From IMG/VR virus record IMGVR_UViG_3300002220_000285: a stretch of DNA of 64,000 nucleotides. One strand, written 5' to 3'. The DNA comes from a virus. Lineage: Duplodnaviria > Heunggongvirae > Uroviricota > Caudoviricetes. Shown here piece after piece: positions 1 through 64,000 of the stretch. The notes beneath the pieces were generated by a model. That model did not search any database. It was given only the letters and a program-made list of their open reading frames with translations, and was not told the DNA's origin. A program made the translations under genes and the position numbers. Within the stretch, counting starts at the first letter, position 1; every line of letters starts with the position of its first letter.

Positions 1-2
1 AA

Positions 3-251
3 GGCAGCGCCGAAGGCAGCGCCAGCGCGATCAAGTTTTCGGAAGGTTTTGAACCGGAACGGCTGCTTTCGGTGGACACCGAAGGCGTCAAGGTTGTAGA
101 CGCGGAAAGCGTTATGGTGGCCATCATCCGCAAGGTTGGCGCCAAACGGGCCACCGCACTCCTGAAGCAAGTAGCGGCATGGGACGAATTCGTTAGTGCC
201 GAAGGCAAGCGCCGCGCCGAGCCTGCCGCCGCCGAACAGGCTGCAGCCTGA
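3..251 (+). CDS. hypothetical protein, 5'-truncated at window edge (C-terminal 82 aa: ...AEPAAAEQAAA*)
   Basis: Open frame from window start to TGA at 249-251; GC-rich codon usage like neighbours; function unknown. Confidence 0.45.
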   Translation, partial: GSAEGSASAIKFSEGFEPERLLSVDTEGVKVVDAESVMVAIIRKVGAKRATALLKQVAAWDEFVSAEGKRRAEPAAAEQAAA

Positions 252-266
252 CCCTAACAGGTTAGG
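252..266. repeat. variant copy of intergenic palindrome (CCTAAC-AG-GTTAGG)
   Basis: Immediately after stop of upstream CDS; 6-bp arms; followed by GGACGGGG-ACAA-CCCCGTCC hairpin. Confidence 0.5.
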
Positions 267-284
267 ACGGGGACAACCCCGTCC
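265..284 (+). terminator. GC-rich hairpin GGACGGGG-ACAA-CCCCGTCC (terminator-like, no U-run)
   Basis: 8-bp perfect stem, 4-nt loop, downstream of CDS ending at 251; member of GGACGGGGAC hairpin family also at 2561 and 31329. Confidence 0.35.
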
Positions 285-526
285 TAGCCTGTCTTACCTT
301 CCGCGAGTGCATTGGATAGCCTTCGGGCTATCTACTGTGTTTGCCGTGCCTGGAAACGAACGGCGGCGCCCTAAAAAGGCCGCTGGGAATCGCCTTCAGT
401 CTGGCTTCACCTGTTCTTTAACAATTTGGCTGATCTGTTCATCTATTTGGGGCCGAGCATCCCCTATAGATTTTGGCCCGGCTCGAGTCAGGGGAAATTT
501 CGTCCTGACTCAGAACCGAACCGAAT

Positions 527-541
527 CCCTAACCGTTAGGG
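527..541. repeat. intergenic palindrome CCCTAACCGTTAGGG
   Basis: Exact 15-mer, 7-bp inverted arms around central C. Confidence 0.6.
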
Positions 542-799
542 AAACAGATGACGGGCAGTTAGCTGCCCGCGGATGCAAAACTACCGTTTAGCGAGCCTCG
601 TGAGAGTCCGGGGCCGCTGTCGAGGAGAGGGCCGGGGACAACCCCGCACCTTACCCCTTCGATTCCTGCAGTAACGGGGAGAACGGCACGGGCCTAAGGC
701 TCGATGCAAGCCGCGGGAATCTACTGTCGGGGGCGATCCTGAGTGACGCTGCAAGCGAAGCCCCAACCCCTGTCCCATGCCCGGATTGGCAACCCGAAG

Positions 800-866
800 G
801 CAGGGGACGGGGATGACAAGCCCTGTGCAAGGTCCCTTGTGCAAGTGAGTCATCCCCGTCCCCTGC
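800..866. repeat. 18-bp perfect inverted repeat GCAGGGGACGGGGATGAC / GTCATCCCCGTCCCCTGC with 31-nt spacer
   Basis: Arms at 800-817 and 849-866 are exact reverse complements; followed by pyrimidine/T-rich tract CTTTGCTCTTACCCCTCTTTATCCTTATTGTT. Confidence 0.7.
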
Positions 867-879
867 CTTTGCTCTTACC

Positions 880-1320
880 CCTCTTTATCCTTATTGTTAA
901 ACGGTAGAAAACTTTAATAAAAAAAGGACTGTTTTTGTTTTTTCGCAAACGCGAAAATCCGCCTTTTCGCAAAAACGAAAACAAGCCGCCAGAAGTTAGA
1001 GGATAACAACTGGTCATTTGTTAAACCTTTTCGTTAAACGCCGAAACCCGCGCCAGTATTGGCTCTCCGCCTTATCGTACTGGAGTAACATCGCCGTTTA
1101 ACAGTTAAACGCCGTTTTTGTCCGCTAATTGCCCAATTAAGAGGCAAATCTGCTGCACTGCAACAGCCGTGCGACCTTGCCTAACCGACTTGAATTCGGT
1201 CTCAAACTCGATTTTGGTTTCACTTCTGGTCCTGTAAGAAACCCTTATCTGCCAGAGACCGTATCAGGGTGAAACGCCTGTTTTCCCTTGTTCGTGATGT
1301 TTAACGAACGCCACTTGAGG
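880..1320. promoter_or_regulatory. AT-rich regulatory island (candidate early promoter/operator cluster or origin) with TTTTCG-N6-8-CGAAAA and CGTTTAAC-A-GTTAAACG inverted repeats
   Basis: Local AT content far above the ~60% GC genome; TTTTCGCAAACGCGAAAA (939-956), TTTTCGCAAAAACGAAAA (964-981), TTTTCGTTAAACGCCGAAA (1028-1046), CGTTTAACAGTTAAACG (1095-1111); no ORF; precedes first early gene. Confidence 0.4.
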
Positions 1321-1330
1321 AGTACCTCCC

Positions 1331-1591
1331 ATGTTCCGCACCGGCCGCACCCGTCGCACCCTCCAGCCCCGCGCCTTCGTTTGCTACTGGGATTTCCAGG
1401 GCACGACTGTCGCCAACCGCACAACGACCCTTGCATCGGCTCGCAAACAAGCCGACCGCCGCCCGATGGGGTACGTGGTGGACACCCGAACCCATCGGAC
1501 CGTCTACCTCTCGGACTCCGCCCGCTCGCGCCTTGCTCGGCGCCTGGGAACCGGGATGGATTCCGTGAACGCCCTGCTGGCCCTTGCCTGA
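1331..1591 (+). CDS. hypothetical early protein (86 aa, basic, Arg-rich)
   Basis: ORF with GAGGAG SD 7 nt upstream; stop abuts palindrome at 1593. Confidence 0.6.
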   Translation: MFRTGRTRRTLQPRAFVCYWDFQGTTVANRTTTLASARKQADRRPMGYVVDTRTHRTVYLSDSARSRLARRLGTGMDSVNALLALA

Positions 1592-1592
1592 C

Positions 1593-1607
1593 CCCTAACC
1601 GTTAGGG
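1593..1607. repeat. intergenic palindrome CCCTAACCGTTAGGG
   Basis: Exact copy, followed by ATTGCCTCAGCGATCCCTGCACTACTTTTGGAGAGTCTC leader. Confidence 0.6.
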
Positions 1608-1648
1608 ATTGCCTCAGCGATCCCTGCACTACTTTTGGAGAGTCTCAA

Positions 1649-1828
1649 ATGGAAGTCGAAACCGCCCTGATGCTGTCCCCGCTGGAGCAGGCCGTGCTGA
1701 AGCAGGCCCTGCTCGTTCAGCGCAGCAACCTCTCCGCCGTCCTGGATTCGCTGGACAGTCGCAACTGCTTCCGCTCCTCGCTGAAACAGGAACTCGAGGT
1801 GGTGCGCGCCTTGCTGGAGCGCGTGTGA
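1649..1828 (+). CDS. hypothetical small protein (59 aa; below ORF-track cutoff)
   Basis: ATG 7 nt after CTACTTTTGGAGAGTCTCAA leader; uninterrupted frame checked codon by codon; TGA overlaps next ATG (TGATG). Confidence 0.55.
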   Translation: MEVETALMLSPLEQAVLKQALLVQRSNLSAVLDSLDSRNCFRSSLKQELEVVRALLERV

Positions 1829-2016
1829 TGGAAGACGCCCCCGTGATGATGCTGCACCTGACGGACGCACAAGCAAACCTGATTGGGTTTGCCTTGCGCG
1901 CCCTGATTCGATCGCACAGCGTGGAAATCTCCAAACTCTCGAATGCCGAGGAGATCAAGGCGCTCGCCCACGAGATCGCCGAAGCCGACGTTCTGCTTCG
2001 GGAGATTTACGAGTGA
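1828..2016 (+). CDS. hypothetical small protein (62 aa)
   Basis: Internal ATG of track ORF 1609..2016 chosen because of TGATG coupling with upstream gene. Confidence 0.55.
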   Translation: MEDAPVMMLHLTDAQANLIGFALRALIRSHSVEISKLSNAEEIKALAHEIAEADVLLREIYE

Positions 2017-2135
2017 TGTCGATGACGACTGCCTACGTTCTCGGTTCGACCTTGTTTCTGGTCTGGCTTCCGATCTACCTCCTGTTCCGGGACGGGGACG
2101 ACTTCGTCCCCTCCGACGACAACGACAACCCCTAA
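2016..2135 (+). CDS. small hydrophobic membrane peptide (39 aa, MSMTTAYVLGSTLFLVWLPIYLLF...)
   Basis: TGATG-coupled start; single predicted TM helix; TAA stop lies inside the palindrome at 2130-2144. Confidence 0.5.
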   Translation: MSMTTAYVLGSTLFLVWLPIYLLFRDGDDFVPSDDNDNP

Positions 2136-2144
2136 CCGTTAGGG
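2130..2144. repeat. intergenic palindrome CCCTAACCGTTAGGG
   Basis: Exact copy containing TAA stop of upstream peptide gene; followed by CTCTACTTCTGGAGAGTCTC leader. Confidence 0.6.
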
Positions 2145-2183
2145 GTCGCAGCGGCGATCCCTGCTCTACTTCTGGAGAGTCTC

Positions 2184-2285
2184 ATGCAGAACCTGGAATT
2201 CGTTTGGCCCCTCATTCTGGTGGTGGGTGGGGTGTTTCTGCTCGCGCTGATCGCGCTGATGGCTGGCGCCAATGGAAGGGACTGA
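2184..2285 (+). CDS. small hydrophobic membrane peptide (33 aa, MQNLEFVWPLILVVGGVFLLALIALMAG...)
   Basis: ATG 6 nt after GGAGAGTCTC; one TM helix; frame verified. Confidence 0.5.
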   Translation: MQNLEFVWPLILVVGGVFLLALIALMAGANGRD

Positions 2286-2287
2286 CA

Positions 2288-2557
2288 ATGGAACTGATTA
2301 CGCTGGCGAAGGTGTTCTGCGCCCTCGTGCGCCTCGCCGCCTCTCAAGCTGGAGTGGATGCTGCGGATACCGACCCGGACGACTACTGCGACTCCAACCT
2401 GGTGATGGCTGCCGCCTTTACCGCGGTCATGGGGCGTCCCCCCGTGCTGCCTTCCGAGGTGGAGGCCGATCCCCACCTTGCCCAGCAGGAGGACTCGGAC
2501 CTCGCCCTGTGGAACGGCGCCTACGGTATGTCTAGGTACTGCCTGTATCAACTGTGA
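2288..2557 (+). CDS. hypothetical protein (89 aa)
   Basis: Internal ATG of track ORF 1943..2557 directly after upstream TGA. Confidence 0.5.
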   Translation: MELITLAKVFCALVRLAASQAGVDAADTDPDDYCDSNLVMAAAFTAVMGRPPVLPSEVEADPHLAQQEDSDLALWNGAYGMSRYCLYQL

Positions 2558-2560
2558 CCC

Positions 2561-2598
2561 GGACGGGGACGACCGCTCACCCGCTGTCGTCCCCGTCC
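2561..2598 (+). terminator. GC-rich hairpin GGACGGGGACGA...TCGTCCCCGTCC (12-bp stem) fused to palindrome
   Basis: Perfect 12-bp inverted arms 2561-2572 / 2587-2598 right after stop of 2288..2557; no U-run. Confidence 0.4.
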
Positions 2599-2611
2599 CT
2601 AACCGTTAGGG
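2597..2611. repeat. intergenic palindrome CCCTAACCGTTAGGG
   Basis: Exact copy. Confidence 0.6.
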
Positions 2612-2625
2612 ATTGCCTCAGCGAT

Positions 2626-2638
2626 CCCTAACCGTTAG
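2626..2638. repeat. degenerate half-copy CCCTAACCGTTAG(cc)
   Basis: Second tandem copy 15 nt after previous one, right arm mutated. Confidence 0.4.
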
Positions 2639-2660
2639 CCCCTTACCTATGGAGTACCTC

Positions 2661-3332
2661 ATGAACGACCTGACCCGCAACATCGCCGCCGCCCGCATCC
2701 TCATGTTCGGGGGCCACCGCGCCGTCTCCAAGGACACGCTGGCCGCGGCGCTGGCGAGCGTCGATCCCGACACCTTCTTCGAGGTCGTCCAGCGGTACGT
2801 GAACGATTACGAAACCAATCAGGAACCCGATCAGGAACCCGTCCCGAAGGAGTCGAATTCCGATTCCGATTGCGGCCCCGTCCCCGTCCCCGCCAGGCGT
2901 TATTCGCTGACGTCCCCGCCGCCGTCCCCGTTCGATGGGGAGGAGGCGCTCAAGGAGTTTAACTTCCGCCTTCAGGATGAGCTTTTGGAGCGGGTGACGG
3001 GGGACAACCTCGCCCAGTCCTATGTCGCCTTGCTGCACGCCAACACGGCTGTCTTCTGCATGGGGGTGCGCGCTCACTTCGCCGATCTTACGGTGACGGA
3101 AGCTCTCGAGCTGTTCAAACTCCTCACCTCCACCTTGCCAGACTGGATGCTGGGGGATTCCGCTTACGCCCCTGCACGCCTCAGTCATGAGGAGCAGGGG
3201 GAATGGGCGAAGTCCTTCCGTAACCTCGAGATTCTGGAGTCGTACATCAGCTTCTTGATGACGACGGAGATCGGTTACTGGAGGAGTATGTCCGATATGC
3301 GCAGCTACTGCAGGTTCTTGTTCGAGGACTGA
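2661..3332 (+). CDS. hypothetical protein (223 aa)
   Basis: ATG preceded by GGAG; track ORF 2613..3332 same frame. Confidence 0.6.
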   Translation: MNDLTRNIAAARILMFGGHRAVSKDTLAAALASVDPDTFFEVVQRYVNDYETNQEPDQEPVPKESNSDSDCGPVPVPARRYSLTSPPPSPFDGEEALKEFNFRLQDELLERVTGDNLAQSYVALLHANTAVFCMGVRAHFADLTVTEALELFKLLTSTLPDWMLGDSAYAPARLSHEEQGEWAKSFRNLEILESYISFLMTTEIGYWRSMSDMRSYCRFLFED

Positions 3333-3358
3333 AGCAGGAGCAGGGGACGCCTGGCGTC

Positions 3359-3373
3359 CCCTAACCGTTAGGG
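3359..3373. repeat. intergenic palindrome CCCTAACCGTTAGGG
   Basis: Exact copy, followed by CCTACTTTTGGAGG leader. Confidence 0.6.
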
Positions 3374-3394
3374 AACCTACTTTTGGAGGTGAAG

Positions 3395-4219
3395 ATGAAA
3401 TACGAACTGATCCCGGAAGGCGACCTGTTCAGGCTGCGCGCCTTGAAAGCCTTTGGGGATGTGCGGGAAGGGGAGCTGGGAGGCCTTGTTCAGGGGCCTG
3501 AGAACCTCTCACAAGAGGGCCTGTGCTGGGTCGCCGGGAACGCTCGCGTCTACGGGGACGCTCGCGTCTACGGGGACGCTCGCATCTACGGGAACGCTCG
3601 GGTCTACGGGGGCGCTGAGGTCTCCGGGAGCGCTCAGGTCTACGGGGGCGCTCGGGTCTTCGGGAACACTGAGGTCTCCGGGAGCGCTCAGGTCTTCGGG
3701 AACACTGAGGTCTCCGGGAGCGCTCGCGTCTCCGGGAGCGCTAGGGTCTACGGGAACGCTCGCGTCTCCGGGAGCGCTCGGGTCTACGGGAGCGCTCGGG
3801 TCTACGGAAACTCTCGAGTCTACGGAAACTCTGACGTCTCCTGGTGCGCTTGCGTCTACGGGGACGCTAAGGTCTACGGGGACGCTCTCGTCAACGGTAA
3901 CGCTTGCGTCTCCGGGGACGCTTGCGTCTCCGTAGACGCTCATGTCTACGGGGACGCTCGGGTCTGCGGGAGCGCTCTGGTCTGCGGAAGAGACTTCCTG
4001 CTAGTCGGCCCGCTCGGCTCGCGCTCCTCCACGCTCACGATTACCCGCAACAGTGAGGGTACTCTGCTGTTTTCCACTGGATGCTTCCACGGCACCCTCG
4101 ACGAATTCGTCGCCGCCGTGAAAGAAGAGCACGAAGGTAACCAACACGAATTCGATTACCTCGCCGCGGTTGATCTGGCTAGGGTTATTTCTAGAAGTTG
4201 GCCCAACCCTAACCGTTAG
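3395..4219 (+). CDS. beta-helical hexapeptide-repeat protein (~25 repeats A-R-V-Y-G-[DNGS]; bactofilin-like V-x-G periodicity)
   Basis: Protein is ~25 consecutive 6-aa repeats (ARVYGD, ARIYGN, AEVSGS, AQVFGN...) flanked by non-repeat N- and C-terminal domains; encoded by 18-bp DNA tandem repeats. Confidence 0.7.
   Translation: MKYELIPEGDLFRLRALKAFGDVREGELGGLVQGPENLSQEGLCWVAGNARVYGDARVYGDARIYGNARVYGGAEVSGSAQVYGGARVFGNTEVSGSAQVFGNTEVSGSARVSGSARVYGNARVSGSARVYGSARVYGNSRVYGNSDVSWCACVYGDAKVYGDALVNGNACVSGDACVSVDAHVYGDARVCGSALVCGRDFLLVGPLGSRSSTLTITRNSEGTLLFSTGCFHGTLDEFVAAVKEEHEGNQHEFDYLAAVDLARVISRSWPNPNR
3532..3990. repeat. 18-bp tandem DNA repeat array (~25 units, consensus GGGGACGCTCGCGTCTAC) incl. 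an exact 36-bp duplication
   Basis: Visible periodicity; exact 36-mer GGGAACACTGAGGTCTCCGGGAGCGCTCAGGTCTTC occurs twice in tandem (~3662-3733). Confidence 0.8.
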
Positions 4220-4220
4220 G
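4207..4220. repeat. intergenic palindrome copy (CCCTAACCGTTAGG, one G short)
   Basis: Contains TAA stop of upstream gene. Confidence 0.5.
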
Positions 4221-4228
4221 AGTTTCTG

Positions 4229-4543
4229 ATGTACCTGTGTGAATTGATCGAGGCGCTCGAGAACGCGCCGCAAGACCTTGTCGTCCCCATCGGGTTTGCT
4301 GAGCCGCACAGCTACCGAGGCTACTACGAGGATTTGGAATTCACCCCTGCCATGAATGTGACCGTGGCCTCGATGCTTGCCCATGCGCGGTCCGCGTTGG
4401 GCGCGACGTTCTACGGCTACAAGGGCGGGGACTACAAGATGCACGAATACAGCCGCTGCTGGATCGGCGAGGCGGGGCTGGTGGAGGACCAATCGATCAG
4501 CCCGCTGCTGCTCAACTTCATGCTGGGCAACCCGGCCCTGTAG
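4229..4543 (+). CDS. hypothetical protein (104 aa)
   Basis: ATG after AGGAG SD. Confidence 0.6.
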   Translation: MYLCELIEALENAPQDLVVPIGFAEPHSYRGYYEDLEFTPAMNVTVASMLAHARSALGATFYGYKGGDYKMHEYSRCWIGEAGLVEDQSISPLLLNFMLGNPAL

Positions 4544-4558
4544 CCCTAACCATTAGGG
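4544..4558. repeat. intergenic palindrome variant CCCTAACCATTAGGG
   Basis: One-base variant. Confidence 0.5.
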
Positions 4559-4599
4559 ATTTGATCTGGACGGCCCCCACTACTTAAGGAGAACCTTTC

Positions 4600-5109
4600 A
4601 TGTCCGATTTCCAATTCGATACCAACCGCGAACCCTATGTCATCGTGGTCCCCTCGCACAACTACGGCTACGGTCACGTGTCGGCGCACTTCATGCTGCC
4701 CGACCCGAAGAACGGGTACTGGGATACCCGCATCGAGCTGGTGCTGCGTTGCCAGATCAACGGTGCCAGCTCCGATCATCGCCCCTTGAATCCCTACGCG
4801 GTTCGGTTCGAGGCTGAGGAGTTGAGGCTCAGGAACGTCAAGCGCCTTGCTCAGCTCGTCAACAAGCTGGAGAAGCTCCAGCCAGAACTCGAAGGGGAAG
4901 GGGACGACGGCACCGCCTTCTGGCTCACCCTGTTCACCGCGGCCCTGACGGCCTGGAAGGTGGATCACGTGTTCGTTCGGGAGTCGATTCGGGATTCCCG
5001 CGTCGTCCCGGACCTCCCGTATTTCACCAAGCTGAAGAATCCGGCAAACTCCCATGCCGCCCTCTCCTGCGTTGGGGAGGTGTTCAAGACGCTCTACAGG
5101 AGTATGTGA
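4600..5109 (+). CDS. hypothetical protein (169 aa)
   Basis: ATG after CTACTTAAGGAGAACC leader. Confidence 0.6.
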   Translation: MSDFQFDTNREPYVIVVPSHNYGYGHVSAHFMLPDPKNGYWDTRIELVLRCQINGASSDHRPLNPYAVRFEAEELRLRNVKRLAQLVNKLEKLQPELEGEGDDGTAFWLTLFTAALTAWKVDHVFVRESIRDSRVVPDLPYFTKLKNPANSHAALSCVGEVFKTLYRSM

Positions 5110-5471
5110 TGAAGCCAGAACCGAAGGATGTGATTCGCGCCTTGAACAAGGCTGCGAAGATGATCAGGGACGGGGACGTCATCTACATCTGTACCGCCCT
5201 CGACCATGTTCGCAAGTACCACCCGGAGCTGGCGCCTGCGGCGCTGTATTGCTGCAAGTGGGTCGATTCCATGCTGGGGAAAGGTCATACGCTGGAAATG
5301 TGGCTGAACGCCAATTGCGAGGACTATCGGGAAGCTGTCAGCAGCATCTCAATGCTCCCCTCAAGGTCTCCGCAGCTTCTGAGAGCGACCCAGAGAAGGT
5401 ACGACAAGGTGCAGCGCACCCGCCTTGCATGGATCGCGTGGATGAAGTCTGAGATCAAAACCAACCCCTAA
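5106..5471 (+). CDS. hypothetical protein (121 aa)
   Basis: ATGA overlap with upstream stop; TAA stop inside palindrome. Confidence 0.6.
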   Translation: MMKPEPKDVIRALNKAAKMIRDGDVIYICTALDHVRKYHPELAPAALYCCKWVDSMLGKGHTLEMWLNANCEDYREAVSSISMLPSRSPQLLRATQRRYDKVQRTRLAWIAWMKSEIKTNP

Positions 5472-5480
5472 CCGTTAGGG
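5466..5480. repeat. intergenic palindrome CCCTAACCGTTAGGG fused to GGGCTTCGGCCC tetraloop hairpin (5478-5489)
   Basis: Exact copy; its GGG arm forms the stem of a UUCG-loop hairpin. Confidence 0.6.
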
Positions 5481-5508
5481 CTTCGGCCCGTTACCTGAGG
5501 AGAAGTAC

Positions 5509-5916
5509 ATGCGTTGGTATCAACCTGGCGGCGACTACAGCCGCGATTACTGGCTGATTGATGATTCGGACCAGATCATCGCCCGAGTTCGTCACAACTT
5601 CGAGGGAACTTGGGCCTTCGGGGTTCGGGAGTTCCTGTCCGAGGAAGGCGCGAAGAAGGCGGCGATGCGCGCCAACGGCGCCACCTTGAAAGAGATTCTG
5701 GAAGTGTTCCCCCCGGAGGCTGCGCAGATGCCGGTTGGCGTCTGGCTTCCGTGGTCGGGCGGAAATCAGATTCCGGATGTACCGCCCGATCATCGGGTGG
5801 CGATCAGGTATCGGGGCGGTGAGGAAGGTGAACTCTCCTATGAGGGTGTTCCCCTTATGCGGTGGACCCACACAGAGACGACCGGGGACATCGTCGCCTA
5901 CAAGATCAACCCCTAA
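5509..5916 (+). CDS. hypothetical protein (135 aa)
   Basis: ATG after GAGGAG; TAA stop inside palindrome. Confidence 0.6.
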   Translation: MRWYQPGGDYSRDYWLIDDSDQIIARVRHNFEGTWAFGVREFLSEEGAKKAAMRANGATLKEILEVFPPEAAQMPVGVWLPWSGGNQIPDVPPDHRVAIRYRGGEEGELSYEGVPLMRWTHTETTGDIVAYKINP

Positions 5917-5925
5917 CCGTTAGGG
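5911..5925. repeat. intergenic palindrome CCCTAACCGTTAGGG
   Basis: Exact copy. Confidence 0.6.
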
Positions 5926-5932
5926 AATCAAC

Positions 5933-6406
5933 ATGACCGAAGAAGAAATGCGGGACGCTGACGTCCCGACGCTCGAGACCCTCGAGGAACTGACCGCCTA
6001 CATCTCAGAGCTGGTGAATCAGCCGCAGGACTACGGCACGTGCGTCTACGCGATGAGCATGGCCGCAACCGCGACGTTCAACTACGTTGCCCGAAATCTC
6101 GGGGTTACAGGATTCCAGGCCTCGTGTGCCGACATGGACATCCTTCGGCGCACTCGTGACCTCGAGGGTCCGTTCATGCTCGTCAAGGGCGAGAACCTTC
6201 TGTACCCGCAGTACGACATTCAGTCGAATGTTCAGGAATGGATCGGGAGCTGCACACCCTGGGCGGCGCAGGAGGCGAAGAAACTCCTTGCCAGCGCCAA
6301 CCCGGAAAACGTCGCGTACAACGTCTGGCGCCATTGGGAGAGGCTGGCCTCTGCAGGGGAGGAGCTGGACGCGCCTGAAACCTATGATCAAGGGGGTGGG
6401 GCGTGA
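5933..6406 (+). CDS. hypothetical protein (157 aa, acidic)
   Basis: ATG 8 nt after palindrome. Confidence 0.55.
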   Translation: MTEEEMRDADVPTLETLEELTAYISELVNQPQDYGTCVYAMSMAATATFNYVARNLGVTGFQASCADMDILRRTRDLEGPFMLVKGENLLYPQYDIQSNVQEWIGSCTPWAAQEAKKLLASANPENVAYNVWRHWERLASAGEELDAPETYDQGGGA

Positions 6407-7395
6407 CTAGTGAAGAACTGCGCGGACTGGCTCAGTGTATTGAAGACGGAAGCATCGGAAAAGGTGGGCGCATTGCGATTGCCCACCGGCTCCGCATCTA
6501 CGCCGATGCGCTGGATGCGGGGCCGGTGGCGTGGATGTATCCAGACGACTACGAGCGCATGGTGTCTGGCGAAACATTTTGCACCGTCTTCTCGGTGAAA
6601 GTGGGTAGCCCGACGCAGGGGACAACGACGGTTCAACTCTACCCGCACTGCATCCCGCCTGCGCCGCAACCTGTAAGCCACGCTGATGAGTTGGGGCCTG
6701 TCGCCGTGCGCTACGGGTGGGACGGCCACGGCTATCAGTACGCCGACAACGGCACGGGTAGCGACTGGCTGACGCGCCACGGTGACGCGGAGGCGCTCTA
6801 TCTCCACCCTCCAACGCTCCGACTTCCGGAGCCGATGGGCTACGCAGCGGGCATCGAGGCTGTAGCAGCGATGATCGAAGCGAAGGCGCAGTCGTTCGCC
6901 GGTCAGCATGGCTCAGACGACATGGGGAGCTTGTCGTTCGGGAGTGGCGACCACGCAGAGGCGAAGTCCGATTACTACAACTCGCTCGTTGAACTGGCGG
7001 AGGAGGTGCGGGCCATGCTCGACGCAGCCCCGACGCCATTTGTCGCCGAGAAGGCTCCCTATTCCGCCATCGTGGGTGATGGTGGCATGGACCCACGCAA
7101 CGCGCTCGACGAGTATCGCCACGCATCCGACCATTGCCTCGGCGCAGCGGAACAGGGCAAGGCCGATCAGGAATTGCTTGAGAAACTTCGCCGTCCCGCG
7201 CTCCGACTGCCGGAGCCGATGACGGATGGCGAGATGCTCGACGTGCTGATCGAGGCATCAAATGAGATGGCAGTCAATGCTGGCCACGACCCTGAATCGT
7301 TGAAGCTCGATCATGGAGCCATCCGGGACGGGCTTGTAGTGGGGCGGGCCATCGAATCAGCAATCCTGCGCCGAGTGAAGGAGGCGAACAAATGA
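6403..7395 (+). CDS. hypothetical protein (330 aa) with internal duplication (P[TA]LRLPEPM...IEA)
   Basis: GTG start overlapping upstream TGA (GTGA); repeated 20-aa segment at two positions. Confidence 0.55.
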   Translation: MTSEELRGLAQCIEDGSIGKGGRIAIAHRLRIYADALDAGPVAWMYPDDYERMVSGETFCTVFSVKVGSPTQGTTTVQLYPHCIPPAPQPVSHADELGPVAVRYGWDGHGYQYADNGTGSDWLTRHGDAEALYLHPPTLRLPEPMGYAAGIEAVAAMIEAKAQSFAGQHGSDDMGSLSFGSGDHAEAKSDYYNSLVELAEEVRAMLDAAPTPFVAEKAPYSAIVGDGGMDPRNALDEYRHASDHCLGAAEQGKADQELLEKLRRPALRLPEPMTDGEMLDVLIEASNEMAVNAGHDPESLKLDHGAIRDGLVVGRAIESAILRRVKEANK

Positions 7396-7694
7396 TGCGT
7401 GAGCGCCCCAAATTCAGCGACGAGGATTACATCGCATTCGACCCCTGCGAAGGGGACCGCGACGTAGACATCAAGTGTCGCACGGTCAAGCTCGTCGTCG
7501 CTCGCAAAGAGCATCCATGCTTCCTCGGCGAAGGCAGCTACGGCGACGGGCACACGATCAAACCGGGCAATCGCTACCGCTACGAGCGCGCGCTCGTGGA
7601 CAGCGACTACTGGGGGCAGTACCGCGTCTGCTTGCCGTGCATGGACAATTTCCTGAGTGGCTTGCGAGGGGAAGACGAGGAGGCGAACAAATGA
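7392..7694 (+). CDS. hypothetical Cys-containing protein (100 aa)
   Basis: ATGA overlap; several Cys/His residues (possible metal site). Confidence 0.5.
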   Translation: MMRERPKFSDEDYIAFDPCEGDRDVDIKCRTVKLVVARKEHPCFLGEGSYGDGHTIKPGNRYRYERALVDSDYWGQYRVCLPCMDNFLSGLRGEDEEANK

Positions 7695-8212
7695 AAATCC
7701 TCGAAGGATGGAAACTGGTGCCGGTGGAGGCTACCGACGAGATGCTGCACGACGCATCGGAAGTTGATCTAGCGGAGGAAACGCCGGAAGCCTACCAAGA
7801 GTACCTGCGCGCAATCCACCGTCGCTTAGTCGCATCCGCACCGACCCCGCCAGTGCAGCACTCGGACGATGTTGCCGTGGACAGGTTCGCGGCGGCGATG
7901 AAAGCGAAGCTGGCCCAGAAACGGGCCGAGGGCCGCGGCGGATGGGACGACCCCGAACAGTGCCCGGTCGAGCGGCTGGCGGAACTGCTGCACGAGCACG
8001 TCAGCAAGGGCGACCCTATCGACGTGGCGAATTTCGCAATGATGCTGTGGTGCCGAGGGGGCAGGACGACCCCGCCAGTGCAGCAGGACGACGAGGCGCT
8101 GGAGGTGCTGCGGGAGCTGGTTGCAGCTTGGGATTCCAACGGCAAGCTCCGCGAATTTGTTGACTCAGTGGGACGCGCCCGCGCCCTCATCGCAAAGCGA
8201 GGTGAGAAATGA
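7691..8212 (+). CDS. hypothetical protein (173 aa)
   Basis: ATG of MKILEGW... overlapping upstream stop (AAATGA); same frame as track ORF 7475..8212. Confidence 0.55.
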   Translation: MKILEGWKLVPVEATDEMLHDASEVDLAEETPEAYQEYLRAIHRRLVASAPTPPVQHSDDVAVDRFAAAMKAKLAQKRAEGRGGWDDPEQCPVERLAELLHEHVSKGDPIDVANFAMMLWCRGGRTTPPVQQDDEALEVLRELVAAWDSNGKLREFVDSVGRARALIAKRGEK

Positions 8213-8742
8213 CCGATGACCCCATCAGCCGCATCGAGGCGGCGCTGGAAGCCAATCCGACTCCGGGGCCGTGGCACTACAAAGAATGGGGCTCAGAAAT
8301 CGTCGACAGTGGAGTCGGATCGAGCCAACTGCTCATCGCCAAGGTTGCTGTGAATACCTTCAGGGACCAAGGGCGGCACAACGCCGACTTCATCGCCGCC
8401 TGCAACCCGACCGCCATCCGCACCCTGCTCGACCGACTCAAGGCTGCGGAGGCGGAGAACGAGCGGCTGCGCGCCGAGCTTGCCGAGTCACGCACGCCGA
8501 CGATGTTTTGGGACGCGGACGCTGGCAGTGAAGGCTATCTTGGCTTCACTTTGCAGGAGGCCGTCGAGGATGCGTGCGACTCGATGGGTCGGATGGATGA
8601 CCCGTATGAACTCGAAGTCTCATGCGCTCGCGCACTGCCCGGCATCAAGGTCCGCGCGTGGATCGACGATAAGGACAATCTGCAGTGGGATGAGGTCGAA
8701 GACGCCGCCATGCGCAAGGAGGGCGACGATGCCGATCTTTGA
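8209..8742 (+). CDS. hypothetical protein (177 aa), Ead/Ea22-like N-terminus (PGPWHY)
   Basis: ATGA overlap; N-terminal motif recalled from phage Ead/Ea22-like proteins; coiled-coil middle. Confidence 0.5.
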   Translation: MTDDPISRIEAALEANPTPGPWHYKEWGSEIVDSGVGSSQLLIAKVAVNTFRDQGRHNADFIAACNPTAIRTLLDRLKAAEAENERLRAELAESRTPTMFWDADAGSEGYLGFTLQEAVEDACDSMGRMDDPYELEVSCARALPGIKVRAWIDDKDNLQWDEVEDAAMRKEGDDADL

Positions 8743-8983
8743 AATCCAAATCGAAACCGTCGCGGTCGTCATTGCTGAAGATGCTGCCCACGCCGTCGAG
8801 ATCGTCTCTGATGAAATGCTCCAGATCGTTTCGGATGCGATCGGCTCGTCCCTCGAGGTCCACTCGGGAACCGAAATCGAAAGCCTCGACGAGCTGCCGA
8901 GAGGCTGGGACCCCATGTGCATTCCTTACGGCGGGGACGGGGACACCCGCCTCAAGGACCTCTTACCCGAAACCCAACCCTAA
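8729..8983 (+). CDS. hypothetical acidic protein (84 aa)
   Basis: ATG after AAGGAGG; internal start of track ORF 8480..8983; TAA in palindrome. Confidence 0.5.
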   Translation: MPIFEIQIETVAVVIAEDAAHAVEIVSDEMLQIVSDAIGSSLEVHSGTEIESLDELPRGWDPMCIPYGGDGDTRLKDLLPETQP

Positions 8984-8992
8984 CCGTTAGGG
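8978..8992. repeat. intergenic palindrome CCCTAACCGTTAGGG
   Basis: Exact copy. Confidence 0.6.
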
Positions 8993-9001
8993 AGGACTCC
9001 A

Positions 9002-9418
9002 ATGCTGCTCATCATCCGCGGCCTACCCGGTTCGGGTAAGTCGACGCTGGCTCGCGCCCTGTGCGAGGCAACCCCAGGAGCCAGACGCTACGAGGCTGAC
9101 GACTTCTTCTATAAGGAAGGCGAGTACCACTACGTCTCCTCCTACATCAAGCAGGCGCACAAGACCTGCCTCTACAACGTCAGGTACTCGCTGGAAAACC
9201 GGGCGCCGCTCGTCATCGTCTCCAACACCTTCCGCGAGGCGTGGGAAATGCGCCCGTATGCGGCCCTGGCTCGAGAACTCGAGGTCGATCTGCAACTGAT
9301 CGAGGTTCAGGGGAACTGGCCTTCGATTCACGCGCCGGATGAGGTTCGGCAACGGATGGCAGCCACCTGGCAGAAGGTGACGCTGACCGCGGACAAGCAC
9401 ATTCAACCGAGGAAATGA
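9002..9418 (+). CDS. P-loop NTPase / AAA_33-like kinase (possible polynucleotide or nucleotide kinase)
   Basis: Walker A GLPGSGKST at N-terminus, small single-domain protein. Confidence 0.6.
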   Translation: MLLIIRGLPGSGKSTLARALCEATPGARRYEADDFFYKEGEYHYVSSYIKQAHKTCLYNVRYSLENRAPLVIVSNTFREAWEMRPYAALARELEVDLQLIEVQGNWPSIHAPDEVRQRMAATWQKVTLTADKHIQPRK

Positions 9419-9419
9419 C

Positions 9420-9728
9420 ATGAGCCTAGTTCATCGGCAGTTTCTGTCCTACCCACACCACGACTTGCCTGCGATCCCCGTGGGCTGGGTGGACGATTCA
9501 TGGCACAACGACCACTGCCCGAGCTGGATCGTCGGGGAGTACCGCGACGATCTGGTCAAGGTCTACATCGACTGGCCTGAAGTGGAGGCTCGCTTGTCAC
9601 CCAGCGCCATGCGTTATTCAGTCGTGCTCGACTACAACTCTGGTGACGGGGTCTGGGAGGAGTTTGAAACCTTCGCGGAGGTGCGTGACTACCTGAAACA
9701 GTTCGACATCACCCCGTATTACCCCTAA
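9420..9728 (+). CDS. hypothetical protein (102 aa)
   Basis: ATG 2 nt after upstream stop; TAA stop in palindrome variant. Confidence 0.55.
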   Translation: MSLVHRQFLSYPHHDLPAIPVGWVDDSWHNDHCPSWIVGEYRDDLVKVYIDWPEVEARLSPSAMRYSVVLDYNSGDGVWEEFETFAEVRDYLKQFDITPYYP

Positions 9729-9737
9729 CAGTTAGGG
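9723..9737. repeat. intergenic palindrome variant CCCTAACAGTTAGGG
   Basis: Centre base changed. Confidence 0.5.
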
Positions 9738-9750
9738 ACCACTTCTGGAG

Positions 9751-10041
9751 ATGCCCGTGTTTGAGAAGCTGATGATTGTGTCGAGCAGTCACGTGACCAG
9801 CAATACCGCGGAGTGGATGGACACCAAGATCGGCGGAATGACGCTGCCAGGTGCCCCGTTCAAAGAGGAAGGTTGGATCGTCGACCTCTCGGAGTTGGCA
9901 GACAAGTCTGACCTGCCGCACTGCCTTGCCCAGCTTGTCGATATCGCCCGAGCCGGGGATGCCAGCTTCCTGTTCCTGAGTGAGTCAGGGTCCAGGTTGC
10001 CTGAACTGCCCGTGTACACGTGGGGCAAGAACTTTCCCTAA
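9751..10041 (+). CDS. hypothetical protein (96 aa)
   Basis: ATG after CTTCTGGAGATG leader. Confidence 0.55.
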   Translation: MPVFEKLMIVSSSHVTSNTAEWMDTKIGGMTLPGAPFKEEGWIVDLSELADKSDLPHCLAQLVDIARAGDASFLFLSESGSRLPELPVYTWGKNFP

Positions 10042-10050
10042 TGGTTAGGG
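10036..10050. repeat. intergenic palindrome variant CCCTAATGGTTAGGG
   Basis: Still a perfect palindrome with altered centre. Confidence 0.5.
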
Positions 10051-10072
10051 ATTCAACTTTTGGAGAGTGTCG

Positions 10073-10477
10073 ATGCAAATCGTTTCATGTGGGGGGCGCG
10101 AGCCTGACCTGATTGGGTTGTCGCTAAAGGAAGCTCACCAGCTCCGAGTGCTGGCTCAAGAGTTGCGTTCCAATCCACCCCCGCAAGGGGAGCGGACCAG
10201 GGAGCTCGGAGAGTGGCTCCACCTGCTGCTCGACTGTGCTGCACCGCTGTGCCTTGCTTCGACGCTGCAGTCTTATGTCGTGCTGTACCGGATCGAGAAG
10301 GAGATGTCCCCGCTTGATCCTCCGCAAGGGTTCCTATGCCAGGCGGAGGACGACGAGCACGCCGAAGAGCAGTGCGAGAACGCCTACCCGAACGCCGGGG
10401 TTCTTTGGGTGTTCGAGGGGGATTCCTACGACGATGCGCTGGATGATTATTACAACGCGACTGGGGAGGCCCTATGA
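10073..10477 (+). CDS. hypothetical acidic protein (134 aa)
   Basis: ATG 7 nt after GGAGAG; track ORF 10067 uses GTG. Confidence 0.55.
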   Translation: MQIVSCGGREPDLIGLSLKEAHQLRVLAQELRSNPPPQGERTRELGEWLHLLLDCAAPLCLASTLQSYVVLYRIEKEMSPLDPPQGFLCQAEDDEHAEEQCENAYPNAGVLWVFEGDSYDDALDDYYNATGEAL

Positions 10478-10932
10478 AAGTCAAAGTCGCTGAGGCCGAG
10501 GGCATCGTCCTCGACTGGCTGGTGGCGAAGTGCGAAGGGTTGACCCCAACGCTACATAAGAACCCATATGGCTATTGGGTGATGCCAAATATCCCTGGTA
10601 GTTACTCGACCGACTGGTCCCTCGGTGGGCCGATCATCGAGAAAGCCAACATCACCATTATCCGCGCAAACGATGAGTATGAGGTGGACGCAAAGGGGCT
10701 CTCCACCAGCAAGCCTATCCCCTGCTGGTTCGCTGAGTGCAGCCGTTGGACCGGGCACTCCCTGACCACCAGCTACGAAGGTGAGAGCATGGAACCAACC
10801 TTCATGATCGGGGAGTTGGATGGCTGTTACGGAGCCACCCCGCTCATCGCAGCCATGCGCTGCCTTTGTTGTAGTAAACTCGGCGATGTTGTAGACATTC
10901 CGGAGGAACTATGCCAGCAGCAAAGAAGTTAG
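10474..10932 (+). CDS. hypothetical protein (152 aa)
   Basis: ATGA overlap. Confidence 0.55.
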   Translation: MKVKVAEAEGIVLDWLVAKCEGLTPTLHKNPYGYWVMPNIPGSYSTDWSLGGPIIEKANITIIRANDEYEVDAKGLSTSKPIPCWFAECSRWTGHSLTTSYEGESMEPTFMIGELDGCYGATPLIAAMRCLCCSKLGDVVDIPEELCQQQRS

Positions 10933-11597
10933 ACGGTCAGGTGTTTGGACGCTTAACGGTGTTAAACCGCAGTGGGAATCTTGGTGGACGGGTCTTATGG
11001 TCATGCCAGTGCGCGTGTGGAAGATTGCATGAAGCAGTCAGTCATGCGCTTACGTCAGGGCATACAAAGTCCTGCGGCTGCTGGAAAGACGAGCGCAACA
11101 CCTCGACACCCTCAATTCACGGACACGCATCACGAGCTAAAGGTATTAGCCCTACCTACCGGACCTGGCAATGCATGATTACTCGCTGCACTAATGTGTC
11201 TGTTAAGTCATACAAAGACTATGGGGCGCGAGGCATATCTGTATATGCAGGTTGGCTAGTGTTTGAGAACTTTCTTGCCGACATGGGTGAGAAACCATCA
11301 GGCATGTCAATTGAGCGTATGGATAACGAAAAGGGCTACGGGCCGGATAACTGCAAGTGGGCCACCAAGATAGAACAGGCGCGAAATACTCGCGCTAACA
11401 AGTTCATCAGCTACAAAGGAAAACGCATGACACAAGCTGAATTCGCAGAGGTTATTGGACATAACCAATCAACAGTAAGTTATCGACTACGTTCCGGATG
11501 GACTCCTGAGCAAGTTGCTAACACACCTGCAAACCCAGGCAACCGTGTGGCCGACAAGCTGGGTGACGAGGTAGACGTCCCTGAGGAGCTGCTATGA
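10911..11597 (+). CDS. HNH-family homing endonuclease-like protein, paralogue 1 (N-terminal CxCxCG zinc motif, C-terminal ...GYGPDNCKWATKIEQARN)
   Basis: Shares FGRLTV / CxCxCG / YxxYGGRGI / NC[KRQ]WAT motifs with ORFs at 35644, 39595, 41748. Confidence 0.65.
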   Translation: MPAAKKLDGQVFGRLTVLNRSGNLGGRVLWSCQCACGRLHEAVSHALTSGHTKSCGCWKDERNTSTPSIHGHASRAKGISPTYRTWQCMITRCTNVSVKSYKDYGARGISVYAGWLVFENFLADMGEKPSGMSIERMDNEKGYGPDNCKWATKIEQARNTRANKFISYKGKRMTQAEFAEVIGHNQSTVSYRLRSGWTPEQVANTPANPGNRVADKLGDEVDVPEELL

Positions 11598-11872
11598 GTC
11601 CCTATGGAACGCTCACCGTCACCTACACCGCTCAGGTTTTTGTTCCCGGTGAGGTGTACGACGCTTTCTACTTCACTCGAGAATTCGGGCGTTTCGCTCG
11701 GAATGTCGCAAAGGACGCCAACAAATTCGGAGAGCTTCTCGACGAGGAGCCTAACGGGGTTCCTTCAGTCCAGTGGGCTGACTTCTTCGTGCGCCGAGAT
11801 GCTGAGGACTTCATCAACAACTGGCACAACCGCATCCTGCAATGGCAGGAAGAGTTGCGCTCAAGGCCCTAA
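11594..11872 (+). CDS. hypothetical protein (92 aa)
   Basis: ATGA overlap with HNH gene stop. Confidence 0.55.
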   Translation: MSPYGTLTVTYTAQVFVPGEVYDAFYFTREFGRFARNVAKDANKFGELLDEEPNGVPSVQWADFFVRRDAEDFINNWHNRILQWQEELRSRP

Positions 11873-11881
11873 CCGTTAGGG
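11867..11881. repeat. intergenic palindrome CCCTAACCGTTAGGG
   Basis: Exact copy; TAA of upstream gene inside. Confidence 0.6.
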
Positions 11882-11901
11882 CTTCTACTTCTGAGGTAGC
11901 T

Positions 11902-12174
11902 ATGACGAACCTTGAACTTCTCGCCCGCGCTGTTGTCGATCGCTGGGATAACGGGGACCTTGCCGAAGCTGTCCGAGAGCTGGCTTACGAAATTGCGAGG
12001 CAGGACGAACTTCGCAGCTCGTTTCAGCAAGAGATCACCCGCCTTCGCAACGCGGGGGAGGTCGAGCTTGATGACGAGCCGCTGATCTCTGAGGCCAACG
12101 AAGGCATCTGGGTTGGCACCTGGACTTGGATCGACCTTGAGAATGAGGAGAACAGTGATGGCGATGCGTATTGA
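11902..12174 (+). CDS. hypothetical acidic protein (90 aa)
   Basis: ATG after TCTACTTCTGAGGTAGCT leader. Confidence 0.5.
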   Translation: MTNLELLARAVVDRWDNGDLAEAVRELAYEIARQDELRSSFQQEITRLRNAGEVELDDEPLISEANEGIWVGTWTWIDLENEENSDGDAY

Positions 12175-12547
12175 CATCTTCGGGAGCTACGACCGTGAGC
12201 TTACTGAGGCGGAGGCCGATGCTTTTCAGAACCACCTCAGAACCTACTACTGCTACAGCTCGCCAACCGACGAGGTGACAGAGCGCTCCTTTTCCCTGCT
12301 CTACTGCTCTAACGACGACCTGCTCGCCTTGCAGATTGGCATCAATGATTGGTTGCCGCCTGACGTCACTGCCACTCTCGAGATTCACTATACCGAGTGC
12401 GAGGAGCCTGGAATCGAATTCGAGTTCCACGGCCCCAAGGACCTGATTCTTGAGTACGACTTCCTACAGGAGAAGATCGCGGACCTTGAGGAACAAAAAA
12501 TGAGAGTGCTCAGGCTTATTGCAGAACGGACGATCCCGATCGGCTGA
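12158..12547 (+). CDS. hypothetical protein (129 aa)
   Basis: ATG 7 nt after GAGGAG, overlaps upstream gene by 17 nt. Confidence 0.5.
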   Translation: MAMRIDIFGSYDRELTEAEADAFQNHLRTYYCYSSPTDEVTERSFSLLYCSNDDLLALQIGINDWLPPDVTATLEIHYTECEEPGIEFEFHGPKDLILEYDFLQEKIADLEEQKMRVLRLIAERTIPIG

Positions 12548-12548
12548 C

Positions 12549-12563
12549 CCCTAATCGTTAGGG
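12549..12563. repeat. intergenic palindrome variant CCCTAATCGTTAGGG
   Basis: One-base variant. Confidence 0.5.
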
Positions 12564-12583
12564 ACCTACTTTTGGAGAGGAAC

Positions 12584-12994
12584 ATGAAACCTTCTGGACA
12601 TGAATTCTGGCTGTGCCAGGACTGCGTGCAGGTTGCCGTCAACGGGGATTACAGCGGGATCGACTACTACGCGAAGAACGAAGCCGAAGCGAGTGACATC
12701 GTTCACCGCATTGACAAGGGTCTCGCGGCACTTGGTCCCAACCTTGTCCCGGACTTCTGGGACTCTAGCGAACCCCGCTACAGGTGTGAGGACTGCGACC
12801 ATGAGTTCGACCTGGCTGACGCACAGAGAGTCGAGGATGAGGACGGGTACATCTGTATCGCCTGCCCGGAATGCAAGAGCTTGGACACCAACGAGCGCGA
12901 CTATGGAGAGGAGGAGTTCTCCTACAGGGAATGCGACTGCTGCGGGGAAGACCTTGCTGGTTACCGCTTTCGATTCACAACCCTGATCCCCTAA
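12584..12994 (+). CDS. Cys-rich zinc-ribbon protein (136 aa; 4+ CxxC pairs)
   Basis: CQDC, CEDCDHEF, CIACPEC, CDCCGED motifs; ATG after CCTACTTTTGGAGAGG leader. Confidence 0.55.
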   Translation: MKPSGHEFWLCQDCVQVAVNGDYSGIDYYAKNEAEASDIVHRIDKGLAALGPNLVPDFWDSSEPRYRCEDCDHEFDLADAQRVEDEDGYICIACPECKSLDTNERDYGEEEFSYRECDCCGEDLAGYRFRFTTLIP

Positions 12995-13003
12995 CCGTTA
13001 GGG
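12989..13003. repeat. intergenic palindrome CCCTAACCGTTAGGG
   Basis: Exact copy. Confidence 0.6.
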
Positions 13004-13022
13004 ACTACTTGAGGAGAGCAGT

Positions 13023-13574
13023 ATGGGATGGACCTGCACCTACAAACCGAGCGATCTGTCGATGCTCGAGTTCTTTCAACGCGAAGGCGCTCTGACCTGG
13101 AGCGCTGATTCCCCCAACAAGTACCGAGTGCTGGACAGTGGAACCGTGGCGAGGACCACGTTCTACGCCGCGGTCGAGCGCATCGATCCGGAGGGCAAGC
13201 GGGATGTGTTCGCCCTGATCTTCCTGCTGCGTTGGACGACCGGGCATCACAACCTTTGCTACAAGGATATGGACGAGACGATGGGACCGCTCGAGGCCCG
13301 CTGCCCGGAGCGCATCCTTGACCTGCTGACGCCCACTGACAACGAGTATGCGAATCAATGGCGTCACGACTGCCGCCATTACCACGCCAAGAGGAAGAAG
13401 ACGAAGACTTTGAAGGAAGGCCAGGTTCTTCAATACGGAGGCAAGTCGTACAAGCTGCTTCGCAGCCTGGGGCGCCGCGGGTGGGAGGTCCAGCTTGTCA
13501 CCTCGCCGTTCACTGCCTACCGGATGAAGACGTCTCAGCTTGTGCAGTGTGACCTTATCTCAACGGAGGTGTGA
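13023..13574 (+). CDS. hypothetical protein (183 aa)
   Basis: ATG after GAGGAGAG. Confidence 0.55.
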   Translation: MGWTCTYKPSDLSMLEFFQREGALTWSADSPNKYRVLDSGTVARTTFYAAVERIDPEGKRDVFALIFLLRWTTGHHNLCYKDMDETMGPLEARCPERILDLLTPTDNEYANQWRHDCRHYHAKRKKTKTLKEGQVLQYGGKSYKLLRSLGRRGWEVQLVTSPFTAYRMKTSQLVQCDLISTEV

Positions 13575-13575
13575 C

Positions 13576-13863
13576 ATGAAGAAGATGATCGCTGCACTAG
13601 CTGTATTCCTCGCCAGTAGTGCTTCCGCAACCGAGGTGGTTGCATACTGGTTCCTGCCCTCAGGGCATTCGATCTCTATCCATACGGGGCAGCTCCTCTG
13701 CAAGGATGGGAGGAATGACGCAATGGCTACCCACCCTAACGGCTCTGTTCTAACCGGGTGTTGGAGGATTGCAGTCAAGGATGGAAAGAAGCAATTGTTG
13801 ATTCAGTTACACGGAGACGAAGAGAGGGCGTATGACGCCCTGCGTTTCACGATTGTCGAATAA
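13576..13863 (+). CDS. small secreted protein with Sec signal peptide (MKKMIAALAVFLASSASA|TE)
   Basis: N-terminal signal peptide with AxA site; internal start of track ORF 13540..13863 after GGAGGTG. Confidence 0.55.
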   Translation: MKKMIAALAVFLASSASATEVVAYWFLPSGHSISIHTGQLLCKDGRNDAMATHPNGSVLTGCWRIAVKDGKKQLLIQLHGDEERAYDALRFTIVE

Positions 13864-13866
13864 CTG

Positions 13867-13881
13867 CCCTAATCGTTAGGG
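13867..13881. repeat. intergenic palindrome variant CCCTAATCGTTAGGG
   Basis: One-base variant, followed by ATCTACTTTTGGAGAGC leader. Confidence 0.5.
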
Positions 13882-13901
13882 ATCTACTTTTGGAGAGCAA
13901 C

Positions 13902-14138
13902 ATGGCAAAGACCTACAACGGCCACCCCAACTGGAATCACTGGAACGTGAGCCTGTGGATCAACAACGACGAGGGCTTGTACGGCCTCGCTCGTGACTGT
14001 GTTCGGCAGAGCCGACGTAATCGGACCGTGGCAGTCGAGATGATGCTCGACATGCTGCAAGAGATGGGCACGACACACACTCCGGATGGGGCGCCCTACA
14101 GCAAGACGACGATCCGTCACGCGATGAAGGAGATGTGA
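13902..14138 (+). CDS. hypothetical protein (78 aa)
   Basis: ATG 7 nt after GGAGAG. Confidence 0.5.
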   Translation: MAKTYNGHPNWNHWNVSLWINNDEGLYGLARDCVRQSRRNRTVAVEMMLDMLQEMGTTHTPDGAPYSKTTIRHAMKEM

Positions 14139-14139
14139 G

Positions 14140-14424
14140 ATGAGTGAAGTTGTAGGCCCGCTGAAGCTGTTGTCCATCGACGCCTGGCGAGATGGGGAAG
14201 GCGGATGGAACTGGAACAACTTCTTCCTGCTGGAGGAGGGCATCTTCCTGACTGACCCGACACCCCGCAAGGTCCTGAGGTTCCTGCGGAACGCAGGCTT
14301 CCTGACGGACTTCTCGAAAGGTCTGCTGCGTGTGGATTTCTACCCCTCTTACGACGGAACGCTGATCGAGATTCAGCACCGGCATACGTTCGAGCCGGTG
14401 CTGGCCCTGAGCGACATTCACTGA
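14140..14424 (+). CDS. hypothetical protein (94 aa)
   Basis: ATG 2 nt after upstream stop. Confidence 0.5.
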   Translation: MSEVVGPLKLLSIDAWRDGEGGWNWNNFFLLEEGIFLTDPTPRKVLRFLRNAGFLTDFSKGLLRVDFYPSYDGTLIEIQHRHTFEPVLALSDIH

Positions 14425-14448
14425 TCACTCTACTTCTGGAGAGAAAGC

Positions 14449-15096
14449 ATGGACGACATTATTCGTATTGACGAGAATTTCCCGGACTGCACGGCGATCG
14501 TTACCGATGTCTGGCTCGAGCGCGTGCTGGGCGAGCCGCTGGAGCTGAGCGACGAGAACGGGTTCGGGAACTTCGCACCGGGCCAGTGGCTCATGCAGTG
14601 CGTCAACACGATCAAGGGAATGATCGAGGATCACGAAGGGCGCGAATACCGAGTGACTGAGGTGCAGAACACGTACAACAGCGAGAACGACTTCTCGGAT
14701 GACTTCCAGTTCGCGGTGTTCTACCCGGCTGACGCGAGTGACTGGGTTTACGCAGACGATGTCTACGTGGCGGTCGAGCCTCACCTGGGCGGGGACCCCC
14801 GCGGCAACTACGGGAACATTCGGATTTACAAATCTGGGGACCTTGTAGACGGGGGGTTCTTCGATTGGTGCCTCGGGTGGTCGGTCAACTACATCGACGA
14901 CGGGGAATCTGTCCCCGAGGTCGAACGGTTCTCGATCGGCTACGCCAGCTACCCGTTCGCTGAACTTGAAAAGCACCTGATCCCGAGAGACGGTGAGAGC
15001 TGGCCCCGCCTCGAATGGGAGAAGGAGAACGAGCGCATCGTCGCTCTCTACATGGACGGACGAGAAGTCGCCGTGTATCCGTACATTAACGTCTGA
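14449..15096 (+). CDS. hypothetical acidic protein (215 aa)
   Basis: ATG after CTACTTCTGGAGAGAAAGC leader. Confidence 0.55.
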   Translation: MDDIIRIDENFPDCTAIVTDVWLERVLGEPLELSDENGFGNFAPGQWLMQCVNTIKGMIEDHEGREYRVTEVQNTYNSENDFSDDFQFAVFYPADASDWVYADDVYVAVEPHLGGDPRGNYGNIRIYKSGDLVDGGFFDWCLGWSVNYIDDGESVPEVERFSIGYASYPFAELEKHLIPRDGESWPRLEWEKENERIVALYMDGREVAVYPYINV

Positions 15097-15106
15097 GGAA
15101 TCAGTG

Positions 15107-15493
15107 ATGAAGATGACGCCTGAGCAACTGCAAAACGAACTCGCTTACTACACCGGCACCGAGGCCTATCACAAGTTCTCGATCACTCGAGATGTGTGTA
15201 CGGACGGGGTGCTTTTCCTCGCCAAGGAGGCTGGCGCCTTCTGGCTGCTCGAGCAGATCGTGCTCAAGCTGAGGGAGGAGAGCTACGTTGAGAAGGACTA
15301 CTTCGCAGTTGTGAATGTCAAGGTCGAGGATAACAAGGCTCGAATTCAGTTCGAGGACGGGGACGAACACGTTTTCGCAGTCGTCTACGTTGACTACACC
15401 GACTTCCCTCTGCCAGAATGCAAGCTCTTTGCAATCTGGCAGGAAGAGACGAAGCCTGGATCGTGGCTTCTGCTCCTGCCTAGCGAGTACTGA
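15107..15493 (+). CDS. hypothetical protein (128 aa)
   Basis: ATG after GAGGAA; internal start of track ORF 14993..15493. Confidence 0.5.
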   Translation: MKMTPEQLQNELAYYTGTEAYHKFSITRDVCTDGVLFLAKEAGAFWLLEQIVLKLREESYVEKDYFAVVNVKVEDNKARIQFEDGDEHVFAVVYVDYTDFPLPECKLFAIWQEETKPGSWLLLLPSEY

Positions 15494-16049
15494 CCAATGA
15501 GTATGAGCGCACCATAGTCAACGAGTGAATCATCAAGACCGTGAGAACCAGGCTTGCCGAATGAGGCATGAAGACTGTGAGCACCAAGCTTTCCGAACGA
15601 GTCACACCAATCGACAGCTCCAAAAGGAGAGAACGAGTCACAGAACCAGACAGAACCGTGAAGGAAGAACGAGCCGACTCGGCAGATAGCAACACACGCT
15701 GGATGCGAACCCTAGATTCTGAGAGAACCCATATCGGTGAGTGAGACAGCGATACTGATAGAACCCCGGCTGAAGATCGAATCGCCACGCTGAGCAGAAC
15801 CAAACAGCACGAATGAGCCAACTACCCGAGAGAACCAAACGCGAAGCGAACCCTAATGCTTAGGGAACCATCGTGAGTAGTGAGTCAACGTAGACGAGAG
15901 CACCTAGTACAAGGATCGAGACGAGCTGCAAGAAAGGACCACAAAGCCAGATCGAGACAGCGCTGTAGACAGAAACAAAAGACCTGATCGAACCTAATTA
16001 CCGATAGCACCAGACCGGGCGAGTGAATCACCTACTTTTGGAGTAACGA
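15494..16049 (+). other. 556-bp non-coding, purine-rich/T-poor, stop-codon-rich segment with AGAACC iteron-like repeats (candidate ncRNA, origin or partition site)
   Basis: No plus-strand ORF; frequent TGA/TAG in all frames; AGAACC or GAACC about 10 times; GTGAG motifs; contains palindrome variant at 15851. Confidence 0.45.
15851..15865. repeat. intergenic palindrome variant CCCTAATGCTTAGGG
   Basis: 6-bp arms with 3-nt centre inside the non-coding segment. Confidence 0.45.
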
Positions 16050-17060
16050 ATGAGCTTCCCTAGCAACCCCTTCAATACTGCCACCATCCCCTTCGACCTC
16101 GAGCCTGTCCAGCGGCTCACCAAGGACCTCAAAACTGCGGCGCGCACCCTGCACGACGACGAGGCTCGATTCCTGGTCGACTACTACTACATCGCACAAG
16201 AAGACCGGAAGCGTTCCGGCAATCAGGTCCTCGCCCTCGGCGACAACTCGGAACCCAACTCGGTTCTCAAGTGGTTGTTCGACCAGTCGGCGAGCCTTGA
16301 GGATCAAATCAAGAAGGCCTTGGATTCCTACACCCAGTCTCACCCAATGGGCGCCTGGATGCGCAGCATCTACGGCATCGGTCCGGTGATCTCAGCGGGC
16401 CTGCTGGCGAACATCGACATCGAGCAGGCGCCGACCGTGGGTCACATCTGGAGGTTCGCAGGTTTGGACCCCACCGTCATCTGGAAGAAGACAGAGGACG
16501 TTGAGAAGGACGTCGCCGCGGTCAAGGAGATGGACGAGGTTGCCATCATCCGCCTTGCCAAGGAGTACGGACGGAACCCGGAAAACCTGATCAAGCGGTC
16601 CCGCAACGATAAGGGAGAACTTGACCGCAAGGAGCTGAAGCGCGCCCTTGCCATGCGTCCGTGGAACGCCTCGCTCAAAACTTTGCTTTGGAAGGCTGGG
16701 CAAAGCTTTATGAAGTTCTCAGGCCGGGACGAGTGCGTCTACGGCAAGGTCTACCTGAAGCGCAAGGCCTATGAGATCGAGCGCAATGAGGCAGGTGGTA
16801 ATGCTGTGGCGGCTGCGGCCGGGGCCAAACGTGTCGGCAAGTCTACCGATGCCTACGGTCACTACAGCAACGGCAAGCTGCCGCCCGCGCAGATTGATGC
16901 TCGAGCGCGGCGCTATGCGGTCAAGTTGTTCGTCGCTCACCTGCATGACGCCTGGTATCGGATTCACTTCGAGAAGGAGCCGCCGCTGCCGTACCCGATC
17001 GCCATCCTGGGTCACGCCCACCTGATTACCCACGAAGACCTGAACAGGAAAGCTGCATAA
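16050..17060 (+). CDS. helix-hairpin-helix DNA-binding protein (336 aa); HhH segment resembles IS110-family transposase C-terminal region but lacks RuvC/DEDD and SG catalytic motifs
   Basis: SIYGIGPVISAGLLANI...RFAGLDP matches the GIGP..A..L.AEI...F...GL.P HhH pattern; ATG after CCTACTTTTGGAGTAACGA leader. Confidence 0.55.
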   Translation: MSFPSNPFNTATIPFDLEPVQRLTKDLKTAARTLHDDEARFLVDYYYIAQEDRKRSGNQVLALGDNSEPNSVLKWLFDQSASLEDQIKKALDSYTQSHPMGAWMRSIYGIGPVISAGLLANIDIEQAPTVGHIWRFAGLDPTVIWKKTEDVEKDVAAVKEMDEVAIIRLAKEYGRNPENLIKRSRNDKGELDRKELKRALAMRPWNASLKTLLWKAGQSFMKFSGRDECVYGKVYLKRKAYEIERNEAGGNAVAAAAGAKRVGKSTDAYGHYSNGKLPPAQIDARARRYAVKLFVAHLHDAWYRIHFEKEPPLPYPIAILGHAHLITHEDLNRKAA

Positions 17061-17069
17061 GGAGAGAAC

Positions 17070-17249
17070 ATGAAGATTCAAGTCGAGGTTGACTTTGACG
17101 CGATGTTGGACTCCGGGGAGATCACCCCGGACGTCCTGATTGATTCCCTGCTCGGAGACCTGCATTGGCTTAGCGAGAGCATCACGACAAGAGATGTCTT
17201 GCGCCTTGAAGAGGCTGTTGGATACCTTAAGAAGGAGAAGAACCTGTGA
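17070..17249 (+). CDS. hypothetical acidic small protein (59 aa)
   Basis: ATG after AAGGAGAGAAC; frame verified; below track cutoff. Confidence 0.5.
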   Translation: MKIQVEVDFDAMLDSGEITPDVLIDSLLGDLHWLSESITTRDVLRLEEAVGYLKKEKNL

Positions 17250-17548
17250 GCGAACTCGTCTACCTCGGCAAGATCGAGGGTGAAATTTCCGTGCAATTCC
17301 CCAGTGGGGCGCACATGATCGGAGTTAGGGAGGGCAGGAATGCCAGTGTGGTTGCCTACGCTCTGGACGAAGGGGGGGCGAATGTCCTCATGTATTCCGT
17401 TGACAAGGCTCGAGAGCTTCGGGAGGGGGTGGATGAGCTGGTCGGCGCCCTCGCCAAGCTGATCGAGTACATGGACGAAGACTCCCTGATCGAGGAGGAC
17501 TGGGAGGCACTGGAGAATGGGCGGGAGCTTCTGGCGAAGTTTCCCTAA
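17246..17548 (+). CDS. hypothetical protein (100 aa)
   Basis: GTG start overlapping upstream TGA (GTGA). Confidence 0.5.
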   Translation: MSELVYLGKIEGEISVQFPSGAHMIGVREGRNASVVAYALDEGGANVLMYSVDKARELREGVDELVGALAKLIEYMDEDSLIEEDWEALENGRELLAKFP

Positions 17549-17557
17549 CCGTTAGGG
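17543..17557. repeat. intergenic palindrome CCCTAACCGTTAGGG fused to GGGGCTTCGGCCCC UUCG-tetraloop hairpin (17555-17568)
   Basis: Exact copy; last copy in window; hairpin followed by TTTACTTCTGGAGATG leader. Confidence 0.6.
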
Positions 17558-17581
17558 GCTTCGGCCCCTTTACTTCTGGAG

Positions 17582-18169
17582 ATGAGCATGACGAAGAAAT
17601 CTGAGCGCAAGGCGATGCGCAGGGCCGCGATCTACGAACGGGCGAAAGACGCCCTCAAGGACCTGTACCACAACGCCTCTCTCGGCTGGTTCTCCGTCCC
17701 GGAGAAAGATTGGGAACGCTTTCATGACTGGCAGGGCGCGGTGAACTCCGACGAGGTCTACCACATCCAGGGAGGCGGGGCTTACGGCGACCCGCAGGGT
17801 ATGCGGGATTACTTCAAGGGGCTTTACAAGTCCCCAGCCGCGGCTCACAGGGCATACCGGGGGTACGCGAGAAAGAGGGAAGAGGAACAGAACAGGTATG
17901 CAAAGTACGAACGTATCACTGAGTACGGGACGCTCTACCAGTGGGGACGGGGAGGCGCCACCCTTGCGCCGGATGGGCTGATCCGACAACGCGGGGGCGG
18001 CTCGTTCTCGATCGATACCGGGGTCGTAGAGGGAATGCCGTATGCCAACGTGATCGACCTGATGCTCGTTGTCGAGGCCTTCAACGCATACGTCGAATCC
18101 TGGTGTAGTGCTGAGAACCAGAAGTTCATGTGGGAGGTCGAGTGCGCGATTTACGAGGAGGGGGCATGA
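17582..18169 (+). CDS. hypothetical protein (195 aa)
   Basis: ATG after CTGGAGATGAGC. Confidence 0.55.
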   Translation: MSMTKKSERKAMRRAAIYERAKDALKDLYHNASLGWFSVPEKDWERFHDWQGAVNSDEVYHIQGGGAYGDPQGMRDYFKGLYKSPAAAHRAYRGYARKREEEQNRYAKYERITEYGTLYQWGRGGATLAPDGLIRQRGGGSFSIDTGVVEGMPYANVIDLMLVVEAFNAYVESWCSAENQKFMWEVECAIYEEGA

Positions 18170-18351
18170 GAGAGGAACTCGCCCGCATGTGGAACCTCGC
18201 TTGCCTCGTTTTCTACAAGGTGGTCGGGGACTGGGAGGTCAACGACTCTGCAGGCAACCTGCCGCACGGGGTTCGCCTAAAGATCGAAGACGGGGTGGGG
18301 CCGATGGTGGTCCCGCGCACCAAATACGACGACCAATGGAGCCGCCTGTGA
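18166..18351 (+). CDS. hypothetical small protein (61 aa)
   Basis: ATGA overlap; internal start of track ORF 18130..18351. Confidence 0.45.
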   Translation: MREELARMWNLACLVFYKVVGDWEVNDSAGNLPHGVRLKIEDGVGPMVVPRTKYDDQWSRL

Positions 18352-18710
18352 ACGCAAGACCAGAAGACCTCGCCTACATGGACCTGATCGACCTGAAGGA
18401 ACTGGAACGCCAGGCCTACATCGACGGGCAGCGGCTGCTGGGTGCAGCGGTCAACCGAATCATCGACGAGATCGAGGCTGCCGAAGAGGACAGGGAGGCC
18501 CTGGATGCGGCGGTCGGCGCGGAGTCTGGACTGCAGGCCACTTACGACGACCTGTGCAGCATGGTCGAGACGGTCCTTGATTTGATCCGGGTCCGAGAGA
18601 CGGAGGAGGGGGAGTATGAGTACTACCTGTATGACGACGGATGGGTGTTGAAGAACCTGTTCGATGAGAGGGGCATGAATATGCCGAAACTGGAGGTGAC
18701 CAGTGAGTAA
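18336..18710 (+). CDS. hypothetical acidic protein (124 aa)
   Basis: ATG (or GTG at 18348 overlapping stop) in frame with track ORF 18069..18710. Confidence 0.5.
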   Translation: MEPPVNARPEDLAYMDLIDLKELERQAYIDGQRLLGAAVNRIIDEIEAAEEDREALDAAVGAESGLQATYDDLCSMVETVLDLIRVRETEEGEYEYYLYDDGWVLKNLFDERGMNMPKLEVTSE

Positions 18711-19161
18711 CTACGCAACTTTCCTTGTGCCGGGGTTGGACGGGGACGTCTCAATCGAGGTTTGCTTCGATGACTACTTCTCTGAAGACGAGGTGAGGGA
18801 GTCCCTCGGGGTTACCGAGAACTGGGAACCGATCGTGTCAGAGGTAGACGGCGCTGCGGCTGAGGCTGCCACAGACGGAGAGAAGTTCGACTTCGACAGG
18901 TACTTCGACCTTGAGAAGCTGGACGACGATGTGCTAGAGGCCTACCAGGCGTGCGTCGGCAGCCCTAGCTCCGCTGCGGAGGTGGAGGACGCCTACATCG
19001 GCCACTACGATTCTGACCGAGACTTCGCCTGGGAGCTGCTAGAGAGTCTGGGAGCTTTCGAGGCCTGGGAGGCGCTGCCCTACTACATCGACTACGACAA
19101 GTTGGTGCGTGACCTCGAGATCGACTACTCCCACCACAACGGCCACTGGTTCCGGCCGTAG
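18703..19161 (+). CDS. ardA: ArdA-like antirestriction protein (acidic DNA mimic)
   Basis: 152 aa, strongly acidic; C-terminal ...LPYYIDYDKLVRDLEIDYSHHNGHWF resembles the ArdA family signature as recalled; GTG start after GGAGGTGAC. Confidence 0.55.
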   Translation: MSNYATFLVPGLDGDVSIEVCFDDYFSEDEVRESLGVTENWEPIVSEVDGAAAEAATDGEKFDFDRYFDLEKLDDDVLEAYQACVGSPSSAAEVEDAYIGHYDSDRDFAWELLESLGAFEAWEALPYYIDYDKLVRDLEIDYSHHNGHWFRP

Positions 19162-19226
19162 CCCTGGATTCCACCCGGAACCCAGGATAGAGTCCTGCCC
19201 GCTGCATCTTACCTCTGGAGACGACT

Positions 19227-19646
19227 GTGCTTAAAGTCAATGACTCGGGGCTGATCCTCGCCCAACCTGACACCCTTGAACTCCTGCAGCAGTGGACTGA
19301 TGCCAAGGCTGAGGAGCTTCACGCGAACCTGCGCCGCAAGCAGATCGAGGATCAGCTCGCGGCCCGTACTGCCGACTGCCCTCCCGAGGGGCAGAAGACC
19401 TACAAGTTCCCGCACTGGAGGGTGGTGCGGGTCAACAAGTTCAACTACAGAGGTGACATCGCAAAGTTGCTTCCCCTTGCACGGGAGTTGGAGATCGAGC
19501 CTCCTGTTTCCCCGAAGATTTCTGAATCCGCATGTAAGCGACTCCGGGCAAAAGACCCAACGACCTGGGAAATCCTGGTCTCAGAAGGCGCGGTTGCGTG
19601 TCAGGAGGGCAAACCTCAGTTTGACATCAGCCAAATTCCAACGTGA
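19227..19646 (+). CDS. hypothetical protein (139 aa)
   Basis: GTG start after CTCTGGAGACGACT leader. Confidence 0.5.
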   Translation: MLKVNDSGLILAQPDTLELLQQWTDAKAEELHANLRRKQIEDQLAARTADCPPEGQKTYKFPHWRVVRVNKFNYRGDIAKLLPLARELEIEPPVSPKISESACKRLRAKDPTTWEILVSEGAVACQEGKPQFDISQIPT

Positions 19647-19933
19647 CACCCTCACAACAAGTAGAACCTGAGCCAAAGGGGTCAGAGATGGTCCTCTACT
19701 TTCCCCTAAAGGTTGCCGTCCGTAGGTTGGGAGGCAATACCGAAGCAGCCCTGAAGTTGGGAGTGCCCACCACCACGCTCAATCATTGGACGCACCCGGA
19801 TAAGCGGGTGCGTCCAGGCTGGGAGCAACTGAGCCTACTCAGTGACCTCTCGGGTGTGGCGATGGCCTCCTTCCTGCGTTATTACGCCGCCCTAGACCGA
19901 TACCGAGAAGCCGAGAAAAATCGGCCACGGTGA
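19643..19933 (+). CDS. helix-turn-helix DNA-binding protein (putative transcriptional regulator)
   Basis: ...RRLGGNTEAALKLGVPTTTLNHWTH... HTH-like segment; GTGA-coupled start. Confidence 0.5.
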   Translation: MTPSQQVEPEPKGSEMVLYFPLKVAVRRLGGNTEAALKLGVPTTTLNHWTHPDKRVRPGWEQLSLLSDLSGVAMASFLRYYAALDRYREAEKNRPR

Positions 19934-19978
19934 TCTCGAAGCCCGCCCCGTGCGGGCCTCTTACTTTCGGAGACTTGC

Positions 19979-20371
19979 ATGAAATTTGCTGTTCGTCGGA
20001 CCAGCATGAAGCGATTCGAGATTTTCTTCTCCGGCGGTCTTTACGCCGGAAAGCGGGTTGGGGAGGCAGACGTCGTTCGCCTGACCAACACCGTGATCCA
20101 CACCAACAACCGGCCGATGGCGGTCGGGTCGATTCAAGCGGTCTGGGGGTTGGTTGTGGACCCCGCGCTCGAGCTGACTCGAATGGTGCTGTACGAAGTT
20201 GGCATCAACAAACCTTTCACCACGTTGCGCAACGCCAGGCGGGGACGCTTCCTCGCGCGAGACAAGGAGCTTGCACTGTGTCATGAGACAGGTATACTGC
20301 CGTTCGCTTCCGTCCTTCAGCTTGAAGAGGACGGGTTCGTCTACTCACTACATAAGAAGAACATCAAATGA
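19979..20371 (+). CDS. hypothetical protein (130 aa)
   Basis: ATG after CTTACTTTCGGAGACTTGC leader. Confidence 0.55.
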   Translation: MKFAVRRTSMKRFEIFFSGGLYAGKRVGEADVVRLTNTVIHTNNRPMAVGSIQAVWGLVVDPALELTRMVLYEVGINKPFTTLRNARRGRFLARDKELALCHETGILPFASVLQLEEDGFVYSLHKKNIK

Positions 20372-20715
20372 GTGAGACTACCTACGATTTCCCTCGTCTG
20401 TGTTCAGACCTGTACTCCCAATGGCAGGACCTGCAGACCCAGCATCAGAACACCGAGATGCTGCTCCAGCATCTGATCACTCTGTACGAGGTCCTTCAGA
20501 AGTTCACAGAGTACGTCCCTGAGGATGTGCAGAACTCCGTACAGAGTCAAATGCTTGAGGCCTCCTCGTTTGTGGTCGCTTACTGCCGTAAGCATCAGGC
20601 GGTCAGCGTATCTCACCTTGCCGCGGGTAACCTGTTCAAGGAGCTGCTTGACGGCATGAAGGCTGCACAGGCGATCCAGGACGTAGCGGAGAAGGTTGGC
20701 TACGGACGCGCCTGA
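20368..20715 (+). CDS. hypothetical protein (115 aa)
   Basis: ATGA overlap. Confidence 0.55.
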   Translation: MSETTYDFPRLCSDLYSQWQDLQTQHQNTEMLLQHLITLYEVLQKFTEYVPEDVQNSVQSQMLEASSFVVAYCRKHQAVSVSHLAAGNLFKELLDGMKAAQAIQDVAEKVGYGRA

Positions 20716-20736
20716 TTCTACTTTTGGAGATGATTC

Positions 20737-21087
20737 ATGAGTTCCCTCATGCCGAAGGACTGGCTCGATGCCGGTTACAAGCGGTTCCCTACCAGTAAAG
20801 ACCCTGTTTTAGGCCGCATGGCCGACTTCGGCCTGCAGCGCAAAGTCGCCGATGACAGAGGTATCTGCTACTTCCTTACGGTCTATGTCTATGACTGGAC
20901 CAAAGACCCCCCAATACCGGGTCGTAAAGGATGGGCGTTCATGCCTGAGCTTTACTTCACTGCGAAGACGTTTCCATCTATGGACATCACGTTTCGTGCG
21001 GACGACCTCAGTATTCAGGAGATCGAGGAGTACGTGCGTCGACTCTGGATCAAGCTGGACTGCCCCTACTACGAGTATTTCGAGTAA
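20737..21087 (+). CDS. hypothetical protein (116 aa)
   Basis: ATG after CTACTTTTGGAGATGATTC leader. Confidence 0.55.
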   Translation: MSSLMPKDWLDAGYKRFPTSKDPVLGRMADFGLQRKVADDRGICYFLTVYVYDWTKDPPIPGRKGWAFMPELYFTAKTFPSMDITFRADDLSIQEIEEYVRRLWIKLDCPYYEYFE

Positions 21088-21103
21088 CACAAGGAGAAGA
21101 AGA

Positions 21104-21373
21104 ATGGACAACCAACACCGAAAGATCAAAGGTTACCGGGAACTCTCCGTCGAGGAGATTGCCGTGATGAACAGAATCAAGGAGAAGGGGGCGGAGCTTC
21201 GTAGCCTCATCGAGGAGGTGAACAGTCACCTGGATCGGGGACTTGATGACGAGGAGGTCTGCGACCGCATTAGCCAGGCAGATGCCTACTTCTGGCTCAA
21301 CAGCGCGGAAGCCGACTTGAAGGTCGGCATCATGAAATTGGTGCGTGCTGTTGCCCAACCGGAGGGCTTCTGA
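21104..21373 (+). CDS. hypothetical protein (89 aa)
   Basis: ATG after AAGGAGAAGAAGA; internal start of track ORF 20852..21373. Confidence 0.5.
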   Translation: MDNQHRKIKGYRELSVEEIAVMNRIKEKGAELRSLIEEVNSHLDRGLDDEEVCDRISQADAYFWLNSAEADLKVGIMKLVRAVAQPEGF

Positions 21374-21714
21374 TGGACCTCGAGCAACTGAAGTTGGTCA
21401 TCACCAGCATGGAGGGCGTCGTCGGGAAGCTCTCCGAGGGCGCCGTACTCTGGCTGGGCCTTCACTACATCGTGGAGACGATCAAGGCGCTGGGGTGGAT
21501 TCTGGTGCCGACGATCATCGTTACAAGCATCGTTCGGGCGATCGCCGGTACTACCGAATCCTGTGAAGCATGGAAATCGGTAGCCGTGCAGTTGGGCCAA
21601 ATCAACCCGCACCCTTACTACGAATCATCGCGTGCTGCGGTCACCAAGAGGTTGCAGGACCTTCTGGACGCTGAGCGCGAAGTTAAGCGCCTTGCCAAGG
21701 AGGGCAAGAAATGA
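21373..21714 (+). CDS. small inner-membrane protein (2 TM; NfeD-like partner candidate)
   Basis: Hydrophobic helices; ATG overlaps upstream TGA. Confidence 0.5.
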   Translation: MDLEQLKLVITSMEGVVGKLSEGAVLWLGLHYIVETIKALGWILVPTIIVTSIVRAIAGTTESCEAWKSVAVQLGQINPHPYYESSRAAVTKRLQDLLDAEREVKRLAKEGKK

Positions 21715-21902
21715 AGCACGCCATCATGATTTTGTTTGTCGCCTTCTGTTTCTACTGCGGGTGGCAGGTCGCACCTAGAGACATTCGGGACACAGTGAAA
21801 ACGCTTGTCCGAAAGCACGCCACATTCACGTTGGCAACGATTCTTCTCTGCGCCCTCGCTGTTGTCCTTGCCTATTACCTCACCGCTACCAAAGTCCTCT
21901 AA
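21711..21902 (+). CDS. small membrane protein (63 aa, 2 TM)
   Basis: ATGA overlap; MKHAIMILFVAFCFYCGW... Confidence 0.5.
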   Translation: MKHAIMILFVAFCFYCGWQVAPRDIRDTVKTLVRKHATFTLATILLCALAVVLAYYLTATKVL

Positions 21903-21912
21903 GGAACCCAAC

Positions 21913-22728
21913 ATGAAAAAGATCATCCTCGCCGCTGCCGTCATCTTCCTCGGCGCCTGCTCCCAGATCGATACCGGCAACGTCGGTGTCGAGCGAACCC
22001 TCGGCAAGGTCAGCGAGACGCCGCTGCCGCAGGGTCTCTACTTCACGCTGTTCAAGACGGTCGATGAGTTCACCGCGAAGGAGGTCAGCTTCGCACTGAA
22101 CGACCTGACGCCGAAGTCGAAGGACAACCTGACGATGCGAGACGTCGACATCGACGTCTACTACAAGGCTGCGCCCGCGGCGATCCCGAAGTTGGTGACC
22201 AAGTACCAGGGCGACATCGCCAAGGACAAGAGCGGGGATTCCATCGCAGCTTGGGGACGAGTCACCCGTGAGGGTCGGGAGGCGGCATACCGTGCCGTGT
22301 CGGAACTGGACGCTACCACGATGCACACCCAGCGCACGGAGCTTGCTGAGTCGATCCGTCAGAAGCTGCAAGCGGGCCTGGAGGAAACCGATCCCGGCGC
22401 CTTCCTGGTTACTAGCGTGAACGTCCGTAGTCTCGTCACCGATCCTGCAATCGAGAAGGCGATCCGAGAGCGGGCGGAGATGGACCAGCAGGTCGAGCGC
22501 AAGAAGAAGGAACTGGAGCTTGCCAAGGCTGAGGCAGAGCGGCGCGAAGTTGAGGCGCGGGGCGAGGCGCGGGCTAACGACATCATCAGCTCGTCGCTGA
22601 CCCAGTCGCTGAAGGAGATCAAGCTGGCGGAGATCGCCCGTGATACCGCGTTCGCTGTGTCGAAGGGCGCTGGGAACACTGTGCTGCTTCAGGGCGGCGC
22701 GATGCCCCTGATCAACGTAGGCAAGTAA
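21913..22728 (+). CDS. SPFH/band-7 (stomatin/prohibitin/HflC-like) lipoprotein
   Basis: Lipoprotein signal MKKIILAAAVIFLGAC (lipobox LGAC); band-7-like core followed by E/A/R-rich coiled-coil (ERKKKELELAKAEAERREVEARGEARA). Confidence 0.65.
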   Translation: MKKIILAAAVIFLGACSQIDTGNVGVERTLGKVSETPLPQGLYFTLFKTVDEFTAKEVSFALNDLTPKSKDNLTMRDVDIDVYYKAAPAAIPKLVTKYQGDIAKDKSGDSIAAWGRVTREGREAAYRAVSELDATTMHTQRTELAESIRQKLQAGLEETDPGAFLVTSVNVRSLVTDPAIEKAIRERAEMDQQVERKKKELELAKAEAERREVEARGEARANDIISSSLTQSLKEIKLAEIARDTAFAVSKGAGNTVLLQGGAMPLINVGK

Positions 22729-22730
22729 GC

Positions 22731-23015
22731 ATGTTTTCCCTTGGTACGCTGCTGAGGGAAGGGGGTGAGGATTGGGAGGTTGTCGGAATCACGTTCACTG
22801 GCGGGGAGCGCTACTACATGCTCCTCGCCACCGATCGTAGTTGCTCCCTCCTCAGTCCCGCTTTTATGGTCGAGACCTACACGGTCATCGGCCACATTGA
22901 CCAAAACAAAAAGAACAGAGGTCATGATGGAACCTTCCTGCCACCTGTTGTGGTTCGCTTTCCTGATCCCGCTGGCGATGCTGGTATGGATGCACCTCGA
23001 GAACAGGGCGATTGA
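22731..23015 (+). CDS. hypothetical protein (94 aa); overlaps next ORF in another frame
   Basis: ATG 2 nt after SPFH stop; N-terminal half looks protein-like; C-terminal half may be out-of-frame overlap. Confidence 0.35.
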   Translation: MFSLGTLLREGGEDWEVVGITFTGGERYYMLLATDRSCSLLSPAFMVETYTVIGHIDQNKKNRGHDGTFLPPVVVRFPDPAGDAGMDAPREQGD

Positions 23016-23121
23016 GAAGCTGATTGCTGAACTCAACCTGGAAATCACCAGGGTTGAACTTGCCTATGCAGAAGACAAAGCTGCAGAGGACCTACTTAAG
23101 GAGAAACAGAATGCTGAGTGA
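22924..23121 (+). CDS. small membrane protein with TM helix plus coiled-coil (65 aa)
   Basis: MMEPSCHLLWFAFLIPLAMLVWMHL then charged helical tail. Confidence 0.4.
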   Translation: MMEPSCHLLWFAFLIPLAMLVWMHLENRAIEKLIAELNLEITRVELAYAEDKAAEDLLKEKQNAE

Positions 23122-23506
23122 GATGCAAGGGGACAACTACCTCCGGGAGCAAGAGCGCAGGGACGCTGCTCTAGAGGCTAGGGAGGAGTCTCAGGAGAAG
23201 TGCTACATGAAGGCGTATGCCTCCGTCTACCCTCTCGTTCGTCAAGAAGTGATGGACGCCTGCATGATGAACGCCCTGATCCCCGAAGGGAAGTACGGCA
23301 GGTATGCCGCGGGGTACGCTGCTGTCAACGCAGTCACCTACGCGGTGGAAGACCTTGAAGATATTCAGAGCCTGATCCGACCGAACGGGGACATCACCAA
23401 AATCTACGCCGCCTACGCCCACTACGTCGCAAACGAAGAGGCGGAGTATGTCGCGGAGCGAGCAGTGGCGGCGCTCGAGATTCTGATGGAGGGGGATGAG
23501 GTATGA
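23111..23506 (+). CDS. hypothetical protein (131 aa)
   Basis: ATG after AAGGAGAAACAGA; internal start of track ORF 23024..23506. Confidence 0.5.
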   Translation: MLSEMQGDNYLREQERRDAALEAREESQEKCYMKAYASVYPLVRQEVMDACMMNALIPEGKYGRYAAGYAAVNAVTYAVEDLEDIQSLIRPNGDITKIYAAYAHYVANEEAEYVAERAVAALEILMEGDEV

Positions 23507-24771
23507 AGCACGTTTACGATACGCTGCTGGCTCTGGCTGCGACGACGAAGAAAAACGAGAAGCAGCAGATTCTCAGGGACAACGGCACCCCAGAGTTCCG
23601 GCAGGTGCTACGACTTGCTTTGGACCCGTTCACCATGTACGGATTCAAGAAGCTGCCAGAGCACCTCGAGAGCGGGGACGGGGACTTCAACGAAGGCACT
23701 CTCCAGCTTCTGATCGCCCTTCACCACAAGGAGCTGACCGGAAACGCGGCGAAAGCTGCGGTCTCTGAGGAGCTGTCCCGCCTTGCCCCCGAGGACCGTG
23801 AGGTGTTCAAGCGCATCCTGCTCAAGGACCTGCGCGTCGGGATCGATGCGAAGAGTGTGAACTCGGTGTTCCCCCGCCTTGTTCCGACGTTCTCCGCGAT
23901 GCTGGCCGAACCGTTCGATGCGGCTCGAGTCAAGGCGTGGCCCGTCATGGTCCAGCCCAAGCTAGACGGGGTCCGGGTGCTGGTGTTCGTCGATCCGATC
24001 AAGGGGACAGCCAAGTTTCTGTCTCGCAGTGGCAAGGAATTCACTTCGTTCGACGACCTGGCGCAACCCTCCGTTGCACTGGCTCGCCGCCTGTACGGCC
24101 CGAACTTTCCTGATGGGGGCATCGTGCTGGACGGGGAGGTCATCACCAGTGACTTCCTTTCGACAGTGAGCGAGGTCCGTAGGAAGAACAAGACCTCAGA
24201 GAACGCCGTGCTGCACGTGTTCGATGCGGTCCCTGAGTCCCTGTACCGCGGCTACAGCCACCACCCCGTCAGCCAGGTCACGCGATACGAGATTCTGCAA
24301 GCCGGGGTCTCCCAGATCGACACCGACCGGATTCGCATGATCCGAAATTCGCTTGCTCACTCTACTGAGGAAGTGTATGACGCCTACGAGCGAGTCAGGG
24401 ATCAGGGAGGTGAGGGCGTCATCGTCAAGGATATGTCTGCACCATACGAGTGCAGGCGCACCTACAGTTGGATGAAGATCAAGGACTGTCAATCGGTGGA
24501 TGTCCCGATCGTCGATGTCGAGCGCGGTACTGGAAAGTATGCGGACTGCGCTGGCGCCGTTGTCATCGAGTTCGAGGGGGTGCGCGTTAGTGTCGGCTCT
24601 GGTCTGACTGACGCCCTGAGGCATGACCTGTGGCATCTGCACCAGACCTCCCCTTCCGAGGTACTTGGTCGCATCGTGGAGGTGGAGTACCATGAAAAGA
24701 CAGCCTACGGGTCACTGCGGCACCCGCGGTTCGTGAGGTTCCGAGATAGTCTGACTGGCGATAAAGAGTGA
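23503..24771 (+). CDS. lig: ATP-dependent DNA ligase
   Basis: KLDGVR adenylation motif (KxDG), 422 aa, ATGA-coupled start. Confidence 0.85.
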   Translation: MKHVYDTLLALAATTKKNEKQQILRDNGTPEFRQVLRLALDPFTMYGFKKLPEHLESGDGDFNEGTLQLLIALHHKELTGNAAKAAVSEELSRLAPEDREVFKRILLKDLRVGIDAKSVNSVFPRLVPTFSAMLAEPFDAARVKAWPVMVQPKLDGVRVLVFVDPIKGTAKFLSRSGKEFTSFDDLAQPSVALARRLYGPNFPDGGIVLDGEVITSDFLSTVSEVRRKNKTSENAVLHVFDAVPESLYRGYSHHPVSQVTRYEILQAGVSQIDTDRIRMIRNSLAHSTEEVYDAYERVRDQGGEGVIVKDMSAPYECRRTYSWMKIKDCQSVDVPIVDVERGTGKYADCAGAVVIEFEGVRVSVGSGLTDALRHDLWHLHQTSPSEVLGRIVEVEYHEKTAYGSLRHPRFVRFRDSLTGDKE

Positions 24772-24816
24772 TCAACAGGGCCGCTACCCAGCGGCCCACT
24801 ACTTGTGGGGACACGT

Positions 24817-25245
24817 ATGAACATCAAGACCCTTCTATCAAACCTGTGTGAAGCATCTGTCTACTCCCCGCGCCTTATGCAGGCCTACTACGTTCACTAC
24901 AACACGAAGGTGAACGGCGAACCCTATGTGTTTCGTGTGTCCGCAAACTCGCAGTGCGACAACCTTGCTGTCTGGAACCTTCTCTACCTGCTTGCCCCGA
25001 TGGTTCGGGAAGACATCGTCTTCCTCGACGGGGACGGCCCGAGCCTCGAGAAGATCAAGGCGCTGGCGAAGCTGGAAGTAGAGGGCGTCCCGTTAGAAGA
25101 GTTGATGGTGGGGACCCCTGCCTCCGCATTCCTTGACTTACTCAGTGCTGCTGCTGCTGCCTCCTACACTAACAAGAACGACTGGCAGCGGTGGCTTGCC
25201 AGAGCCAAAAAACGAGTACGAAAACATGAGCAGAGCACCGCGTAG
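24817..25245 (+). CDS. hypothetical protein (142 aa)
   Basis: ATG MNIKTLL... after CTACTTGTGGGGACACGT leader. Confidence 0.5.
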   Translation: MNIKTLLSNLCEASVYSPRLMQAYYVHYNTKVNGEPYVFRVSANSQCDNLAVWNLLYLLAPMVREDIVFLDGDGPSLEKIKALAKLEVEGVPLEELMVGTPASAFLDLLSAAAAASYTNKNDWQRWLARAKKRVRKHEQSTA

Positions 25246-25573
25246 GATGCAGGTCCGCTTCGGTGAACTCACCGAAGAGATCGCAATCGCCCACGGCCTC
25301 CCCCTCTCAGAGGTGGAGACGGTTCTTCACGCCTACAGCGCGGCGATTCGCCGCCTGTTGGCGGAGGAGTTCATCGTGGAGATCGCGGACGGACTCCGGG
25401 TTCAGGTCGAAACCTACCTCGATCGACACAACAACACCGTGAAGAAACGGGTGGTTGTGAACTCGGGTAACCGCCTTTCCCAGCGGAAGGCGACCAGTGC
25501 TGATCTAGAAATAGAAGAAGAAAATGAGCGCACTGCCGAAAAACTTAGAACTTACGGTGATGGAGACAGTTAA
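25226..25573 (+). CDS. hypothetical protein (115 aa), possibly a small DNA-binding protein
   Basis: Internal ATG of track ORF 25133..25573 overlapping upstream gene end; loose HU/IHF-like pattern only. Confidence 0.4.
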   Translation: MSRAPRRMQVRFGELTEEIAIAHGLPLSEVETVLHAYSAAIRRLLAEEFIVEIADGLRVQVETYLDRHNNTVKKRVVVNSGNRLSQRKATSADLEIEEENERTAEKLRTYGDGDS

Positions 25574-26960
25574 CTCCAACTACCGACTCCCCTTCCAACC
25601 TCGGGAGCAGCAGTCCAGGTGGATCGAGGAACTGGCTCACTTGGATCGCAGCGGGTGGTACGCAGACCCTGGCTGCGGCAAGACCCTGATGAGTACCTGC
25701 GTAGCCCTATACAAGTCCTGCTTCGACCCGAACCTCTGCACCGTGGTGGTCTGTCCCCCGATCCTTATCAACCAGTGGGTTCGCTGGCTGGAGAGCATCA
25801 AGGGTATCAGTAAGGTGGTGCCCTACAAAGGCACGCCGAAGCAGCGCACAGACCTTGAGATTCGAGATGCGCAGTTCATCGTGCTCTCCAATGAAATCTT
25901 CAAGCGCGACCTGGCGAGACTTGAACGAGACCTTGCGGGGCGCCCGCTGTACGGAATCGTCGATGAGGCAGCCTCAATCAAGAATGTCGGTACGGACAAC
26001 CACAAGAAGGTGCGGGACTTCTTCAACGGTCACTGCCTGTCCCTGCTGACGGGGACGCCACTGTCGACGCCTGCGGATGCGTATGCCTACGTGAAGCTGA
26101 TCTCTCCCATGATCTACCGCAGCCAGCGACAGTTCCTGAACATCCACGTGGAGGAAGAGGACTTCTTTGGCAAGGTGACCAAGTGGCGCAACCTCGAGCT
26201 GATGCAGGAGAACCTGCTGACCAACTCGATGAGGATGCTCAAGGAGGAGGCCCTTGCTGACCTGAAGAAGCCCCTGTACGTGCCGCTGACCTACGAGCTG
26301 GAGCCTGCCCACATGGCGCTCTACCTGCGTCTGATGCAAGAGCAGATTCTGCTGACGGAGAACGGCGGCAAGATCGACGCGACCGGCCAGAACCGTCTGT
26401 ACAACGCGGCGCAGCAGATCATCTTCAACTACGATTACTTCTCCGGAGACGACACGAAGAAGTCGGCGGCGTGGGACCTTGTCCAGAACACCATCGACGA
26501 GATCGGAATCAGCCGCGGCAGTGACCGTAAGCTGATCATCTTCGGGCAGTACAAGATGACCAACAGGAAGTTGACCGCCGCGCTTCAGGAGTACGGTGCA
26601 GTGGCCGCATTCTCTGAAGTTTCCGCCACGCAGAAGGACAGGAACATCGATCGGTTCATGAATGACCCGACCTGCAAGATTCTGGTGGCGCAGCCGCGGT
26701 CGGCGGGGATGGGGCTGAACCCGCAGGAGGTCTGCAGCGACATCCTGTTCATCGAGACGCCGACTGCCCCGATGTTCTTTCACCAGGCAGTCGGCCGCAT
26801 CTACCGGGACGGGCAGAAGCACGTTCCAGTAGTGCGGATCGCCATCGCAGAAAAGACGATTCAGGTTCGACTTCACAAGCAACTGCTGGAGAACGATGAG
26901 CTGATCAATAAGGTGCAGGTTTCCTACAAGGACTTGAGGGATGCGATCTACGGAGAATGA
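25524..26960 (+). CDS. SNF2/RAD54-family (superfamily 2) DNA helicase
   Basis: DEAD-like helicase motifs (GCGKT Walker A, DEAASIKN) and C-terminal helicase-C region; 478 aa. Confidence 0.75.
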   Translation: MSALPKNLELTVMETVNSNYRLPFQPREQQSRWIEELAHLDRSGWYADPGCGKTLMSTCVALYKSCFDPNLCTVVVCPPILINQWVRWLESIKGISKVVPYKGTPKQRTDLEIRDAQFIVLSNEIFKRDLARLERDLAGRPLYGIVDEAASIKNVGTDNHKKVRDFFNGHCLSLLTGTPLSTPADAYAYVKLISPMIYRSQRQFLNIHVEEEDFFGKVTKWRNLELMQENLLTNSMRMLKEEALADLKKPLYVPLTYELEPAHMALYLRLMQEQILLTENGGKIDATGQNRLYNAAQQIIFNYDYFSGDDTKKSAAWDLVQNTIDEIGISRGSDRKLIIFGQYKMTNRKLTAALQEYGAVAAFSEVSATQKDRNIDRFMNDPTCKILVAQPRSAGMGLNPQEVCSDILFIETPTAPMFFHQAVGRIYRDGQKHVPVVRIAIAEKTIQVRLHKQLLENDELINKVQVSYKDLRDAIYGE

Positions 26961-27471
26961 AGACGAGTTCACTCGTCCGGTGTTTGTCAACGAGCAGGAC
27001 AACCTTGCCGATCTGATCTCGAGGATGCCTGAGGAGGCTCGGCAGGAGTTCCAGAAGCTCGGGCACACCTACACAACGGCGGCGTTTATCGACCGGAAGT
27101 TCCTGATCGTGCAGACAATGGGCAAGCGGGAAGGGCGTCCCCGTCCCCCTAAGATGCTCGGGATCGTCAGAATCATTGGCTTCTCCGCGACTTCTGGCGG
27201 CGGTTGCACAGCTACGGTGCAGGACGAAGCGACTGGCAAGACCTTGCAAGTGGGGCACGTGCCGACTAGACTGTTCGGGTTCCCGGTTTTCATCTCCGTC
27301 CCCATCTACCAAGGCCTCAAGTGGGAGGCCAAGGAGCTGAGGGACGGCAGCTATCGGCGCTCGCTGGTCTTTGGCCTTTGCTTCAAACAGCAGAGCGCGA
27401 TCAAGTGGCTGAATCGGGACAACGTGGCAGTCCTCACGCCAAACGAGTACCGAGACATATTTGGTACTTGA
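26941..27471 (+). CDS. hypothetical protein (176 aa)
   Basis: Overlaps helicase end by 20 nt. Confidence 0.5.
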   Translation: MRSTENEDEFTRPVFVNEQDNLADLISRMPEEARQEFQKLGHTYTTAAFIDRKFLIVQTMGKREGRPRPPKMLGIVRIIGFSATSGGGCTATVQDEATGKTLQVGHVPTRLFGFPVFISVPIYQGLKWEAKELRDGSYRRSLVFGLCFKQQSAIKWLNRDNVAVLTPNEYRDIFGT

Positions 27472-27519
27472 CACGGACTAAAACTATGCGACCCAAAACA
27501 AGAAAAATAAGGGGTCTGG

Positions 27520-30462
27520 ATGTTTTTCTACTGGCAACAAGCCGGTGGGCAGGAGCGTTGGCATAAGGCATTGGCGGAAGCCAGGCCCCAGATCATTGCT
27601 GAGCAGCAGCCACGCCTGACCACGGTCCTAGACGTATCTCGAAGTGTTGACGACTGCCCCCCGGAAGAGATCGACAAGATCAAGTACAGGGGGCCGTTTT
27701 ACGTAGACTTCGACGCCGCCGACCTGTCGCTTGCCTCAACGCAGTTTCAGAAGCTGCTTGGCAAGCTCGAGGACAACGGCGTCAACCTGCGAAGCCTCTA
27801 CCTCTACGCCACCGGAGGTAGGGGCTTTCATATCGAGGTTCCGCTCGAGGCCTTCTTCGGCAAGTCCCCAAAGGACGGAATTCTCCATCTCCCCCTGATC
27901 TACAAGGAGATGGCGTACCGCCTTGTGGTCGACACGATGGACCTTCGCATCTACAGCGCCAAACGTGGCCGGATGTGGAGGACGCCGAACGTGCAGAGGG
28001 AGAACGGCAACTACAAGGTGCCGATCTCCCTGGAGGAGGCTCAGAGCATGACGCCTGAGCTGTACGCCAAGCTCTGTACGGGGCCTCGCACCTACGTCAA
28101 TGCAGACGTCTACTATGACGTCGTGGAGCGCGGGGGCGGGGACGACATCTCAATCGTCCCGTTCCCAGAACCCGCCTCTTTCTCTCACGGTCTGGGCATT
28201 CTGTTTTTGGAGGCACAGCAGAAGGTTGCTGATGCCACCAAGAAGAAGCGTGGCGCCAAGAAAGACCGGGCAGTTATCGAGCAGTTCAAGGGGCAGTGGC
28301 CTCCCACGGTTCAGGCCCTGCTGAAAGGGGAGAAACTCTCCCCGGATGCCGGGTGGAACCAGATCGCCATGCAAATTGCGATCGTCGCTAACGCCCTTGG
28401 CAAGGACCATGAAAAGGTTGTCGAGGAAGCGCAGACGCTGATCCAATCCCATCACGGGGACTCTGCCCGCTATGGCACCCCCGCCAAGCGTGAGGCGGAA
28501 CTGCGCACACAGCTTGCCTACACACAGGACAACCCCTGCTATGTCTACGCAGCCGGTGCCATCAAGGCCCTGCTGGTCGAGGGCGAGTATGCGGCTGACC
28601 TGGCAGGCATTACGGACAAGGCTGATGTTCAGGACTATGAGGAATCCAAGGCATTAGCTGAGGAGACCGAAGGTCGGGACCACACCGGAGGTCTGCTGGT
28701 AGGAACTGCTGGCATCCGGCTGAAAGATGCGGAGGGTATTCAAACCCTCTCCGTCGTCGGGTTCGATAACGTCGTTCAGCTCACGAAGATCGATGACTTT
28801 CTGCCCGTTGGGTTCGAGGCTGACCTCTACTACCGCGGCACCCGGCGCCTGCGGACGGTAGTGACACTGGACAGCTTCAGCTCCCGCGGGAAGCTGAATC
28901 AGTTCTTTTCTTCGACGACGGCAGGGACGTTTACTGGCAGTGACATCCAGGCTGCCTATGTTCAGGAGTCGTTGGTACTTAAGGCGAAACGCAGGGAGGA
29001 TCGTATGGGCGAGGAGTACATGGTTCGCCGAGAGGGTCTGGACATCATCAAGTTTCCGGCAACCGTGGATGTTCCTGAAGTCGCTCGGACGCCCTTTCCG
29101 GTACTAGGTACGACTGTTGGGTGTGCCATGCCTAAGCGCGTCGAAGATGCAGGGATGCGGTTCAGGTTCTACGGGAACCCAAACCCGCTCGGCTTCTTCC
29201 AGACGGACGTAATGCTGGCCCCGCAGCTCGAGAATTCGGAGCGGGTGCAGGAGGTGCTGCTTGCCTTGATGGGGATGAACAAGGAGAAGACGATCGCTCC
29301 TGTTCTGGGTTGGTTCTGCGCTGCGCACGCCCGAATGTTCTACCACGCCTACAAGAAGCAATTCCCCCTGCTAGCGGTATCCGGCCAGTCAGGCTCTGGC
29401 AAGACGACGACCACCAAGGCGTTGATGCACCTGCACTTCTACAAGCAGGAGCCGAAAACGCTGCAGGCTGGAGGCTCCTCGATCTACGGCTTGACGAGTG
29501 CGATCCAGGGGTCGGCTTCCGTCCCCTGCTTCATCGATGAGTACAAGCCGCGGGAACTGCCGCCTGGCAGGACCGGGCTGCTGCTGTCGATCTTTCGTGC
29601 CTGCTATGACAACGGCACCTTTACCAAGGGCGGCGGGACGCAGGGCGTTATGGCGAATGGCAGGGAGATCACAGAGCAGAGCTACTCTGCCCCCGTGCTC
29701 TTCCTCGGAGAAGCCCCAGAGATGCAGACCGCTATCGTGGAACGCTCTATTCAGGCGACCTTCGACAAGCAGTCCCTGTACGGGCGAGAAGAGAATCTGA
29801 AGCTAGTGCAGGGGAACCTCGACGTTCTTGCTTCGGTGGGGCGTCGACTCGCTGAGCTTCTGCTCTGGGTCGACTTCGATCGCTTCTGCGAGACCTTTGA
29901 CCGGGACTACGCAGAGGTGGAATCGGTGATGAAGTCAAAGGGCAACTATCGAATCGTCTACAACTATGCGGTTGGGTTGCACGGACTGACCCTGCTTGGA
30001 GAGGTCCTACGACTTGAAGGGATCGATACGCTCGGGCGCCTTGACGATCTCCGCAAGGCCTTGCTCTCGTTCGGCGCTACGGCTGGGGAGGGATCGATGG
30101 TGGTTGCGAAGTCGGAAGCTGCGAAGGTTCTGACCGAGTTCGCCATGATGTCCCTGATTGGCGGGGAGGGCGACTCCTTCACGCTCTACGAGAACCAGGA
30201 CTACGCCTACTCCGAGGTTGGCGGGATCGATGTTCTCGAGGTGTGCCTGCCGTTCGCTTTCACCAAGTACGAGGACTTCTGCCGACGTCGAGGCAGAAGC
30301 CCGCTGTACGACAACGAGGATGCCTTCGAGCTTGCCATGCGCAACTTCGTGGCGTTCTTCGACGCTGTCCCGTCGAAGCTGACATCGCAACCCAATGTGA
30401 TGCTCTTCAGGATGGATCGCTTGCAAGAGGAACGTGTCACGCAGTTCAAGAAGAAGCGTTGA
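27520..30462 (+). CDS. bifunctional primase-polymerase (AEP family) / SF3-type helicase
   Basis: AEP motifs YVDFDAAD and TGGRGFHIEVP near N-terminus; Walker A GQSGSGKTTTTKA around residue 620; 980 aa. Confidence 0.75.
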   Translation: MFFYWQQAGGQERWHKALAEARPQIIAEQQPRLTTVLDVSRSVDDCPPEEIDKIKYRGPFYVDFDAADLSLASTQFQKLLGKLEDNGVNLRSLYLYATGGRGFHIEVPLEAFFGKSPKDGILHLPLIYKEMAYRLVVDTMDLRIYSAKRGRMWRTPNVQRENGNYKVPISLEEAQSMTPELYAKLCTGPRTYVNADVYYDVVERGGGDDISIVPFPEPASFSHGLGILFLEAQQKVADATKKKRGAKKDRAVIEQFKGQWPPTVQALLKGEKLSPDAGWNQIAMQIAIVANALGKDHEKVVEEAQTLIQSHHGDSARYGTPAKREAELRTQLAYTQDNPCYVYAAGAIKALLVEGEYAADLAGITDKADVQDYEESKALAEETEGRDHTGGLLVGTAGIRLKDAEGIQTLSVVGFDNVVQLTKIDDFLPVGFEADLYYRGTRRLRTVVTLDSFSSRGKLNQFFSSTTAGTFTGSDIQAAYVQESLVLKAKRREDRMGEEYMVRREGLDIIKFPATVDVPEVARTPFPVLGTTVGCAMPKRVEDAGMRFRFYGNPNPLGFFQTDVMLAPQLENSERVQEVLLALMGMNKEKTIAPVLGWFCAAHARMFYHAYKKQFPLLAVSGQSGSGKTTTTKALMHLHFYKQEPKTLQAGGSSIYGLTSAIQGSASVPCFIDEYKPRELPPGRTGLLLSIFRACYDNGTFTKGGGTQGVMANGREITEQSYSAPVLFLGEAPEMQTAIVERSIQATFDKQSLYGREENLKLVQGNLDVLASVGRRLAELLLWVDFDRFCETFDRDYAEVESVMKSKGNYRIVYNYAVGLHGLTLLGEVLRLEGIDTLGRLDDLRKALLSFGATAGEGSMVVAKSEAAKVLTEFAMMSLIGGEGDSFTLYENQDYAYSEVGGIDVLEVCLPFAFTKYEDFCRRRGRSPLYDNEDAFELAMRNFVAFFDAVPSKLTSQPNVMLFRMDRLQEERVTQFKKKR

Positions 30463-30487
30463 CATCTTGCAAGCACCTGTGTAGGAT
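30459..30487 (+). promoter_or_regulatory. putative sigma70-type promoter (TTGACA-17 bp-TAGGAT)
   Basis: Near-consensus -35 (30459-30464) and -10 (30482-30487) with 17-bp spacer, ~65 nt upstream of ATG at 30557. Confidence 0.5.
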
Positions 30488-30556
30488 GCGTTCTCCGGTC
30501 ACGCAAACCAAGACCGGCTCTCTGACCTAGATCAATAATCAAACCGGAGTTGAAAA

Positions 30557-31318
30557 ATGGTACTCAAAGCTCGCAATACCGCTGCCGCCGCCCCCGCCCC
30601 CGCCTTCGAGGAAGGTGAAGATGACGTTGCAGTCGCTCAGCAGGAAGCGCCTGCTGTTCAGGCCCCCGCTGACACGGCACCCGCCTCCGCTGCTGTCCCG
30701 GCTGTGAAGCCCGCCGCTGCCGGTGCTGTGGCTGTCAAGCCGAAGCCGGTCAACATGGCCGACTTCGACGTCCTCGGCCTGCTGAAGGATCGCCTGCCGC
30801 CCGTAGACTTCGGCGAAGGCGTCCGTCTGGTCGGCTCGAACGGTCAGCTCATGGACGGCGACAAGAAGCTGCTGGGTGAGTCGATCACCCTCACGATGCT
30901 GTCGTGGAACGAGCGCTGGGTTGTCAGCCCCGGCGAGAATGGCGCTGAGGCCAAGGAGCACGCCCGCTACTCGATGGACGGAGTCACCACCACGAAGGGT
31001 GAGGACGTCAACGAGTACCTCCGCGAACTGAAGGAGCTGGGCTACAACAAGGCGTCGGTCAAGGTCTACGTCGACCTGTTCGGCATCCTTGAGGAATCGG
31101 GCAAGCCGTCCGACCACGAGGGTTCCTCGATCGTCGTGAGCCTTTCGCCCGATAGCGTGAAGGCGCTCTCCGGGTTCCGTCGTGACCTTGTGGTCAAGGG
31201 CATGATGGGCCGCATCGAGCCGATCGACGTCAGCACTGGCGTTCGTCTGAAGGTGTCGACTGAGGTGAAGTCCGGTAACGGAAACACCTGGACCCGGCTG
31301 ATCTGCGATCTGGCGTAA
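30557..31318 (+). CDS. hypothetical protein with Ala/Pro-rich N-terminus (253 aa); possible ssDNA-binding/recombination protein
   Basis: Own promoter-like signal and downstream terminator; AGTTGAAAAATG start context. Confidence 0.55.
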   Translation: MVLKARNTAAAAPAPAFEEGEDDVAVAQQEAPAVQAPADTAPASAAVPAVKPAAAGAVAVKPKPVNMADFDVLGLLKDRLPPVDFGEGVRLVGSNGQLMDGDKKLLGESITLTMLSWNERWVVSPGENGAEAKEHARYSMDGVTTTKGEDVNEYLRELKELGYNKASVKVYVDLFGILEESGKPSDHEGSSIVVSLSPDSVKALSGFRRDLVVKGMMGRIEPIDVSTGVRLKVSTEVKSGNGNTWTRLICDLA

Positions 31319-31328
31319 GCGATGGATA

Positions 31329-31360
31329 GGACGGGGACAGAGATGTCCCCGTCCTTCTTT
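31329..31360 (+). terminator. rho-independent terminator (GGACGGGGACA-GAGA-TGTCCCCGTCC + TTCTTT)
   Basis: 11-bp perfect stem, 4-nt loop, T-rich tail, 11 nt after stop at 31318. Confidence 0.7.
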
Positions 31361-31436
31361 GCGCCCTTAGCTCAGCGGAGAGAGCAACGGCTTTCTAATC
31401 CGTAGGTCGCTGGTTCGATTCCAGCAGGGCGTGCCA
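31361..31436 (+). tRNA. tRNA-Arg (anticodon UCU)
   Basis: Manual cloverleaf: acceptor GCGCCCT/AGGGCGT (G1-U72 wobble), D-stem GCTC/GAGC, anticodon loop TTTCTAA, T-arm GCTGG-TTCGATT-CCAGC, encoded CCA. Confidence 0.85.
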
Positions 31437-31453
31437 AACAATAAGAACTACAC

Positions 31454-32134
31454 ATGAGCAAGCGCCGCTACCTTCTTGGGGACGTCGAGACGACCGGATT
31501 TTCCGGCACACCTGGCGTCGTAGAGATCGCCTGGTTCGAGGTCGACGAAGACCTGAACATCATCGACAAGCAATACAGCCTGATCGACCCCCAGCGCCCA
31601 ATTGATCCGGGTGCTTCTGGCGTTCATCACATCACGAATGCGATGGTTGCTGAAGCTCCTACGATCTCGGAGTTTTTCGAGTACATCTACGGTGGCAAGA
31701 TCGAGGGCGACATCGTTCTGGTGGCGCACAACTCCAAGTACGATCGAGAGTTCTTCGGCCCGTGGTGCAACAAGCTGAACCACGAAATCTGCACCTTGAA
31801 ACTTGCCCGTCGCTACCTGCCCGAGCAAGACAACCACAAGCTGCAGACCCTGCGCTACAGCCTCGGGCTGGACGCAGGTACGGCCCACTCCGCGGAAGGC
31901 GACGTCACCGCGCTGTACAACCTTCTGCGTCACCTGCTGGACCTCTCGGGCGAGACTCTTGAGAGCCTGATCACCCGCTCGTCCGAGCCTCTGTTCGTCC
32001 ACAAGATGCCCTTCGGCAAACACAAAGGTTTGCCGATTCAGGAAGTCCCGAAGGACTACCTGCAGTGGCTCTCCCGCCAGGACAACGTCGACCCTGACCT
32101 CCGATACACCCTTGACAAGGTGCTGACCAAATGA
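31454..32134 (+). CDS. DnaQ-like 3'-5' exonuclease (DEDDh family)
   Basis: Exo I DVETTG, Exo II LVAHNSKYD, Exo III HSAEGDV motifs. Confidence 0.8.
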   Translation: MSKRRYLLGDVETTGFSGTPGVVEIAWFEVDEDLNIIDKQYSLIDPQRPIDPGASGVHHITNAMVAEAPTISEFFEYIYGGKIEGDIVLVAHNSKYDREFFGPWCNKLNHEICTLKLARRYLPEQDNHKLQTLRYSLGLDAGTAHSAEGDVTALYNLLRHLLDLSGETLESLITRSSEPLFVHKMPFGKHKGLPIQEVPKDYLQWLSRQDNVDPDLRYTLDKVLTK

Positions 32135-32721
32135 ACGCTGCTACCTACTACAACAACGCACTTCGCACAGCGAACCTCTTCAACTCCGACCTCGATCGGA
32201 TGCACGCCTTCCTCGGCATGATGAGTGAAGTCGGGGAGCTTGCCGACATCCTCAAGCGCAAGATCGCCTACGGCAAGCCCATCGACGCAGTTCACTTCCT
32301 CGAGGAAGCCGGGGACGCCCTCTGGTATGTCCCTCTGCTGCTTAAGTCCTGCGACGGTGACGAGGTCCTGTTCTCCGCAATCGTGGAGGAGTGTCTGAAG
32401 CACGCACCGGACGTCGTTAATGCAGCAAATGACGAGCGTAGGGAGGTGGAGGAAAGCGATTTCGTGCTGGTCACCGGGGCTGTGGTTTCTCTCTCTGACA
32501 TCCTCTCCCAAAAGGAAAATATTGTTGACGGACTTGGGATGTTCATCCTCTCCCTGAGCGCGATGCTGGTTAGTCAGGGTCTGACTCTGGAAGACGCGAT
32601 GGAGAAGAACATCGCCAAGCTGCAGGCGCGCTACCCGGATAAGTTCACTGTTGAGGCTGCCCTGCACCGGGACCTCGAGCGTGAGCGCTCCGCACTGGAG
32701 GGGAGCAATGAAGCAGCCTGA
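32131..32721 (+). CDS. mazG: MazG-like nucleoside triphosphate pyrophosphohydrolase
   Basis: EVGELADILKRK and EEAGDALWY (E..E..E..D-like) motifs; ATGA overlap. Confidence 0.7.
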   Translation: MNAATYYNNALRTANLFNSDLDRMHAFLGMMSEVGELADILKRKIAYGKPIDAVHFLEEAGDALWYVPLLLKSCDGDEVLFSAIVEECLKHAPDVVNAANDERREVEESDFVLVTGAVVSLSDILSQKENIVDGLGMFILSLSAMLVSQGLTLEDAMEKNIAKLQARYPDKFTVEAALHRDLERERSALEGSNEAA

Positions 32722-33805
32722 CAAGCAGGATCAACTGCTGTTGGAGACCGCTGGAGCCCATCTGACGAAGATGGGCTTTTCCTATAGCGGTGCCTATCTG
32801 TCCATGTTGCAGCCTGACCTTCCCCTACCTGCCATTGGGTATTCTGGAATGCTTGGGGGTATTGATGTCGGCGCGCTTGCCGCAAGGGTCGGAAGACTCT
32901 CTCCGGAAAAGCAGGCAAAAGCGCTCGACATTTACACCGGGTGGGTCGGCAACATCCTTGAGGCAGAACGGGGAACGCGCCACAGGAGCAAGCGCCTAGA
33001 AATCTACTGGAGGCACAACGAAACCTGGACGGTGCGTAGGTTGAACACCTTGTTCGCCCCCGTAGGCTTTGGGTACTACGGAGTCTCCGCTGGGGAGGTC
33101 GCTCTTGGGTATCACGTGGCTGAGATCGTCTACTACCTGTCTCGAGCGGTGGAGGGGGTTGAGCTTCGACTGTCCGAGACCTCCTGCGTGGCAGAGGTTA
33201 TGGGCGAGCTGGTCGGCGTGGTTGACGATCAGATTCTGATGCCCGGAGGCGGGACGATTCAAAGCGCTTACCCGTTTGAGAAGTACAAATTTTTCGGGGA
33301 GTTCCGGCACGCTCTTAGCCCGCTCCCCGATCGCCCCCCGCTGTGGTCTGCAATCTCTGCATTCCTCCGCCACCACAAAGACGCGGACCCAGCGTTGATC
33401 CAGGCACTTGCCCACTGCCGCCACTACTATGCAGGGCGAGCGGACTGGGACGGGGGCCGTGTTGGGTTCACCCTTGGGCGCCCTAAGCTCCTCAAGATGG
33501 GGGAGACGAGGCCCAAGGACGGCAGGAACCAGAGGGCGGTGTCTGCAGTGGAACGCCTGACCATCGTGGAGAACGCGGTGGAGTTGTCGAACAACCTGTT
33601 CACTCCTAGCCACGTGTTTAAGGACATGCTGGTCCCAGCGGTGCTTACTACGCATGAGTTCAGGGAGAGGTTTGGCGGCTCAAGCGGCCCCACCCAGGGC
33701 AAGAGACTGCACACGAAGCGGGTACATCGCTTGCAGGTAGAGTTGGTTCACCTCAAACAAGAACTAGAACAGGAGGTACGCAATGGAAGTGAAGGTTATT
33801 GCTGA
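32708..33805 (+). CDS. hypothetical protein (365 aa) embedded in nucleotide-metabolism gene cluster
   Basis: ATG after GGAGGGGAGCA overlapping mazG end; no recognisable motif; track ORF 32651..33805 same frame. Confidence 0.55.
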   Translation: MKQPDKQDQLLLETAGAHLTKMGFSYSGAYLSMLQPDLPLPAIGYSGMLGGIDVGALAARVGRLSPEKQAKALDIYTGWVGNILEAERGTRHRSKRLEIYWRHNETWTVRRLNTLFAPVGFGYYGVSAGEVALGYHVAEIVYYLSRAVEGVELRLSETSCVAEVMGELVGVVDDQILMPGGGTIQSAYPFEKYKFFGEFRHALSPLPDRPPLWSAISAFLRHHKDADPALIQALAHCRHYYAGRADWDGGRVGFTLGRPKLLKMGETRPKDGRNQRAVSAVERLTIVENAVELSNNLFTPSHVFKDMLVPAVLTTHEFRERFGGSSGPTQGKRLHTKRVHRLQVELVHLKQELEQEVRNGSEGYC

Positions 33806-34622
33806 CAGCGTCTCCCAAAGCGGGGTACGCCTGACGACGCTGCAGCTCAAGTATTGGCGAGCGATCCATGCTGAAGTGATGACTCATCGTTGCATGAGCA
33901 GGAACGCCTCGAGCAGCCGTGCGATCCCGATCGATAAGATGATCGAGCAGGTGCGTACCAATCCGGCAGGCCCCGCCTACTGGGGGACCAACAAGCCGGG
34001 GATGCAGGCCGGGGACGAAATCGTTGGCATCGACGAGGCTAGGGAGCGGTGGCTGGCTGCTGCCAGTTCCGCTGCGTGGCAGGCGGAGCGTCTTCAGGAC
34101 CTTGGCCTTCACAAACAGGTCGTCAACCGGGTACTCGAGCCGTTCCAGTTCATCCACGTGGTCATCTCTGCGACCGATTGGGAGAACTTCTTCAATCTCA
34201 GAATCCACCCGGACGCTCAGCCTGAAATCCGGCTTCTGGCGGAAGCAATACGGGACGCAAGGGACGCTTCCACCCCCCGATTCAAGGGGCTGGACAGGGG
34301 GGATGCGATTAACTGGCACCTTCCCTACCTCCTTGATTCCGAGATGCTGGACCTTCGCAATGATCCTATCAAGCTGGCGCGGATCAGCGCGGCGCGGTGC
34401 GCGAGGGTGAGCTACCTCAAGCATGACGGACAGTCTCCGAGCATTGAGGATGACCTCGCCCTGTACGAGCGACTGGCCGGATCGGCGCCGATCCACGCCT
34501 CACCACTTGAACACCAGGCGTACCCCCTGACCAAGCGCGAGTGGAAGGGCGCCAATTTCCGAGGTTGGGGACAGTTCAGGGCAATGGTTGAAATCGAACT
34601 CCAAAACGAGTTCGACGTCTGA
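33783..34622 (+). CDS. thyX: flavin-dependent thymidylate synthase ThyX
   Basis: ThyX-type HRCMSRNASSSRAIP (RHR-X7-S) motif, 279 aa. Confidence 0.8.
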   Translation: MEVKVIADSVSQSGVRLTTLQLKYWRAIHAEVMTHRCMSRNASSSRAIPIDKMIEQVRTNPAGPAYWGTNKPGMQAGDEIVGIDEARERWLAAASSAAWQAERLQDLGLHKQVVNRVLEPFQFIHVVISATDWENFFNLRIHPDAQPEIRLLAEAIRDARDASTPRFKGLDRGDAINWHLPYLLDSEMLDLRNDPIKLARISAARCARVSYLKHDGQSPSIEDDLALYERLAGSAPIHASPLEHQAYPLTKREWKGANFRGWGQFRAMVEIELQNEFDV

Positions 34623-34624
34623 CT

Positions 34625-34897
34625 ATGCAGACTCGCCTGCACTCGATAGCGGAACAGGTGCTCAATGTAGGCACTGGCTTCGTCATCAGCCTCTTGCTCT
34701 GGGAGTTCCTCATCAAGCCTGTGTGGAACATTCAGGCTGATCTGGTGGACAACCTGCAGATCACCTCGCTCTTTACCGTGGTCTCCATCGCTCGGGGGTA
34801 CATCTTCCGGCGTCTGGCGAACCGCATCACCGTTCGACAACAAAAACAAAAAGAGAACGACCATGCCGCTACTTATCGGACTGACTGGAAGGGCTAG
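34625..34897 (+). CDS. small membrane protein (90 aa)
   Basis: Hydrophobic helix GTGFVISLLLWEFLI; starts 2 nt after thyX stop. Confidence 0.45.
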   Translation: MQTRLHSIAEQVLNVGTGFVISLLLWEFLIKPVWNIQADLVDNLQITSLFTVVSIARGYIFRRLANRITVRQQKQKENDHAATYRTDWKG

Positions 34898-35411
34898 GGT
34901 AGGCAAGGACACCGCCGCCTCCTTCCTCGCCAACGACTACCTGCTCAAGCGCTACGCCTTCGCGCAGCCCATCAAAGACGCCGCTGAGGCGATGGGGTTC
35001 GCGCGCAGCGTGTACGACAACGATGACATGAAGGAACGTGTCATTCAGGGTCTGGGCGTTTCATACCGCAGGATTCTGCAGACCCTTGGAACGGAGTGGG
35101 GCCGCTCCCTGAACCCTGACTTCTGGTTGCTCCTTGCCAAGCTCCAGTGGGAGCAAGTCAAGAGGCAGGGTGTAGGCATGGTGATCAGCGACGTTCGGTT
35201 TGCCAATGAGGCGAACTGGATTCGATCAGAAGGCGGTCTGCTCATCCACATTGACGGCCCCGTCCGCGCTGATGTCTCAGAAGCAACGATGAGGCACGCC
35301 TCGGAAAACGGGGTGGAACGCGACCTCGGCGATGTCGTGGTATCGAACATCGCCAGCCTGGACTTCCTGCAGCTTCAACTGCGCTCTGCTGTTGAGAGGT
35401 TCCGGACATGA
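34863..35411 (+). CDS. deoxynucleoside monophosphate kinase (phage dNMP kinase-like)
   Basis: Walker A GLTGRARVGKDT at N-terminus, 182 aa. Confidence 0.65.
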   Translation: MPLLIGLTGRARVGKDTAASFLANDYLLKRYAFAQPIKDAAEAMGFARSVYDNDDMKERVIQGLGVSYRRILQTLGTEWGRSLNPDFWLLLAKLQWEQVKRQGVGMVISDVRFANEANWIRSEGGLLIHIDGPVRADVSEATMRHASENGVERDLGDVVVSNIASLDFLQLQLRSAVERFRT

Positions 35412-35647
35412 AAGGGGACATCGCTGACCAGGCGCAAGACCAGATCGAGGCGTTCAACGAGCAGAGCGTGGAGCGCGCTCGGCGCAAGGCGCAGCAACCC
35501 GAGGCAGACCCCGACTTCAATAATGAGAACTGCCTCGACTGTGGCATCGACATTCCGAAGGCGCGCCTTGCATTGGGCCGCATCCGGTGCGTCGAGTGCC
35601 AGACCCTCTTGGAACGCGCGGAAAAAATGAAAAGAGGCGGGCGGTGA
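35408..35647 (+). CDS. TraR/DksA-family C4 zinc-finger protein
   Basis: C-terminal CLDCGIDIPKARLALGRIRCVECQ four-Cys finger, 79 aa. Confidence 0.7.
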   Translation: MKGDIADQAQDQIEAFNEQSVERARRKAQQPEADPDFNNENCLDCGIDIPKARLALGRIRCVECQTLLERAEKMKRGGR

Positions 35648-36267
35648 AGCACGGGCACGCTAGCAGCGGTGAGCTATCCCCCACGTACCACTCCTGGGCA
35701 GGAATGCTGTCTAGATGTAGGAGTCCAAGTCACAAAGACTATAGGAGCTACGGAGGGCGAGGAATAGAAGTCTGCCCTGAGTGGCGCGAGTTCAAGAGGT
35801 TCCTTGCCGACATGGGTGAAAGGCCGAAGGGGAAGACCCTTGAACGAAGAGACGTAAACGGCCCGTATTCCAAAGAGAACTGCCAGTGGGCAACGGCACA
35901 AGAACAAGGGTGGAACAGGAGGGGTAATAGGCTGGTAACCGTGAACGGGGAGTCAAAGCCCTTGTCACGTTGGATCAAGGAGATGGGACTTAATAGCCGC
36001 ACGGTGTGCGCACGAATCTACAACCTTGGTTGGTCTGCGGAAGCCGCTTTATCTGTCTCTGTGAAGGAGGCGAGACTGGGCGCGCATAAGCGGCACCCGA
36101 GAACAAGGTTCATTGAGTTTGGCGGGCGGAGCCAATCTATTGCCGAGTGGTCTAGAGAACTTGGAATCAGCCCCTCCACTCTCTACACGAGGTTGAACAA
36201 AGGGCTGTCAGTTGAAGATGCCCTGAAGAAAAACAAGAACGAACTACTTGAGAATAGGAGGCGCTGA
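35644..36267 (+). CDS. HNH-family homing endonuclease-like protein, paralogue 2 (lacks N-terminal CxCxCG)
   Basis: YRSYGGRGIEVCPEW, FLADMGERPKG, RRDVNGPYSKENCQWAT motifs shared with paralogues; GTG start overlapping TraR stop. Confidence 0.6.
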   Translation: MKHGHASSGELSPTYHSWAGMLSRCRSPSHKDYRSYGGRGIEVCPEWREFKRFLADMGERPKGKTLERRDVNGPYSKENCQWATAQEQGWNRRGNRLVTVNGESKPLSRWIKEMGLNSRTVCARIYNLGWSAEAALSVSVKEARLGAHKRHPRTRFIEFGGRSQSIAEWSRELGISPSTLYTRLNKGLSVEDALKKNKNELLENRRR

Positions 36268-39200
36268 TGGCCCGCATCTATTTCGATATGGCGAACGTCT
36301 TGAAGCGTTCGCTCTTCGTGGGGAAAGACACCGAGAACGGCGTCGAGGTCCCCGACCCAGAGAAGCCCGACAAGATGGTTTGGGTCAACGGCTGGCAGTA
36401 CGGATTCGAGAACGTGCTGACGCTGATGTATTCGGCCATGCAGAAGTACGGCTTCACGCCGAAAGACCTCGTCATGGTCTTCGAGGGACGCCAGCCGACC
36501 GCGGTGCGGACCAAGAAGGTCAAGGACTACAGCAAGGGACGTAGCAAGCGACCTGACAAGGTGTACATCGAGCTGGGGCGCCTGCGTACCGAGGTGGAGA
36601 AGTTCTTCCTCGAGCTGGGCGCAGCCTCCGTGACGCAGGACCAGGTCGAGGGCGACGACGTTCTCGCCTACCTGGCGAAGCACACCGAGGTCCCCTGCAT
36701 GGTCTACAGCCATGACGGCGACCTGATGCGTCTCTCTGGGGAGAATGACAAGGGCGTGAAGATCACGGTCGGCAACAATGACGTCATCGACACGAACCCC
36801 TACGGCCCGTTTCCCTTCAACCTGATCACGGTCTACAAGGCGCTGGTCGGGGACGTAGGCGACGGCATCAAGGGTGCCAAAGGTTTTGGCGATGCCGCTT
36901 TCCTTAAAGTCATGGCCGTGTTCGGCGAAGAGGGTCTGCTGGAGATCGAGAATTTGATCCAGCGGCAGGAACTCTACCGGCTGCAGGAGAACGTCGCCGA
37001 GTGCTCGGTTCTGAAGAAGATCGTGGAAGACGACAAGGGTGTGTACGACAGCTACAAGCTGGCGAGCCTGTACCCGGAAGCGGTCGACACGATGCAGCAA
37101 CCGCTGCAGTGGAAGTACGGCATGGTGCGCGATCGCCGCCCCGACGACGACACCCGGTACGCCAGGTGGTACGGGACGCGCACCCTTGTCCACGCCAGCA
37201 ACTTCAAGGCGGAGGTTGAGCGAGCTGCCAGCACGCGAACCCCCTTCGTTGCCCTGGACCTTGAGACCAGCACTCCGGAGGAATCCGACGAGTGGGTTGA
37301 AGACAACAAGAAGCGCGAGGGCGAGATTCGCATCGATGTCATCGGCTCCGAGATCGTCGGCATGGGTCTGACGCTGGGCGATAACCTTCAGCACACTTGG
37401 TACTTCACCTACCAGCACGCCGACGAAGAGGACCTCGAGCAACTGACCGAAGACCAGATCGCCGAGGCGATCGAGCGCATTTGCTTCAAGCGGCGCGTCG
37501 TCTGCCACAACGCACAGGGCTTCGAGCTTCCCGTCATCGCCGGTCATTTCCAGGAACGCTGGAAGGACAACGGCTGGGGAGGGCTACTTCCCGATGTCCT
37601 CTGCTCCAAAATCCTCGCCTCCTACGTGGACGAGAACAAGTCGAGCGGCCTGAAGCCCAGCGCCAAGGCGTACCTCGACTACGACCAGCAGACCTACGAG
37701 GAAGCGACGACCTATGAGGGGCCGGTCGGCAGCCTGCCAGAGGGCGGCAAGCAGGTTCGGCTGATCGAGGAAAAGGACGACGACGGCAACGTCGTGTCTG
37801 TGGTCGAGCGTCGGCAGTACAAGATGCACGAGCTGACTGCTTCGCACGTGTTCCATTACGGCACGGACGATACGATCGTCACTGCGGCGCTGTTCAATCA
37901 CTGGCAGTTCCGCACTCAGCTCGAGGGCACCTGGAAGGTCTACCTCGAGGTCGAGCAGCTCCCGATGTACCTCACCGCGGACGCCTATCGCAAAGGCGTG
38001 CCGATCTCCCTTGAATACATGCGGCAGATCGAGGATGAGGACGACCAGGCGTTCGATGCTGCGTGGGCAACTCTGCGCCAATACCTTGTTGAGAACGGGT
38101 GGGAGGGCACGGCCTGCCCGACGTTCGATGGGGAGCTGACGCCCGCCGCAGTGAAGGAAGCCTTCCTGATCGTGACGGGCCGGGAGCTGCAGACGCAGGT
38201 TCGCAAGATCGAGAAGCTGTGCATCCTGATCCGAGAGGAGGGGGAGGACCAGCTTGCCGACCTGATCGAGGCCCGCCACAAAGGCGAAGCTGCGGACAAT
38301 CTGAACCGCCTCATCAAGCTGCACTTCAAGGGTGAGCCTGAGTTCAACGCAGACAGCCCGAAGCAGATGCAGAAGCTGCTGTACGAGGTCATGGGTCTGC
38401 CGATCCGCATCCGGAACAAGCCGACCGCCAACATGCGGGCAGCGGGCATCCGGGAGGGGACGCCGAAGACGGACGACCTTGCCATCGAGTCGGCCCTGCA
38501 CTACGACAAGGATGCCTGCGACGTCGAGGTGCTGAAGGCGATTCAGACCATGAAGACGGTGCAGACGCGGCGCAAGTTGTTCTACGGCCCGTACAAGCAC
38601 GTGCCGCACTGGAGGACCGGGCTGGTTCATGCCTCGTTCAACCAATGCGCGACGGTGACTCGTCGCTACTCGTGCAGCGGCCCGAACCTGCAGCAGCTTC
38701 CGAAGAATACGGACGAGGGAAGGTTCAGGCGCATTTTTGTCCCCCACCACAAGGGTGCCGTCATCGTCTCTCTGGACTTCAACGCTCAGGAGATTCGCGT
38801 GGCCGCTGAGCTGAGCCAGGACGAGAATCTGCTCGCCTGTTACGTCGGGGACAGCCCTAAGGACCTGCACGCCATGACAGCATCTGCGTCCTCTGCGTCT
38901 CAGTGGGGTGTGCAGGTGGGGTATGAAGACTTCGTTGAGATGCTGGACAGTCCTGACAAGGAAGTGAAGGCCAAGGCGAAGCTGCTCCGAGGACTTGCCA
39001 AGGTCGTTAATTTTGCTGCGCTCTACCAGGCTCAGGCGGTGAAGCTGTCTCAGACGCTGATGATCAGCGAAGGGGCGGCTCAGGACATCTTGGATGCGCG
39101 AGCCAGTGCGTTTCCTGATCTGGTTGCATGGTCTGACAAGGCTGCAGAGGAGGCGAGGAGCCAAGGTTATGTCTCTACGCTGATGGGAGGGCGCAGGCAC

Positions 39201-39614
39201 CTCCGGGACGCCTTCAACTCCGACGACTACATGACCAAGAACAAGGCTGAGCGTCAGGCGGGGAATTTCCAGGTGCAGGGTTCCTCCGCAGAGATGACCA
39301 AGCTCGCCATGAAGCGGATGTGGGAGCGAAAGGTCCCCTTCCGCTTCGACTGTGTCTTCATCGGCCCCGTCCATGACGAGGTGGTGTGGTCCGTGTCGCT
39401 AAAGGACCTAAAGCCGTTCCTGAACGACTTGCACTGGTGCATGGTCCAGCCTTACGCCACGATGCGTGTGCCGATCGCCTCCAGCATTTCTTTCGGCCCT
39501 AACTTCGGAGATCAGATCGAGATCGGGGACATGCCTACAGACGAATCGATTGACCGGGGACTTGAGGAACTCGCTGAGATGCTGGGAGCCGACCGTGACA
39601 AGCAAGCGGCTTGA
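36267..39614 (+). CDS. polA: DNA polymerase I (family A) with 5'-3' exonuclease, 3'-5' exonuclease and polymerase domains
   Basis: FEN-like N-terminus (EGDDVLA, HDGDL), exo DLETS, pol motif B RGLAKVVNFAALYQ and motif C HDEVV; 1115 aa. Confidence 0.85.
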   Translation: MARIYFDMANVLKRSLFVGKDTENGVEVPDPEKPDKMVWVNGWQYGFENVLTLMYSAMQKYGFTPKDLVMVFEGRQPTAVRTKKVKDYSKGRSKRPDKVYIELGRLRTEVEKFFLELGAASVTQDQVEGDDVLAYLAKHTEVPCMVYSHDGDLMRLSGENDKGVKITVGNNDVIDTNPYGPFPFNLITVYKALVGDVGDGIKGAKGFGDAAFLKVMAVFGEEGLLEIENLIQRQELYRLQENVAECSVLKKIVEDDKGVYDSYKLASLYPEAVDTMQQPLQWKYGMVRDRRPDDDTRYARWYGTRTLVHASNFKAEVERAASTRTPFVALDLETSTPEESDEWVEDNKKREGEIRIDVIGSEIVGMGLTLGDNLQHTWYFTYQHADEEDLEQLTEDQIAEAIERICFKRRVVCHNAQGFELPVIAGHFQERWKDNGWGGLLPDVLCSKILASYVDENKSSGLKPSAKAYLDYDQQTYEEATTYEGPVGSLPEGGKQVRLIEEKDDDGNVVSVVERRQYKMHELTASHVFHYGTDDTIVTAALFNHWQFRTQLEGTWKVYLEVEQLPMYLTADAYRKGVPISLEYMRQIEDEDDQAFDAAWATLRQYLVENGWEGTACPTFDGELTPAAVKEAFLIVTGRELQTQVRKIEKLCILIREEGEDQLADLIEARHKGEAADNLNRLIKLHFKGEPEFNADSPKQMQKLLYEVMGLPIRIRNKPTANMRAAGIREGTPKTDDLAIESALHYDKDACDVEVLKAIQTMKTVQTRRKLFYGPYKHVPHWRTGLVHASFNQCATVTRRYSCSGPNLQQLPKNTDEGRFRRIFVPHHKGAVIVSLDFNAQEIRVAAELSQDENLLACYVGDSPKDLHAMTASASSASQWGVQVGYEDFVEMLDSPDKEVKAKAKLLRGLAKVVNFAALYQAQAVKLSQTLMISEGAAQDILDARASAFPDLVAWSDKAAEEARSQGYVSTLMGGRRHLRDAFNSDDYMTKNKAERQAGNFQVQGSSAEMTKLAMKRMWERKVPFRFDCVFIGPVHDEVVWSVSLKDLKPFLNDLHWCMVQPYATMRVPIASSISFGPNFGDQIEIGDMPTDESIDRGLEELAEMLGADRDKQAA

Positions 39615-40218
39615 CCTCTCGGGCCTGCGCTTCGACAGGCTCACAGCTATCCGTGACGTAGGTGCATCTGAGAGGAAGCAGAGGCTGTGGCTGTGCGTGT
39701 GTGACTGCGGGGCTACGACAATCGTGCCTGCCAACATGCTCCGGAGTGGGAACACCAAAAGTTGCGGATGCCTGAGAGCAGAGGGGATGTCCAAAGTCTC
39801 GCTGCGGCATGGGGCAACGCGAGGTAAGCGTCCTCGCAGCTACGGGGTCTGGCAAGGAATGCGGGCGAGGTGTCTGGACCCCCTCCACCCCAACTATGGG
39901 GGCCGCGGTATCACAGTCTGCGATAGGTGGAACGACTACTCGAACTTCGCAGAGGACATGGGTGAGCCGTTGAGAGGAGCAACACTTGACCGCATCGACA
40001 ACGACCAAGGCTACAGCCCAGAGAACTGCAGATGGGCCACGATGAAAGAGCAAAGCAGGAACCGGCGATCCAACCGCAGGGTTACTTACCGGGGCGAAAC
40101 AAGGGCCCTGATTGAGTGGGCTGAGATTTCTGGCATCAATTTTGGAACTCTGAAATCGCGCCTCAACCGAGGCTGGGCAGTTGAGAAATCTATTGAAACT
40201 CCAGTTAGAGCTGCATAG
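39595..40218 (+). CDS. HNH-family homing endonuclease-like protein, paralogue 3
   Basis: GTG start after GGAGCC; FDRLTAI, WLCVCDCG, GGRGITVCDRW, RIDNDQGYSPENCRWAT motifs. Confidence 0.6.
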   Translation: MTSKRLDLSGLRFDRLTAIRDVGASERKQRLWLCVCDCGATTIVPANMLRSGNTKSCGCLRAEGMSKVSLRHGATRGKRPRSYGVWQGMRARCLDPLHPNYGGRGITVCDRWNDYSNFAEDMGEPLRGATLDRIDNDQGYSPENCRWATMKEQSRNRRSNRRVTYRGETRALIEWAEISGINFGTLKSRLNRGWAVEKSIETPVRAA

Positions 40219-40390
40219 ACGAGTGGCGTCATAGCCGGTCTGGGACCGCTGGGTACGTGGCCTAACTGACCGGGTCGATCAGGGCACTCGTCTGGGTTTC
40301 TCCTCTGATCGGCGCCTCCAAAAACGTGCGCGGGGCACGTAACGTACCAACCCCGCAACCCCAATAAAAACAACAAGAAAGAGGGTTGCT

Positions 40391-41299
40391 GTGCGCTACT
40401 TATCAGTGGCGAGCGGCATCGAGGCTGCATCTGTTGCCTGGTCGCCGCTCGGCTGGAGAGCCGTTGGGTTCTCCGAAATCGAGCCTTTCCCTTCTCGTCT
40501 TCTCCAACACCACTACCCCGACGTCACGAACTTCGGGGACATGAATAATTACAAGGAGTGGGATGTTGAACCCTTCGACGTACTCATCGGCGGAACGCCC
40601 TGCCAGTCCTTCTCCAGTGCCGGTCTGCGACGAGGATTGGACGACCCGCGTGGCAATCTGGCCCTCGTCTTTTGCGGCCTTGTTGATCGATTCCGGCCGC
40701 GGTATGTCATCTGGGAAAACGTCCCCGGTGCCTTGTCATCGAGCGGAGGACGGGACTTTGGTTCCATCGTCGGGGCGCTGGTCGAACTCGGGTATGGCGT
40801 GTGCTGGCGAGTCCTGGACGCTAAGCATTTCGGAGTCGCCCAGCGGCGCCGTAGAGTGTTTCTTGTCGCAAGTGTTGACGGTTGGCATCGCGCCGCCGCA
40901 ACTCTTTTTGAGTCCGAGAGCAGCCTCCGGAATCCTGCGCCGCGCCGCCAACGTCAAGAAGAGCTTGCACCCCCGCTTAAGAAAGGCTTTGGAGACGGTC
41001 GCGGCAGCGACGATCCCTTGTGCTGGTGGGACGGAGGACAACTGAGTCAGACGGCCGATGCCGTGCTCTACAAGAAGCAGACGATGCCTGAGAAGAATCG
41101 CTTCCCGGCCTGCTTCGAGGGTGAGCACGTGCGGTTCCTGATGCCCGAGGAGTGGGAACTGTTGCAAGGGTTCCCGTGGGGCTACACGGATGTCCCCGGC
41201 GCTTTAGCTTCGGATCGGTACAAGGCGCTTGGCAATTCCTTCCCCGTCCCTGTCATTCGCTGGTTGGGCGAGCGCATTCAATTTGTGGAGTCTCTATGA
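40391..41299 (+). CDS. DNA (cytosine-5)-methyltransferase
   Basis: Motif I-like SVASGIEAAS, motif IV GGTPCQSFSSAG, motif VI ENV; GTG start after GAGGG. Confidence 0.8.
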   Translation: MRYLSVASGIEAASVAWSPLGWRAVGFSEIEPFPSRLLQHHYPDVTNFGDMNNYKEWDVEPFDVLIGGTPCQSFSSAGLRRGLDDPRGNLALVFCGLVDRFRPRYVIWENVPGALSSSGGRDFGSIVGALVELGYGVCWRVLDAKHFGVAQRRRRVFLVASVDGWHRAAATLFESESSLRNPAPRRQRQEELAPPLKKGFGDGRGSDDPLCWWDGGQLSQTADAVLYKKQTMPEKNRFPACFEGEHVRFLMPEEWELLQGFPWGYTDVPGALASDRYKALGNSFPVPVIRWLGERIQFVESL

Positions 41300-41751
41300 G
41301 CCTAGGTAGGTACAAGAAATTTGTCCCCGTCGTCCTGTCCGTTGCCAGCATGAGCAAGGACAGGTCGACGAAGGTGGGTGCAATCGCGCTGGGTCCGGAC
41401 CTCGAGATCAGGTCGGTCGGCTACAACGGGTTCCCCCGCGGCGTCAACGATGACGATGACGCACGGCACGAGCGCCCTACGAAACTTTTCCTCACTGCCC
41501 ATGCGGAAAGCAATGCTGTGGCGCAAGCGGCACGCTCTGGGGTGTCGCTTGCCGGATGCACCGTTATGGTTAGTTCTCTTTACCCCTGCTCTACATGCGC
41601 AAAAATGCTAATTCAAGCGGGGGTTACTCGGGTCCTTGCTGTCGGGGTTAACCACGAGAGTATGTCTAGATGGGCTGAAGAGTGGTCCTACTCCAAGGTG
41701 ATGTTTGAAGAGGCGGGGGTGGAATTTTGCGAGTTAAAGGAACAAGGTTGA
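41296..41751 (+). CDS. dCMP deaminase
   Basis: HAESNAV zinc-binding motif and PCSTCAKM; ATGA overlap with methyltransferase stop. Confidence 0.75.
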   Translation: MSLGRYKKFVPVVLSVASMSKDRSTKVGAIALGPDLEIRSVGYNGFPRGVNDDDDARHERPTKLFLTAHAESNAVAQAARSGVSLAGCTVMVSSLYPCSTCAKMLIQAGVTRVLAVGVNHESMSRWAEEWSYSKVMFEEAGVEFCELKEQG

Positions 41752-42368
41752 TTGACATCTCCGGGCAAAGGTTCGGAAGGCTTACCGTGCTAGAGATTTC
41801 TAGGCGTGAGCGACTCTCCAGGGGAACTTTGGTGTTTTGGAAGTGCGGCTGTGATTGTGGAAATACTATTGAGGTGAGAGGCCAGGCGCTCCGCACAGGG
41901 ACAACCAAATCGTGTGGGTGCCTGCGCAACGAACTGACGGGAGATCGCTCCAGAACCCACGGTCGATCTAAAACACCTACGCACAACTCATGGCGGGCGA
42001 TGAGGGAGAGATGCCAGAACCCGAAGAACGTCGCCTACAAGAATTATGGAGGGAGGGGCATCTCCGTATGCAAAAGGTGGGAGGAGTTCGAGGGGTTCTT
42101 GGAGGATATGGGCGAGCGCCCAGAGGGCACCACCTTGGAGCGTAGAGATGTTCAAAAAGGTTACTCCCCTGATAACTGCGTCTGGCTGGAGGCTAAAAAA
42201 CAATGCGAAAACACGACTAGGTCTCGAAAAATAGAGTTCAATGGCGAGACCCGATTGCTCAGGGACTGGGCGAAATCGTTAGGCATCACCAGTACCGCTT
42301 TGTCAGTAAGGCTGAGGCGCTACCCTAAAAATATAGCTATGACTCGAGGGCGATACGATTTCCGATAG
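41748..42368 (+). CDS. HNH-family homing endonuclease-like protein, paralogue 4
   Basis: TTG start (alternatively 41727); FGRLTVL, WKCGCDCG, YGGRGISVCKRW, RRDVQKGYSPDNCVWLE motifs. Confidence 0.55.
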   Translation: MIDISGQRFGRLTVLEISRRERLSRGTLVFWKCGCDCGNTIEVRGQALRTGTTKSCGCLRNELTGDRSRTHGRSKTPTHNSWRAMRERCQNPKNVAYKNYGGRGISVCKRWEEFEGFLEDMGERPEGTTLERRDVQKGYSPDNCVWLEAKKQCENTTRSRKIEFNGETRLLRDWAKSLGITSTALSVRLRRYPKNIAMTRGRYDFR

Positions 42369-42442
42369 CTGTGACTCAGGGTTGAAAATAGGTAAACACA
42401 GGTATAGAGTTCTGACAGTCCAACCATAAGAAGAAGAAAAAC

Positions 42443-42913
42443 ATGGACGAGAAAGCAAGAAAGGCAGCAGGCCAGCGAGGCAAGCTGCCTGAGAAGAAGG
42501 TGCGCGAGCTGCTTGAGCGTCTAAAGGCGCAGAAGGCGGGTTTCGACTACGAACGCAAGTACGACGCCCGGTCCGCGGGCGGGCGGTTCCAGTCACAGGC
42601 AGGCGATTTCGGTTTCTTCGCCCACAGCCTGCACGGCCTGATCGAGGTGAAGGAAGTTGATCACGACTTTCGCCTCCCGAGGAAGAACTTCCCGGACGAG
42701 CAGCGAGCAAGGTTGAGGCTGCGCGAGCTTGCCGGGGGGCTGATCATCGTCCTCATCTACCACACCTCGACGAAGCTCTGGAGGGTGTGTCGTCTATCCG
42801 ATTTCAGGGAAGGCGTCCCGTCCTGGGACCTCAGCGACATCCCGACCTTTCCCAACGTAACCCAAGCAGTCGAATCGATCGAAGATTGGTACGGCGGCTT
42901 CCCTTTCAGGTGA
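42443..42913 (+). CDS. PD-(D/E)xK-fold nuclease (possible Holliday-junction resolvase/VRR-NUC-like)
   Basis: GDFGFF ... LIEVKEV (D...E-x-K) pattern, 156 aa, located just upstream of SbcCD homologues. Confidence 0.5.
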   Translation: MDEKARKAAGQRGKLPEKKVRELLERLKAQKAGFDYERKYDARSAGGRFQSQAGDFGFFAHSLHGLIEVKEVDHDFRLPRKNFPDEQRARLRLRELAGGLIIVLIYHTSTKLWRVCRLSDFREGVPSWDLSDIPTFPNVTQAVESIEDWYGGFPFR

Positions 42914-42916
42914 CCT

Positions 42917-43201
42917 ATGTCGATCTTTGACCGTGTGAGTGATGAGGAACTGCGTGAGGAATTCACCCACAAGGGGTGGTTCGTCATGTGCCCGATCTGG
43001 TACGGAGAGCACCAGGACGGCACCCCTGTTGTCAGCGAGCGCAACTGGGTGCCCGAATGGTGGTTAGGCCTGAACCTCTGGCTGTCAAGGAGCCTTGATG
43101 AACTCGGGCTGTTCCTGTCGCCCGCGACCTACGAACCTTCTTTCCACTTCCGACTGACCCCGCTTTGGGAGGACGACGATGCCCTTAACTCTGATCAATG
43201 A
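42917..43201 (+). CDS. hypothetical protein (94 aa)
   Basis: ATG 4 nt after upstream stop. Confidence 0.5.
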   Translation: MSIFDRVSDEELREEFTHKGWFVMCPIWYGEHQDGTPVVSERNWVPEWWLGLNLWLSRSLDELGLFLSPATYEPSFHFRLTPLWEDDDALNSDQ

Positions 43202-44231
43202 CACCCATCTGGGGGTGCAACGCAACGCGGGGACAACCCCGCGTTCTTCTTCTGCGCTGAAGGAATGGCTGAACTCAGAGTTCGCCTCGCTTGTTCATAG
43301 AGCGGAAGGCGATCTCTGCATCCTCGGCGACCTGTTCGACCAGTACCTCGTGCCGAACACCGACCTGGTCAGTGCAGTAGCGACTCTCTCGTTCTGGTGC
43401 AAGCAGCACCCGCACAACACCCTGCACCTTGTCGCTGGCAATCACGACTTGAGCAAGGATTCCAGCCGCTTGTCCTCGTTCGAGGTGTTGTGCCAGTTGC
43501 TCGAGTACATGCACAAGAATGTCTCGATCCACATGGAGCCTGGGTGGGTCAAGGAAGGCGTTTGGGTCATCCCTCACTGCGTCAATCAGGACCTGTTCGA
43601 CATCTACCTAGAGCAGGTTCCGGAGGGTACGAGGGTATTGCTTCTTCATGCCAATTACGACAACTTTCACGCAGAGCAAAGTGATGGCAGTTTAAATGTC
43701 AAGGAATCTGTGGCTCAGGGCCTCGTAGAGCGCGGGGTGACTCTGGTCTTCGCTCACGAGCACCAGCATCGACTTGCTCTGGACGGCAACGTCATCGTGG
43801 TAGGCAACCAGATTCCGACCAGTGTGGCGGATTGCTTGGGCGCCCCGAACAAATACAAGCTGGAGATCGACGGGGAGGCCCCTCGCCTCGTGCGGGTGCT
43901 ACAGGTCAGCGACGTTTTTGAGCGCCGTGACTGGCGCAACCTCGGAACCCCTCCCCTGTCCGGAGACACCAAGTTCATCCGCGTCGAGGGTAGTGCTACT
44001 GCGAACGAGGCGGCGGATGTCGTCACCGCCATCTCCAAGTACCGGAGCAAGTCGGATGCCTTCGTCATCACCAACGCGGTGAAGATCGAGGGAATCTCTG
44101 AACTGAAGGACCTCCCCGCAACGCTCGAGGCTGCAAAGGCCTTCGATGTGCTGTCCGCGATTCTCGAGACGCTCGATGAGCGGGAGAGGGTGGTCGTCAA
44201 GAAACTTCTGCAGGAGGGATCAACGTGCTGA
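43179..44231 (+). CDS. sbcD: SbcD/Mre11-like metallophosphoesterase nuclease
   Basis: Calcineurin-like motifs DTHLG, GDLFD, GNHD. Confidence 0.8.
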   Translation: MPLTLINDTHLGVQRNAGTTPRSSSALKEWLNSEFASLVHRAEGDLCILGDLFDQYLVPNTDLVSAVATLSFWCKQHPHNTLHLVAGNHDLSKDSSRLSSFEVLCQLLEYMHKNVSIHMEPGWVKEGVWVIPHCVNQDLFDIYLEQVPEGTRVLLLHANYDNFHAEQSDGSLNVKESVAQGLVERGVTLVFAHEHQHRLALDGNVIVVGNQIPTSVADCLGAPNKYKLEIDGEAPRLVRVLQVSDVFERRDWRNLGTPPLSGDTKFIRVEGSATANEAADVVTAISKYRSKSDAFVITNAVKIEGISELKDLPATLEAAKAFDVLSAILETLDERERVVVKKLLQEGSTC

Positions 44232-46372
44232 AGAAGCTACACCTCACTAATTTCCGGAAGCACGAGGACCTTGAGGTCCTGTTCTCTCCTGGGATCGTTG
44301 TGATTCGTGGCGCGAATGAAGCTGGCAAGTCAACGCTTTCCGAGTCCATCGCCTACGCCATGTTCGGCGCCAAGGCCTGCCGTCAACCTATCGACGAGGT
44401 CGTCACTTGGGGCAAGCCGGTCAACACCTTGAAGGTAGGCCTCGAGTTTGTCTTCGATGGCGTGGATTACACCGTCTCGCGGTCGAAGTCAGGCGCGGAA
44501 CTGCGCTATGAGGGCGGGGTTGTCACCGGGCAGAACGAGGTGACCGGCTTCATTGAGCGGTTGATGGGCGCCCCAGCCAAGTTGGCGACCTCTCTGTGGT
44601 TCGTCAGCCAGAACTCGATCCGTGGCGCACTTGAATCCGGAGCCAACGCTACCGCGCAGATGATCGAACAGCTTGCAGACTTCGAGCTGGTCGACCGGAT
44701 CGTAGAGCTGATCCAGAACAACCTTGCCACGGGGCAGGCGAGGCCCTACGAGGAGCGTCTGAAGCAGGCGCAGGACAACATGGAGAACTTCCGGGAGGAG
44801 GTTCAACCGCCCAGCCAGTTTGCGGTCGACTGGCTGGAGGCTGCCAAGCGGGAGCTTGTGCTCTGGCAATCCGCTCTGGTCGAGATGAAAAAGGAGAGCC
44901 AGGAGTTCGACGCCACGGTCATGAAGCCCTTGCTCGACAAGGCGACGAACCTTGACACCGTGATGAGCATGGTGAAGGACCTGGAGGAGAAGGTCGCGGA
45001 AGGGCAGAGCAGGGTCGACAGCTTCGTCGTCGTTGGGTTCAACCCGGAAGAGTTGCGAAAGGTAGAGAAGCTGCAGGCGGAGGCGGAAGCCCTGTGGCGC
45101 AGCCAGAACGAGATCGCTGCGGGGCACGCCGCATTCAAGAAGCTGCCCGATCCGTCCAACTGCCTGTGGGACGGGGATCGCGCTTCCTACGACGCCTTCG
45201 TAGAAGACATGAAGGTGCGCAGGAATGACAACGCCAAGCGTCTGTACGAGATCACCTCTGACCTGAAGGTGGAGAAGGCCTCGATCATCTCCCAGCAGAG
45301 TTGTGGGCTGTGTGGCAAGGACCTGCGGGAGGTGCCGGAAGTCGTCACCAAGAACGAGGCGGCGTCTCGGCGCATCGAGCAGCTTGAGGAGGAGCAGAAG
45401 CAACTGAAGCTGCTGTCACAGGAGATCGAAGCGGAGGTAGCCGCGGTAGCAGCCATCGACAAGATGGTGGTGACCTACGCTGCGTTCATCTCCAAGTACG
45501 AGGCTACAGGCTGGATCGAAGTCAAGGACGTCTCCGTCCCCGCCCAGGTGGTCTGGGTCGGCCCCACCCCTTCGGGCGACTCTTTCGCTGACTACAGCGA
45601 GGACATCAGAAACCTGAAGGCTGCAGAGCAGGCGCACAACAAAGGCAAGGCGCAGCTCGAGATGCTAGAGCAGCAGCTTGTGGAGTCCAAAACCAAACTT
45701 CAGACTCTGCAAGAGCAGACGCTCCAGTTTCACGCGGAGAACCCTAACCTCCTTGAGCGGGTGGAAGAGGTCAGTTCCGAGGCCTTGAGGCTGACCAACG
45801 CCTACGTTCAACAGGAGGGGGAGATCAGCAAGCTGCAGGCTGAGATCAAAGAGACTGCTGACGCGGTCGCCACCCAGACCCGCCTCTATAACCTCTTCCA
45901 GAAGACGAAGGAGGCTGCGGAGCAGGCGCTGCGCAAGGCGGAGAAAGACCTCGAGGAGCTGACGCAGAACAACCTGCTGCTGAAGAAGGTGCGCGCCTCT
46001 CGCCCTGCCATCGTGGATCGCCTCTGGACTGTGGTGCTGTCGGCCGTCTCGTTCTACTTCGGGTCGATGCGCGGAACGGCAGGCGTCTCGGTGGTGCGCT
46101 CGGAAGGCGGGTTCCTTGTCGACGGCAAGCCGATCGAGGGTCTGTCCGGGTCCACGCTTGACATCCTCGGCCTGGCCATCCGCCTTGCCTTGCTGAAGAC
46201 CTTCCTGCCGTCCTGCAGCTTCCTGCTTCTGGACGAGCCGGGAGCGGCCTGTGACGACAACCGTGAGTCCTCCCTCATCGGAACGATCGCCACCAGTCAC
46301 TTCGACCAGATTCTGCTGGTGACGCACTCCGATGTTGCCGATGCCTATGCCAACCAACTCGTGATCATCTGA
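44225..46372 (+). CDS. sbcC: SbcC/Rad50-like SMC ATPase
   Basis: N-terminal Walker A GANEAGKST, long coiled-coil, C-terminal LLLDEP Walker B; 715 aa. Confidence 0.8.
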   Translation: MLKKLHLTNFRKHEDLEVLFSPGIVVIRGANEAGKSTLSESIAYAMFGAKACRQPIDEVVTWGKPVNTLKVGLEFVFDGVDYTVSRSKSGAELRYEGGVVTGQNEVTGFIERLMGAPAKLATSLWFVSQNSIRGALESGANATAQMIEQLADFELVDRIVELIQNNLATGQARPYEERLKQAQDNMENFREEVQPPSQFAVDWLEAAKRELVLWQSALVEMKKESQEFDATVMKPLLDKATNLDTVMSMVKDLEEKVAEGQSRVDSFVVVGFNPEELRKVEKLQAEAEALWRSQNEIAAGHAAFKKLPDPSNCLWDGDRASYDAFVEDMKVRRNDNAKRLYEITSDLKVEKASIISQQSCGLCGKDLREVPEVVTKNEAASRRIEQLEEEQKQLKLLSQEIEAEVAAVAAIDKMVVTYAAFISKYEATGWIEVKDVSVPAQVVWVGPTPSGDSFADYSEDIRNLKAAEQAHNKGKAQLEMLEQQLVESKTKLQTLQEQTLQFHAENPNLLERVEEVSSEALRLTNAYVQQEGEISKLQAEIKETADAVATQTRLYNLFQKTKEAAEQALRKAEKDLEELTQNNLLLKKVRASRPAIVDRLWTVVLSAVSFYFGSMRGTAGVSVVRSEGGFLVDGKPIEGLSGSTLDILGLAIRLALLKTFLPSCSFLLLDEPGAACDDNRESSLIGTIATSHFDQILLVTHSDVADAYANQLVII

Positions 46373-46374
46373 CC

Positions 46375-46818
46375 ATGCCTGCCACAAAAAGAACAAGAAA
46401 GGCGTACCGCCCGAGGGTGGTGGGGAAACCCATCACCGCAGGCGCGCACAGAGCCTTCATGCACCCCTCGTACATGGCGCTGCAGACCCTTGCCACTAGC
46501 GTCAGGAAGGAGGACCTCGTCAGCGCACGGCACACCCTTGTTGCCCTGTTCAACTACCTCTCCACCGCAGCAATGATCGACGGGCGGGACGTTGAACAGG
46601 TGCAGGAGGGTCTGCAGGCGATCTTCGTCATGGACGATCGGTTCGAGCGGACTGGCGTGGTGCGCCCAAGCGGGGAGGAGCTGCAGGTTCTGCGAGCGGC
46701 GGTCGCATGGTGCGATCGAACTCTCCCGTACCTGAGAACCGACCTACTGGCGGAAGCCAGAACGAAGGTGAATGCTGCACTTCGGGAGATGAAGGGGGAA
46801 GCATGTACCCCCATCTGA
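46375..46818 (+). CDS. hypothetical protein (147 aa)
   Basis: ATG 3 nt after sbcC stop. Confidence 0.5.
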   Translation: MPATKRTRKAYRPRVVGKPITAGAHRAFMHPSYMALQTLATSVRKEDLVSARHTLVALFNYLSTAAMIDGRDVEQVQEGLQAIFVMDDRFERTGVVRPSGEELQVLRAAVAWCDRTLPYLRTDLLAEARTKVNAALREMKGEACTPI

Positions 46819-47030
46819 TCCCCTTCCAAGAGGTGTGCAAACGGCTGGGGATTGTGGAGCGGACGGGATACAACAAGGTCTACCGCAAGTGTTTCCCCGT
46901 CCCTATCAAGAAGGTGGATGGCAGAAATTACGTGCTGTCCACCGATCTTGAGAATTACTTCGACTCCTTGTCCTTGCCTTCGGCCCCGCCTCCCCGGCGC
47001 CGGGGCCGACCCTCCCGCACTTGCGTCTGA
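46803..47030 (+). CDS. AlpA/Xis-family HTH protein (putative excisionase/regulator)
   Basis: LIPFQEVCKRLGIVERTGYNKVYRKCFPVPIKKVDGRNYVLSTDLENYF fits the AlpA pattern; overlaps integrase 3' end convergently. Confidence 0.6.
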   Translation: MYPHLIPFQEVCKRLGIVERTGYNKVYRKCFPVPIKKVDGRNYVLSTDLENYFDSLSLPSAPPPRRRGRPSRTCV

Positions 47031-48064
47031 GCAAGGCGGGTGGCGAGACGCTGCGCCTCCACCACGGTGTAGTGCTCTCTCAGCGTGTTCAAGGACCTGT
47101 GCCCGGTGACGCCCGCGACACTAGCCAGGTCCCACCCCTCTTCTATCAGGCGCGTTGCACGCTCGCGCCTGATGTCATGAATCCAGACGGTGTTGTCCCC
47201 GGCCAGTGACCGCGCATCGCTCCAAGCTCGAGCGAAACCGCGGTAGCTGACCGGCCAGATGACGTCCTCTGCGTATCCCGTCAGGTCGTAGTACCCGCCA
47301 CCCGGCGCGGCAAACGACTTCGGCAACTTCTTCCTCAGCTCTATCACTTCCTTCAGAATCCCCAGCGCCCGTGGCGACAGGGGAACCGAACGCTGGACCC
47401 CGCCCTTGCCAACCACGGTCAGCACACTGTGAGGGGCGTCGATGTCCCCGGCCTTCAAGGTCAGCGGCTCATGGACCCGCATCGCAGTCTCTAGCAAGAA
47501 CTCCGCCAGCGGAGCGTAGAACGGATTCACGTGACGCTGCAGCGCGGGCAGAATCTTGCCCCAGAGGTCAGGGGAGACCCTCTTCTTCCTGCCCTTGGAG
47601 ACTGGCGGCATGTCGATGTCATGCAATGGGTTCGCCAGATTCGTCTCCTTCCATTCCTTCCTAGCGCTTTCCCAGACCGCAGAGCAATCCTGCAAGTAGT
47701 GCCTCACCGTCTGGGGCGCCAACCCCGTAGCCAGCAGTCGACCCTTCAGGGTCTCGAAATCCCCCGGCTTTAGAGTTGCGGTGGACTTCGCAGCGATCGA
47801 CATCTTCGCCAGCTTGTTGAGCCTGGACTTCTTGTCCTTGGCCGTCACGTGACGGTCTGCCACCTCAAGGATGTAGCGCTGAATCCACTGCCCGAACGTC
47901 CCGGAAGGGAGGGGGGTTTCCCCTGGTTGCAGTAGGATGCGCGCCTCCTCCCGCTTGCCCCAGTCGACTGCCTCGCGCTCCGTATCGAACGTGGCGAACA
48001 GCGACTGCCCGTTCGTCCGAACCTTCGCCTGATACCGCCCATTGCGCTTCTGAATGCTCGCCAC
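46955..48064 (-). CDS. int: tyrosine site-specific integrase
   Basis: C-terminal catalytic region HDIRRERATRLIEEGWDLASVAGVTGH...LREHY (R, H-x-x-R, Y); 369 aa. Confidence 0.85.
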   Translation of the reverse strand: MASIQKRNGRYQAKVRTNGQSLFATFDTEREAVDWGKREEARILLQPGETPLPSGTFGQWIQRYILEVADRHVTAKDKKSRLNKLAKMSIAAKSTATLKPGDFETLKGRLLATGLAPQTVRHYLQDCSAVWESARKEWKETNLANPLHDIDMPPVSKGRKKRVSPDLWGKILPALQRHVNPFYAPLAEFLLETAMRVHEPLTLKAGDIDAPHSVLTVVGKGGVQRSVPLSPRALGILKEVIELRKKLPKSFAAPGGGYYDLTGYAEDVIWPVSYRGFARAWSDARSLAGDNTVWIHDIRRERATRLIEEGWDLASVAGVTGHRSLNTLREHYTVVEAQRLATRLAQTQVREGRPRRRGGGAEGKDKESK

Positions 48065-48139
48065 GTTTACCTCCTGTTACCTCTGCTTACCTCAAGGGTG
48101 GAGCAGATTGGAGCAGTCAAACGTGGAAGTCAATACTGG

Positions 48140-48210
48140 TGCCGGTCTTCAGAGGATGGCAGCGGCCTGCAAAGCCGTGTACGCCGGTTCGATTCCGACC
48201 CCCGCCTCCA
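48140..48210. other. attP-like core: partial tRNA 3' segment (anticodon-arm-like CTGCAAA loop, T-arm GTTCGATTC, acceptor 3' strand, CCA)
   Basis: ...GGTTCGATTCCGACCCCCGCCTCCA at 48186-48210 looks like a tRNA T-arm/acceptor end but no matching 5' acceptor strand upstream; adjacent to int. Confidence 0.5.
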
Positions 48211-48474
48211 TATAAATCAAGCACTTAGCGGAAAGTCAGGTATCCGGGAGTTACCCGGATTTACCTAGCGTACTTCTTTTTGTGGAGCAGATTTGGAGCC
48301 GCTCCACGGGGGTTGGAGCCGTGGAGCAGCGTGGAGCAGACGATCCACACGCGCTCTCAGCTCGTGGATGCCGTAGAACCAGCCGTTGAGTTTCATCGTC
48401 CGCTGATGGCAGCAACCCATGCCGCGTAGGTTCGGACCCAGACCGTAGCCCAGGCTTCTACAAAGAGGATGGGA

Positions 48475-48681
48475 TCAGGCACGTGCAAGGTCCCATGCAG
48501 GGTCGTTGGGGGAACCGATCAGGATGACCGGACCCTTAGCAAGCAGCCCATCTTCGGGGAGGTAACGCACGTTCTCCGCGTAGTACGCCGCCTGCAGCTC
48601 GATCTTGATCCTGGCCCAACACCCGCAGACCGGGACATCCGGGCCGCGGGCGAGGATTCTAGCCAGTTCGTGAGAGGTCAC
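48475..48681 (-). CDS. hypothetical protein (68 aa)
   Basis: ATGA-type overlap with upstream gene on minus strand. Confidence 0.45.
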   Translation of the reverse strand: MTSHELARILARGPDVPVCGCWARIKIELQAAYYAENVRYLPEDGLLAKGPVILIGSPNDPAWDLARA

Positions 48682-48950
48682 TCAGCAGCCGAGGGCTTGA
48701 AGACCCCGGACTTGTTGAACATAGCGACCACGCCGGAAACCGTGCGCTCGAGGGTCGGCCACAGTTCGGAGAAGGTGATGCCGACGTCCCCGGCCGCGTC
48801 ATAGACGCCAGCGATCAACTCACGCAGCAGTTGGAGCTTGTCAGCTCCCTTGCCGCCAGCGGGGACAGCCGCCTCAATGGCGCGGATCGCCTCGATCACC
48901 GCGGGGAGGATCAGGAGGACGGCTTGAAGAATCTTGATGAAGCGGGTCAT
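48678..48950 (-). CDS. small membrane protein (one N-terminal TM; holin/antiholin candidate)
   Basis: FIKILQAVLLILPAVIEAI hydrophobic helix; lies in lysis cluster. Confidence 0.4.
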   Translation of the reverse strand: MTRFIKILQAVLLILPAVIEAIRAIEAAVPAGGKGADKLQLLRELIAGVYDAAGDVGITFSELWPTLERTVSGVVAMFNKSGVFKPSAAE

Positions 48951-48960
48951 GCGATTTCCT

Positions 48961-49233
48961 TCAGAATGTACAAGTGATAGTCAAGGCGACGGGCGGAAGC
49001 CCTCGCCAGTGGGCTAGGGCCTCATAGGCCAGGAGACTCCCCTGGTCCGGTGCGCTGCTCTTCACCTCCGCTACTCCTGGGAGGCAGTCCAACGCTTCCG
49101 GTAGTCGTGGCAGTGATGCCAGCGTCGAACATGCTGACAAGTGCCCAAACGAGACCGCCAACAGCAATAAGCGTGTCCTCATCGACAGCGAGTTCATAGC
49201 CGAGTGCCTTGCTGATGCCGACCCCGCCTGCAA
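48961..49233 (-). CDS. outer-membrane lipoprotein, o-spanin (Rz1)-like, embedded out-of-frame in 3' end of endolysin ORF
   Basis: Lipoprotein signal ...MRTRLLLLAVSFGHLSAC (lipobox LSAC), short Pro-rich mature part with Cys residues. Confidence 0.5.
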   Translation of the reverse strand: MQAGSASARHSAMNSLSMRTRLLLLAVSFGHLSACSTLASLPRLPEALDCLPGVAEVKSSAPDQGSLLAYEALAHWRGLPPVALTITCTF

Positions 49234-49972
49234 GCAGACCAGCGATAGAGTTGACTGCGATCTGGCGTTTCTTCCAGGTGGTCGAGCGGGCCAGCTTGAA
49301 ACCTGCCTGCAAGGCCTTCCACAGGGAGGAGACCAGCTCTACGTGGTCGACGTCTCGCTCAGGCGCCGGGACGGGCGCAGGCGCCGGTTCGTTCACGATC
49401 ACCGGCTGGCTCTCCTCGATCGGGGCCGCAGCCAGCGCTTCTACCGCAGGAAGGGCCGCTGCGTAGTAGGCGCGGCGAGCGGCGAGGCCGTTGGTGCCCC
49501 CGTTGATCCTTTTCGTCACCGCCAGAACAGGGTCGTCAGCGACGTCCTGCAATCTTCCGCACCCGGACAGATGCCAAAACCATCCGCTCACCTCCGCGGC
49601 GTGTTCCGGCTTCTCGAGCAGTTCAGGGTGCTCCAGCAAGGGGAGGTCAAGTGCTTCCCCGGCACGCCTGTAGTTGTCCCGCCCGGTAAGTTGAATGAAA
49701 CCTCGCCCGCGGAAGCGTTGACCGTCTCCGGGTTGGGTGTTGCCGAGGTCCTTGCGTCCTTCGTAGGCGTTGCCGCTGGCGATCTCGCGCAGGTAGCGAA
49801 GCTCCCCGGATTCGTGCGCGAGCTGAGCAAGCCACATGGCGACATGCTCGGGCTTCTCACCAACCCATTTGACGCGAGCCAACTCCAGGTGGGCGGCGTA
49901 TAGCTCGGCCCTTCCGCCAGCATTCGGCATCACCTGGCTGACGAGTGCCGGGGTGATCTTGATCCGAGACAT
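49022..49972 (-). CDS. glycoside hydrolase family 19 (chitinase-like) endolysin with C-terminal two-TM extension
   Basis: GH19 region HESGELRY...RGRGFIQLTGRDNY; C-terminal ~100 aa contains two hydrophobic segments (IAVNSIAGLLAGGVGI, LIAVGGLVWALVSMF). Confidence 0.7.
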   Translation of the reverse strand: MSRIKITPALVSQVMPNAGGRAELYAAHLELARVKWVGEKPEHVAMWLAQLAHESGELRYLREIASGNAYEGRKDLGNTQPGDGQRFRGRGFIQLTGRDNYRRAGEALDLPLLEHPELLEKPEHAAEVSGWFWHLSGCGRLQDVADDPVLAVTKRINGGTNGLAARRAYYAAALPAVEALAAAPIEESQPVIVNEPAPAPVPAPERDVDHVELVSSLWKALQAGFKLARSTTWKKRQIAVNSIAGLLAGGVGISKALGYELAVDEDTLIAVGGLVWALVSMFDAGITATTTGSVGLPPRSSGGEEQRTGPGESPGL

Positions 49973-50069
49973 TCATGATCCTTAAAAGGATTCTTCTTTT
50001 AGTAGGGAAGTCAAGCACTTAGCTTGATTTCCCTGAAGCATACATCTACAGGGTGTCAGTTGTCGATCT

Positions 50070-50612
50070 TCACTTGATGCTCGGCTTCTCGCCAGTGAGG
50101 CGGGCCAGCTCCCGGTGAATGTGGTCGTTCAGGCGTCCGTAGAAGGTGTCATCCGGGTGGATGCCGTCCAGCGTCTCGCCCTCAATCCAACTGACGTCGA
50201 TGTCCGTCATGTCAGCGATCGCCTCGTTGGTGGGGCGCTCAAACCCGGTCGGGGTTTGTGACACGTTGACCACAATCGGACGACTTCCGCGGGCCTGCAC
50301 CTTGCTTCGCAAGTCCAGCAGGTTCCTGCGTGTCTCTTGCGGGGTCAGGCCGTGCGCAGCATCGGCCATCCCGTATCTCAGAACCACCACAGGCGCGTCG
50401 TCTGAAGGATGCAAGGGCGCATCCGAGTGCTGGCCTCCAATGGAGTAGTCAGCCCAGTCGAAAGTCTCCTTTGCAATGGAGGGGACCTGCTGTGTGGTGA
50501 TCGAATCCCCATAGAAAGCGATCTTCAGTTTCTGGGGCGATGCTCCGCCCCCTCCGCCGCCACACGCGGCGAGCAACCCGACCAGTACCGGGATAAGGAA
50601 CTTTGTTCTCAT
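50070..50612 (-). CDS. secreted SGNH/GDSL-family hydrolase lipoprotein (esterase/deacetylase-like)
   Basis: Lipoprotein signal MRTKFLIPVLVGLLAAC (lipobox LAAC); block I FYGDSIT; C-terminal DGIHPD (DxxH) block. Confidence 0.7.
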   Translation of the reverse strand: MRTKFLIPVLVGLLAACGGGGGGASPQKLKIAFYGDSITTQQVPSIAKETFDWADYSIGGQHSDAPLHPSDDAPVVVLRYGMADAAHGLTPQETRRNLLDLRSKVQARGSRPIVVNVSQTPTGFERPTNEAIADMTDIDVSWIEGETLDGIHPDDTFYGRLNDHIHRELARLTGEKPSIK

Positions 50613-50623
50613 TGTTTTTGTCC

Positions 50624-53600
50624 TTAGCCACAGAGGTAGATGCAAGCGACTTGCTTAACCTCCTCTGGGGTGGTGAAAGTGACCGCCTCTCGAGCTTTGG
50701 CGACCGTGTAGCTTCTAACGATGTCGTCAGCCTGCTTCATCCCCTTGCCGGGGGTGCTGGAGGTAACGATGAGGTCCCCGAGAGCGATGTCGCCTGCCTC
50801 CCCGCAGACGTTGATGAGGCCCTCGCCAAGGGCGTTAACGTGAACAACCTTCATGTTTTCTGGCAGCTCCTCCTCCCAGCCAACAGGCGGGGATTCGTAC
50901 AGCTCTGAGCAGACCCCAATCACGCCCTTTTGCAAGGGAAGGGTCGACGTCTTGTACTCCACCACAACAGAAGAGATGCTCTCTTTCTCAAGGACAGCAT
51001 AGTCTACACAAATGTCACCGATTGCAGGAGTGTCCAAGGTAAGCCCATCGTGGAACCCAGTGAACGGTCCAGCCCCATCGACGATGTAGTGCTTGCCCTT
51101 TCCGGTCGGCGAGTAGATCGAGTAGCTGGCGTTCGCAAGGTAAACCTGCTTACCGGAGTTCACCTGATCTGCCAGGGCGGCGTAAGTCGGGTTACCCGCA
51201 ACAAACTGCGAGAGTTTGGTTGACTCACTCCAGGCATACGCGCCGATACCGAATCCGCTTCCAAAAGCAGAGCCAACAACTGCGGGGTAATTAGCTGTGT
51301 AGTTAGAGCCAGTGATAGCGCACCGCTCTACACCTATCCCGGCTGACGCCTGAACCACGCCGTTGAATTGGGTAATCAGGCTGCTTCCGCCCAATCTGAA
51401 CGCGCCGAGGCTCGTCATCGTCATCGTCGACCCGCTGACGAGCCTGTCAAGAGTCACCGAGTTAGCGAGTATCTGATCCGCGCTGATTGCGCCTGCTTTG
51501 ATGAGTTCGGCACCGATCGAGTTGGCCGCAATCTGCTCGGCCCGAATCGTGCCGGTGCTGATCTGGTTGCCGTCGATGATGGTGCGCGATACTTCAGTCG
51601 TGAGTGACGTCTCGCCGCGATAGAGCGCCAGAATCGCGTTGTTCGCCCCGTTGGCGGTTGCCGCCGAGGTGGTTGTGCTCAGACTGACGGTGCCGGTACT
51701 GCCGTTGATGAAGTAGACGTAGACGGTTCCGGCTGTCCACGCAACGCTACCGGCGCTCACGTTGACCGTCGTGAGCGTCCCGGCGTCGTTGTAGTAGTCG
51801 ATCGAGCCCGAACTCCACGCAACGTTCTTATACGACAGGCGCTCGATTTCGATCGACCATGTCGAGCCCGCAGAAGGCGCGCTCGGCAGCGCCTCGACCG
51901 ATACGCTTGAGTAGGTGTTGACGGTCGAGACGCTGGTAGTGATGCGCCGGGTGTAGAGCGTGCCGTTGATGTCGATGTTGATGCGGTAGACGATGTTCGC
52001 CTGCAGCGTGACGGTCTTGCCCAGCGGGATCGAGGTGGTAGTTGCAGACGCGCCAACCGTGCCCGAATAGGTGATCGGATCAAGTCGGGTCGGCACAATC
52101 AGCACCCGCGAGCCCGACGCGGGGGCGAAGCTCAGGGGCTTGATGTTCGACACCGTCAGGGTCGAGGTTGTGACCGTGGTCGAGGTGCTGTTGGAAAGCT
52201 CTACGGTTTCAAGGCGCCCGTCACTGTTGAAGAATGTCGCGCTGTAGAAGTGCTGCGCGGCCAACGTGACCGATGCGTTAACGGCAATGCTGGTCGCAGT
52301 TGGCGTGCCCGACGCGGTTCGCGGTGCCCAAGCGGGGGCAAACTCGATGTCGGTAACCTTCAGCCCGCGAAGCCCGACACTGATCTTGTTGGCGCTGATG
52401 GTGTTCGCTGCAATCGACCCGCCCTCGATCTTCGTAGCGTCGGTGCCGTTGCGCCAGCTCGCAAGGGTCGTGCCCCCGCTGATCTCGATCTTCCCCGGCT
52501 CGATCGTCGTAGAACCCGCGTTGATCCGAGTAGCGGGGTTCTGAGCGCCAAGCGAGGCGTTCGTCACCACCGTAGCCGCGGTCGACCCGTTGATGTTCGC
52601 GGTGTAGTTCGGCGTGCCACCGCCAGAAACGCCCCGCCAATCCGGGGCGGAAATCGGCGCTTGAATCGTACCGATTTCAAGGCCCGTCTCGGACTTCCTC
52701 GCTGCTGCAATGCCGAAGGAGTAGGTGTCAGAGGGGTTGACGCCCTCGAAGTTGTAGTAGGAGGCCGCGGTGTTCACATTGAACACGATCGACGAGTCGT
52801 TCTGCGTCGGCGCGGTTCCATCCTTGCGCCAGAACAGGACGATGAAGTCTGCTGGCAGGGCGCCCTGAGTGTAGGTGCCCCAATCAAGTCTGATGTTCGC
52901 CGTACCGTTGGTATTGGCAGTAACGGTGATTCCGCTCGGGGTGGGGTTGTTCGTCGGGGCACCAGCAGTCCGGTACTTGGCCGTGCCGCTGAAAGCGCTG
53001 ACACCGCTATCCGCATTGGTCTTGACCGTTTCGATCGTGACGCCGGTCGTGCCAACCGTGATCGAGCCCGGAAGACTCGTCGTCGTGCTGATGCGGTCGC
53101 CCTGGATCGTCCCTGCAACGAGGCGATCGCCGGTGATCGTGCCTGCCGCGATGTCCGAGTTGGTGATCGCCGCAGTCGCCTTCGAGATGCCTGTCGAAAA
53201 CGCGCTCTTGTTGCCGCTCGAGTCGACTGCCTTGACCCAGTAGTAGTAGGTGGTCGACGCCGCAAGGCCCGCATCGGTGAACCCTCCAACCATTCCTCGG
53301 TTTGCGTTGACCGTTGCGATGGCAACCGCAGTGCCGGAGTTGTTCGTGCTGTTGCGGTACACCTCGACAGCGGCGAGGTCGTAGTCGGCAACCGCGTTCC
53401 CGTTCGCCCAGGTGAGGAAGATGCTGCGCACCGAAGCAAGTGCCGCCAGCCCGATCGGCACAGAGGGGGCAACGGTATCGACTGCGGTCGTGTGCGTTGC
53501 GCTGAGGGAGTAGGGTCCGAGGTTGCCGGTGAAGTCGACTGCCCGCACCCGCACGGTGTAGGAGATACCGGGCTTGACCGTCCACGAGTAGGTGGTGTTC

Positions 53601-56600
53601 GAGCCCGTTGCGAAGGCGATGAACCCTCCCGCACCCTCTTTGAGGTCCACCTCGTAGTAGGCAAGGTCCTCATCCGCCACCGCAGTCCACGAGACCGTAA
53701 GGGAGACGATCTGCTCTCCGTTCGTGCCAGTCGTCACCGCGCTAGTGAGGCCCACTCCGGTCACCTGAGCAGGCGGCGTCGTATCGATGCTCTCCAGCGC
53801 GACACTCGCGCCCATCACCCCACCAGTTGCGCTCAGAGGATGCCAGTCACTCTCATTTCCGGAGTAGTCGACTGCCCGACCCCAGTAGTAGCGAATCACC
53901 TCGAGACTCGATTCCAACCCACCGTGAAGGTAGTTATCACCAGAGACCGTGGCGATCTTCGTAGCAAAGTTTCGATCGTTAGAGGAGTTGGCCCAAATCT
54001 CGACATGCGAGAAGTCGGAGTCAGTCGGGTTGATCCAGTTGAGCTGGATGTAGCCGAACCCACCAAGAGCGGTGAGGCCAGAGATCGGGCCGGGAGGGGT
54101 GGTGTCCCCACCCACAAGGAAATCGGCAGACTGCGCCCAGGTGGACTTCGCACCGTAGATGTCCACCGTGCGAACGCGGACCTGAACCGTCTGACCTGAG
54201 ATGACAGGCCTGTACTCGAAACGCGGGGTGCCGCTAGTGCCCAGCGGATACCACTCTACGTCGGCGAGGTACTTACCCTCCACTTCATAGTAGAGAGCGG
54301 TCGTCCCCCCAGGGGGCGTCCAGGAGATTCTGATGCCCTGCTGCAGGGTTCCGTCGACCTGCATCCCGCCGACAAGCTCGATGCCCACGAGCGTCGGGGG
54401 AGCCACAACGGGGACCATGAAATCAGTAGTGAACTCCCACGCGGAGAACGCACCGGAAGCAGTGACGGCGCGGACCCGGAACTCATAAATCTTGCCTGCC
54501 AGCACCGTCGCGTGGTGGTACTTGGGCGTGGCTGCATCTACCGTGCCAAGGGAGACCCAGTTCAGGTCGCCGTCAAAGCGGGTGCCCAGCTCGTAGTGCG
54601 TGACGCGATCGTCGGTCGAGGGCGTCCATGCCACCTCTAGCATGGAGACCGGGGCCGTAGCCCCAGTGGGCGTGATGCCGACCAACGTGACCGTCGCGTT
54701 CTCCGGGGCGTCGATCTCCGTGATGTAAAAGTCTGTCGCCTGTGCCCACTCGGAGTAGGAGCCATTGCCCGCTACCGCTCGCACGCGAATCTGGTAGGTG
54801 ATGCCAAGCAGCGCCGGGGCAAGGATCATGTAGTCCGTGTCCGGGCCGACCGTGCCGTAGGGGTGCCAGTCAACGCTGTGCCCAACCGCGAAGGTCTGCA
54901 CCTCATACGAGGCAATCCAAGGGCTAGGGCTGAGCGTCCAGGTGAGCTTGGCGCCGTAGACGATGTCTCCGCTGGGGCCAGCGACCTTGTATTCCTCGAC
55001 GATCGGGTTCGTCGGAGGTTCAAGGGTCAGCACACCTTGGGTCACCGTCCAGACGATCTCTCCAGAGTTGCTGCCGCCATAGACACCATCGGCGCCGTAC
55101 ACCACAACCCGGATGGTGTAGATCGAGGCGACCTTCGCAATGAAGCGGCAGTTCCTGCCGGTCGTCTCAGCGATGAGGTTGAACTGGCCGTTGTCTTCCT
55201 TGATGTACACCTGGCCGAAGTTGTACTCAGGGCCGACGACGTCCCAGTCGACCTGGACGTTGACGCTCTGGACAGCGTTGAAGTCGACCGAATCAAGGAC
55301 GGTCGCACGCAGGCCAGAAACCGTAGGAATGCGGGTCGTGGGGGCGGCGACACCGGGGGCGTAGTCAACGAGGTTGAATTCGCAGGCGTAATACTCGGGG
55401 TTCTCGTCGGTCGCGGTTACCCGGACCCGGCTCTCATCGAGCGGCTCGATCGCCAGAATCTTGACCTTCTTCCCCGGCACCTCCTGCGGGCCATACATCC
55501 AGACATAGTCGGAGGCATGGTGGTCCCCGTCCCCGCCTGGGACCACAGGCAGGGGGTCAAGCAGGGTGAGCGTGTCAGATGTGCCCGAGAACCCCGCAAC
55601 TCTGTGCTGCGTCAAGGCGCTGTTGTCAGGCCTGCGGAAGACAAGCCACTGCGTAGCTCCGCTCCCCGTCACCGGCTTGTCGAGCACGATGCTGGTCGTC
55701 GAAGCCGCGGAGAACACTCGACCCGTGGCAGCCCACGAGGTCATGTCGTGCGACAGCAGGACGACGTCGCCGCGGCTGACGATCAGACCCTCGAGGTCCG
55801 TCTCCCACTGAATGCGGCGGCGCCTCCAGAGCTGGGCGGCGGCAATGAGGTTGCCCTCGCGCTTTGCCTGGTCGGTGTAGACCACACCGAAGAGGTCGAC
55901 CTCGGCGGGGTTCTGCCCAGTGGTGCTGGCCCCAGGCACCGTGATGCGGATGGTGTCGGGCTTGTAGAAGTTCTCGGAGTTGAAGAAGCGGACGATCACC
56001 TCGTCGGCAGTCTTCTCCGTCGTGTACTCGATGGAGAAGGTGCCGGGGAGCATGTTGTGCGGGCCGAAGAGCGCGACAGGCGCCAGATTCGGCGCATCCC
56101 ACACCACGCCCAGCTTCCCGCTGGAAAAAGAGAGCGAACCGCGCCCGACTCGAGCAATCTTGGAGAGCGCCTCGCCGATGGACATCCGGCTATCGAATAC
56201 GGCACTGACGTATAGACTGTTCGCGTAGCAGAAGTCTGCCCATGCGGAGATGGCAGCGATGTCGATCTGCGTGTCTGCAAGGCCTGCACCCGCAAGGAGC
56301 TTCCCCGTGGTCGGGTGGTAGAAGCCGCGGGCGATTTTCAGGAACCACCACGCCGGGTTCTCACTCACCAGCGTGAGGTCAACACTGAGGTCGTGCGCCT
56401 TGCCCTGTACAAGCGCCGAGTAGCGATCGATCGCGCCGTTGACCTGACCGGACGCCTTGACCGTCATCCCGAGCCGGGTCTGCCCGCCGACATCAAAAGG
56501 CTGCTCCTGGGTGAAGCGCATCCCCAGCAGCGCGGTCTCGGTGGTGACCTGGGAGTCCGTGGAGTCCTCAGTCAGTCGCTTAATCCGAACGTCGTAGCGA

Positions 56601-56725
56601 CCCTTAGTAACAGGGAACTTGAACGAGGAACGGACGGGCGTGCGCCCATTTCCAACCATAGAAGCTGAACCCTGAGACGCATAGATTGCGTCCCCGCCGA
56701 GCTGTCTTCTCCACTGGTATGCCAT
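50624..56725 (-). CDS. tail fibre / host-specificity protein (lambda gpJ-like central fibre), 2033 aa
   Basis: Position after I/K/L/M homologues; very large, Thr/Ser/Gly/Val-rich beta-repeat (FN3-like) segments. Confidence 0.8.
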   Translation of the reverse strand: MAYQWRRQLGGDAIYASQGSASMVGNGRTPVRSSFKFPVTKGRYDVRIKRLTEDSTDSQVTTETALLGMRFTQEQPFDVGGQTRLGMTVKASGQVNGAIDRYSALVQGKAHDLSVDLTLVSENPAWWFLKIARGFYHPTTGKLLAGAGLADTQIDIAAISAWADFCYANSLYVSAVFDSRMSIGEALSKIARVGRGSLSFSSGKLGVVWDAPNLAPVALFGPHNMLPGTFSIEYTTEKTADEVIVRFFNSENFYKPDTIRITVPGASTTGQNPAEVDLFGVVYTDQAKREGNLIAAAQLWRRRRIQWETDLEGLIVSRGDVVLLSHDMTSWAATGRVFSAASTTSIVLDKPVTGSGATQWLVFRRPDNSALTQHRVAGFSGTSDTLTLLDPLPVVPGGDGDHHASDYVWMYGPQEVPGKKVKILAIEPLDESRVRVTATDENPEYYACEFNLVDYAPGVAAPTTRIPTVSGLRATVLDSVDFNAVQSVNVQVDWDVVGPEYNFGQVYIKEDNGQFNLIAETTGRNCRFIAKVASIYTIRVVVYGADGVYGGSNSGEIVWTVTQGVLTLEPPTNPIVEEYKVAGPSGDIVYGAKLTWTLSPSPWIASYEVQTFAVGHSVDWHPYGTVGPDTDYMILAPALLGITYQIRVRAVAGNGSYSEWAQATDFYITEIDAPENATVTLVGITPTGATAPVSMLEVAWTPSTDDRVTHYELGTRFDGDLNWVSLGTVDAATPKYHHATVLAGKIYEFRVRAVTASGAFSAWEFTTDFMVPVVAPPTLVGIELVGGMQVDGTLQQGIRISWTPPGGTTALYYEVEGKYLADVEWYPLGTSGTPRFEYRPVISGQTVQVRVRTVDIYGAKSTWAQSADFLVGGDTTPPGPISGLTALGGFGYIQLNWINPTDSDFSHVEIWANSSNDRNFATKIATVSGDNYLHGGLESSLEVIRYYWGRAVDYSGNESDWHPLSATGGVMGASVALESIDTTPPAQVTGVGLTSAVTTGTNGEQIVSLTVSWTAVADEDLAYYEVDLKEGAGGFIAFATGSNTTYSWTVKPGISYTVRVRAVDFTGNLGPYSLSATHTTAVDTVAPSVPIGLAALASVRSIFLTWANGNAVADYDLAAVEVYRNSTNNSGTAVAIATVNANRGMVGGFTDAGLAASTTYYYWVKAVDSSGNKSAFSTGISKATAAITNSDIAAGTITGDRLVAGTIQGDRISTTTSLPGSITVGTTGVTIETVKTNADSGVSAFSGTAKYRTAGAPTNNPTPSGITVTANTNGTANIRLDWGTYTQGALPADFIVLFWRKDGTAPTQNDSSIVFNVNTAASYYNFEGVNPSDTYSFGIAAARKSETGLEIGTIQAPISAPDWRGVSGGGTPNYTANINGSTAATVVTNASLGAQNPATRINAGSTTIEPGKIEISGGTTLASWRNGTDATKIEGGSIAANTISANKISVGLRGLKVTDIEFAPAWAPRTASGTPTATSIAVNASVTLAAQHFYSATFFNSDGRLETVELSNSTSTTVTTSTLTVSNIKPLSFAPASGSRVLIVPTRLDPITYSGTVGASATTTSIPLGKTVTLQANIVYRINIDINGTLYTRRITTSVSTVNTYSSVSVEALPSAPSAGSTWSIEIERLSYKNVAWSSGSIDYYNDAGTLTTVNVSAGSVAWTAGTVYVYFINGSTGTVSLSTTTSAATANGANNAILALYRGETSLTTEVSRTIIDGNQISTGTIRAEQIAANSIGAELIKAGAISADQILANSVTLDRLVSGSTMTMTSLGAFRLGGSSLITQFNGVVQASAGIGVERCAITGSNYTANYPAVVGSAFGSGFGIGAYAWSESTKLSQFVAGNPTYAALADQVNSGKQVYLANASYSIYSPTGKGKHYIVDGAGPFTGFHDGLTLDTPAIGDICVDYAVLEKESISSVVVEYKTSTLPLQKGVIGVCSELYESPPVGWEEELPENMKVVHVNALGEGLINVCGEAGDIALGDLIVTSSTPGKGMKQADDIVRSYTVAKAREAVTFTTPEEVKQVACIYLCG

Positions 56726-56756
56726 TTCTTGTTCTTATTTTTGGTCTAGTGTTTCG

Positions 56757-57818
56757 TCAGAAGCCGGGGCTGTCGTACTCAGGTGCGTCGTACAACTCCC
56801 AGCCCTCGCCAGCGGGCTTCGTGGCATTTGGATTTTCCGGATCAGCGATCGGGCCGTACTCCCAAGTGATCGGGGTGTAGCCGGTGATTACGTCAGGCAG
56901 GCTGGCAACAGGCGTCCAGCTTCCGGAGCCGTGGACGGAATACTCAATACTGAAAGAAGCTGTGAGGTTGGTCTCCTCACCCTTGTTGTTGTAGGAGACG
57001 AGAATTCCTGAAACGTCGATCGCAATTTCTGTCGTGTCGACAGGGCTGGTTCGCGTCACCCAACCCGTGCTGAACTTCAGCTCGTTGCCAGGCTCGGAAT
57101 CGACGTTCGTGACATAGGCCTTGTCGTACTCGAGAGCAGAGATGCCGAGGTCTTCAAGGGCCGACTCCCCGATCCTGTGGTCCGTCAGGACAAGGTCGCC
57201 CAGACCGAAGTTGAAGGTCTGGGTCAGGATTTGGTCGTTGTTCTCGAAGTACGTGAACGGCTTCTCGTCGAGGTCCGCGAACACCCGATGCTTGCCAACC
57301 ACAATGGGCAGCGGCTCATACGGACGCAGGCTGTTGGACCCACCAGACAAGCTGTAAGTGGGGTCCTGCGCAGCACCCGAGATCGGCTCCCGAGTGCTCA
57401 TCGGGAAGATGCTGTTGACTAGAAGCTGCCCGCCAACCATGACCGCCGCGGAACTAGCTACTGCCGCAAAACTGCCAGGGGCTAAATTCAGCAGGTACGG
57501 GGCGTAGAACGCCGCGATGACGACCAAAATCGTTGCAAGGATTCGACCGAAATCAGAGTCGCCGCCCCCGGCGTGCGCAGCATGTACGGAGAGGCGTTGA
57601 GCCGGTTGGAACACCGTATCGAGCCACTGCTCTTTGGGAACAAAGCGCCCATCGAGGTAAGCAACAGCGTAGGTGTCGATTGGTGCATCCCAACCTACAC
57701 GATCAAGGTACTCCGCAATCGACTCTTCTTCCTGCGGGGGGGTGAGTGAAAGCTCCCGCCCAGCCGAGGCGTCGTAGGGGTTGGGGTGCCAGCTCGCAAA
57801 AGGCAGCATCAGTTCCAT
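56757..57818 (-). CDS. tail assembly protein I-like (353 aa, with hydrophobic segment)
   Basis: Position between K-like and J-like genes. Confidence 0.5.
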   Translation of the reverse strand: MELMLPFASWHPNPYDASAGRELSLTPPQEEESIAEYLDRVGWDAPIDTYAVAYLDGRFVPKEQWLDTVFQPAQRLSVHAAHAGGGDSDFGRILATILVVIAAFYAPYLLNLAPGSFAAVASSAAVMVGGQLLVNSIFPMSTREPISGAAQDPTYSLSGGSNSLRPYEPLPIVVGKHRVFADLDEKPFTYFENNDQILTQTFNFGLGDLVLTDHRIGESALEDLGISALEYDKAYVTNVDSEPGNELKFSTGWVTRTSPVDTTEIAIDVSGILVSYNNKGEETNLTASFSIEYSVHGSGSWTPVASLPDVITGYTPITWEYGPIADPENPNATKPAGEGWELYDAPEYDSPGF

Positions 57819-58246
57819 GTGTAGAACCCCTCAGCAACCCAACCGAATTTCCACAGGTCCTTCAGCTTGGTGGCGATCACCCCATGCTTCTTGATGTTGT
57901 GGAGGACGTATCCTTCACCGCCCTGCTCGTAGTAGACGCCAACGTGAACAAGGTCCATCGAGACCTTGATCTGCACCGCACACCCTTCAACCGGGTTCTC
58001 GACTCGCTCGACAAGTCGCTCGAGGGTGTCAAGTGCCTCCGCCAGCTTCTGCATCTCGGCGCTGCGATAGGACGGACGCTCGCCGGTATCCGGGACGTCT
58101 CGATTGAAGACCTCGCGTTGAACGTCGACCACGAGAGAGGCGCAGTCGTACTTGCCGCGGATGTACTCCCGCCCGATGAACTGTTCGCTCCAGTGCTGCA
58201 TCAGAACATCCCCGGATGAGTGTCCGGGCGGTATTGCGCACGGCAC
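57809..58246 (-). CDS. NlpC/P60-family tail protein (lambda gpK C-terminal-domain-like)
   Basis: Catalytic Cys in YDCASLV, His in HVGVYY; position in tail tip module. Confidence 0.65.
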   Translation of the reverse strand: MPCAIPPGHSSGDVLMQHWSEQFIGREYIRGKYDCASLVVDVQREVFNRDVPDTGERPSYRSAEMQKLAEALDTLERLVERVENPVEGCAVQIKVSMDLVHVGVYYEQGGEGYVLHNIKKHGVIATKLKDLWKFGWVAEGFYTWN

Positions 58247-58689
58247 AAGGGCTTGAAGAAGATGTTGTCGAAGCCGAGTTCAGCCTTGACTTCAGTTGGG
58301 GTGGCCGTCACGGAGATGATGTCCATCTCGACGGACAGCTCGACGTTGTTGGGCGCGGAGCGGAGAACCTGCATGATCTTGACCCGCGCACCTTGCCCCC
58401 CAGCGCTCAGCTCGAGCCACTGCATCAGCTCGCGGCCGATGTTGTCGATGGAGATGCTGGCACGTGGCGCCTGGTCTTCCTGGTCGTCAGGAAAGACGAA
58501 CCTGAACGGCACCGCGAGGTAGACGTTGCCGTTGCTCGTGATGTCAAGCGTGTCTCGCACCACCCGAATAGGCTGGGGCAGGGAGGCTTGATTGATCTCG
58601 AGCAAGGTGAGCGGATACTCGGGCGCGGCGGTACGCATGATGCGATCGCGCAGGGCAGAGCTGACGACTTTAGGCATCCCAGGCCTCAA
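58201..58689 (-). CDS. minor tail protein L-like
   Basis: Position and size between M-like and K-like genes. Confidence 0.55.
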   Translation of the reverse strand: MRPGMPKVVSSALRDRIMRTAAPEYPLTLLEINQASLPQPIRVVRDTLDITSNGNVYLAVPFRFVFPDDQEDQAPRASISIDNIGRELMQWLELSAGGQGARVKIMQVLRSAPNNVELSVEMDIISVTATPTEVKAELGFDNIFFKPLCRAQYRPDTHPGMF

Positions 58690-59032
58690 TCACGAATTTG
58701 ATACTCCACTTTTCCAACGTCGGCTCGAACGGCACCTCTTCTTCAAGAGCGCCCGAAGCGATCCGAGCCTGGATGACGATTCCGGTAGTTGGGTCGGGCC
58801 AGTCAAACCAACTAGCACCGCGGTTGATGTCCACGTTGAACCAAGTCAGGAAGGCGAGGTAGTTGGCCTTCGTGCTGAAGCCGTAGACGACGTCACGCGA
58901 GACAAGCACCCGGCTCCAGCGCTTCTGCTGCTTCGTGAAGCCGTCTTCAAACTCAGTCCGCGTGACCGCGCTGTTCCTGCGGACTTTGAACCCATCGCGC
59001 AGGAGTACTGCATAGGTTGGGAAGGTCGCCAT
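58670..59032 (-). CDS. minor tail protein M-like
   Basis: 120 aa, immediately downstream of tape measure gene. Confidence 0.55.
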   Translation of the reverse strand: MATFPTYAVLLRDGFKVRRNSAVTRTEFEDGFTKQQKRWSRVLVSRDVVYGFSTKANYLAFLTWFNVDINRGASWFDWPDPTTGIVIQARIASGALEEEVPFEPTLEKWSIKFVIEAWDA

Positions 59033-59034
59033 GC

Positions 59035-62000
59035 TTACCTCTTGCTCAGCCCGGTGATGCCCTTGCTGATCGGGCCGTTGCGGCTCAGGTCGTCCATGAT
59101 CACGTTCACGATCATGCGTTTCCCGTCGAACTCAGTCGTCACGTTGGACGCTTCCTGAGCCGTGCCGTTGTTGATGATGTTGACCTCGACCTGCGGAGCA
59201 GACGGGGCAGCAAGTGCTCCGCCCAGGGCCTGCTGTTGGCCTTTCGTGAGCACCATCTCGCCTTTCTCGGCGATGATCGGCACCTCGTTGCGGCCAATCG
59301 TGCCTCCGGAATGGAAGCGCGGGGCGCCAGAGAACACAGAGGGGTGGACAGACCGCATCGACTTAGCTGAGTCTTTTCCGAGCACCCCGCCCGAGTGCCA
59401 CAGACCAGCCATCGTTGCCGGGTTCGCAAGTCCAGGAACAGGGAGGCCAGCACTAAACGCGAAGCCGGGGAACATGGCTCCAATTCCCCCGGACATCAGG
59501 GAACCAATCAGCCCGCCGCCGCCCCCGACGCCGAACAGGTTCTCAAACAGCGGCTTCGTGATCATCGCCTGAGTCGCCATGCGAATCAGGTCAGAGACGA
59601 CAGAGTTGGCGAGGTCGGAGAAGGACATCTTCCCGGTCATGGCAAGGTTCACGAAGAAGTCCTCGATTCCCTTGCCAAGCTGCTTCACCATCTGCTCGCC
59701 AGTGCTGGCTTGATTGGTGACCTCGTCGATGTAGGACCGCGCCCCGCGCTTCGCCCCGGCGTAGAACGACTGCTCGTACTCAGCCCTGCGCTTGGCAGAC
59801 TCTAGCGCGTAGCCCTCCAGCTCTTCGTAGAGGGCAAGCGTCTCTTTCTTGCGCTGCTCGTTGAAGGTGGGGTCTCGCTCAACCTTCTTCCGCAGCTCCG
59901 CGAATTGCTGAACGATCTGGAGGCGGCGCTCCTCGACCTGGCGCTGCACGTAGGGCAGGTCGTCAAGGTTCTTTTTAAGGTCGCTGATCGCCTCTTCATT
60001 GGCGATACGCTCGCGCATGGACTGCAAGTCCGCATCGAGGCGGGTGCGGAAGTCTTTCCCTTTTCCAAGAGCGTCAATGTTCTTGTTTACGCTGGCGGTT
60101 GTAGCTTTGCTTATAGCCTCTGCCACCTTAGCTTCAGCCCCTTCTGCGTACTGCTCGAGGGTTTTCTTGAGAGCCTCTACCTGAGACTTGCCCTCACCTT
60201 TCGGGTCCTTGATCTGCGCAAGAGCCGTTCTGTACATCCGCGGCAGGTCCTGCTCGAGGTACTGACGAGCAGTGGCTGCTTCCTCCGCGAAGCGCTGATC
60301 ATTCAGCTTGTACAGCTCAGTGTTCAGCGTCTCCTGATCGATGAGGTGATTGCGCCCCATCGCCTGAAGAATCTGGGAAGCGCGATCGTACTGAGACTCG
60401 AGCTGCCTGAAGTCGAGCGAGAACATGGCGTTCTCCGCGCTGTTTGCGCGACCCGCGGCAGCACCTCCTGCACCCCCTCCTTTATCATCAGGGGTCCAGT
60501 GATTCTTACCTACTTTGAGAGCCTCCATCGACTGAGCGTAGACAGCCTCACTGGCGTTCTTAGTCGCCAGCGATAGAGAAGCATTTTTGTCCTTCGCGGC
60601 AGCAATACGTTCCAGAATCTTGCGGTTATCCGCGATCTCCGCGTCGATTTTTTCAATCTCTGCGTTTACCCCGCTATTGCGAAGAGCAGCAACAGCCCGA
60701 CTGGTTGCCGAGTTCTCGTCAGGCTTCCACAGCCACCCCTGCAGCCTCTCTTTACGCCCGAGAAGGTTTGCTTGTTTCGTAGCCGTCTGGTCAAAGAGCG
60801 AGTCAAGAGCTTTACTCTCTTTAGCCGCCTCTGGGTCTTTACCTGCAAGCCGGTCAAGCAGTGTGGTGAGCTGGTCGCCGCGCTGCTTCAGGCGATCCTC
60901 GGCGCCCTTAAGAAGGTCCTTTCCTGCCTGGTCATTGGCCTTAGAGGCATCCCCCATGACGGCCTTGTAGGTCTGCCATGCAGCAGTGGCTAGGCCTACC
61001 GCCGTAAGGATGGTTCCGATGACCGGCAGCATCCGGCCGAAGGAAGCAGCAAGGCCTCCAGCCGCAGTAATAGTGTTCCCCATCGACCCGGTAAGGGTTC
61101 CAGCGGCGCCTGCCGCTCCAAGGCTCGTCGCGGCCTTCTGAGCAGCACCGGCGAGGCCTTCAAGGGACAGCTTCTGCCCATTGACCACGAGCGTAAACGC
61201 ACCGGCTGTCAGTGCCGAGGCTCCAAACTGGGTAGCAAGGGCGCGTAGTGTCCCCACCACAGCAACCACAGCAGAGACCGCCCTGACACCGAGATATGTG
61301 CCGAACACAAGAAGGATCGTATCGGCGTTCTCTACGAGAACCTGAACGAACGCAGCCATCGTCTTAGCGATGCCGCCCAAGGCCTCCTGGAAACCTTGGG
61401 AGCTAGCGAGATCGTTGAACGCCTTAGCAATAAGGCGCAGCGGACCTTCCGCCGCTGCACCCGCCTCGATAAACGTGGCTTTCAGGTTGTTGAGGGAAAT
61501 GATCATCCGATTTTTCACGGACGATTCGATAGTCAGTGAGGCATCGTCAAGGAAGCCTGCAGCCTGCCCCATCTGGTCTATAGCTTTCTTGATCCCCTCA
61601 AGGTCGTTGAGCATGGCGGAACCGACCTTACCGCCACGCTCTCCGAAGATCACCTGGAAGAACCTATCCTGGGACTCCTTGTCGAAATTCTGTACAGCAC
61701 CAGCCATTTCCTCCATGACCTGAAGGAAGGGCTTCATCTGCTTGGTCGCCGCGTCGTAAGCCGTGATGCCGAGGGCTTGAAGCGCAGACCGGGCCTTGTC
61801 AGTCGGGGTGTAGATTTCCTTGTAGGCATTGCGCATCGCAGTACCGGCAGCAGTACCGTCGATGTTCCGTTTCGCCAGCACGGCAAGGATCGCGGAGACG
61901 TCCTCGATCTTCGCGCCGAACTGCTCAGCAACCACTGAGGAGACCCTGATCGATTGGGTCATCCTTTCGATCGAGGTCTGCGAGATCGCAGCAGCCTTTG

Positions 62001-63690
62001 CGACTACGTCACCGACGTAGCCCATCATCTCGACAGGTTTGCCGAACGCAGTTGAAATACCAACAAGCGACTGAGCCGCGCTGTCGAGATTCATCTCGCC
62101 TACAGTGGCGAACTTGAGAACCTCAGGGACGACCTTAAGGGACTCCGCAGTCGTAAGACCAGCCTGCGTCAGAACCCTGAGACTCTCTACGACCTGTTGC
62201 GGCCCGAAAATGCTGTCACGGCCCAGAGCAAGAGCTGCCTCTCCGAGCTTGGCGACCGACGCCTCGCTCTCACCTGCAACACCCTGAATCAGCTTGAGCT
62301 GATTCTGGAAATCCATGAACCCGCGGATGGACTCCCGGATTCCTGCAGACACTGCGAAGCCAGCCCAGAGGGCCGTCATCGGCTTGCCCCAGGTCAGCCA
62401 GATTTGGCCCATGCCGCCCGCCACACCGCGCATGGAGGTGTGGAGGTACTGGTAGGCCTCCCCGGCTTTCAGGACCTGTAGCGTGTGCTCGTTCGCGGAC
62501 TGCTTCGTACCCTTCTGGGCGCGCTCCAGTTCCCGATACTCCCGCGCCATGCGCGAAAGCTCGCCCTCATCCTTAGATGTCTTACCGTACAGGGTCGCCT
62601 GAATCTGACCAGCACCCTGCAGGGAGGCGCCAAACGCACGCTGCTTAGCAAGGGCGAGACGGGTCTCCCCTGCCGCCGCCTCTTTCTCAAGCATCAGGTA
62701 GTGACGGCGGAGCGCCCCAAGCGCCTCCTCGTCCTCCTTGCTTCGACGAGCAATGACGGTTTGGAGAGACGCGCCCCAGGCCTTTGCTTTAGCAGCCTGA
62801 ACCTTAGCCTCACCTGCCGTGGTTGCCCGCTCTAGGCCGAGGTAGTGAGCCTTCAGACCGTCCAGTTCTTTCGCGCTCTGCTCTGACTTCCCATACAGAG
62901 TGCTCTGAATGTTGGCTTCCCCGCGCAGGGAAGAACCCCACTGGCGGGACCTGGCAACATTCAGCTTCTGGGTACGGGCTTCAGCCTCTTTAGCAAGGGT
63001 GTCGGCTTCTCGAGCGAGGGCTTGGTAATCCGCCCGAAGGTCAGCAAGAGCCTTAGCGCTTTGCGCAGACTGACCGTACAGGGTGCTACGAAGTGCAGCC
63101 TCTCCCTGGAGTGCTGCCCCAAATACGCGCTGCTTAGAGGCCTCGAGCTGAGCAAGCAGGGTCTCCTGTTCCTTGACCAGAACTTTAAGCTCTGCGTTCT
63201 GCCTCTTTTGAGACTCGAGCAGGGACCTGTCCAGCGGGCTAAGGCTAACGCCTTGAGTGCGAAGCGCCCCCATGACCTGAGGAGGAAGGCCAGTACCTCC
63301 CCCAGCACTCAGGTTCTTTTCGTAGGTCTTCTGCAGTTCGTCGCGGAGCTTACGAACAGTGAGGGCCTCATCGTCTAGCGCTTTCTTGCGCTTTCGTGAA
63401 GCTGTCCCGTCATCAGCCTGCGTGCTCGTCTTGAGCGCCTGCTCGAGCTGCTTCAGCCCGGAGTTCAGCTTGACGATCTCAGTCTGAACAGTAGCAAAGC
63501 CAGCCTTCGCCGCGGTGGCAAGCTCTGTGAATCCGGTGGTGGTCTTGGCTACTTCAGAGTTGGCGCCGCTGAGCGAAGATTTGAGATTGGGCGCGAGCGC
63601 GCGCATCTCGTTTGCGAACGACTTGAGCTTCTGGAGATCGTCAAGATTCGTAACCCTGATGTTCAGGGTTAGTTCGCGGGAGGCGCTCAC
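59035..63690 (-). CDS. tail tape measure protein (1551 aa)
   Basis: Very long, Ala/Leu/Gln/Lys-rich predicted coiled-coil, Gly-rich hydrophobic segments; followed by M/L/K/I/J-like genes. Confidence 0.85.
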   Translation of the reverse strand: MSASRELTLNIRVTNLDDLQKLKSFANEMRALAPNLKSSLSGANSEVAKTTTGFTELATAAKAGFATVQTEIVKLNSGLKQLEQALKTSTQADDGTASRKRKKALDDEALTVRKLRDELQKTYEKNLSAGGGTGLPPQVMGALRTQGVSLSPLDRSLLESQKRQNAELKVLVKEQETLLAQLEASKQRVFGAALQGEAALRSTLYGQSAQSAKALADLRADYQALAREADTLAKEAEARTQKLNVARSRQWGSSLRGEANIQSTLYGKSEQSAKELDGLKAHYLGLERATTAGEAKVQAAKAKAWGASLQTVIARRSKEDEEALGALRRHYLMLEKEAAAGETRLALAKQRAFGASLQGAGQIQATLYGKTSKDEGELSRMAREYRELERAQKGTKQSANEHTLQVLKAGEAYQYLHTSMRGVAGGMGQIWLTWGKPMTALWAGFAVSAGIRESIRGFMDFQNQLKLIQGVAGESEASVAKLGEAALALGRDSIFGPQQVVESLRVLTQAGLTTAESLKVVPEVLKFATVGEMNLDSAAQSLVGISTAFGKPVEMMGYVGDVVAKAAAISQTSIERMTQSIRVSSVVAEQFGAKIEDVSAILAVLAKRNIDGTAAGTAMRNAYKEIYTPTDKARSALQALGITAYDAATKQMKPFLQVMEEMAGAVQNFDKESQDRFFQVIFGERGGKVGSAMLNDLEGIKKAIDQMGQAAGFLDDASLTIESSVKNRMIISLNNLKATFIEAGAAAEGPLRLIAKAFNDLASSQGFQEALGGIAKTMAAFVQVLVENADTILLVFGTYLGVRAVSAVVAVVGTLRALATQFGASALTAGAFTLVVNGQKLSLEGLAGAAQKAATSLGAAGAAGTLTGSMGNTITAAGGLAASFGRMLPVIGTILTAVGLATAAWQTYKAVMGDASKANDQAGKDLLKGAEDRLKQRGDQLTTLLDRLAGKDPEAAKESKALDSLFDQTATKQANLLGRKERLQGWLWKPDENSATSRAVAALRNSGVNAEIEKIDAEIADNRKILERIAAAKDKNASLSLATKNASEAVYAQSMEALKVGKNHWTPDDKGGGAGGAAAGRANSAENAMFSLDFRQLESQYDRASQILQAMGRNHLIDQETLNTELYKLNDQRFAEEAATARQYLEQDLPRMYRTALAQIKDPKGEGKSQVEALKKTLEQYAEGAEAKVAEAISKATTASVNKNIDALGKGKDFRTRLDADLQSMRERIANEEAISDLKKNLDDLPYVQRQVEERRLQIVQQFAELRKKVERDPTFNEQRKKETLALYEELEGYALESAKRRAEYEQSFYAGAKRGARSYIDEVTNQASTGEQMVKQLGKGIEDFFVNLAMTGKMSFSDLANSVVSDLIRMATQAMITKPLFENLFGVGGGGGLIGSLMSGGIGAMFPGFAFSAGLPVPGLANPATMAGLWHSGGVLGKDSAKSMRSVHPSVFSGAPRFHSGGTIGRNEVPIIAEKGEMVLTKGQQQALGGALAAPSAPQVEVNIINNGTAQEASNVTTEFDGKRMIVNVIMDDLSRNGPISKGITGLSKR

Positions 63691-63730
63691 GGCATCTTCT
63701 TATTCTTGTGGCCGACAACGCAGTGTAGAC

Positions 63731-63757
63731 GACAAGTCCTTGATTTTCAAGGACTTG
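63731..63757. repeat. perfect hairpin ACAAGTCCTTGA-TTT-TCAAGGACTTGT between chaperone ORF and tape measure start
   Basis: 12-bp inverted arms with 3-nt loop. Confidence 0.6.
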
Positions 63758-63998
63758 TCGCTTGCTTCTCTGACGCAGATTTAGACTCTGCTTTTTCTGC
63801 TTGGTATTCCATGTAGGTCTGATCCAAGCGCCCAATTAGGCGGAAGAACCAATCCCTATCCTCTACAGAAGTAACGCCGTACTCATCGCAGTAACGAGCC
63901 TTGGAGGAGAACGGGATGTACCCAACTCCTCCCATTCCCCCGATCGGGCGATCGGTGTTGAGGAAGTAGAAAACCTCGAGCCAGTGCCGCAGTTCCAC
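63747..63998 (-). CDS. putative tail assembly chaperone (G/GT-like), possibly N-terminally truncated by window edge
   Basis: Position immediately upstream of tape measure gene; small acidic protein. Confidence 0.35.
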   Translation of the reverse strand: MELRHWLEVFYFLNTDRPIGGMGGVGYIPFSSKARYCDEYGVTSVEDRDWFFRLIGRLDQTYMEYQAEKAESKSASEKQATSP

Positions 63999-64000
63999 CG

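What the first reader, a model, noticed from the sequence alone, without database searches (positions are those of the whole stretch)
3395..4219. Early-region protein made of ~25 hexapeptide repeats (A-R-V-Y-G-D), encoded by near-identical 18-bp tandem DNA repeats
The repeat periodicity (V-x-G every 6 residues) matches beta-helical folds such as bactofilin or hexapeptide left-handed beta-helix. The DNA repeats are so similar, including an exact 36-bp duplication, that recent expansion and repeat-number variation are likely. A beta-helical rod made early in infection could be a DNA mimic or anti-restriction scaffold (compare pentapeptide-repeat proteins), or a polymerising cytoskeletal-like element. 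Either would be unusual for a siphovirus early gene.
Basis: partly seen in the sequence, partly recalled or inferred. Interest (0 to 1): 0.65.

Follow-up and report, generated by a model that had tools for sequence, protein, structure and literature searches.

The report
Capped hexapeptide beta-solenoid early phage protein
This is a real phage gene for a rod-shaped repeat protein from a very large, widespread family whose function nobody has tested, so the repeats are genuine but the gene is common rather than unusual.

Summary
The CDS at 3395-4219 (+) encodes 274 aa with 25 in-register hexapeptides, [N/D/S]-A-R-V-[Y/S]-G, at aa 49-198. The 18-bp DNA units are 72-78% identical, not near-identical. 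The longest exact copy is 35 bp.

The protein is a diverged member (at most 54% identity) of a known but uncharacterised family. It matches Pfam PF18836 (YdcK beta-solenoid repeat) and PHROGs 7964 and 5070. More than 7,500 homologues exist, including 85 phage records across Firmicutes, Proteobacteria, Actinobacteria and Bacteroidetes. Where the records are annotated, the gene lies in early or replication-proximal regions.

The architecture has three parts: a YdcK-like N-terminal cap, a solenoid of variable length, and a family-specific C-terminal domain (four strands, two helices) with near-invariant G-C-F, His and Tyr.

Codon homogeneity, and whole-unit indels between near-identical homologues, show that the array turns over by slippage.

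The DNA-mimic, bactofilin-polymer and acyltransferase readings each fail a test. The best reading is a non-enzymatic spacer rod that presents conserved end domains. This is an inference.

Solenoid handedness is unresolved: homology to YdcK implies left-handed, but the AlphaFold model appears right-handed.

Verdict: new member of a known kind; modest interest.

The parts
3395..4219 (+). Complete CDS, 274 aa, including the TAG stop: three-part capped beta-solenoid protein
   Evidence: GC3 supports this frame. PHROG 7964 E=7e-103. PF18836 87.7 bits.
3395..3538 (+). N-terminal cap (aa 1-48), non-repetitive and homologous to the N-terminus of YdcK
   Evidence: phmmer aligns aa 14-47 to 2F9C residues 29-62. 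The AlphaFold model has strands at 3-8, 11-16 and 28-32, with pLDDT about 81 for aa 1-30. Near-invariant residues are listed.
3539..3988 (+). 25 hexapeptide units (aa 49-198) encoded by an 18-bp tandem array: the beta-solenoid
   Evidence: Tandem Repeats Finder, period 18, 25.2 copies, 78% matches. Unit table. Codon homogeneity.
3655..3725 (+). Exact 35-bp copies (3655-3689 and 3691-3725): a two-unit (36-bp) duplication inside the array
   Evidence: Identity at unit distance 2 exceeds adjacent-unit identity across most of units 4-13.
3989..4192 (+). C-terminal domain (aa 199-266), four strands then two helices; G229-C230-F231, G233, F238, H246, Y255 conserved across the family
3342..3362 (+). 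GC-rich 9-bp hairpin just after the stop of the preceding ORF, overlapping the start of the intergenic motif
   Evidence: RNA fold of 3335-3400. The whole-segment z-score is only -1.6.
3360..3372 (+). Upstream copy of the intergenic motif CCTAACCGTTAGG
   Evidence: 31 matches counting both strands (17 + strand sites), against 0.05 expected.
3377..3389 (+). Conserved pre-start box CTACTTTTGGAG(G), which contains the Shine-Dalgarno sequence
   Evidence: Flanks of the motif sites listed side by side; the box recurs before many early-gene starts.
4208..4220 (+). Downstream copy of the intergenic motif; its TAG is the stop codon of the gene

Best explanation
The feature is an ordinary protein-coding gene for a three-part protein.

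(1) The first roughly 48 aa form an N-terminal cap homologous to that of the bacterial protein YdcK.

(2) Twenty-five hexapeptides follow. Ala and Val point into the core, Gly and Asn/Asp form the corners, and positions 3 and 5 (Arg/Glu/Gln and Tyr/Ser) face outward. If there are three units per turn, as in YdcK-type helices, this gives about 8 turns and a rod roughly 4 nm long.

(3) The last part is a roughly 70-aa domain of four strands and two helices, found with this solenoid wherever the N-terminal sequence was inspected. It carries a near-invariant Gly-Cys-Phe turn, a His and a Tyr.

Shown: the protein is a diverged member of a very large family of phage and prophage proteins that lie near early or replication genes. 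The repeat array is maintained and resized by replication slippage or unequal recombination, so unit number drifts from about 1 to about 28. This gene sits near the top of that range.

Inferred: the solenoid is a non-catalytic rigid spacer. The conserved cap and C-terminal domain are the working ends, and bind a host or phage macromolecule early in infection as an accessory host-takeover or counter-defence factor. The target is unknown.
For: Family membership:
- PF18836 scores 87.7 bits against a cut-off of 30.
- PHROG 7964 E=7e-103, PHROG 5070 E=9e-76, and the C-terminal domain matches phrog_20532 at E=7e-41.
- YdcK 2F9C matches at E=1e-14 with the single sequence, including the non-repetitive cap, and at E=1.2e-32 with the family profile.
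- More than 7,595 homologues were found, and 85 phage records across four bacterial phyla.

Genomic position. In phiRM10, Sfi19, Boilgate, two metagenomic contigs and LfeInf the gene lies between regulatory or antirepressor genes and recombination or replication genes, or next to a terminal repeat. In the window it is an early gene of the + strand block that continues into ligase, SNF2 helicase, PolA and an SbcC-like ATPase. Its ten neighbours have no Pfam match that reaches a curated cut-off; one has a weak, sub-threshold Ead/Ea22-like hit. No partner gene is conserved among 118 neighbours from 21 loci.

Spacer idea. Estimated unit number is 0.5-28, median about 18, in 171 family members. One complete member, P0170 (133 aa), has only a few units. 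Conserved residues within the repeats are essentially the core-facing Ala/Val and corner Gly of the hexapeptide; the remaining near-invariant residues lie in the two end domains. The same cap and solenoid carry at least two other C-terminal domains.

Slippage. Codon use is homogeneous within each gene but differs between lineages. Members of the same 90% cluster, or otherwise near-identical proteins, differ by 1, 2, 3 or 5 whole units.
Against: - No experiment or publication on any family member was found. The functional part is inference only.
- 'Early' expression is inferred from gene position, not measured.
- The near-invariant Cys (98%) and His (89%) in the C-terminal domain could form a catalytic or metal site. 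If so, 'non-enzymatic' would be wrong for the protein as a whole.
- The regular Tyr/Arg/Trp outer ladders could themselves be the binding surface rather than a passive spacer.
- Solenoid handedness is unresolved.
- The sample used for the unit-count distribution is biased towards top hits.
Confidence: 0.6

Rival explanations
1. It is a trimeric left-handed beta-helix acyltransferase, like LpxA, GlmU or WlbB, that modifies a host or phage substrate.
Against: No Pfam Hexapep match even at E up to 10. Position i+1 of the canonical LbH motif is Tyr/Ser here rather than Gly/Ala/Glu/Asp. There are no loop insertions (0% indels). Conserved residues within the repeats are essentially the core-facing Ala/Val and corner Gly. 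Unit number varies from about 1 to 28, and varies between near-identical proteins, which does not fit a fixed inter-subunit active site. The model superposes on LbH enzymes only at rmsd 11-13 A. YdcK itself has no demonstrated activity.
Confidence: 0.08
2. It is a bactofilin-like protein that polymerises into a cytoskeletal filament in the infected cell.
For: There is a sub-threshold Bactofilin HMM match at 24.6 bits. Some homologues pass the cut-off, for example P0030 at 36.7 bits. The AlphaFold model appears right-handed, as bactofilin is (bactofilin handedness is from my own knowledge).
Against: The score is below Pfam's cut-off of 27.9. With the family profile, PDB bactofilin does not appear at E up to 0.01, while YdcK scores 1.2e-32. 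Both helix ends carry folded, conserved domains, whereas bactofilins polymerise through exposed helix ends (the latter point is from my own knowledge). Members with only a few units exist.
Confidence: 0.07
3. It is a DNA-mimic anti-restriction protein, analogous to the pentapeptide-repeat proteins Qnr and MfpA, or to Ocr and ArdA.
Against: The period is 6, not 5. The solenoid has net charge +1.8 and pI 8.3, the whole protein is only -4, and the family median for the repeat region is -2.5. Known DNA mimics are strongly acidic (my own knowledge). PADLOC gave no match.
Confidence: 0.05
4. The 18-bp array acts at the DNA level, for example as iterons or a replication origin, and the ORF is incidental. 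Alternatively, the protein is a virion fibre.
For: There are 25 tandem 18-bp units in the early part of the replication-gene block. There are weak PHROG matches to tail-fibre families at E=0.003-0.1.
Against: The hexapeptide pattern is conserved at the protein level across phyla using different codons in each lineage, so selection acts on the protein. GC3 supports coding in this frame. In every annotated phage examined the gene lies outside the structural gene cluster. In this window the tail genes lie on the other strand at about 50.6-63.7 kb.
Confidence: 0.03

Closest known systems
YdcK (E. coli / Salmonella; PDB 2F9C, 2PIG; Pfam PF18836 B_solenoid_ydck; NCBIfam NF040481)
   Same: The non-repetitive N-terminal cap is homologous, and the same type of hexapeptide solenoid follows it.
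   Different: It is not an orthologue: the NCBIfam score is 77.8 against a cut-off of 350. In YdcK the match continues along the chain to at least residue 297 of 334, whereas this protein ends in a distinct alpha/beta domain with no PDB sequence match. The repeats here are far more regular. YdcK's own function is unknown.
PHROG families 7964, 5070 and 20532 (phage proteins of unknown function), e.g. Sfi19 orf229, phiRM10 gp34, Boilgate gp64
   Same: Same three-part architecture and same position near early or replication genes.
   Different: At most 53-54% identity. This copy has about 25 units against a family median of about 18. Its C-terminal motif reads T-G-C-F and E-H-E where the family consensus is C-G-C-F and T-H-G.
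Bactofilins (Pfam PF04519; PDB 6RIA)
   Same: A hexapeptide-like beta-helix with weak sequence similarity; a turn of about 18 residues is expected by analogy with YdcK-type helices (my own knowledge). The AlphaFold model seems to share the right-handed coil.
   Different: The score is below the family cut-off. The helix is capped at both ends by folded domains. It is much longer and variable in length. There is no evidence of polymerisation.
Left-handed beta-helix acyltransferases (LpxA, LpxD, GlmU, WlbB; Pfam PF00132)
   Different: No Hexapep HMM match, no catalytic loops or residues, variable unit number, and rmsd of 11-13 A on superposition.

Membership tests
YdcK-type beta-solenoid repeat proteins (Pfam PF18836) | Repeat HMM match above Pfam's gathering score | tested here: met
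   87.7 bits against a cut-off of 30, with 8 matched stretches.
YdcK-type beta-solenoid repeat proteins (Pfam PF18836) | Non-repetitive N-terminal cap homologous to YdcK | tested here: met
   aa 14-47 align to 2F9C residues 29-62. The family profile scores E=1.2e-32.
YdcK orthologue (NCBIfam NF040481 equivalog) | Full-length score above the curated cut-off of 350 bits | tested here: not met
   77.8 bits, and only profile positions 26-217 of 326 are matched.
   E=7e-103, 9e-76 and 7e-41 respectively.
Phage family PHROG 7964 / 5070 | C-terminal signature G-C-F-x-G ... F ... H ... Y | tested here: met
   G229, C230, F231, G233, F238, H246 and Y255 are present. These positions are 89-99% conserved in 286 domain sequences.
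LbH acyltransferases (Pfam PF00132, trimeric LpxA-like enzymes) | Hexapep HMM match and the motif [LIV]-[GAED]-X2-[STAV]-X | tested here: not met
   No Hexapep match at E up to 10. Position i+1 is Tyr/Ser.
LbH acyltransferases (Pfam PF00132, trimeric LpxA-like enzymes) | Catalytic residues or loops projecting from the coil | tested here: not met
   0% indels in the array. Conserved residues within the repeats are essentially Ala, Val and Gly.
LbH acyltransferases (Pfam PF00132, trimeric LpxA-like enzymes) | Left-handed coil | tested here: inconclusive
   Homology to YdcK implies a left-handed coil. The AlphaFold model superposes on LbH proteins at 11-13 A and on right-handed helices at 3-4 A. 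No coordinates were available.
LbH acyltransferases (Pfam PF00132, trimeric LpxA-like enzymes) | Homotrimer | not testable with these tools
   Only monomer prediction was offered.
Bactofilin (Pfam PF04519) | HMM match above the gathering score | tested here: not met
   24.6 bits against 27.9. PDB bactofilin matches at E=0.43 and is absent from the profile search.
Bactofilin (Pfam PF04519) | Exposed helix ends that allow end-to-end polymerisation | tested here: not met
   Folded cap at aa 1-48 and folded domain at aa 199-266 in the models.
Bactofilin (Pfam PF04519) | Filament formation | not testable with these tools
   Needs microscopy.
Pentapeptide-repeat / DNA-mimic proteins | Five-residue period | tested here: not met
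   Period is 18 bp, or 6 aa.
Pentapeptide-repeat / DNA-mimic proteins | Strongly acidic, DNA-like surface | tested here: not met
   Solenoid net charge +1.8, pI 8.3.

The most novel reading that the evidence does not exclude
The family may be a modular effector-on-a-stick system of phages. A slippage-prone solenoid of freely adjustable length would present a previously unrecognised C-terminal domain, whose near-invariant Cys and His would form a catalytic or metal site. That domain would inactivate or hijack a conserved host factor or defence system early in infection. Unit number would be tuned in an arms race. The solenoid might also be a right-handed, bactofilin-like coil despite its homology to left-handed YdcK.
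Probability: 0.2. Interest if true: 0.65.

Novelty: new member of a known kind. Interest (0 to 1): 0.3.

Why it matters
For this window, the finding turns an eye-catching repeat into an annotated gene: a YdcK-like capped beta-solenoid of PHROGs 7964 and 5070. It also removes the claim that the gene is unusual.

The wider point is modest but real. Several thousand phage and prophage genomes across bacterial phyla carry this gene near their early genes, and nobody has tested what it does. The family combines a slippage-driven, length-variable rod with two strongly conserved end domains and interchangeable C-terminal modules. That makes it a reasonable candidate for an uncharacterised host-takeover or counter-defence function. 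It is also a test case for whether structure prediction assigns the correct handedness to hexapeptide solenoids.

Tried and rejected
- **Close relatives of this phage, to compare unit number.** Megablast of 1-12000 against phage records found nothing. PolA is at most 28% identical to any phage record. The best homologue of the protein is 49-54% identical among 5.8 billion proteins. The best matches are 59% in IMG/VR and 57% in GTDB genomes. A scan of IMG/VR for the intergenic motif plus the pre-start box found nothing.
- **Literature.** Searches for YdcK, PF18836, hexapeptide with anti-defence, bactofilin with phage early genes, left-handed beta-helix with phage, orf229/Sfi19, polymer-forming cytoskeletal, and trimeric LpxA-like turned up no functional study. 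The preprint containing 'bactofilin' cites it only in its references.
- **Foldseek of the full model against the PDB.** No match at E up to 0.001.
- **PADLOC.** No match.
- **Conserved neighbour gene.** None; 62 different Pfam families occur among 118 neighbours.
- **Promoter scan of 1-9000.** Below chance, and nothing near the gene.
- **Other-frame ORFs in the array** (3453-3935 +, 3509-3943 -). Rejected as by-products of the repeat.

Full report
**1. The observation**

The + strand ORF runs from ATG 3395 to TAG 4217-4219 and encodes 274 aa. GGAGG at 3385-3389 lies 5 nt before this ATG. It is part of a box, CTACTTTTGGAG, that recurs before many neighbouring starts. ATG 3395 is therefore preferred over the upstream TTG at 3383. 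G+C by codon position (0.65 / 0.49 / 0.74) fits coding in this frame.

Tandem Repeats Finder reports one array at 3535-3987, with period 18, 25.2 copies, 78% matches and no indels. In codon register there are 25 hexapeptides at aa 49-198. Ala occupies position 2 in 21 of 25 units, Val position 4 in 24 of 25, and Gly position 6 in 23 of 25. Position 1 is N/D/S, position 3 is mostly Arg, and position 5 is Tyr or Ser.

- The units are 72% identical on average (61-94% between neighbours), so they are not near-identical.
- The longest exact copy is 35 bp (3655-3689 = 3691-3725), a two-unit duplication.

The DNA is more uniform than the protein repeat requires. All 21 Ala codons are GCT, against 22% of Ala codons in 26 other ORFs of the window. 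Val is GTC in 24 of 25 units (44% elsewhere). Gly is GGG in 19 of 25 (27% elsewhere).

**2. What it is**

The protein matches these families and structures:
- Pfam PF18836 (YdcK beta-solenoid repeat) at 87.7 bits against a cut-off of 30. The Bactofilin model scores 24.6 bits, below its 27.9 cut-off. The classical Hexapep model does not match.
- PHROG 7964 (E=7e-103) and 5070 (E=9e-76). The C-terminal part alone matches phrog_20532 (E=7e-41). All three are of unknown function.
- In the PDB, only YdcK (2F9C/2PIG) matches clearly, at E=1e-14. The alignment includes the non-repetitive N-terminus, aa 14-47 against residues 29-62. A profile of 77 family members raises this to E=1.2e-32. A few LbH enzymes follow near E=1e-3 to 1e-4, and no bactofilin appears.

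It is not a YdcK orthologue, scoring 77.8 bits against a cut-off of 350.

The family is very large. More than 7,595 proteins match at E up to 1e-5, though none is more than 54% identical to this one. Translated search finds it in 85 phage records infecting Streptococcus, Bacillus, Lactobacillus, Ruminococcus, Vibrio, Aeromonas, Xanthomonas, Liberibacter, Mycobacterium, Bacteroides and others. These records carry inconsistent names, including hypothetical protein, acyltransferase, glycerol kinase and polymer-forming cytoskeletal protein.

**3. Anatomy**

Alignment of 77 members shows three parts.

*Cap.* The first roughly 48 aa have near-invariant residues (G26, G29, G30, E35, N37, L38, W45, V46).

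*Solenoid.* Here the conserved residues are essentially the core-facing Ala/Val and the corner Gly.

*C-terminal domain.* This is a roughly 70-aa domain. AlphaFold2 gives the whole protein pLDDT 80, with a two-residue strand every six residues. Confidence dips at both junctions. The C-terminal domain alone scores pLDDT 91 and pTM 0.81, with four strands and two helices.

In 286 copies of the C-terminal domain the signature is G(97%)-S ... T(94%) ... C(84%)-G(97%)-C(98%)-F(97%)-x-G(95%) ... F(97%) ... V(90%) ... H(89%) ... Y(99%). The window protein keeps C230, F231, G233, F238, H246 and Y255.

An exhaustive profile search finds the domain in 3,929 representative proteins. In the full-length examples read it lies at or near the C-terminus and is preceded by hexapeptides. 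One protein has an unrelated N-terminal segment in place of the cap.

**4. The solenoid as a variable spacer**

The estimated unit number in 171 complete members ranges from 0.5 to 28. The median is about 18, and the 5th-95th percentile range is 6-22. The window protein, at 25, is near the top. A complete 133-aa member, P0170, has only a few units between the cap and the C-terminal domain.

Close relatives differ by whole units:
- P0076 and P0142 (220 and 190 aa) differ by five units.
- P0099 and P0156 (289 and 307 aa) differ by three units.
- P0114 and P0157 (246 and 258 aa) differ by two units.
- P0048, P0013 and P0004 have the same end domains, with 216, 222 (after removing a 23-aa N-terminal extension) and 228 aa.

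A 40-member cluster showed no variation among its listed full-length members, so the instability is not extreme.

In many homologues the array uses largely a single codon for Ala, Val and Gly, and that choice differs between lineages. Examples are phiRM10 with GCT x25, GTA x24 and GGT x24; L004 with GCA x21; L016 with GCT, GTG and GGC x15 each; and L013 with GCC x21 and GTG x25. This is the signature of within-gene concerted evolution by slippage or unequal exchange. It also shows that selection acts on the protein, not on a DNA motif.

The same cap and solenoid are also found with other C-terminal domains (P0005, P0029 and P0068 share one; P0030 and P0052 have others), and as tandem double modules (P0002, P0167).

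**5. Genomic context**

In the window, the gene lies near the start of a long + strand block (roughly 1.6-46.8 kb). The block continues into an ATP-dependent ligase, SNF2 helicase, family A DNA polymerase and an SbcC-like ATPase. An integrase, a lysis-type hydrolase and tail genes lie on the - strand. The ten neighbouring genes have no Pfam match that reaches a curated cut-off. One has a weak, sub-threshold Ead/Ea22-like hit at 21.4 bits against a cut-off of 27, and several match PHROGs of unknown function.

In annotated relatives the position is similar:
- In phiRM10 the gene lies after the repressor, antirepressor and cox-like genes, and before the Gam, Rad52 and NinB/G genes.
- In Sfi19 it lies just before the helicase and primase genes.
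- In Boilgate it lies a few genes after two methyltransferase genes and before the primase/polymerase.
- In a prophage-like contig it lies after Bro/ANT and before an SMC-like ATPase.
- In a contig with lambdoid/P22-like genes (DUF1317, P22 Y8K6, DksA/TraR) it lies next to KilR, an AAA_24 ATPase and methylases.
- In the herellevirus LfeInf it lies beside the terminal repeat.

Among 118 neighbours from 21 loci, no partner recurs. It behaves as a stand-alone accessory gene of the early region. 'Early' is inferred from position only.

**6. Mechanism**

*Shown:* family membership, three-part architecture, variable length, slippage-type evolution, and position in the genome.

*Inferred:* the solenoid is a rigid, non-catalytic spacer, and the conserved cap and C-terminal domain do the binding. 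Three arguments support this. Almost no residue within the repeats is conserved other than Ala, Val and Gly. Length varies freely, down to almost none. The C-terminal module is exchangeable.

The target is unknown. Strong conservation of both end domains across phages of distant phyla suggests a widely conserved host component or a phage-intrinsic process.

From the strand-helix topology, C230 and H246 could lie close together and form a catalytic or metal site. I could not check this because no coordinates were available. It is speculation.

**7. Rival explanations**

*Acyltransferase.* This fails on the Hexapep HMM, the i+1 motif position, the absence of loops and conserved polar residues, and the variable length.

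*Bactofilin polymer.* This fails on the Pfam cut-off, the profile search and the capped ends.

*DNA mimic.* This fails on period and charge. The solenoid is +1.8 with pI 8.3, the whole protein is -4, and the family median for the repeat region is -2.5.

*DNA-level function or virion fibre.* This is contradicted by protein-level conservation with lineage-specific codons, and by genome position.

**8. An unresolved point: handedness**

**9. Novelty and verdict**

This is a diverged, unusually long member of a known but uncharacterised family. No publication on the family's function was found.

The DNA-mimic and filament ideas are not supported, and the gene is common, not unusual.

Interest is modest (0.3). 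The main value is that a very widespread early phage gene family remains untested.

Noticed in passing
window 528-17556 (17 + strand sites, e.g. 528, 1594, 2131, 2598, 3360, 4208, 5467, 5912, 8979, 11868, 12990, 17544): A 13-bp imperfect palindrome, CCTAACCGTTAGG (usually CCCTAACCGTTAGGG), sits at or near junctions between + strand early ORFs, nearly always in the same orientation. There are 31 matches on both strands against 0.05 expected. Its TAG often serves as the stop codon, so many ORFs end in -PNR. A conserved box, CTACTT(T/C)TGGAG, often follows 0-25 nt later, just before the next start. It may be a regulatory or RNA-processing site, or a module boundary. No match to motif plus box was found in IMG/VR.
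   Followed up: partly
window 1591-1647, 2128-2184, 2595-2651: Three copies of a 57-nt element (88% and 61% identical to the first). Each comprises the motif, a hairpin (TAGGGATTGCCTCAGCGATCCCTG, 10 pairs, flagged as terminator-like) and the pre-start box. The copies are spaced about 470-540 bp apart, in a region with weak coding signal.
   Followed up: partly
window 3453-3935 (+) and 3509-3943 (-): Long ORFs (160 and 144 aa) in other frames of the repeat array, with their own repeats (e.g. GTLAST, PVDPSA). They are by-products of the 18-bp periodicity, not genes.
   Followed up: yes
whole window: The phage lineage looks new. There is no megablast match for 1-12000 in 50,697 phage records. The family A DNA polymerase (36267-39611) is at most 28% identical to any phage record, the best being Pseudomonas and Vibrio phages. 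G+C is 59%.
   Followed up: partly
window 46955-48061 (-): A tyrosine integrase (PF00589, E=1e-21) lies between the + strand replication block and the - strand lysis and tail genes. This suggests a temperate or integrase-bearing phage.
   Followed up: no
window 16050-17057 (+): A 336-aa ORF has a weak IS110-family transposase domain match (PF02371, 23.4 bits against a cut-off of 21.3) inside the early gene block.
   Followed up: no
window 21805-22725 (+): An SPFH/Band 7 domain protein (PF01145, E=2e-14) is encoded among the replication genes.
   Followed up: no
window 50624-56725 (-) and 59035-63690 (-): Two very large late ORFs of 2,033 aa and 1,551 aa. From their size and position they are presumably a tail fibre or host-specificity protein and a tape measure protein. 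They were not searched. The neighbouring ORF 56757-57815 has a GpJ FNIII-A domain.
   Followed up: no
homologues P0005, P0029, P0068; P0030, P0052; P0002, P0167: The same cap and solenoid carry other C-terminal domains with no Pfam match. One recurring type contains the motifs ...GLHVS... and ...GK(I/V)RCKK.... Some proteins are tandem fusions of two complete cap-solenoid-domain modules.
   Followed up: partly
loci L035, L037, L038, L040, L042, L044, L046, L047, L052, L053: Half of the 20 bacterial-genome matches are in Bartonella species, often on short contigs. Several matches are longer than the query (up to about 1.2 kb), suggesting very long arrays or paralogues there.
   Followed up: no

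What the first reader, a model, noticed from the sequence alone, without database searches (positions are those of the whole stretch)
15494..17060. 556-bp purine-rich, T-poor, stop-saturated non-coding segment with AGAACC iterons upstream of an HhH protein gene
In an otherwise gene-dense early region (gaps usually under 60 bp) this segment has no ORF on the transcribed strand. It has strong A+G skew, recurring AGAACC(A/G) and GTGAG motifs, and one palindrome variant. The next gene encodes a 336-aa protein whose GIGP helix-hairpin-helix segment resembles the C-terminal region of IS110-family recombinases, but it lacks their RuvC/DEDD and Ser catalytic motifs. Candidates are a structured phage ncRNA, an iteron-type origin or partition site bound by the HhH protein, or a guide-like RNA paired with a DNA-binding effector.
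Basis: partly seen in the sequence, partly recalled or inferred. Interest (0 to 1): 0.65.

Follow-up and report, generated by a model that had tools for sequence, protein, structure and literature searches.

The report
Phage TIGR guide-RNA array with TasA
The odd T-poor "non-coding" stretch is an array of fifteen 36-nucleotide guide RNAs (a TIGR array), and the gene after it encodes its nuclease-free RNA-guided DNA-binding partner TasA; this system was first described in 2025, so it is a clean rediscovery and not a new kind of element.

Summary
Window 15494-16049 is real and non-random. It parses into 15 units of edge repeat (GAAYGAGYCA), 8-nt spacer A, loop repeat (GAGAGAACCA) and 8-nt spacer B. 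This is the dual-repeat architecture of TIGR arrays (Faure et al. 2025).

The 336-aa protein matches TaTasR and SpTasH in sequence (profile E 1.6e-12 and 4.6e-7). The top 11 PDB fold matches of a pLDDT-90 model are all Tas chains. It has no nuclease domain, so it is a TasA. It keeps the tigRNA-processing dyad (Y315/H322, aligned to SpTasH Y289/H296).

Every related viral locus with enough flank (37 of 39) has a 36-nt array beside the gene. The edge halves that end up on one mature tigRNA pair in 28 of 30 cells (0 of 5000 shuffles reach this), so the degenerate-looking array is maintained.

The most likely function is RNA-guided DNA binding and repression of 16-bp targets. The targets are unknown and none lies in the window.

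Verdict: new member of a known kind. The iteron, origin, structured-RNA and IS110 readings are rejected. Interest is low to moderate.

The parts
15492..16030 (+). Dual-repeat TIGR array. It holds 15 tigRNA units, 12 of them exactly 36 nt. It starts with a 5'-truncated edge that overlaps the upstream stop codon and ends with a full edge, GAGTGAATCA, at 16021-16030.
   Evidence: 36-nt periodicity, z = 9.1. Unit-by-unit parse. The same architecture lies beside the homologous gene in 37 of 39 viral loci.
15780..15815 (+). tigRNA unit 9 (AATCG-CCACGCTG-AGCAGAACCA-AACAGCAC-GAATG). Both spacers are identical to unit 3 of the closest relative, L040. The predicted 16-bp target is CCACGCTGGTGCTGTT.
   Evidence: One search shows 16/16 spacer identity, while the tasA genes are only 74% identical in nucleotides. 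The target rule was derived from the TaTasR tigRNA1 and target oligonucleotides.
15528..15599 (+). Units 2 and 3, a diverged tandem duplication (spacer A TCAAGACC / TGAAGACT; spacer B GGCTTGCC / AGCTTTCC).
   Evidence: Tandem Repeats Finder reports period 36, 2 copies, 82% matches.
15851..15865 (+). Hairpin CCCTAATGCTTAGGG inside the array, spanning the end of edge 10, spacer A of unit 11 and the start of loop 11. It is a variant of an intergenic hairpin repeated 18 times in this phage's early region. Units 10 and 11 are off-length here (33 and 34 nt).
16040..16043 (+). GGAG ribosome-binding site of tasA, within the phage's recurrent CTACTTTTGGAG start-associated motif. There is no terminator between the array and the gene.
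16050..17060 (+). tasA: a 336-aa TIGR-associated protein made of a coiled coil plus a Nop domain, with no nuclease domain.
   Evidence: PDB sequence hits to TaTasR (9mty) and SpTasH. AF2 model with pLDDT 90.3. The top 11 Foldseek PDB hits are all TasH or TasR chains. hhalign to SpTasH gives probability 96.7%.
16155..16340 (+). Predicted long helical hairpin (aa 36-97), taken to be the coiled-coil dimerisation domain.
   Evidence: Secondary structure of the model. Assigned by analogy with TasR and TasH (PMC12045711, PMC13421893).
16362..16478 (+). GIGP helix-hairpin-helix segment (aa 105-143). This is the only part that Pfam recognises (Transposase_20).
   Evidence: It aligns to TaTasR, SpTasH and IS621.
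16485..16652 (+). A helical insertion of about 55 aa in the Nop domain (aa 146-201). It is absent from SpTasH and from the 264-290-aa homologues.
   Evidence: Alignment A1, model helices, and a gap in the hhalign to SpTasH.
16992..17015 (+). Codons for Y315 through H322 (Y-PIAILG-H), the candidate pre-tigRNA processing dyad on a low-confidence, flexible C-terminal loop.
   Evidence: hhalign places Y315 opposite SpTasH Y289 and H322 opposite H296. Those two residues are reported as catalytic in PMC13421893. H322 is invariant in 47 homologues. pLDDT falls below 50 at residues 321-323.

Best explanation
The segment is a dual-repeat TIGR (tandem interspaced guide RNA) array, and the downstream gene encodes its effector, a nuclease-free TasA.

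Inferred mechanism, by homology to characterised TIGR-Tas systems:
1. The array is transcribed as part of the + strand early operon.
2. TasA dimers bind the precursor. The C-terminal Y315/H322 loop cuts each edge repeat between positions 5 and 6 (GAAYG|AGYCA).
3. This releases fifteen RNAs of about 36 nt: 5'-AGYCA, spacer A (8 nt), GAGAGAACCA, spacer B (8 nt), GAAYG-3'.
4. The two ends of each RNA are closed by two base pairs.
5. Each RNP recognises a 16-bp DNA site that reads spacer A followed by the reverse complement of spacer B. Spacer A pairs with one strand and spacer B with the other, and no PAM is needed.
6. TasA has no nuclease, so binding blocks transcription or replication and does not cut.

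What is shown here: the array architecture, the protein family, conservation of the dyad, the association across phages, and the end-closing covariation. What is inferred: expression, processing, DNA binding, and the biological targets. No target lies in this 64-kb window.
For: 1. Array. The period is 36 nt. There are 15 units, 12 of them exactly 36 nt, with alternating 10-nt repeats and 8-nt spacers. Invariant positions are G5, A6 and C9 in the edges and G5 and C9 in the loops.

2. Similarity to tested arrays. The repeats are close to those of two experimentally processed arrays. The SpTIGR edge is AAGCGAGCCA and its loop AAGACAACCA, with 8-nt spacers. The TaTasR edge is UGCG|AGCCA.

3. Protein. 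phmmer against the PDB gives TaTasR 1.4e-8. The profile search gives 1.6e-12 for TaTasR and 4.6e-7 for SpTasH. Foldseek ranks 1-11 are all TasH or TasR, probability 1.00. hhalign to SpTasH gives 96.7% and aligns Y315/H322 to Y289/H296. The N-terminus is too short to hold a nuclease domain, and Pfam finds no HNH or RuvC.

4. Association. 37 of 39 IMG/VR loci that encode a homologue, plus the closest relative L040, have a 36-nt periodic array directly upstream and/or downstream.

5. RNA-level selection. Edge positions 3:8 and 4:7 covary across loci: GAGCGAGCCA, GAACGAGTCA, GATTGAAACA, GAATGAATCA. Within this window, pairing between edge(i) and edge(i-1), the two halves carried by one mature tigRNA, holds in 28 of 30 cells. 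Within one edge copy it holds in 20 of 30, with the reverse neighbour in 17 of 30, and 0 of 5000 order-shuffles reach 28.

6. Literature. The clade is in Table S1 of Faure et al.: the motif DYYYIAQEDRKR occurs 91 times. TasA has been shown to act as an RNA-guided repressor (bioRxiv 10.64898/2026.09.09.750476).
Against: - The array is more degenerate than those of most relatives. Mean identity to consensus is 0.71 for edges and 0.81 for loops, against about 0.9 elsewhere.
- The canonical CCA box C is present in only 9 of 15 loops.
- Loop position 3 pairs with position 8 in only about half of the units.
- Three units are 33-35 nt, and a phage hairpin element sits inside the array.
- Box D reads A-N here, not the UG of TasR arrays.
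- No terminator follows the array.
- No natural target was found in the window, in the flanks of relatives, or convincingly elsewhere.
- Expression and processing are untested.
Confidence: 0.93

Rival explanations
1. The array is a decaying relic. It is a former TIGR array that is no longer processed or used, beside a TasA that works with other guides or is itself losing function.
For: It has the lowest repeat conservation among the loci parsed. Three units are off-length and a hairpin element is inserted. Box C is non-canonical in 6 of 15 loops.
Against: Closing pairs between neighbouring edges hold in 28 of 30 cells, and 0 of 5000 shuffles reach this. Decay would erase such a pattern. G5, A6 and C9 are invariant. 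Twelve of 15 units are exactly 36 nt. The protein is intact, with the invariant H322 and a pLDDT-90 model. The array is identical in four independent samples, although those contigs are nearly identical overall. One unit is conserved 16/16 with a relative whose tasA is 74% identical.
Confidence: 0.04
2. The repeats are an iteron-type replication origin or a partition (centromere-like) site. On this reading they are double-stranded DNA binding sites for the HhH protein or another phage protein.
For: There are many direct repeats next to a gene for a DNA-binding-type fold, in the early/replication part of the genome. Faure et al. note ParB-like genes beside some tasA loci.
Against: All repeats are on one strand, and two kinds alternate strictly at 18-nt spacing. 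Variation is compensatory for RNA pairing between adjacent copies. There is no AT-rich unwinding region and no Rep or ParB gene nearby. The protein's closest solved relatives are guide-RNA-binding Tas proteins.
Confidence: 0.015
3. The region is a long 5' UTR, a structured regulatory ncRNA, or a protein sponge for tasA or another factor.
For: It lies directly upstream of tasA with no terminator between them, and it is probably co-transcribed.
Against: The minimum free energy equals that of shuffles (z = -0.06). There is no Rfam family match. In most relatives the array lies downstream of the gene, so it is not a leader.
Confidence: 0.01
4. It is an IS110-type element: a bridge RNA plus a recombinase.
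For: Pfam Transposase_20 hit. Weak sequence and fold similarity to IS621.
Against: There is no DEDD/RuvC domain and no Ser at the catalytic position (GLDPTVIW in place of GL-P----SG). The upstream RNA is a 15-unit array, not a single two-loop bridge RNA. IS621 ranks far below the Tas chains (E about 1 against 1e-6).
Confidence: 0.005

Closest known systems
Dual-repeat TIGR-TasA systems (for example FpTasA of Flavonifractor plautii; Faure et al., Science 2025, PMC12045711)
   Same: A solo coiled-coil plus Nop protein. An adjacent array of alternating edge and loop repeats with two short spacers per 36-nt unit. Phage-borne. This protein clade is listed in their Table S1.
   Different: Spacers are 8+8 nt, against 9+9 for FpTIGR. 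Box D reads A-N in place of UG. Edge repeats are heterogeneous within one array. The Nop domain carries a 55-aa insertion. The array abuts the tasA start with no terminator.
SpTIGR-TasH of Salicola phage CGphi29 (PDB 9W03, 9W04, 21KL; PMC13421893)
   Same: The repeat design is nearly the same (edge AAGCGAGCCA, loop AAGACAACCA, 8-nt spacers). The Nop domain is homologous (hhalign 96.7%). The Y-x6-H processing dyad is conserved. It gives the best structural matches.
   Different: SpTasH has an N-terminal HNH nuclease and cuts DNA. The window protein has no nuclease domain and carries an extra helical insertion. Overall identity is about 20%.
TaTasR (PDB 9MTY)
   Same: It is the best sequence hit in the PDB (E 1.6e-12 with the profile). 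Its edge core GCGAGCCA is the same as in relatives L031-L033. The two end-closing pairs are seen in its structure.
   Different: It has a RuvC nuclease domain and 9-nt spacers. It has W in place of Y at the dyad position.
MbTasA and catalytically dead TasR as RNA-guided transcriptional repressors (bioRxiv 10.64898/2026.09.09.750476)
   Same: A nuclease-free Tas protein, with the expected outcome of binding being steric repression.
   Different: The sections read do not say which guide architecture MbTasA uses, and the dead TasR proteins use stem-loop guides. Repression has not been shown for this dual-repeat phage clade.
IS110/IS621 bridge-RNA recombinases and box C/D snoRNPs
   Same: [quoted passage not shown]
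   Different: There is no DEDD domain, catalytic Ser or single bridge RNA. There is no fibrillarin or L7Ae partner and no RNA target.
CRISPR arrays, especially nuclease-free type IV and type V-M interference
   Same: An array of guides processed from one precursor. The likely outcome is binding without cleavage.
   Different: Two alternating 10-nt repeats, two 8-nt spacers per guide that pair with opposite DNA strands, no PAM, no cas genes, and no known adaptation module.

Membership tests
TIGR-Tas (dual-repeat type) | An array of two distinct alternating 8-12-nt repeats (edge and loop) separated by spacers of about 8-9 nt, giving a unit of about 36 nt repeated 5-15 or more times. | tested here: met
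   There are 15 units, 12 of them exactly 36 nt, with 10-nt repeats and 8-nt spacers. Lag-36 autocorrelation has z = 9.1.
TIGR-Tas (dual-repeat type) | An adjacent gene encoding a Tas protein with a Nop RNA-binding domain and a coiled coil. | tested here: met
   PDB sequence hits to TaTasR and SpTasH. Foldseek ranks 1-11 are all Tas chains, probability 1.00. hhalign gives 96.7%. The model shows a long helical hairpin at aa 36-97.
TIGR-Tas (dual-repeat type) | Box C (CCA) at the 3' end and box D (UG) at the 5' end of both repeats, with the motifs covarying between edge and loop. | tested here: inconclusive
   C9 is invariant. A10 is present in 11 of 15 loops and 9 of 15 edges. Full CCA is present in 9 of 15 loops. 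The box D position reads A-N, not UG. Faure et al. state that these motifs can diverge between loci.
TIGR-Tas (dual-repeat type) | The edge repeat carries an extra base pair beyond the box C/D pair, supported by covariation. The pairs form between the two edge halves of one processed tigRNA. The loop repeat lacks this extra pair. | tested here: met
   Edge 4:7 is always Y:R, while loop 4:7 is A.A. Pairing across neighbouring edges holds in 28 of 30 cells, and 0 of 5000 shuffles reach this. Compensatory edge types are seen across loci.
TIGR-Tas (dual-repeat type) | A conserved Tyr/His dyad on a C-terminal loop of the Nop domain, used for pre-tigRNA processing. | tested here: met
   Y315 and H322 align to SpTasH Y289 and H296 (PMC13421893). 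H322 is invariant. The Tyr is replaced by Phe in some homologues.
TIGR-Tas (dual-repeat type) | The array is transcribed and processed into 36-nt tigRNAs that bind the Tas protein and guide it to DNA. | not testable with these tools
   This needs small-RNA sequencing, pull-down and EMSA.
TIGR-Tas (dual-repeat type) | The array begins with a 5'-truncated edge and ends with a 3'-truncated edge followed by a rho-independent terminator (described as typical, not as obligatory). | tested here: not met
   The first edge is 5'-truncated (only GACCA fits, and it overlaps the stop codon). The last edge is complete and is followed by the tasA ribosome-binding site with no terminator. Relative L040 has a hairpin after its array.
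TasA subtype (solo Nop) | No HNH or RuvC nuclease domain N-terminal of the coiled coil. | tested here: met
   Only about 35 residues precede the coiled coil, and residues 1-17 are disordered. Pfam finds no nuclease domain.
IS110-family recombinase with bridge RNA | An N-terminal DEDD (RuvC-like) domain and a catalytic Ser in the C-terminal Tnp domain. | tested here: not met
   There is no DEDD_Tnp_IS110 hit. The N-terminus is too short. The Ser position is occupied by the W/K-rich GLDPTVIWKK segment.
Iteron origin or partition site | Identical double-stranded protein-binding repeats next to a rep or par gene, usually with an AT-rich region. | tested here: not met
   Two alternating repeat kinds, strand-specific, with RNA-type compensatory variation. 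GC stays near 50% with no AT-rich stretch. No Rep or ParB domain is found in the neighbouring genes.
CRISPR-Cas | One repeat of 25-36 nt alternating with spacers of about 30 nt, plus cas genes. | tested here: not met
   The repeats are 10 nt, of two kinds, and the spacers are 8 nt. No Cas domains are found nearby.

The most novel reading that the evidence does not exclude
The phage expresses TasA early in order to silence specific host genes, and the one tigRNA conserved between this phage and its relative L040 (unit 9) has a natural target inside a conserved MFS_2 transporter gene of freshwater Burkholderiales. Its predicted 16-bp site, CCACGCTGGTGCTGTT, occurs exactly in that gene in at least 18 species. 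If true, this would be the first natural target assigned to a TIGR-TasA system and would also point to the host. A second, smaller point: unit-specific closing pairs in heterogeneous edges suggest that each tigRNA carries its own 'zip code', which may enforce the correct processing register.
Probability: 0.08. Interest if true: 0.7.

Novelty: new member of a known kind. Interest (0 to 1): 0.3.

Why it matters
This is an independent rediscovery, from raw sequence, of a TIGR-TasA system in a siphovirus-like phage. The family was described in 2025 and this protein clade is already catalogued, so the locus adds little that is new in kind.

It does offer useful material on questions the field still lists as open:
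- A complete 64-kb phage context, with the system in the early host-takeover region near an ArdA-like gene.
- An array whose heterogeneous edge repeats give natural, unit-by-unit covariation evidence for the end-closing pairs seen in cryo-EM structures.
- Evidence that most spacers turn over quickly while a few are conserved across deeply diverged phages. This implies stable targets and gives a short list of 16-bp sites to test.

Tried and rejected
- Rfam scan of 14.5-17.5 kb at E <= 10: only chance hits.
- blastn of the region against GenBank phages: no match. tblastn: only a weak Microcystis phage hit.
- Fold of the 556 nt as RNA: no excess stability.
- Promoter and terminator scan: nothing convincing around the array.
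- Self-target search under the true rule (spacer A + reverse complement of spacer B, gaps of 0-2) and under three wrong-rule controls. The window has no hit with <= 1 mismatch for full 16-mers. The flanks of 25 loci give 0 hits with <= 1 mismatch and 7 hits with 2 mismatches, against 5-6 in the controls.
- 564 distinct targets searched against 320 kb of phage loci: 0 perfect matches.
- The conserved unit-9 target in IMG/VR: 42 scattered hits. I did not compute an expectation; by rough estimate this is near chance.
- The same target in GTDB genomes: 120 or more hits. One cluster of 18 species lies in a Burkholderiales MFS_2 gene. The 16-mer also encodes a common TLVLF membrane-helix motif in high-GC codon usage. 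No other tigRNA hits those loci. I keep this only as a weak lead.
- The other strong 36-nt periodic region of the window (3384-4118) is a coding hexapeptide repeat, not a second array.
- Test for array growth by tandem duplication: only a weak excess of similar adjacent units (about 1.6% against 0.5%).
- The exact protein was not found in the stored part of Faure Table S1. That file is truncated, so this says nothing either way.
Full report
**Observation.**
The gap between a DUF6876 gene (15107-15493) and a 336-aa gene (16050-17060) is 556 nt long. Its composition is A 35%, C 25%, G 26% and T 13.5%. That is the lowest T content of any 556-nt window in the 64 kb. Purines make up 61%. The three + frames carry 12, 13 and 7 stops, and nothing longer than 60 codons is open. 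AGAACC occurs seven times where about 0.3 would be expected. The description is therefore correct.

Autocorrelation at lag 36 is 0.446, against 0.273 +/- 0.019 in shuffles (z = 9.1), with a sub-period of 18.

**Anatomy.**
In register, the region resolves into 15 units. Each has an 8-nt variable segment, a loop-type repeat (consensus GAGAGAACCA), a second 8-nt variable segment, and an edge-type repeat (consensus GAAYGAGYCA). Twelve units are exactly 36 nt. Units 10, 11 and 15 are 33-35 nt.
- Invariant positions are G5, A6 and C9 in the edges and G5 and C9 in the loops.
- The repeats are almost T-free (9% T). The spacers have 18% T, close to the window mean. This explains the composition.
- The stops come from the TGA and TAG triplets inside GTGAG, AATGAG and GATAGAACC.

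**Relatives.**
The protein has 4567 homologues in the metagenomic protein collection and 39 IMG/VR loci. Cleaner versions of the same array sit directly upstream of the gene in L028-L033. An example is L033: GAGCGAGCCA-N8-GAGAGCACCA-N8, 15 units. In L001-L027 the array lies directly downstream, with up to about 63 units in L034. Only the two loci truncated at the gene lack one. The closest relative, L040 (80% aa identity), has the same DUF6876-array-gene order with six units.

**Identification.**
Pfam recognises only a Transposase_20 segment at aa 105-143. The PDB sequence search returns TaTasR (9mty, E 1.4e-8; 1.6e-12 with a family profile) and SpTasH (4.6e-7). IS621 is much weaker. An AlphaFold2 model built from 47 homologues has pLDDT 90.3. 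Its eleven best Foldseek matches in the PDB are all TasH or TasR chains, probability 1.00. IS621 follows at E of about 1.

The literature tools returned Faure et al. 2025 (PMC12045711). That paper defines TIGR arrays as two alternating 8-12-nt repeats (edge and loop) interspaced by spacers of about 9 nt. [quoted passage not shown] The systems are mostly found in phages. The window protein has only about 35 residues before its coiled coil and no nuclease domain, so it is a TasA. The motif DYYYIAQEDRKR of this clade occurs 91 times in the stored part of their Table S1. The clade is therefore already catalogued.

**Comparison with tested systems.**
I fetched the Salicola phage CGphi29 locus. Its array reads AAGCGAGCCA-N8-AAGACAACCA-N8, which is essentially the design seen here. 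hhalign of the family profile against SpTasH gives probability 96.7%. It aligns PLPYPIAILGH with RPLYVQEKLGH, placing Y315 opposite Y289 and H322 opposite H296. Those two SpTasH residues are reported to catalyse metal-independent pre-tigRNA cleavage (PMC13421893; bioRxiv 2026.09.09.750476). H322 is invariant in 47 homologues. The loop has low model confidence, which fits a flexible loop.

The synthetic TaTasR tigRNA1 (AGCCA-UGCAAGCCC-UGAAACCCA-UUGCCUUAG-UGCG) and its target oligonucleotide (TGCAAGCCC-ctaaggcaa) come from the supplement. They fix two rules. The edge is cut as UGCG|AGCCA, which corresponds to positions 5|6 here. The target reads spacer A followed by the reverse complement of spacer B.

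**Evidence that the array is maintained at the RNA level.**
- Across loci the edge consensus changes by compensatory pairs at positions 3:8 and 4:7: GAGCGAGCCA, GAACGAGTCA, GATTGAAACA, GAATGAATCA. In loops, position 4:7 is A.A and never pairs. This matches the published structural description.
- In this window the edges look degenerate, with 14 distinct sequences among 16. Even so, positions 3 and 4 of edge(i) pair with positions 8 and 7 of edge(i-1) in 28 of 30 cells. These are the two halves that end up on one mature tigRNA.
- The comparison values are 20 of 30 within one edge copy, 17 of 30 with the opposite neighbour, and a mean of 18.1 in 5000 order-shuffles, none of which reaches 28.
- The same holds in other loci: L005 30/30, L011 58/58, L016 82/82, L023 86/86.
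- This argues against decay and against a DNA-binding-site reading.
- The RNA has no global structure (z = -0.06). That is as expected for a pre-tigRNA and contrary to the structured-ncRNA idea.

**Mechanism (inferred).**
The array fills the whole gap of a + strand early operon. No convincing promoter or terminator flanks it. TasA dimers would bind the precursor and cut each edge. This would release 36-nt guides and, at the last edge, leave tasA with a 24-nt leader that contains the GGAG site. Each RNP would bind a 16-bp site with no PAM. Lacking a nuclease, it would block transcription or replication, as shown for MbTasA and dead TasR.

**Targets.**
I found no targets.
- None lies in the window or in the flanks of relatives under the true rule, compared with three wrong-rule controls.
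- None of 564 distinct guides has a perfect site in 320 kb of related phage DNA.

**Spacer evolution.**
Loci whose tasA genes are 96% identical in nucleotides share only a third to three quarters of their units. A few 16-nt spacer pairs, however, are identical between loci at 64-74% gene identity. One of these is window unit 9, which equals L040 unit 3.

The predicted site of unit 9, CCACGCTGGTGCTGTT, has 42 scattered hits in IMG/VR. I did not compute an expectation for that count; by rough estimate it is near chance. In GTDB genomes, the 120 rows returned include a cluster of 18 homologous hits inside an MFS_2 transporter gene of Burkholerial genera: Limnohabitans, Polaromonas, Hydrogenophaga, Rubrivivax and others. 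The 16-mer encodes a common TLVLF helix in high-GC codon usage. No other guide hits those loci. This remains a lead, not a finding.

**Deviations from the typical description.**
- The spacers are 8 nt, as in SpTIGR.
- Box D is A-N, not UG.
- Only 9 of 15 loops end in CCA.
- No terminator follows the array.
- The Nop domain carries a 55-aa helical insertion (aa 146-201) that is absent from SpTasH and from the 264-290-aa homologues.
- A copy of a phage-specific hairpin lies inside the array.

**Verdict.**
This is a TIGR array plus TasA: a new member of a known kind, and not a new kind. The iteron, origin and structured-RNA options are rejected, and so is an IS110 element.

Noticed in passing
window 528-17556 (19 sites, e.g. 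528, 1594, 2131, 2598, 3360, 4208, 5467, 8979, 12990, 17544); also L040 2172, 3251, 3844, 6533: A 15-nt hairpin, CCCTAACCGTTAGGG (6-bp stem, 3-nt loop), sits in most intergenic gaps of the early region, between a stop codon and the next ribosome-binding site. It matches 19 times where 0.5 would be expected by chance. It is often followed by a conserved CTACTTTTGGAG start-associated motif (10 matches against 0.13 expected). It occurs in the close relative L040 but in no other TIGR phage locus. Its function is unknown; it could be a processing site, an attenuator, an operator or a hairpin promoter. One variant copy lies inside the TIGR array.
   Followed up: partly
window 15487-16030, and arrays in L005, L011, L016, L021, L023, L024: The edge repeats within one array are heterogeneous. 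The 5' half of each edge pairs with the 3' half of the preceding edge: 28/30 in the window and 30/30 to 86/86 in other loci. This far exceeds pairing within one edge copy or after shuffling the order. Each tigRNA therefore carries its own closing pairs.
   Followed up: yes
arrays of L001-L038, L040 and the window (pairwise comparison): Spacer content turns over faster than the tasA gene, with only a third to three quarters of units shared at 96% nucleotide identity. A few identical 16-nt spacer pairs nevertheless persist between loci at 64-74% gene identity, which implies conserved targets for a minority of guides.
   Followed up: partly
L088, L089, L107, L117, L120, L121, L123, L138 and 10 other genome loci (e.g. 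L089 2868-2883): The predicted target of the conserved unit 9, CCACGCTGGTGCTGTT, occurs exactly within a conserved MFS_2 transporter gene in at least 18 Burkholderiales species. Its significance could not be assessed. It is a possible hint to the host or the target.
   Followed up: partly
window 15528-15599: Units 2 and 3 are a diverged tandem duplication (82% identical). Across all loci, adjacent units are only weakly more alike than distant ones (about 1.6% against 0.5% of pairs reach >= 10/16). Unit duplication happens but is not the main source of spacers.
   Followed up: partly
window 16485-16652 (aa 146-201 of TasA): A four-helix insertion of about 55 aa in the Nop domain is shared by the closest homologues (312-342 aa). 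It is absent from the 264-290-aa majority and from SpTasH. A recent preprint describes dual-repeat Tas proteins as having a conserved, uninserted Nop domain.
   Followed up: partly
window 3383-4219: A 278-aa protein made of about 25 hexapeptide (18-nt) repeats of the GNARVY type. Pfam assigns it to the YdcK beta-solenoid repeat and weakly to bactofilin. It gives the strongest 36-nt periodicity in the window but is coding and is not a second TIGR array.
   Followed up: yes
window 18703-19161 and the genome at large: An ArdA-like anti-restriction gene lies 1.6 kb downstream of tasA in the same early operon. The phage encodes PolA, primase, ligase, helicase, an SbcC-like protein, a tape-measure protein and a J-like tail fibre, so it is siphovirus-like. 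The identical locus occurs on at least 23 contigs from several samples.
   Followed up: partly
window 15480-15821, minus strand: A 113-aa ORF lies antisense to the array. It is most likely an artefact, because the A-poor minus strand has few stop codons. Gene callers may annotate it; one of the four contigs that carry this locus (L206) has a short minus-strand gene call inside the array.
   Followed up: no
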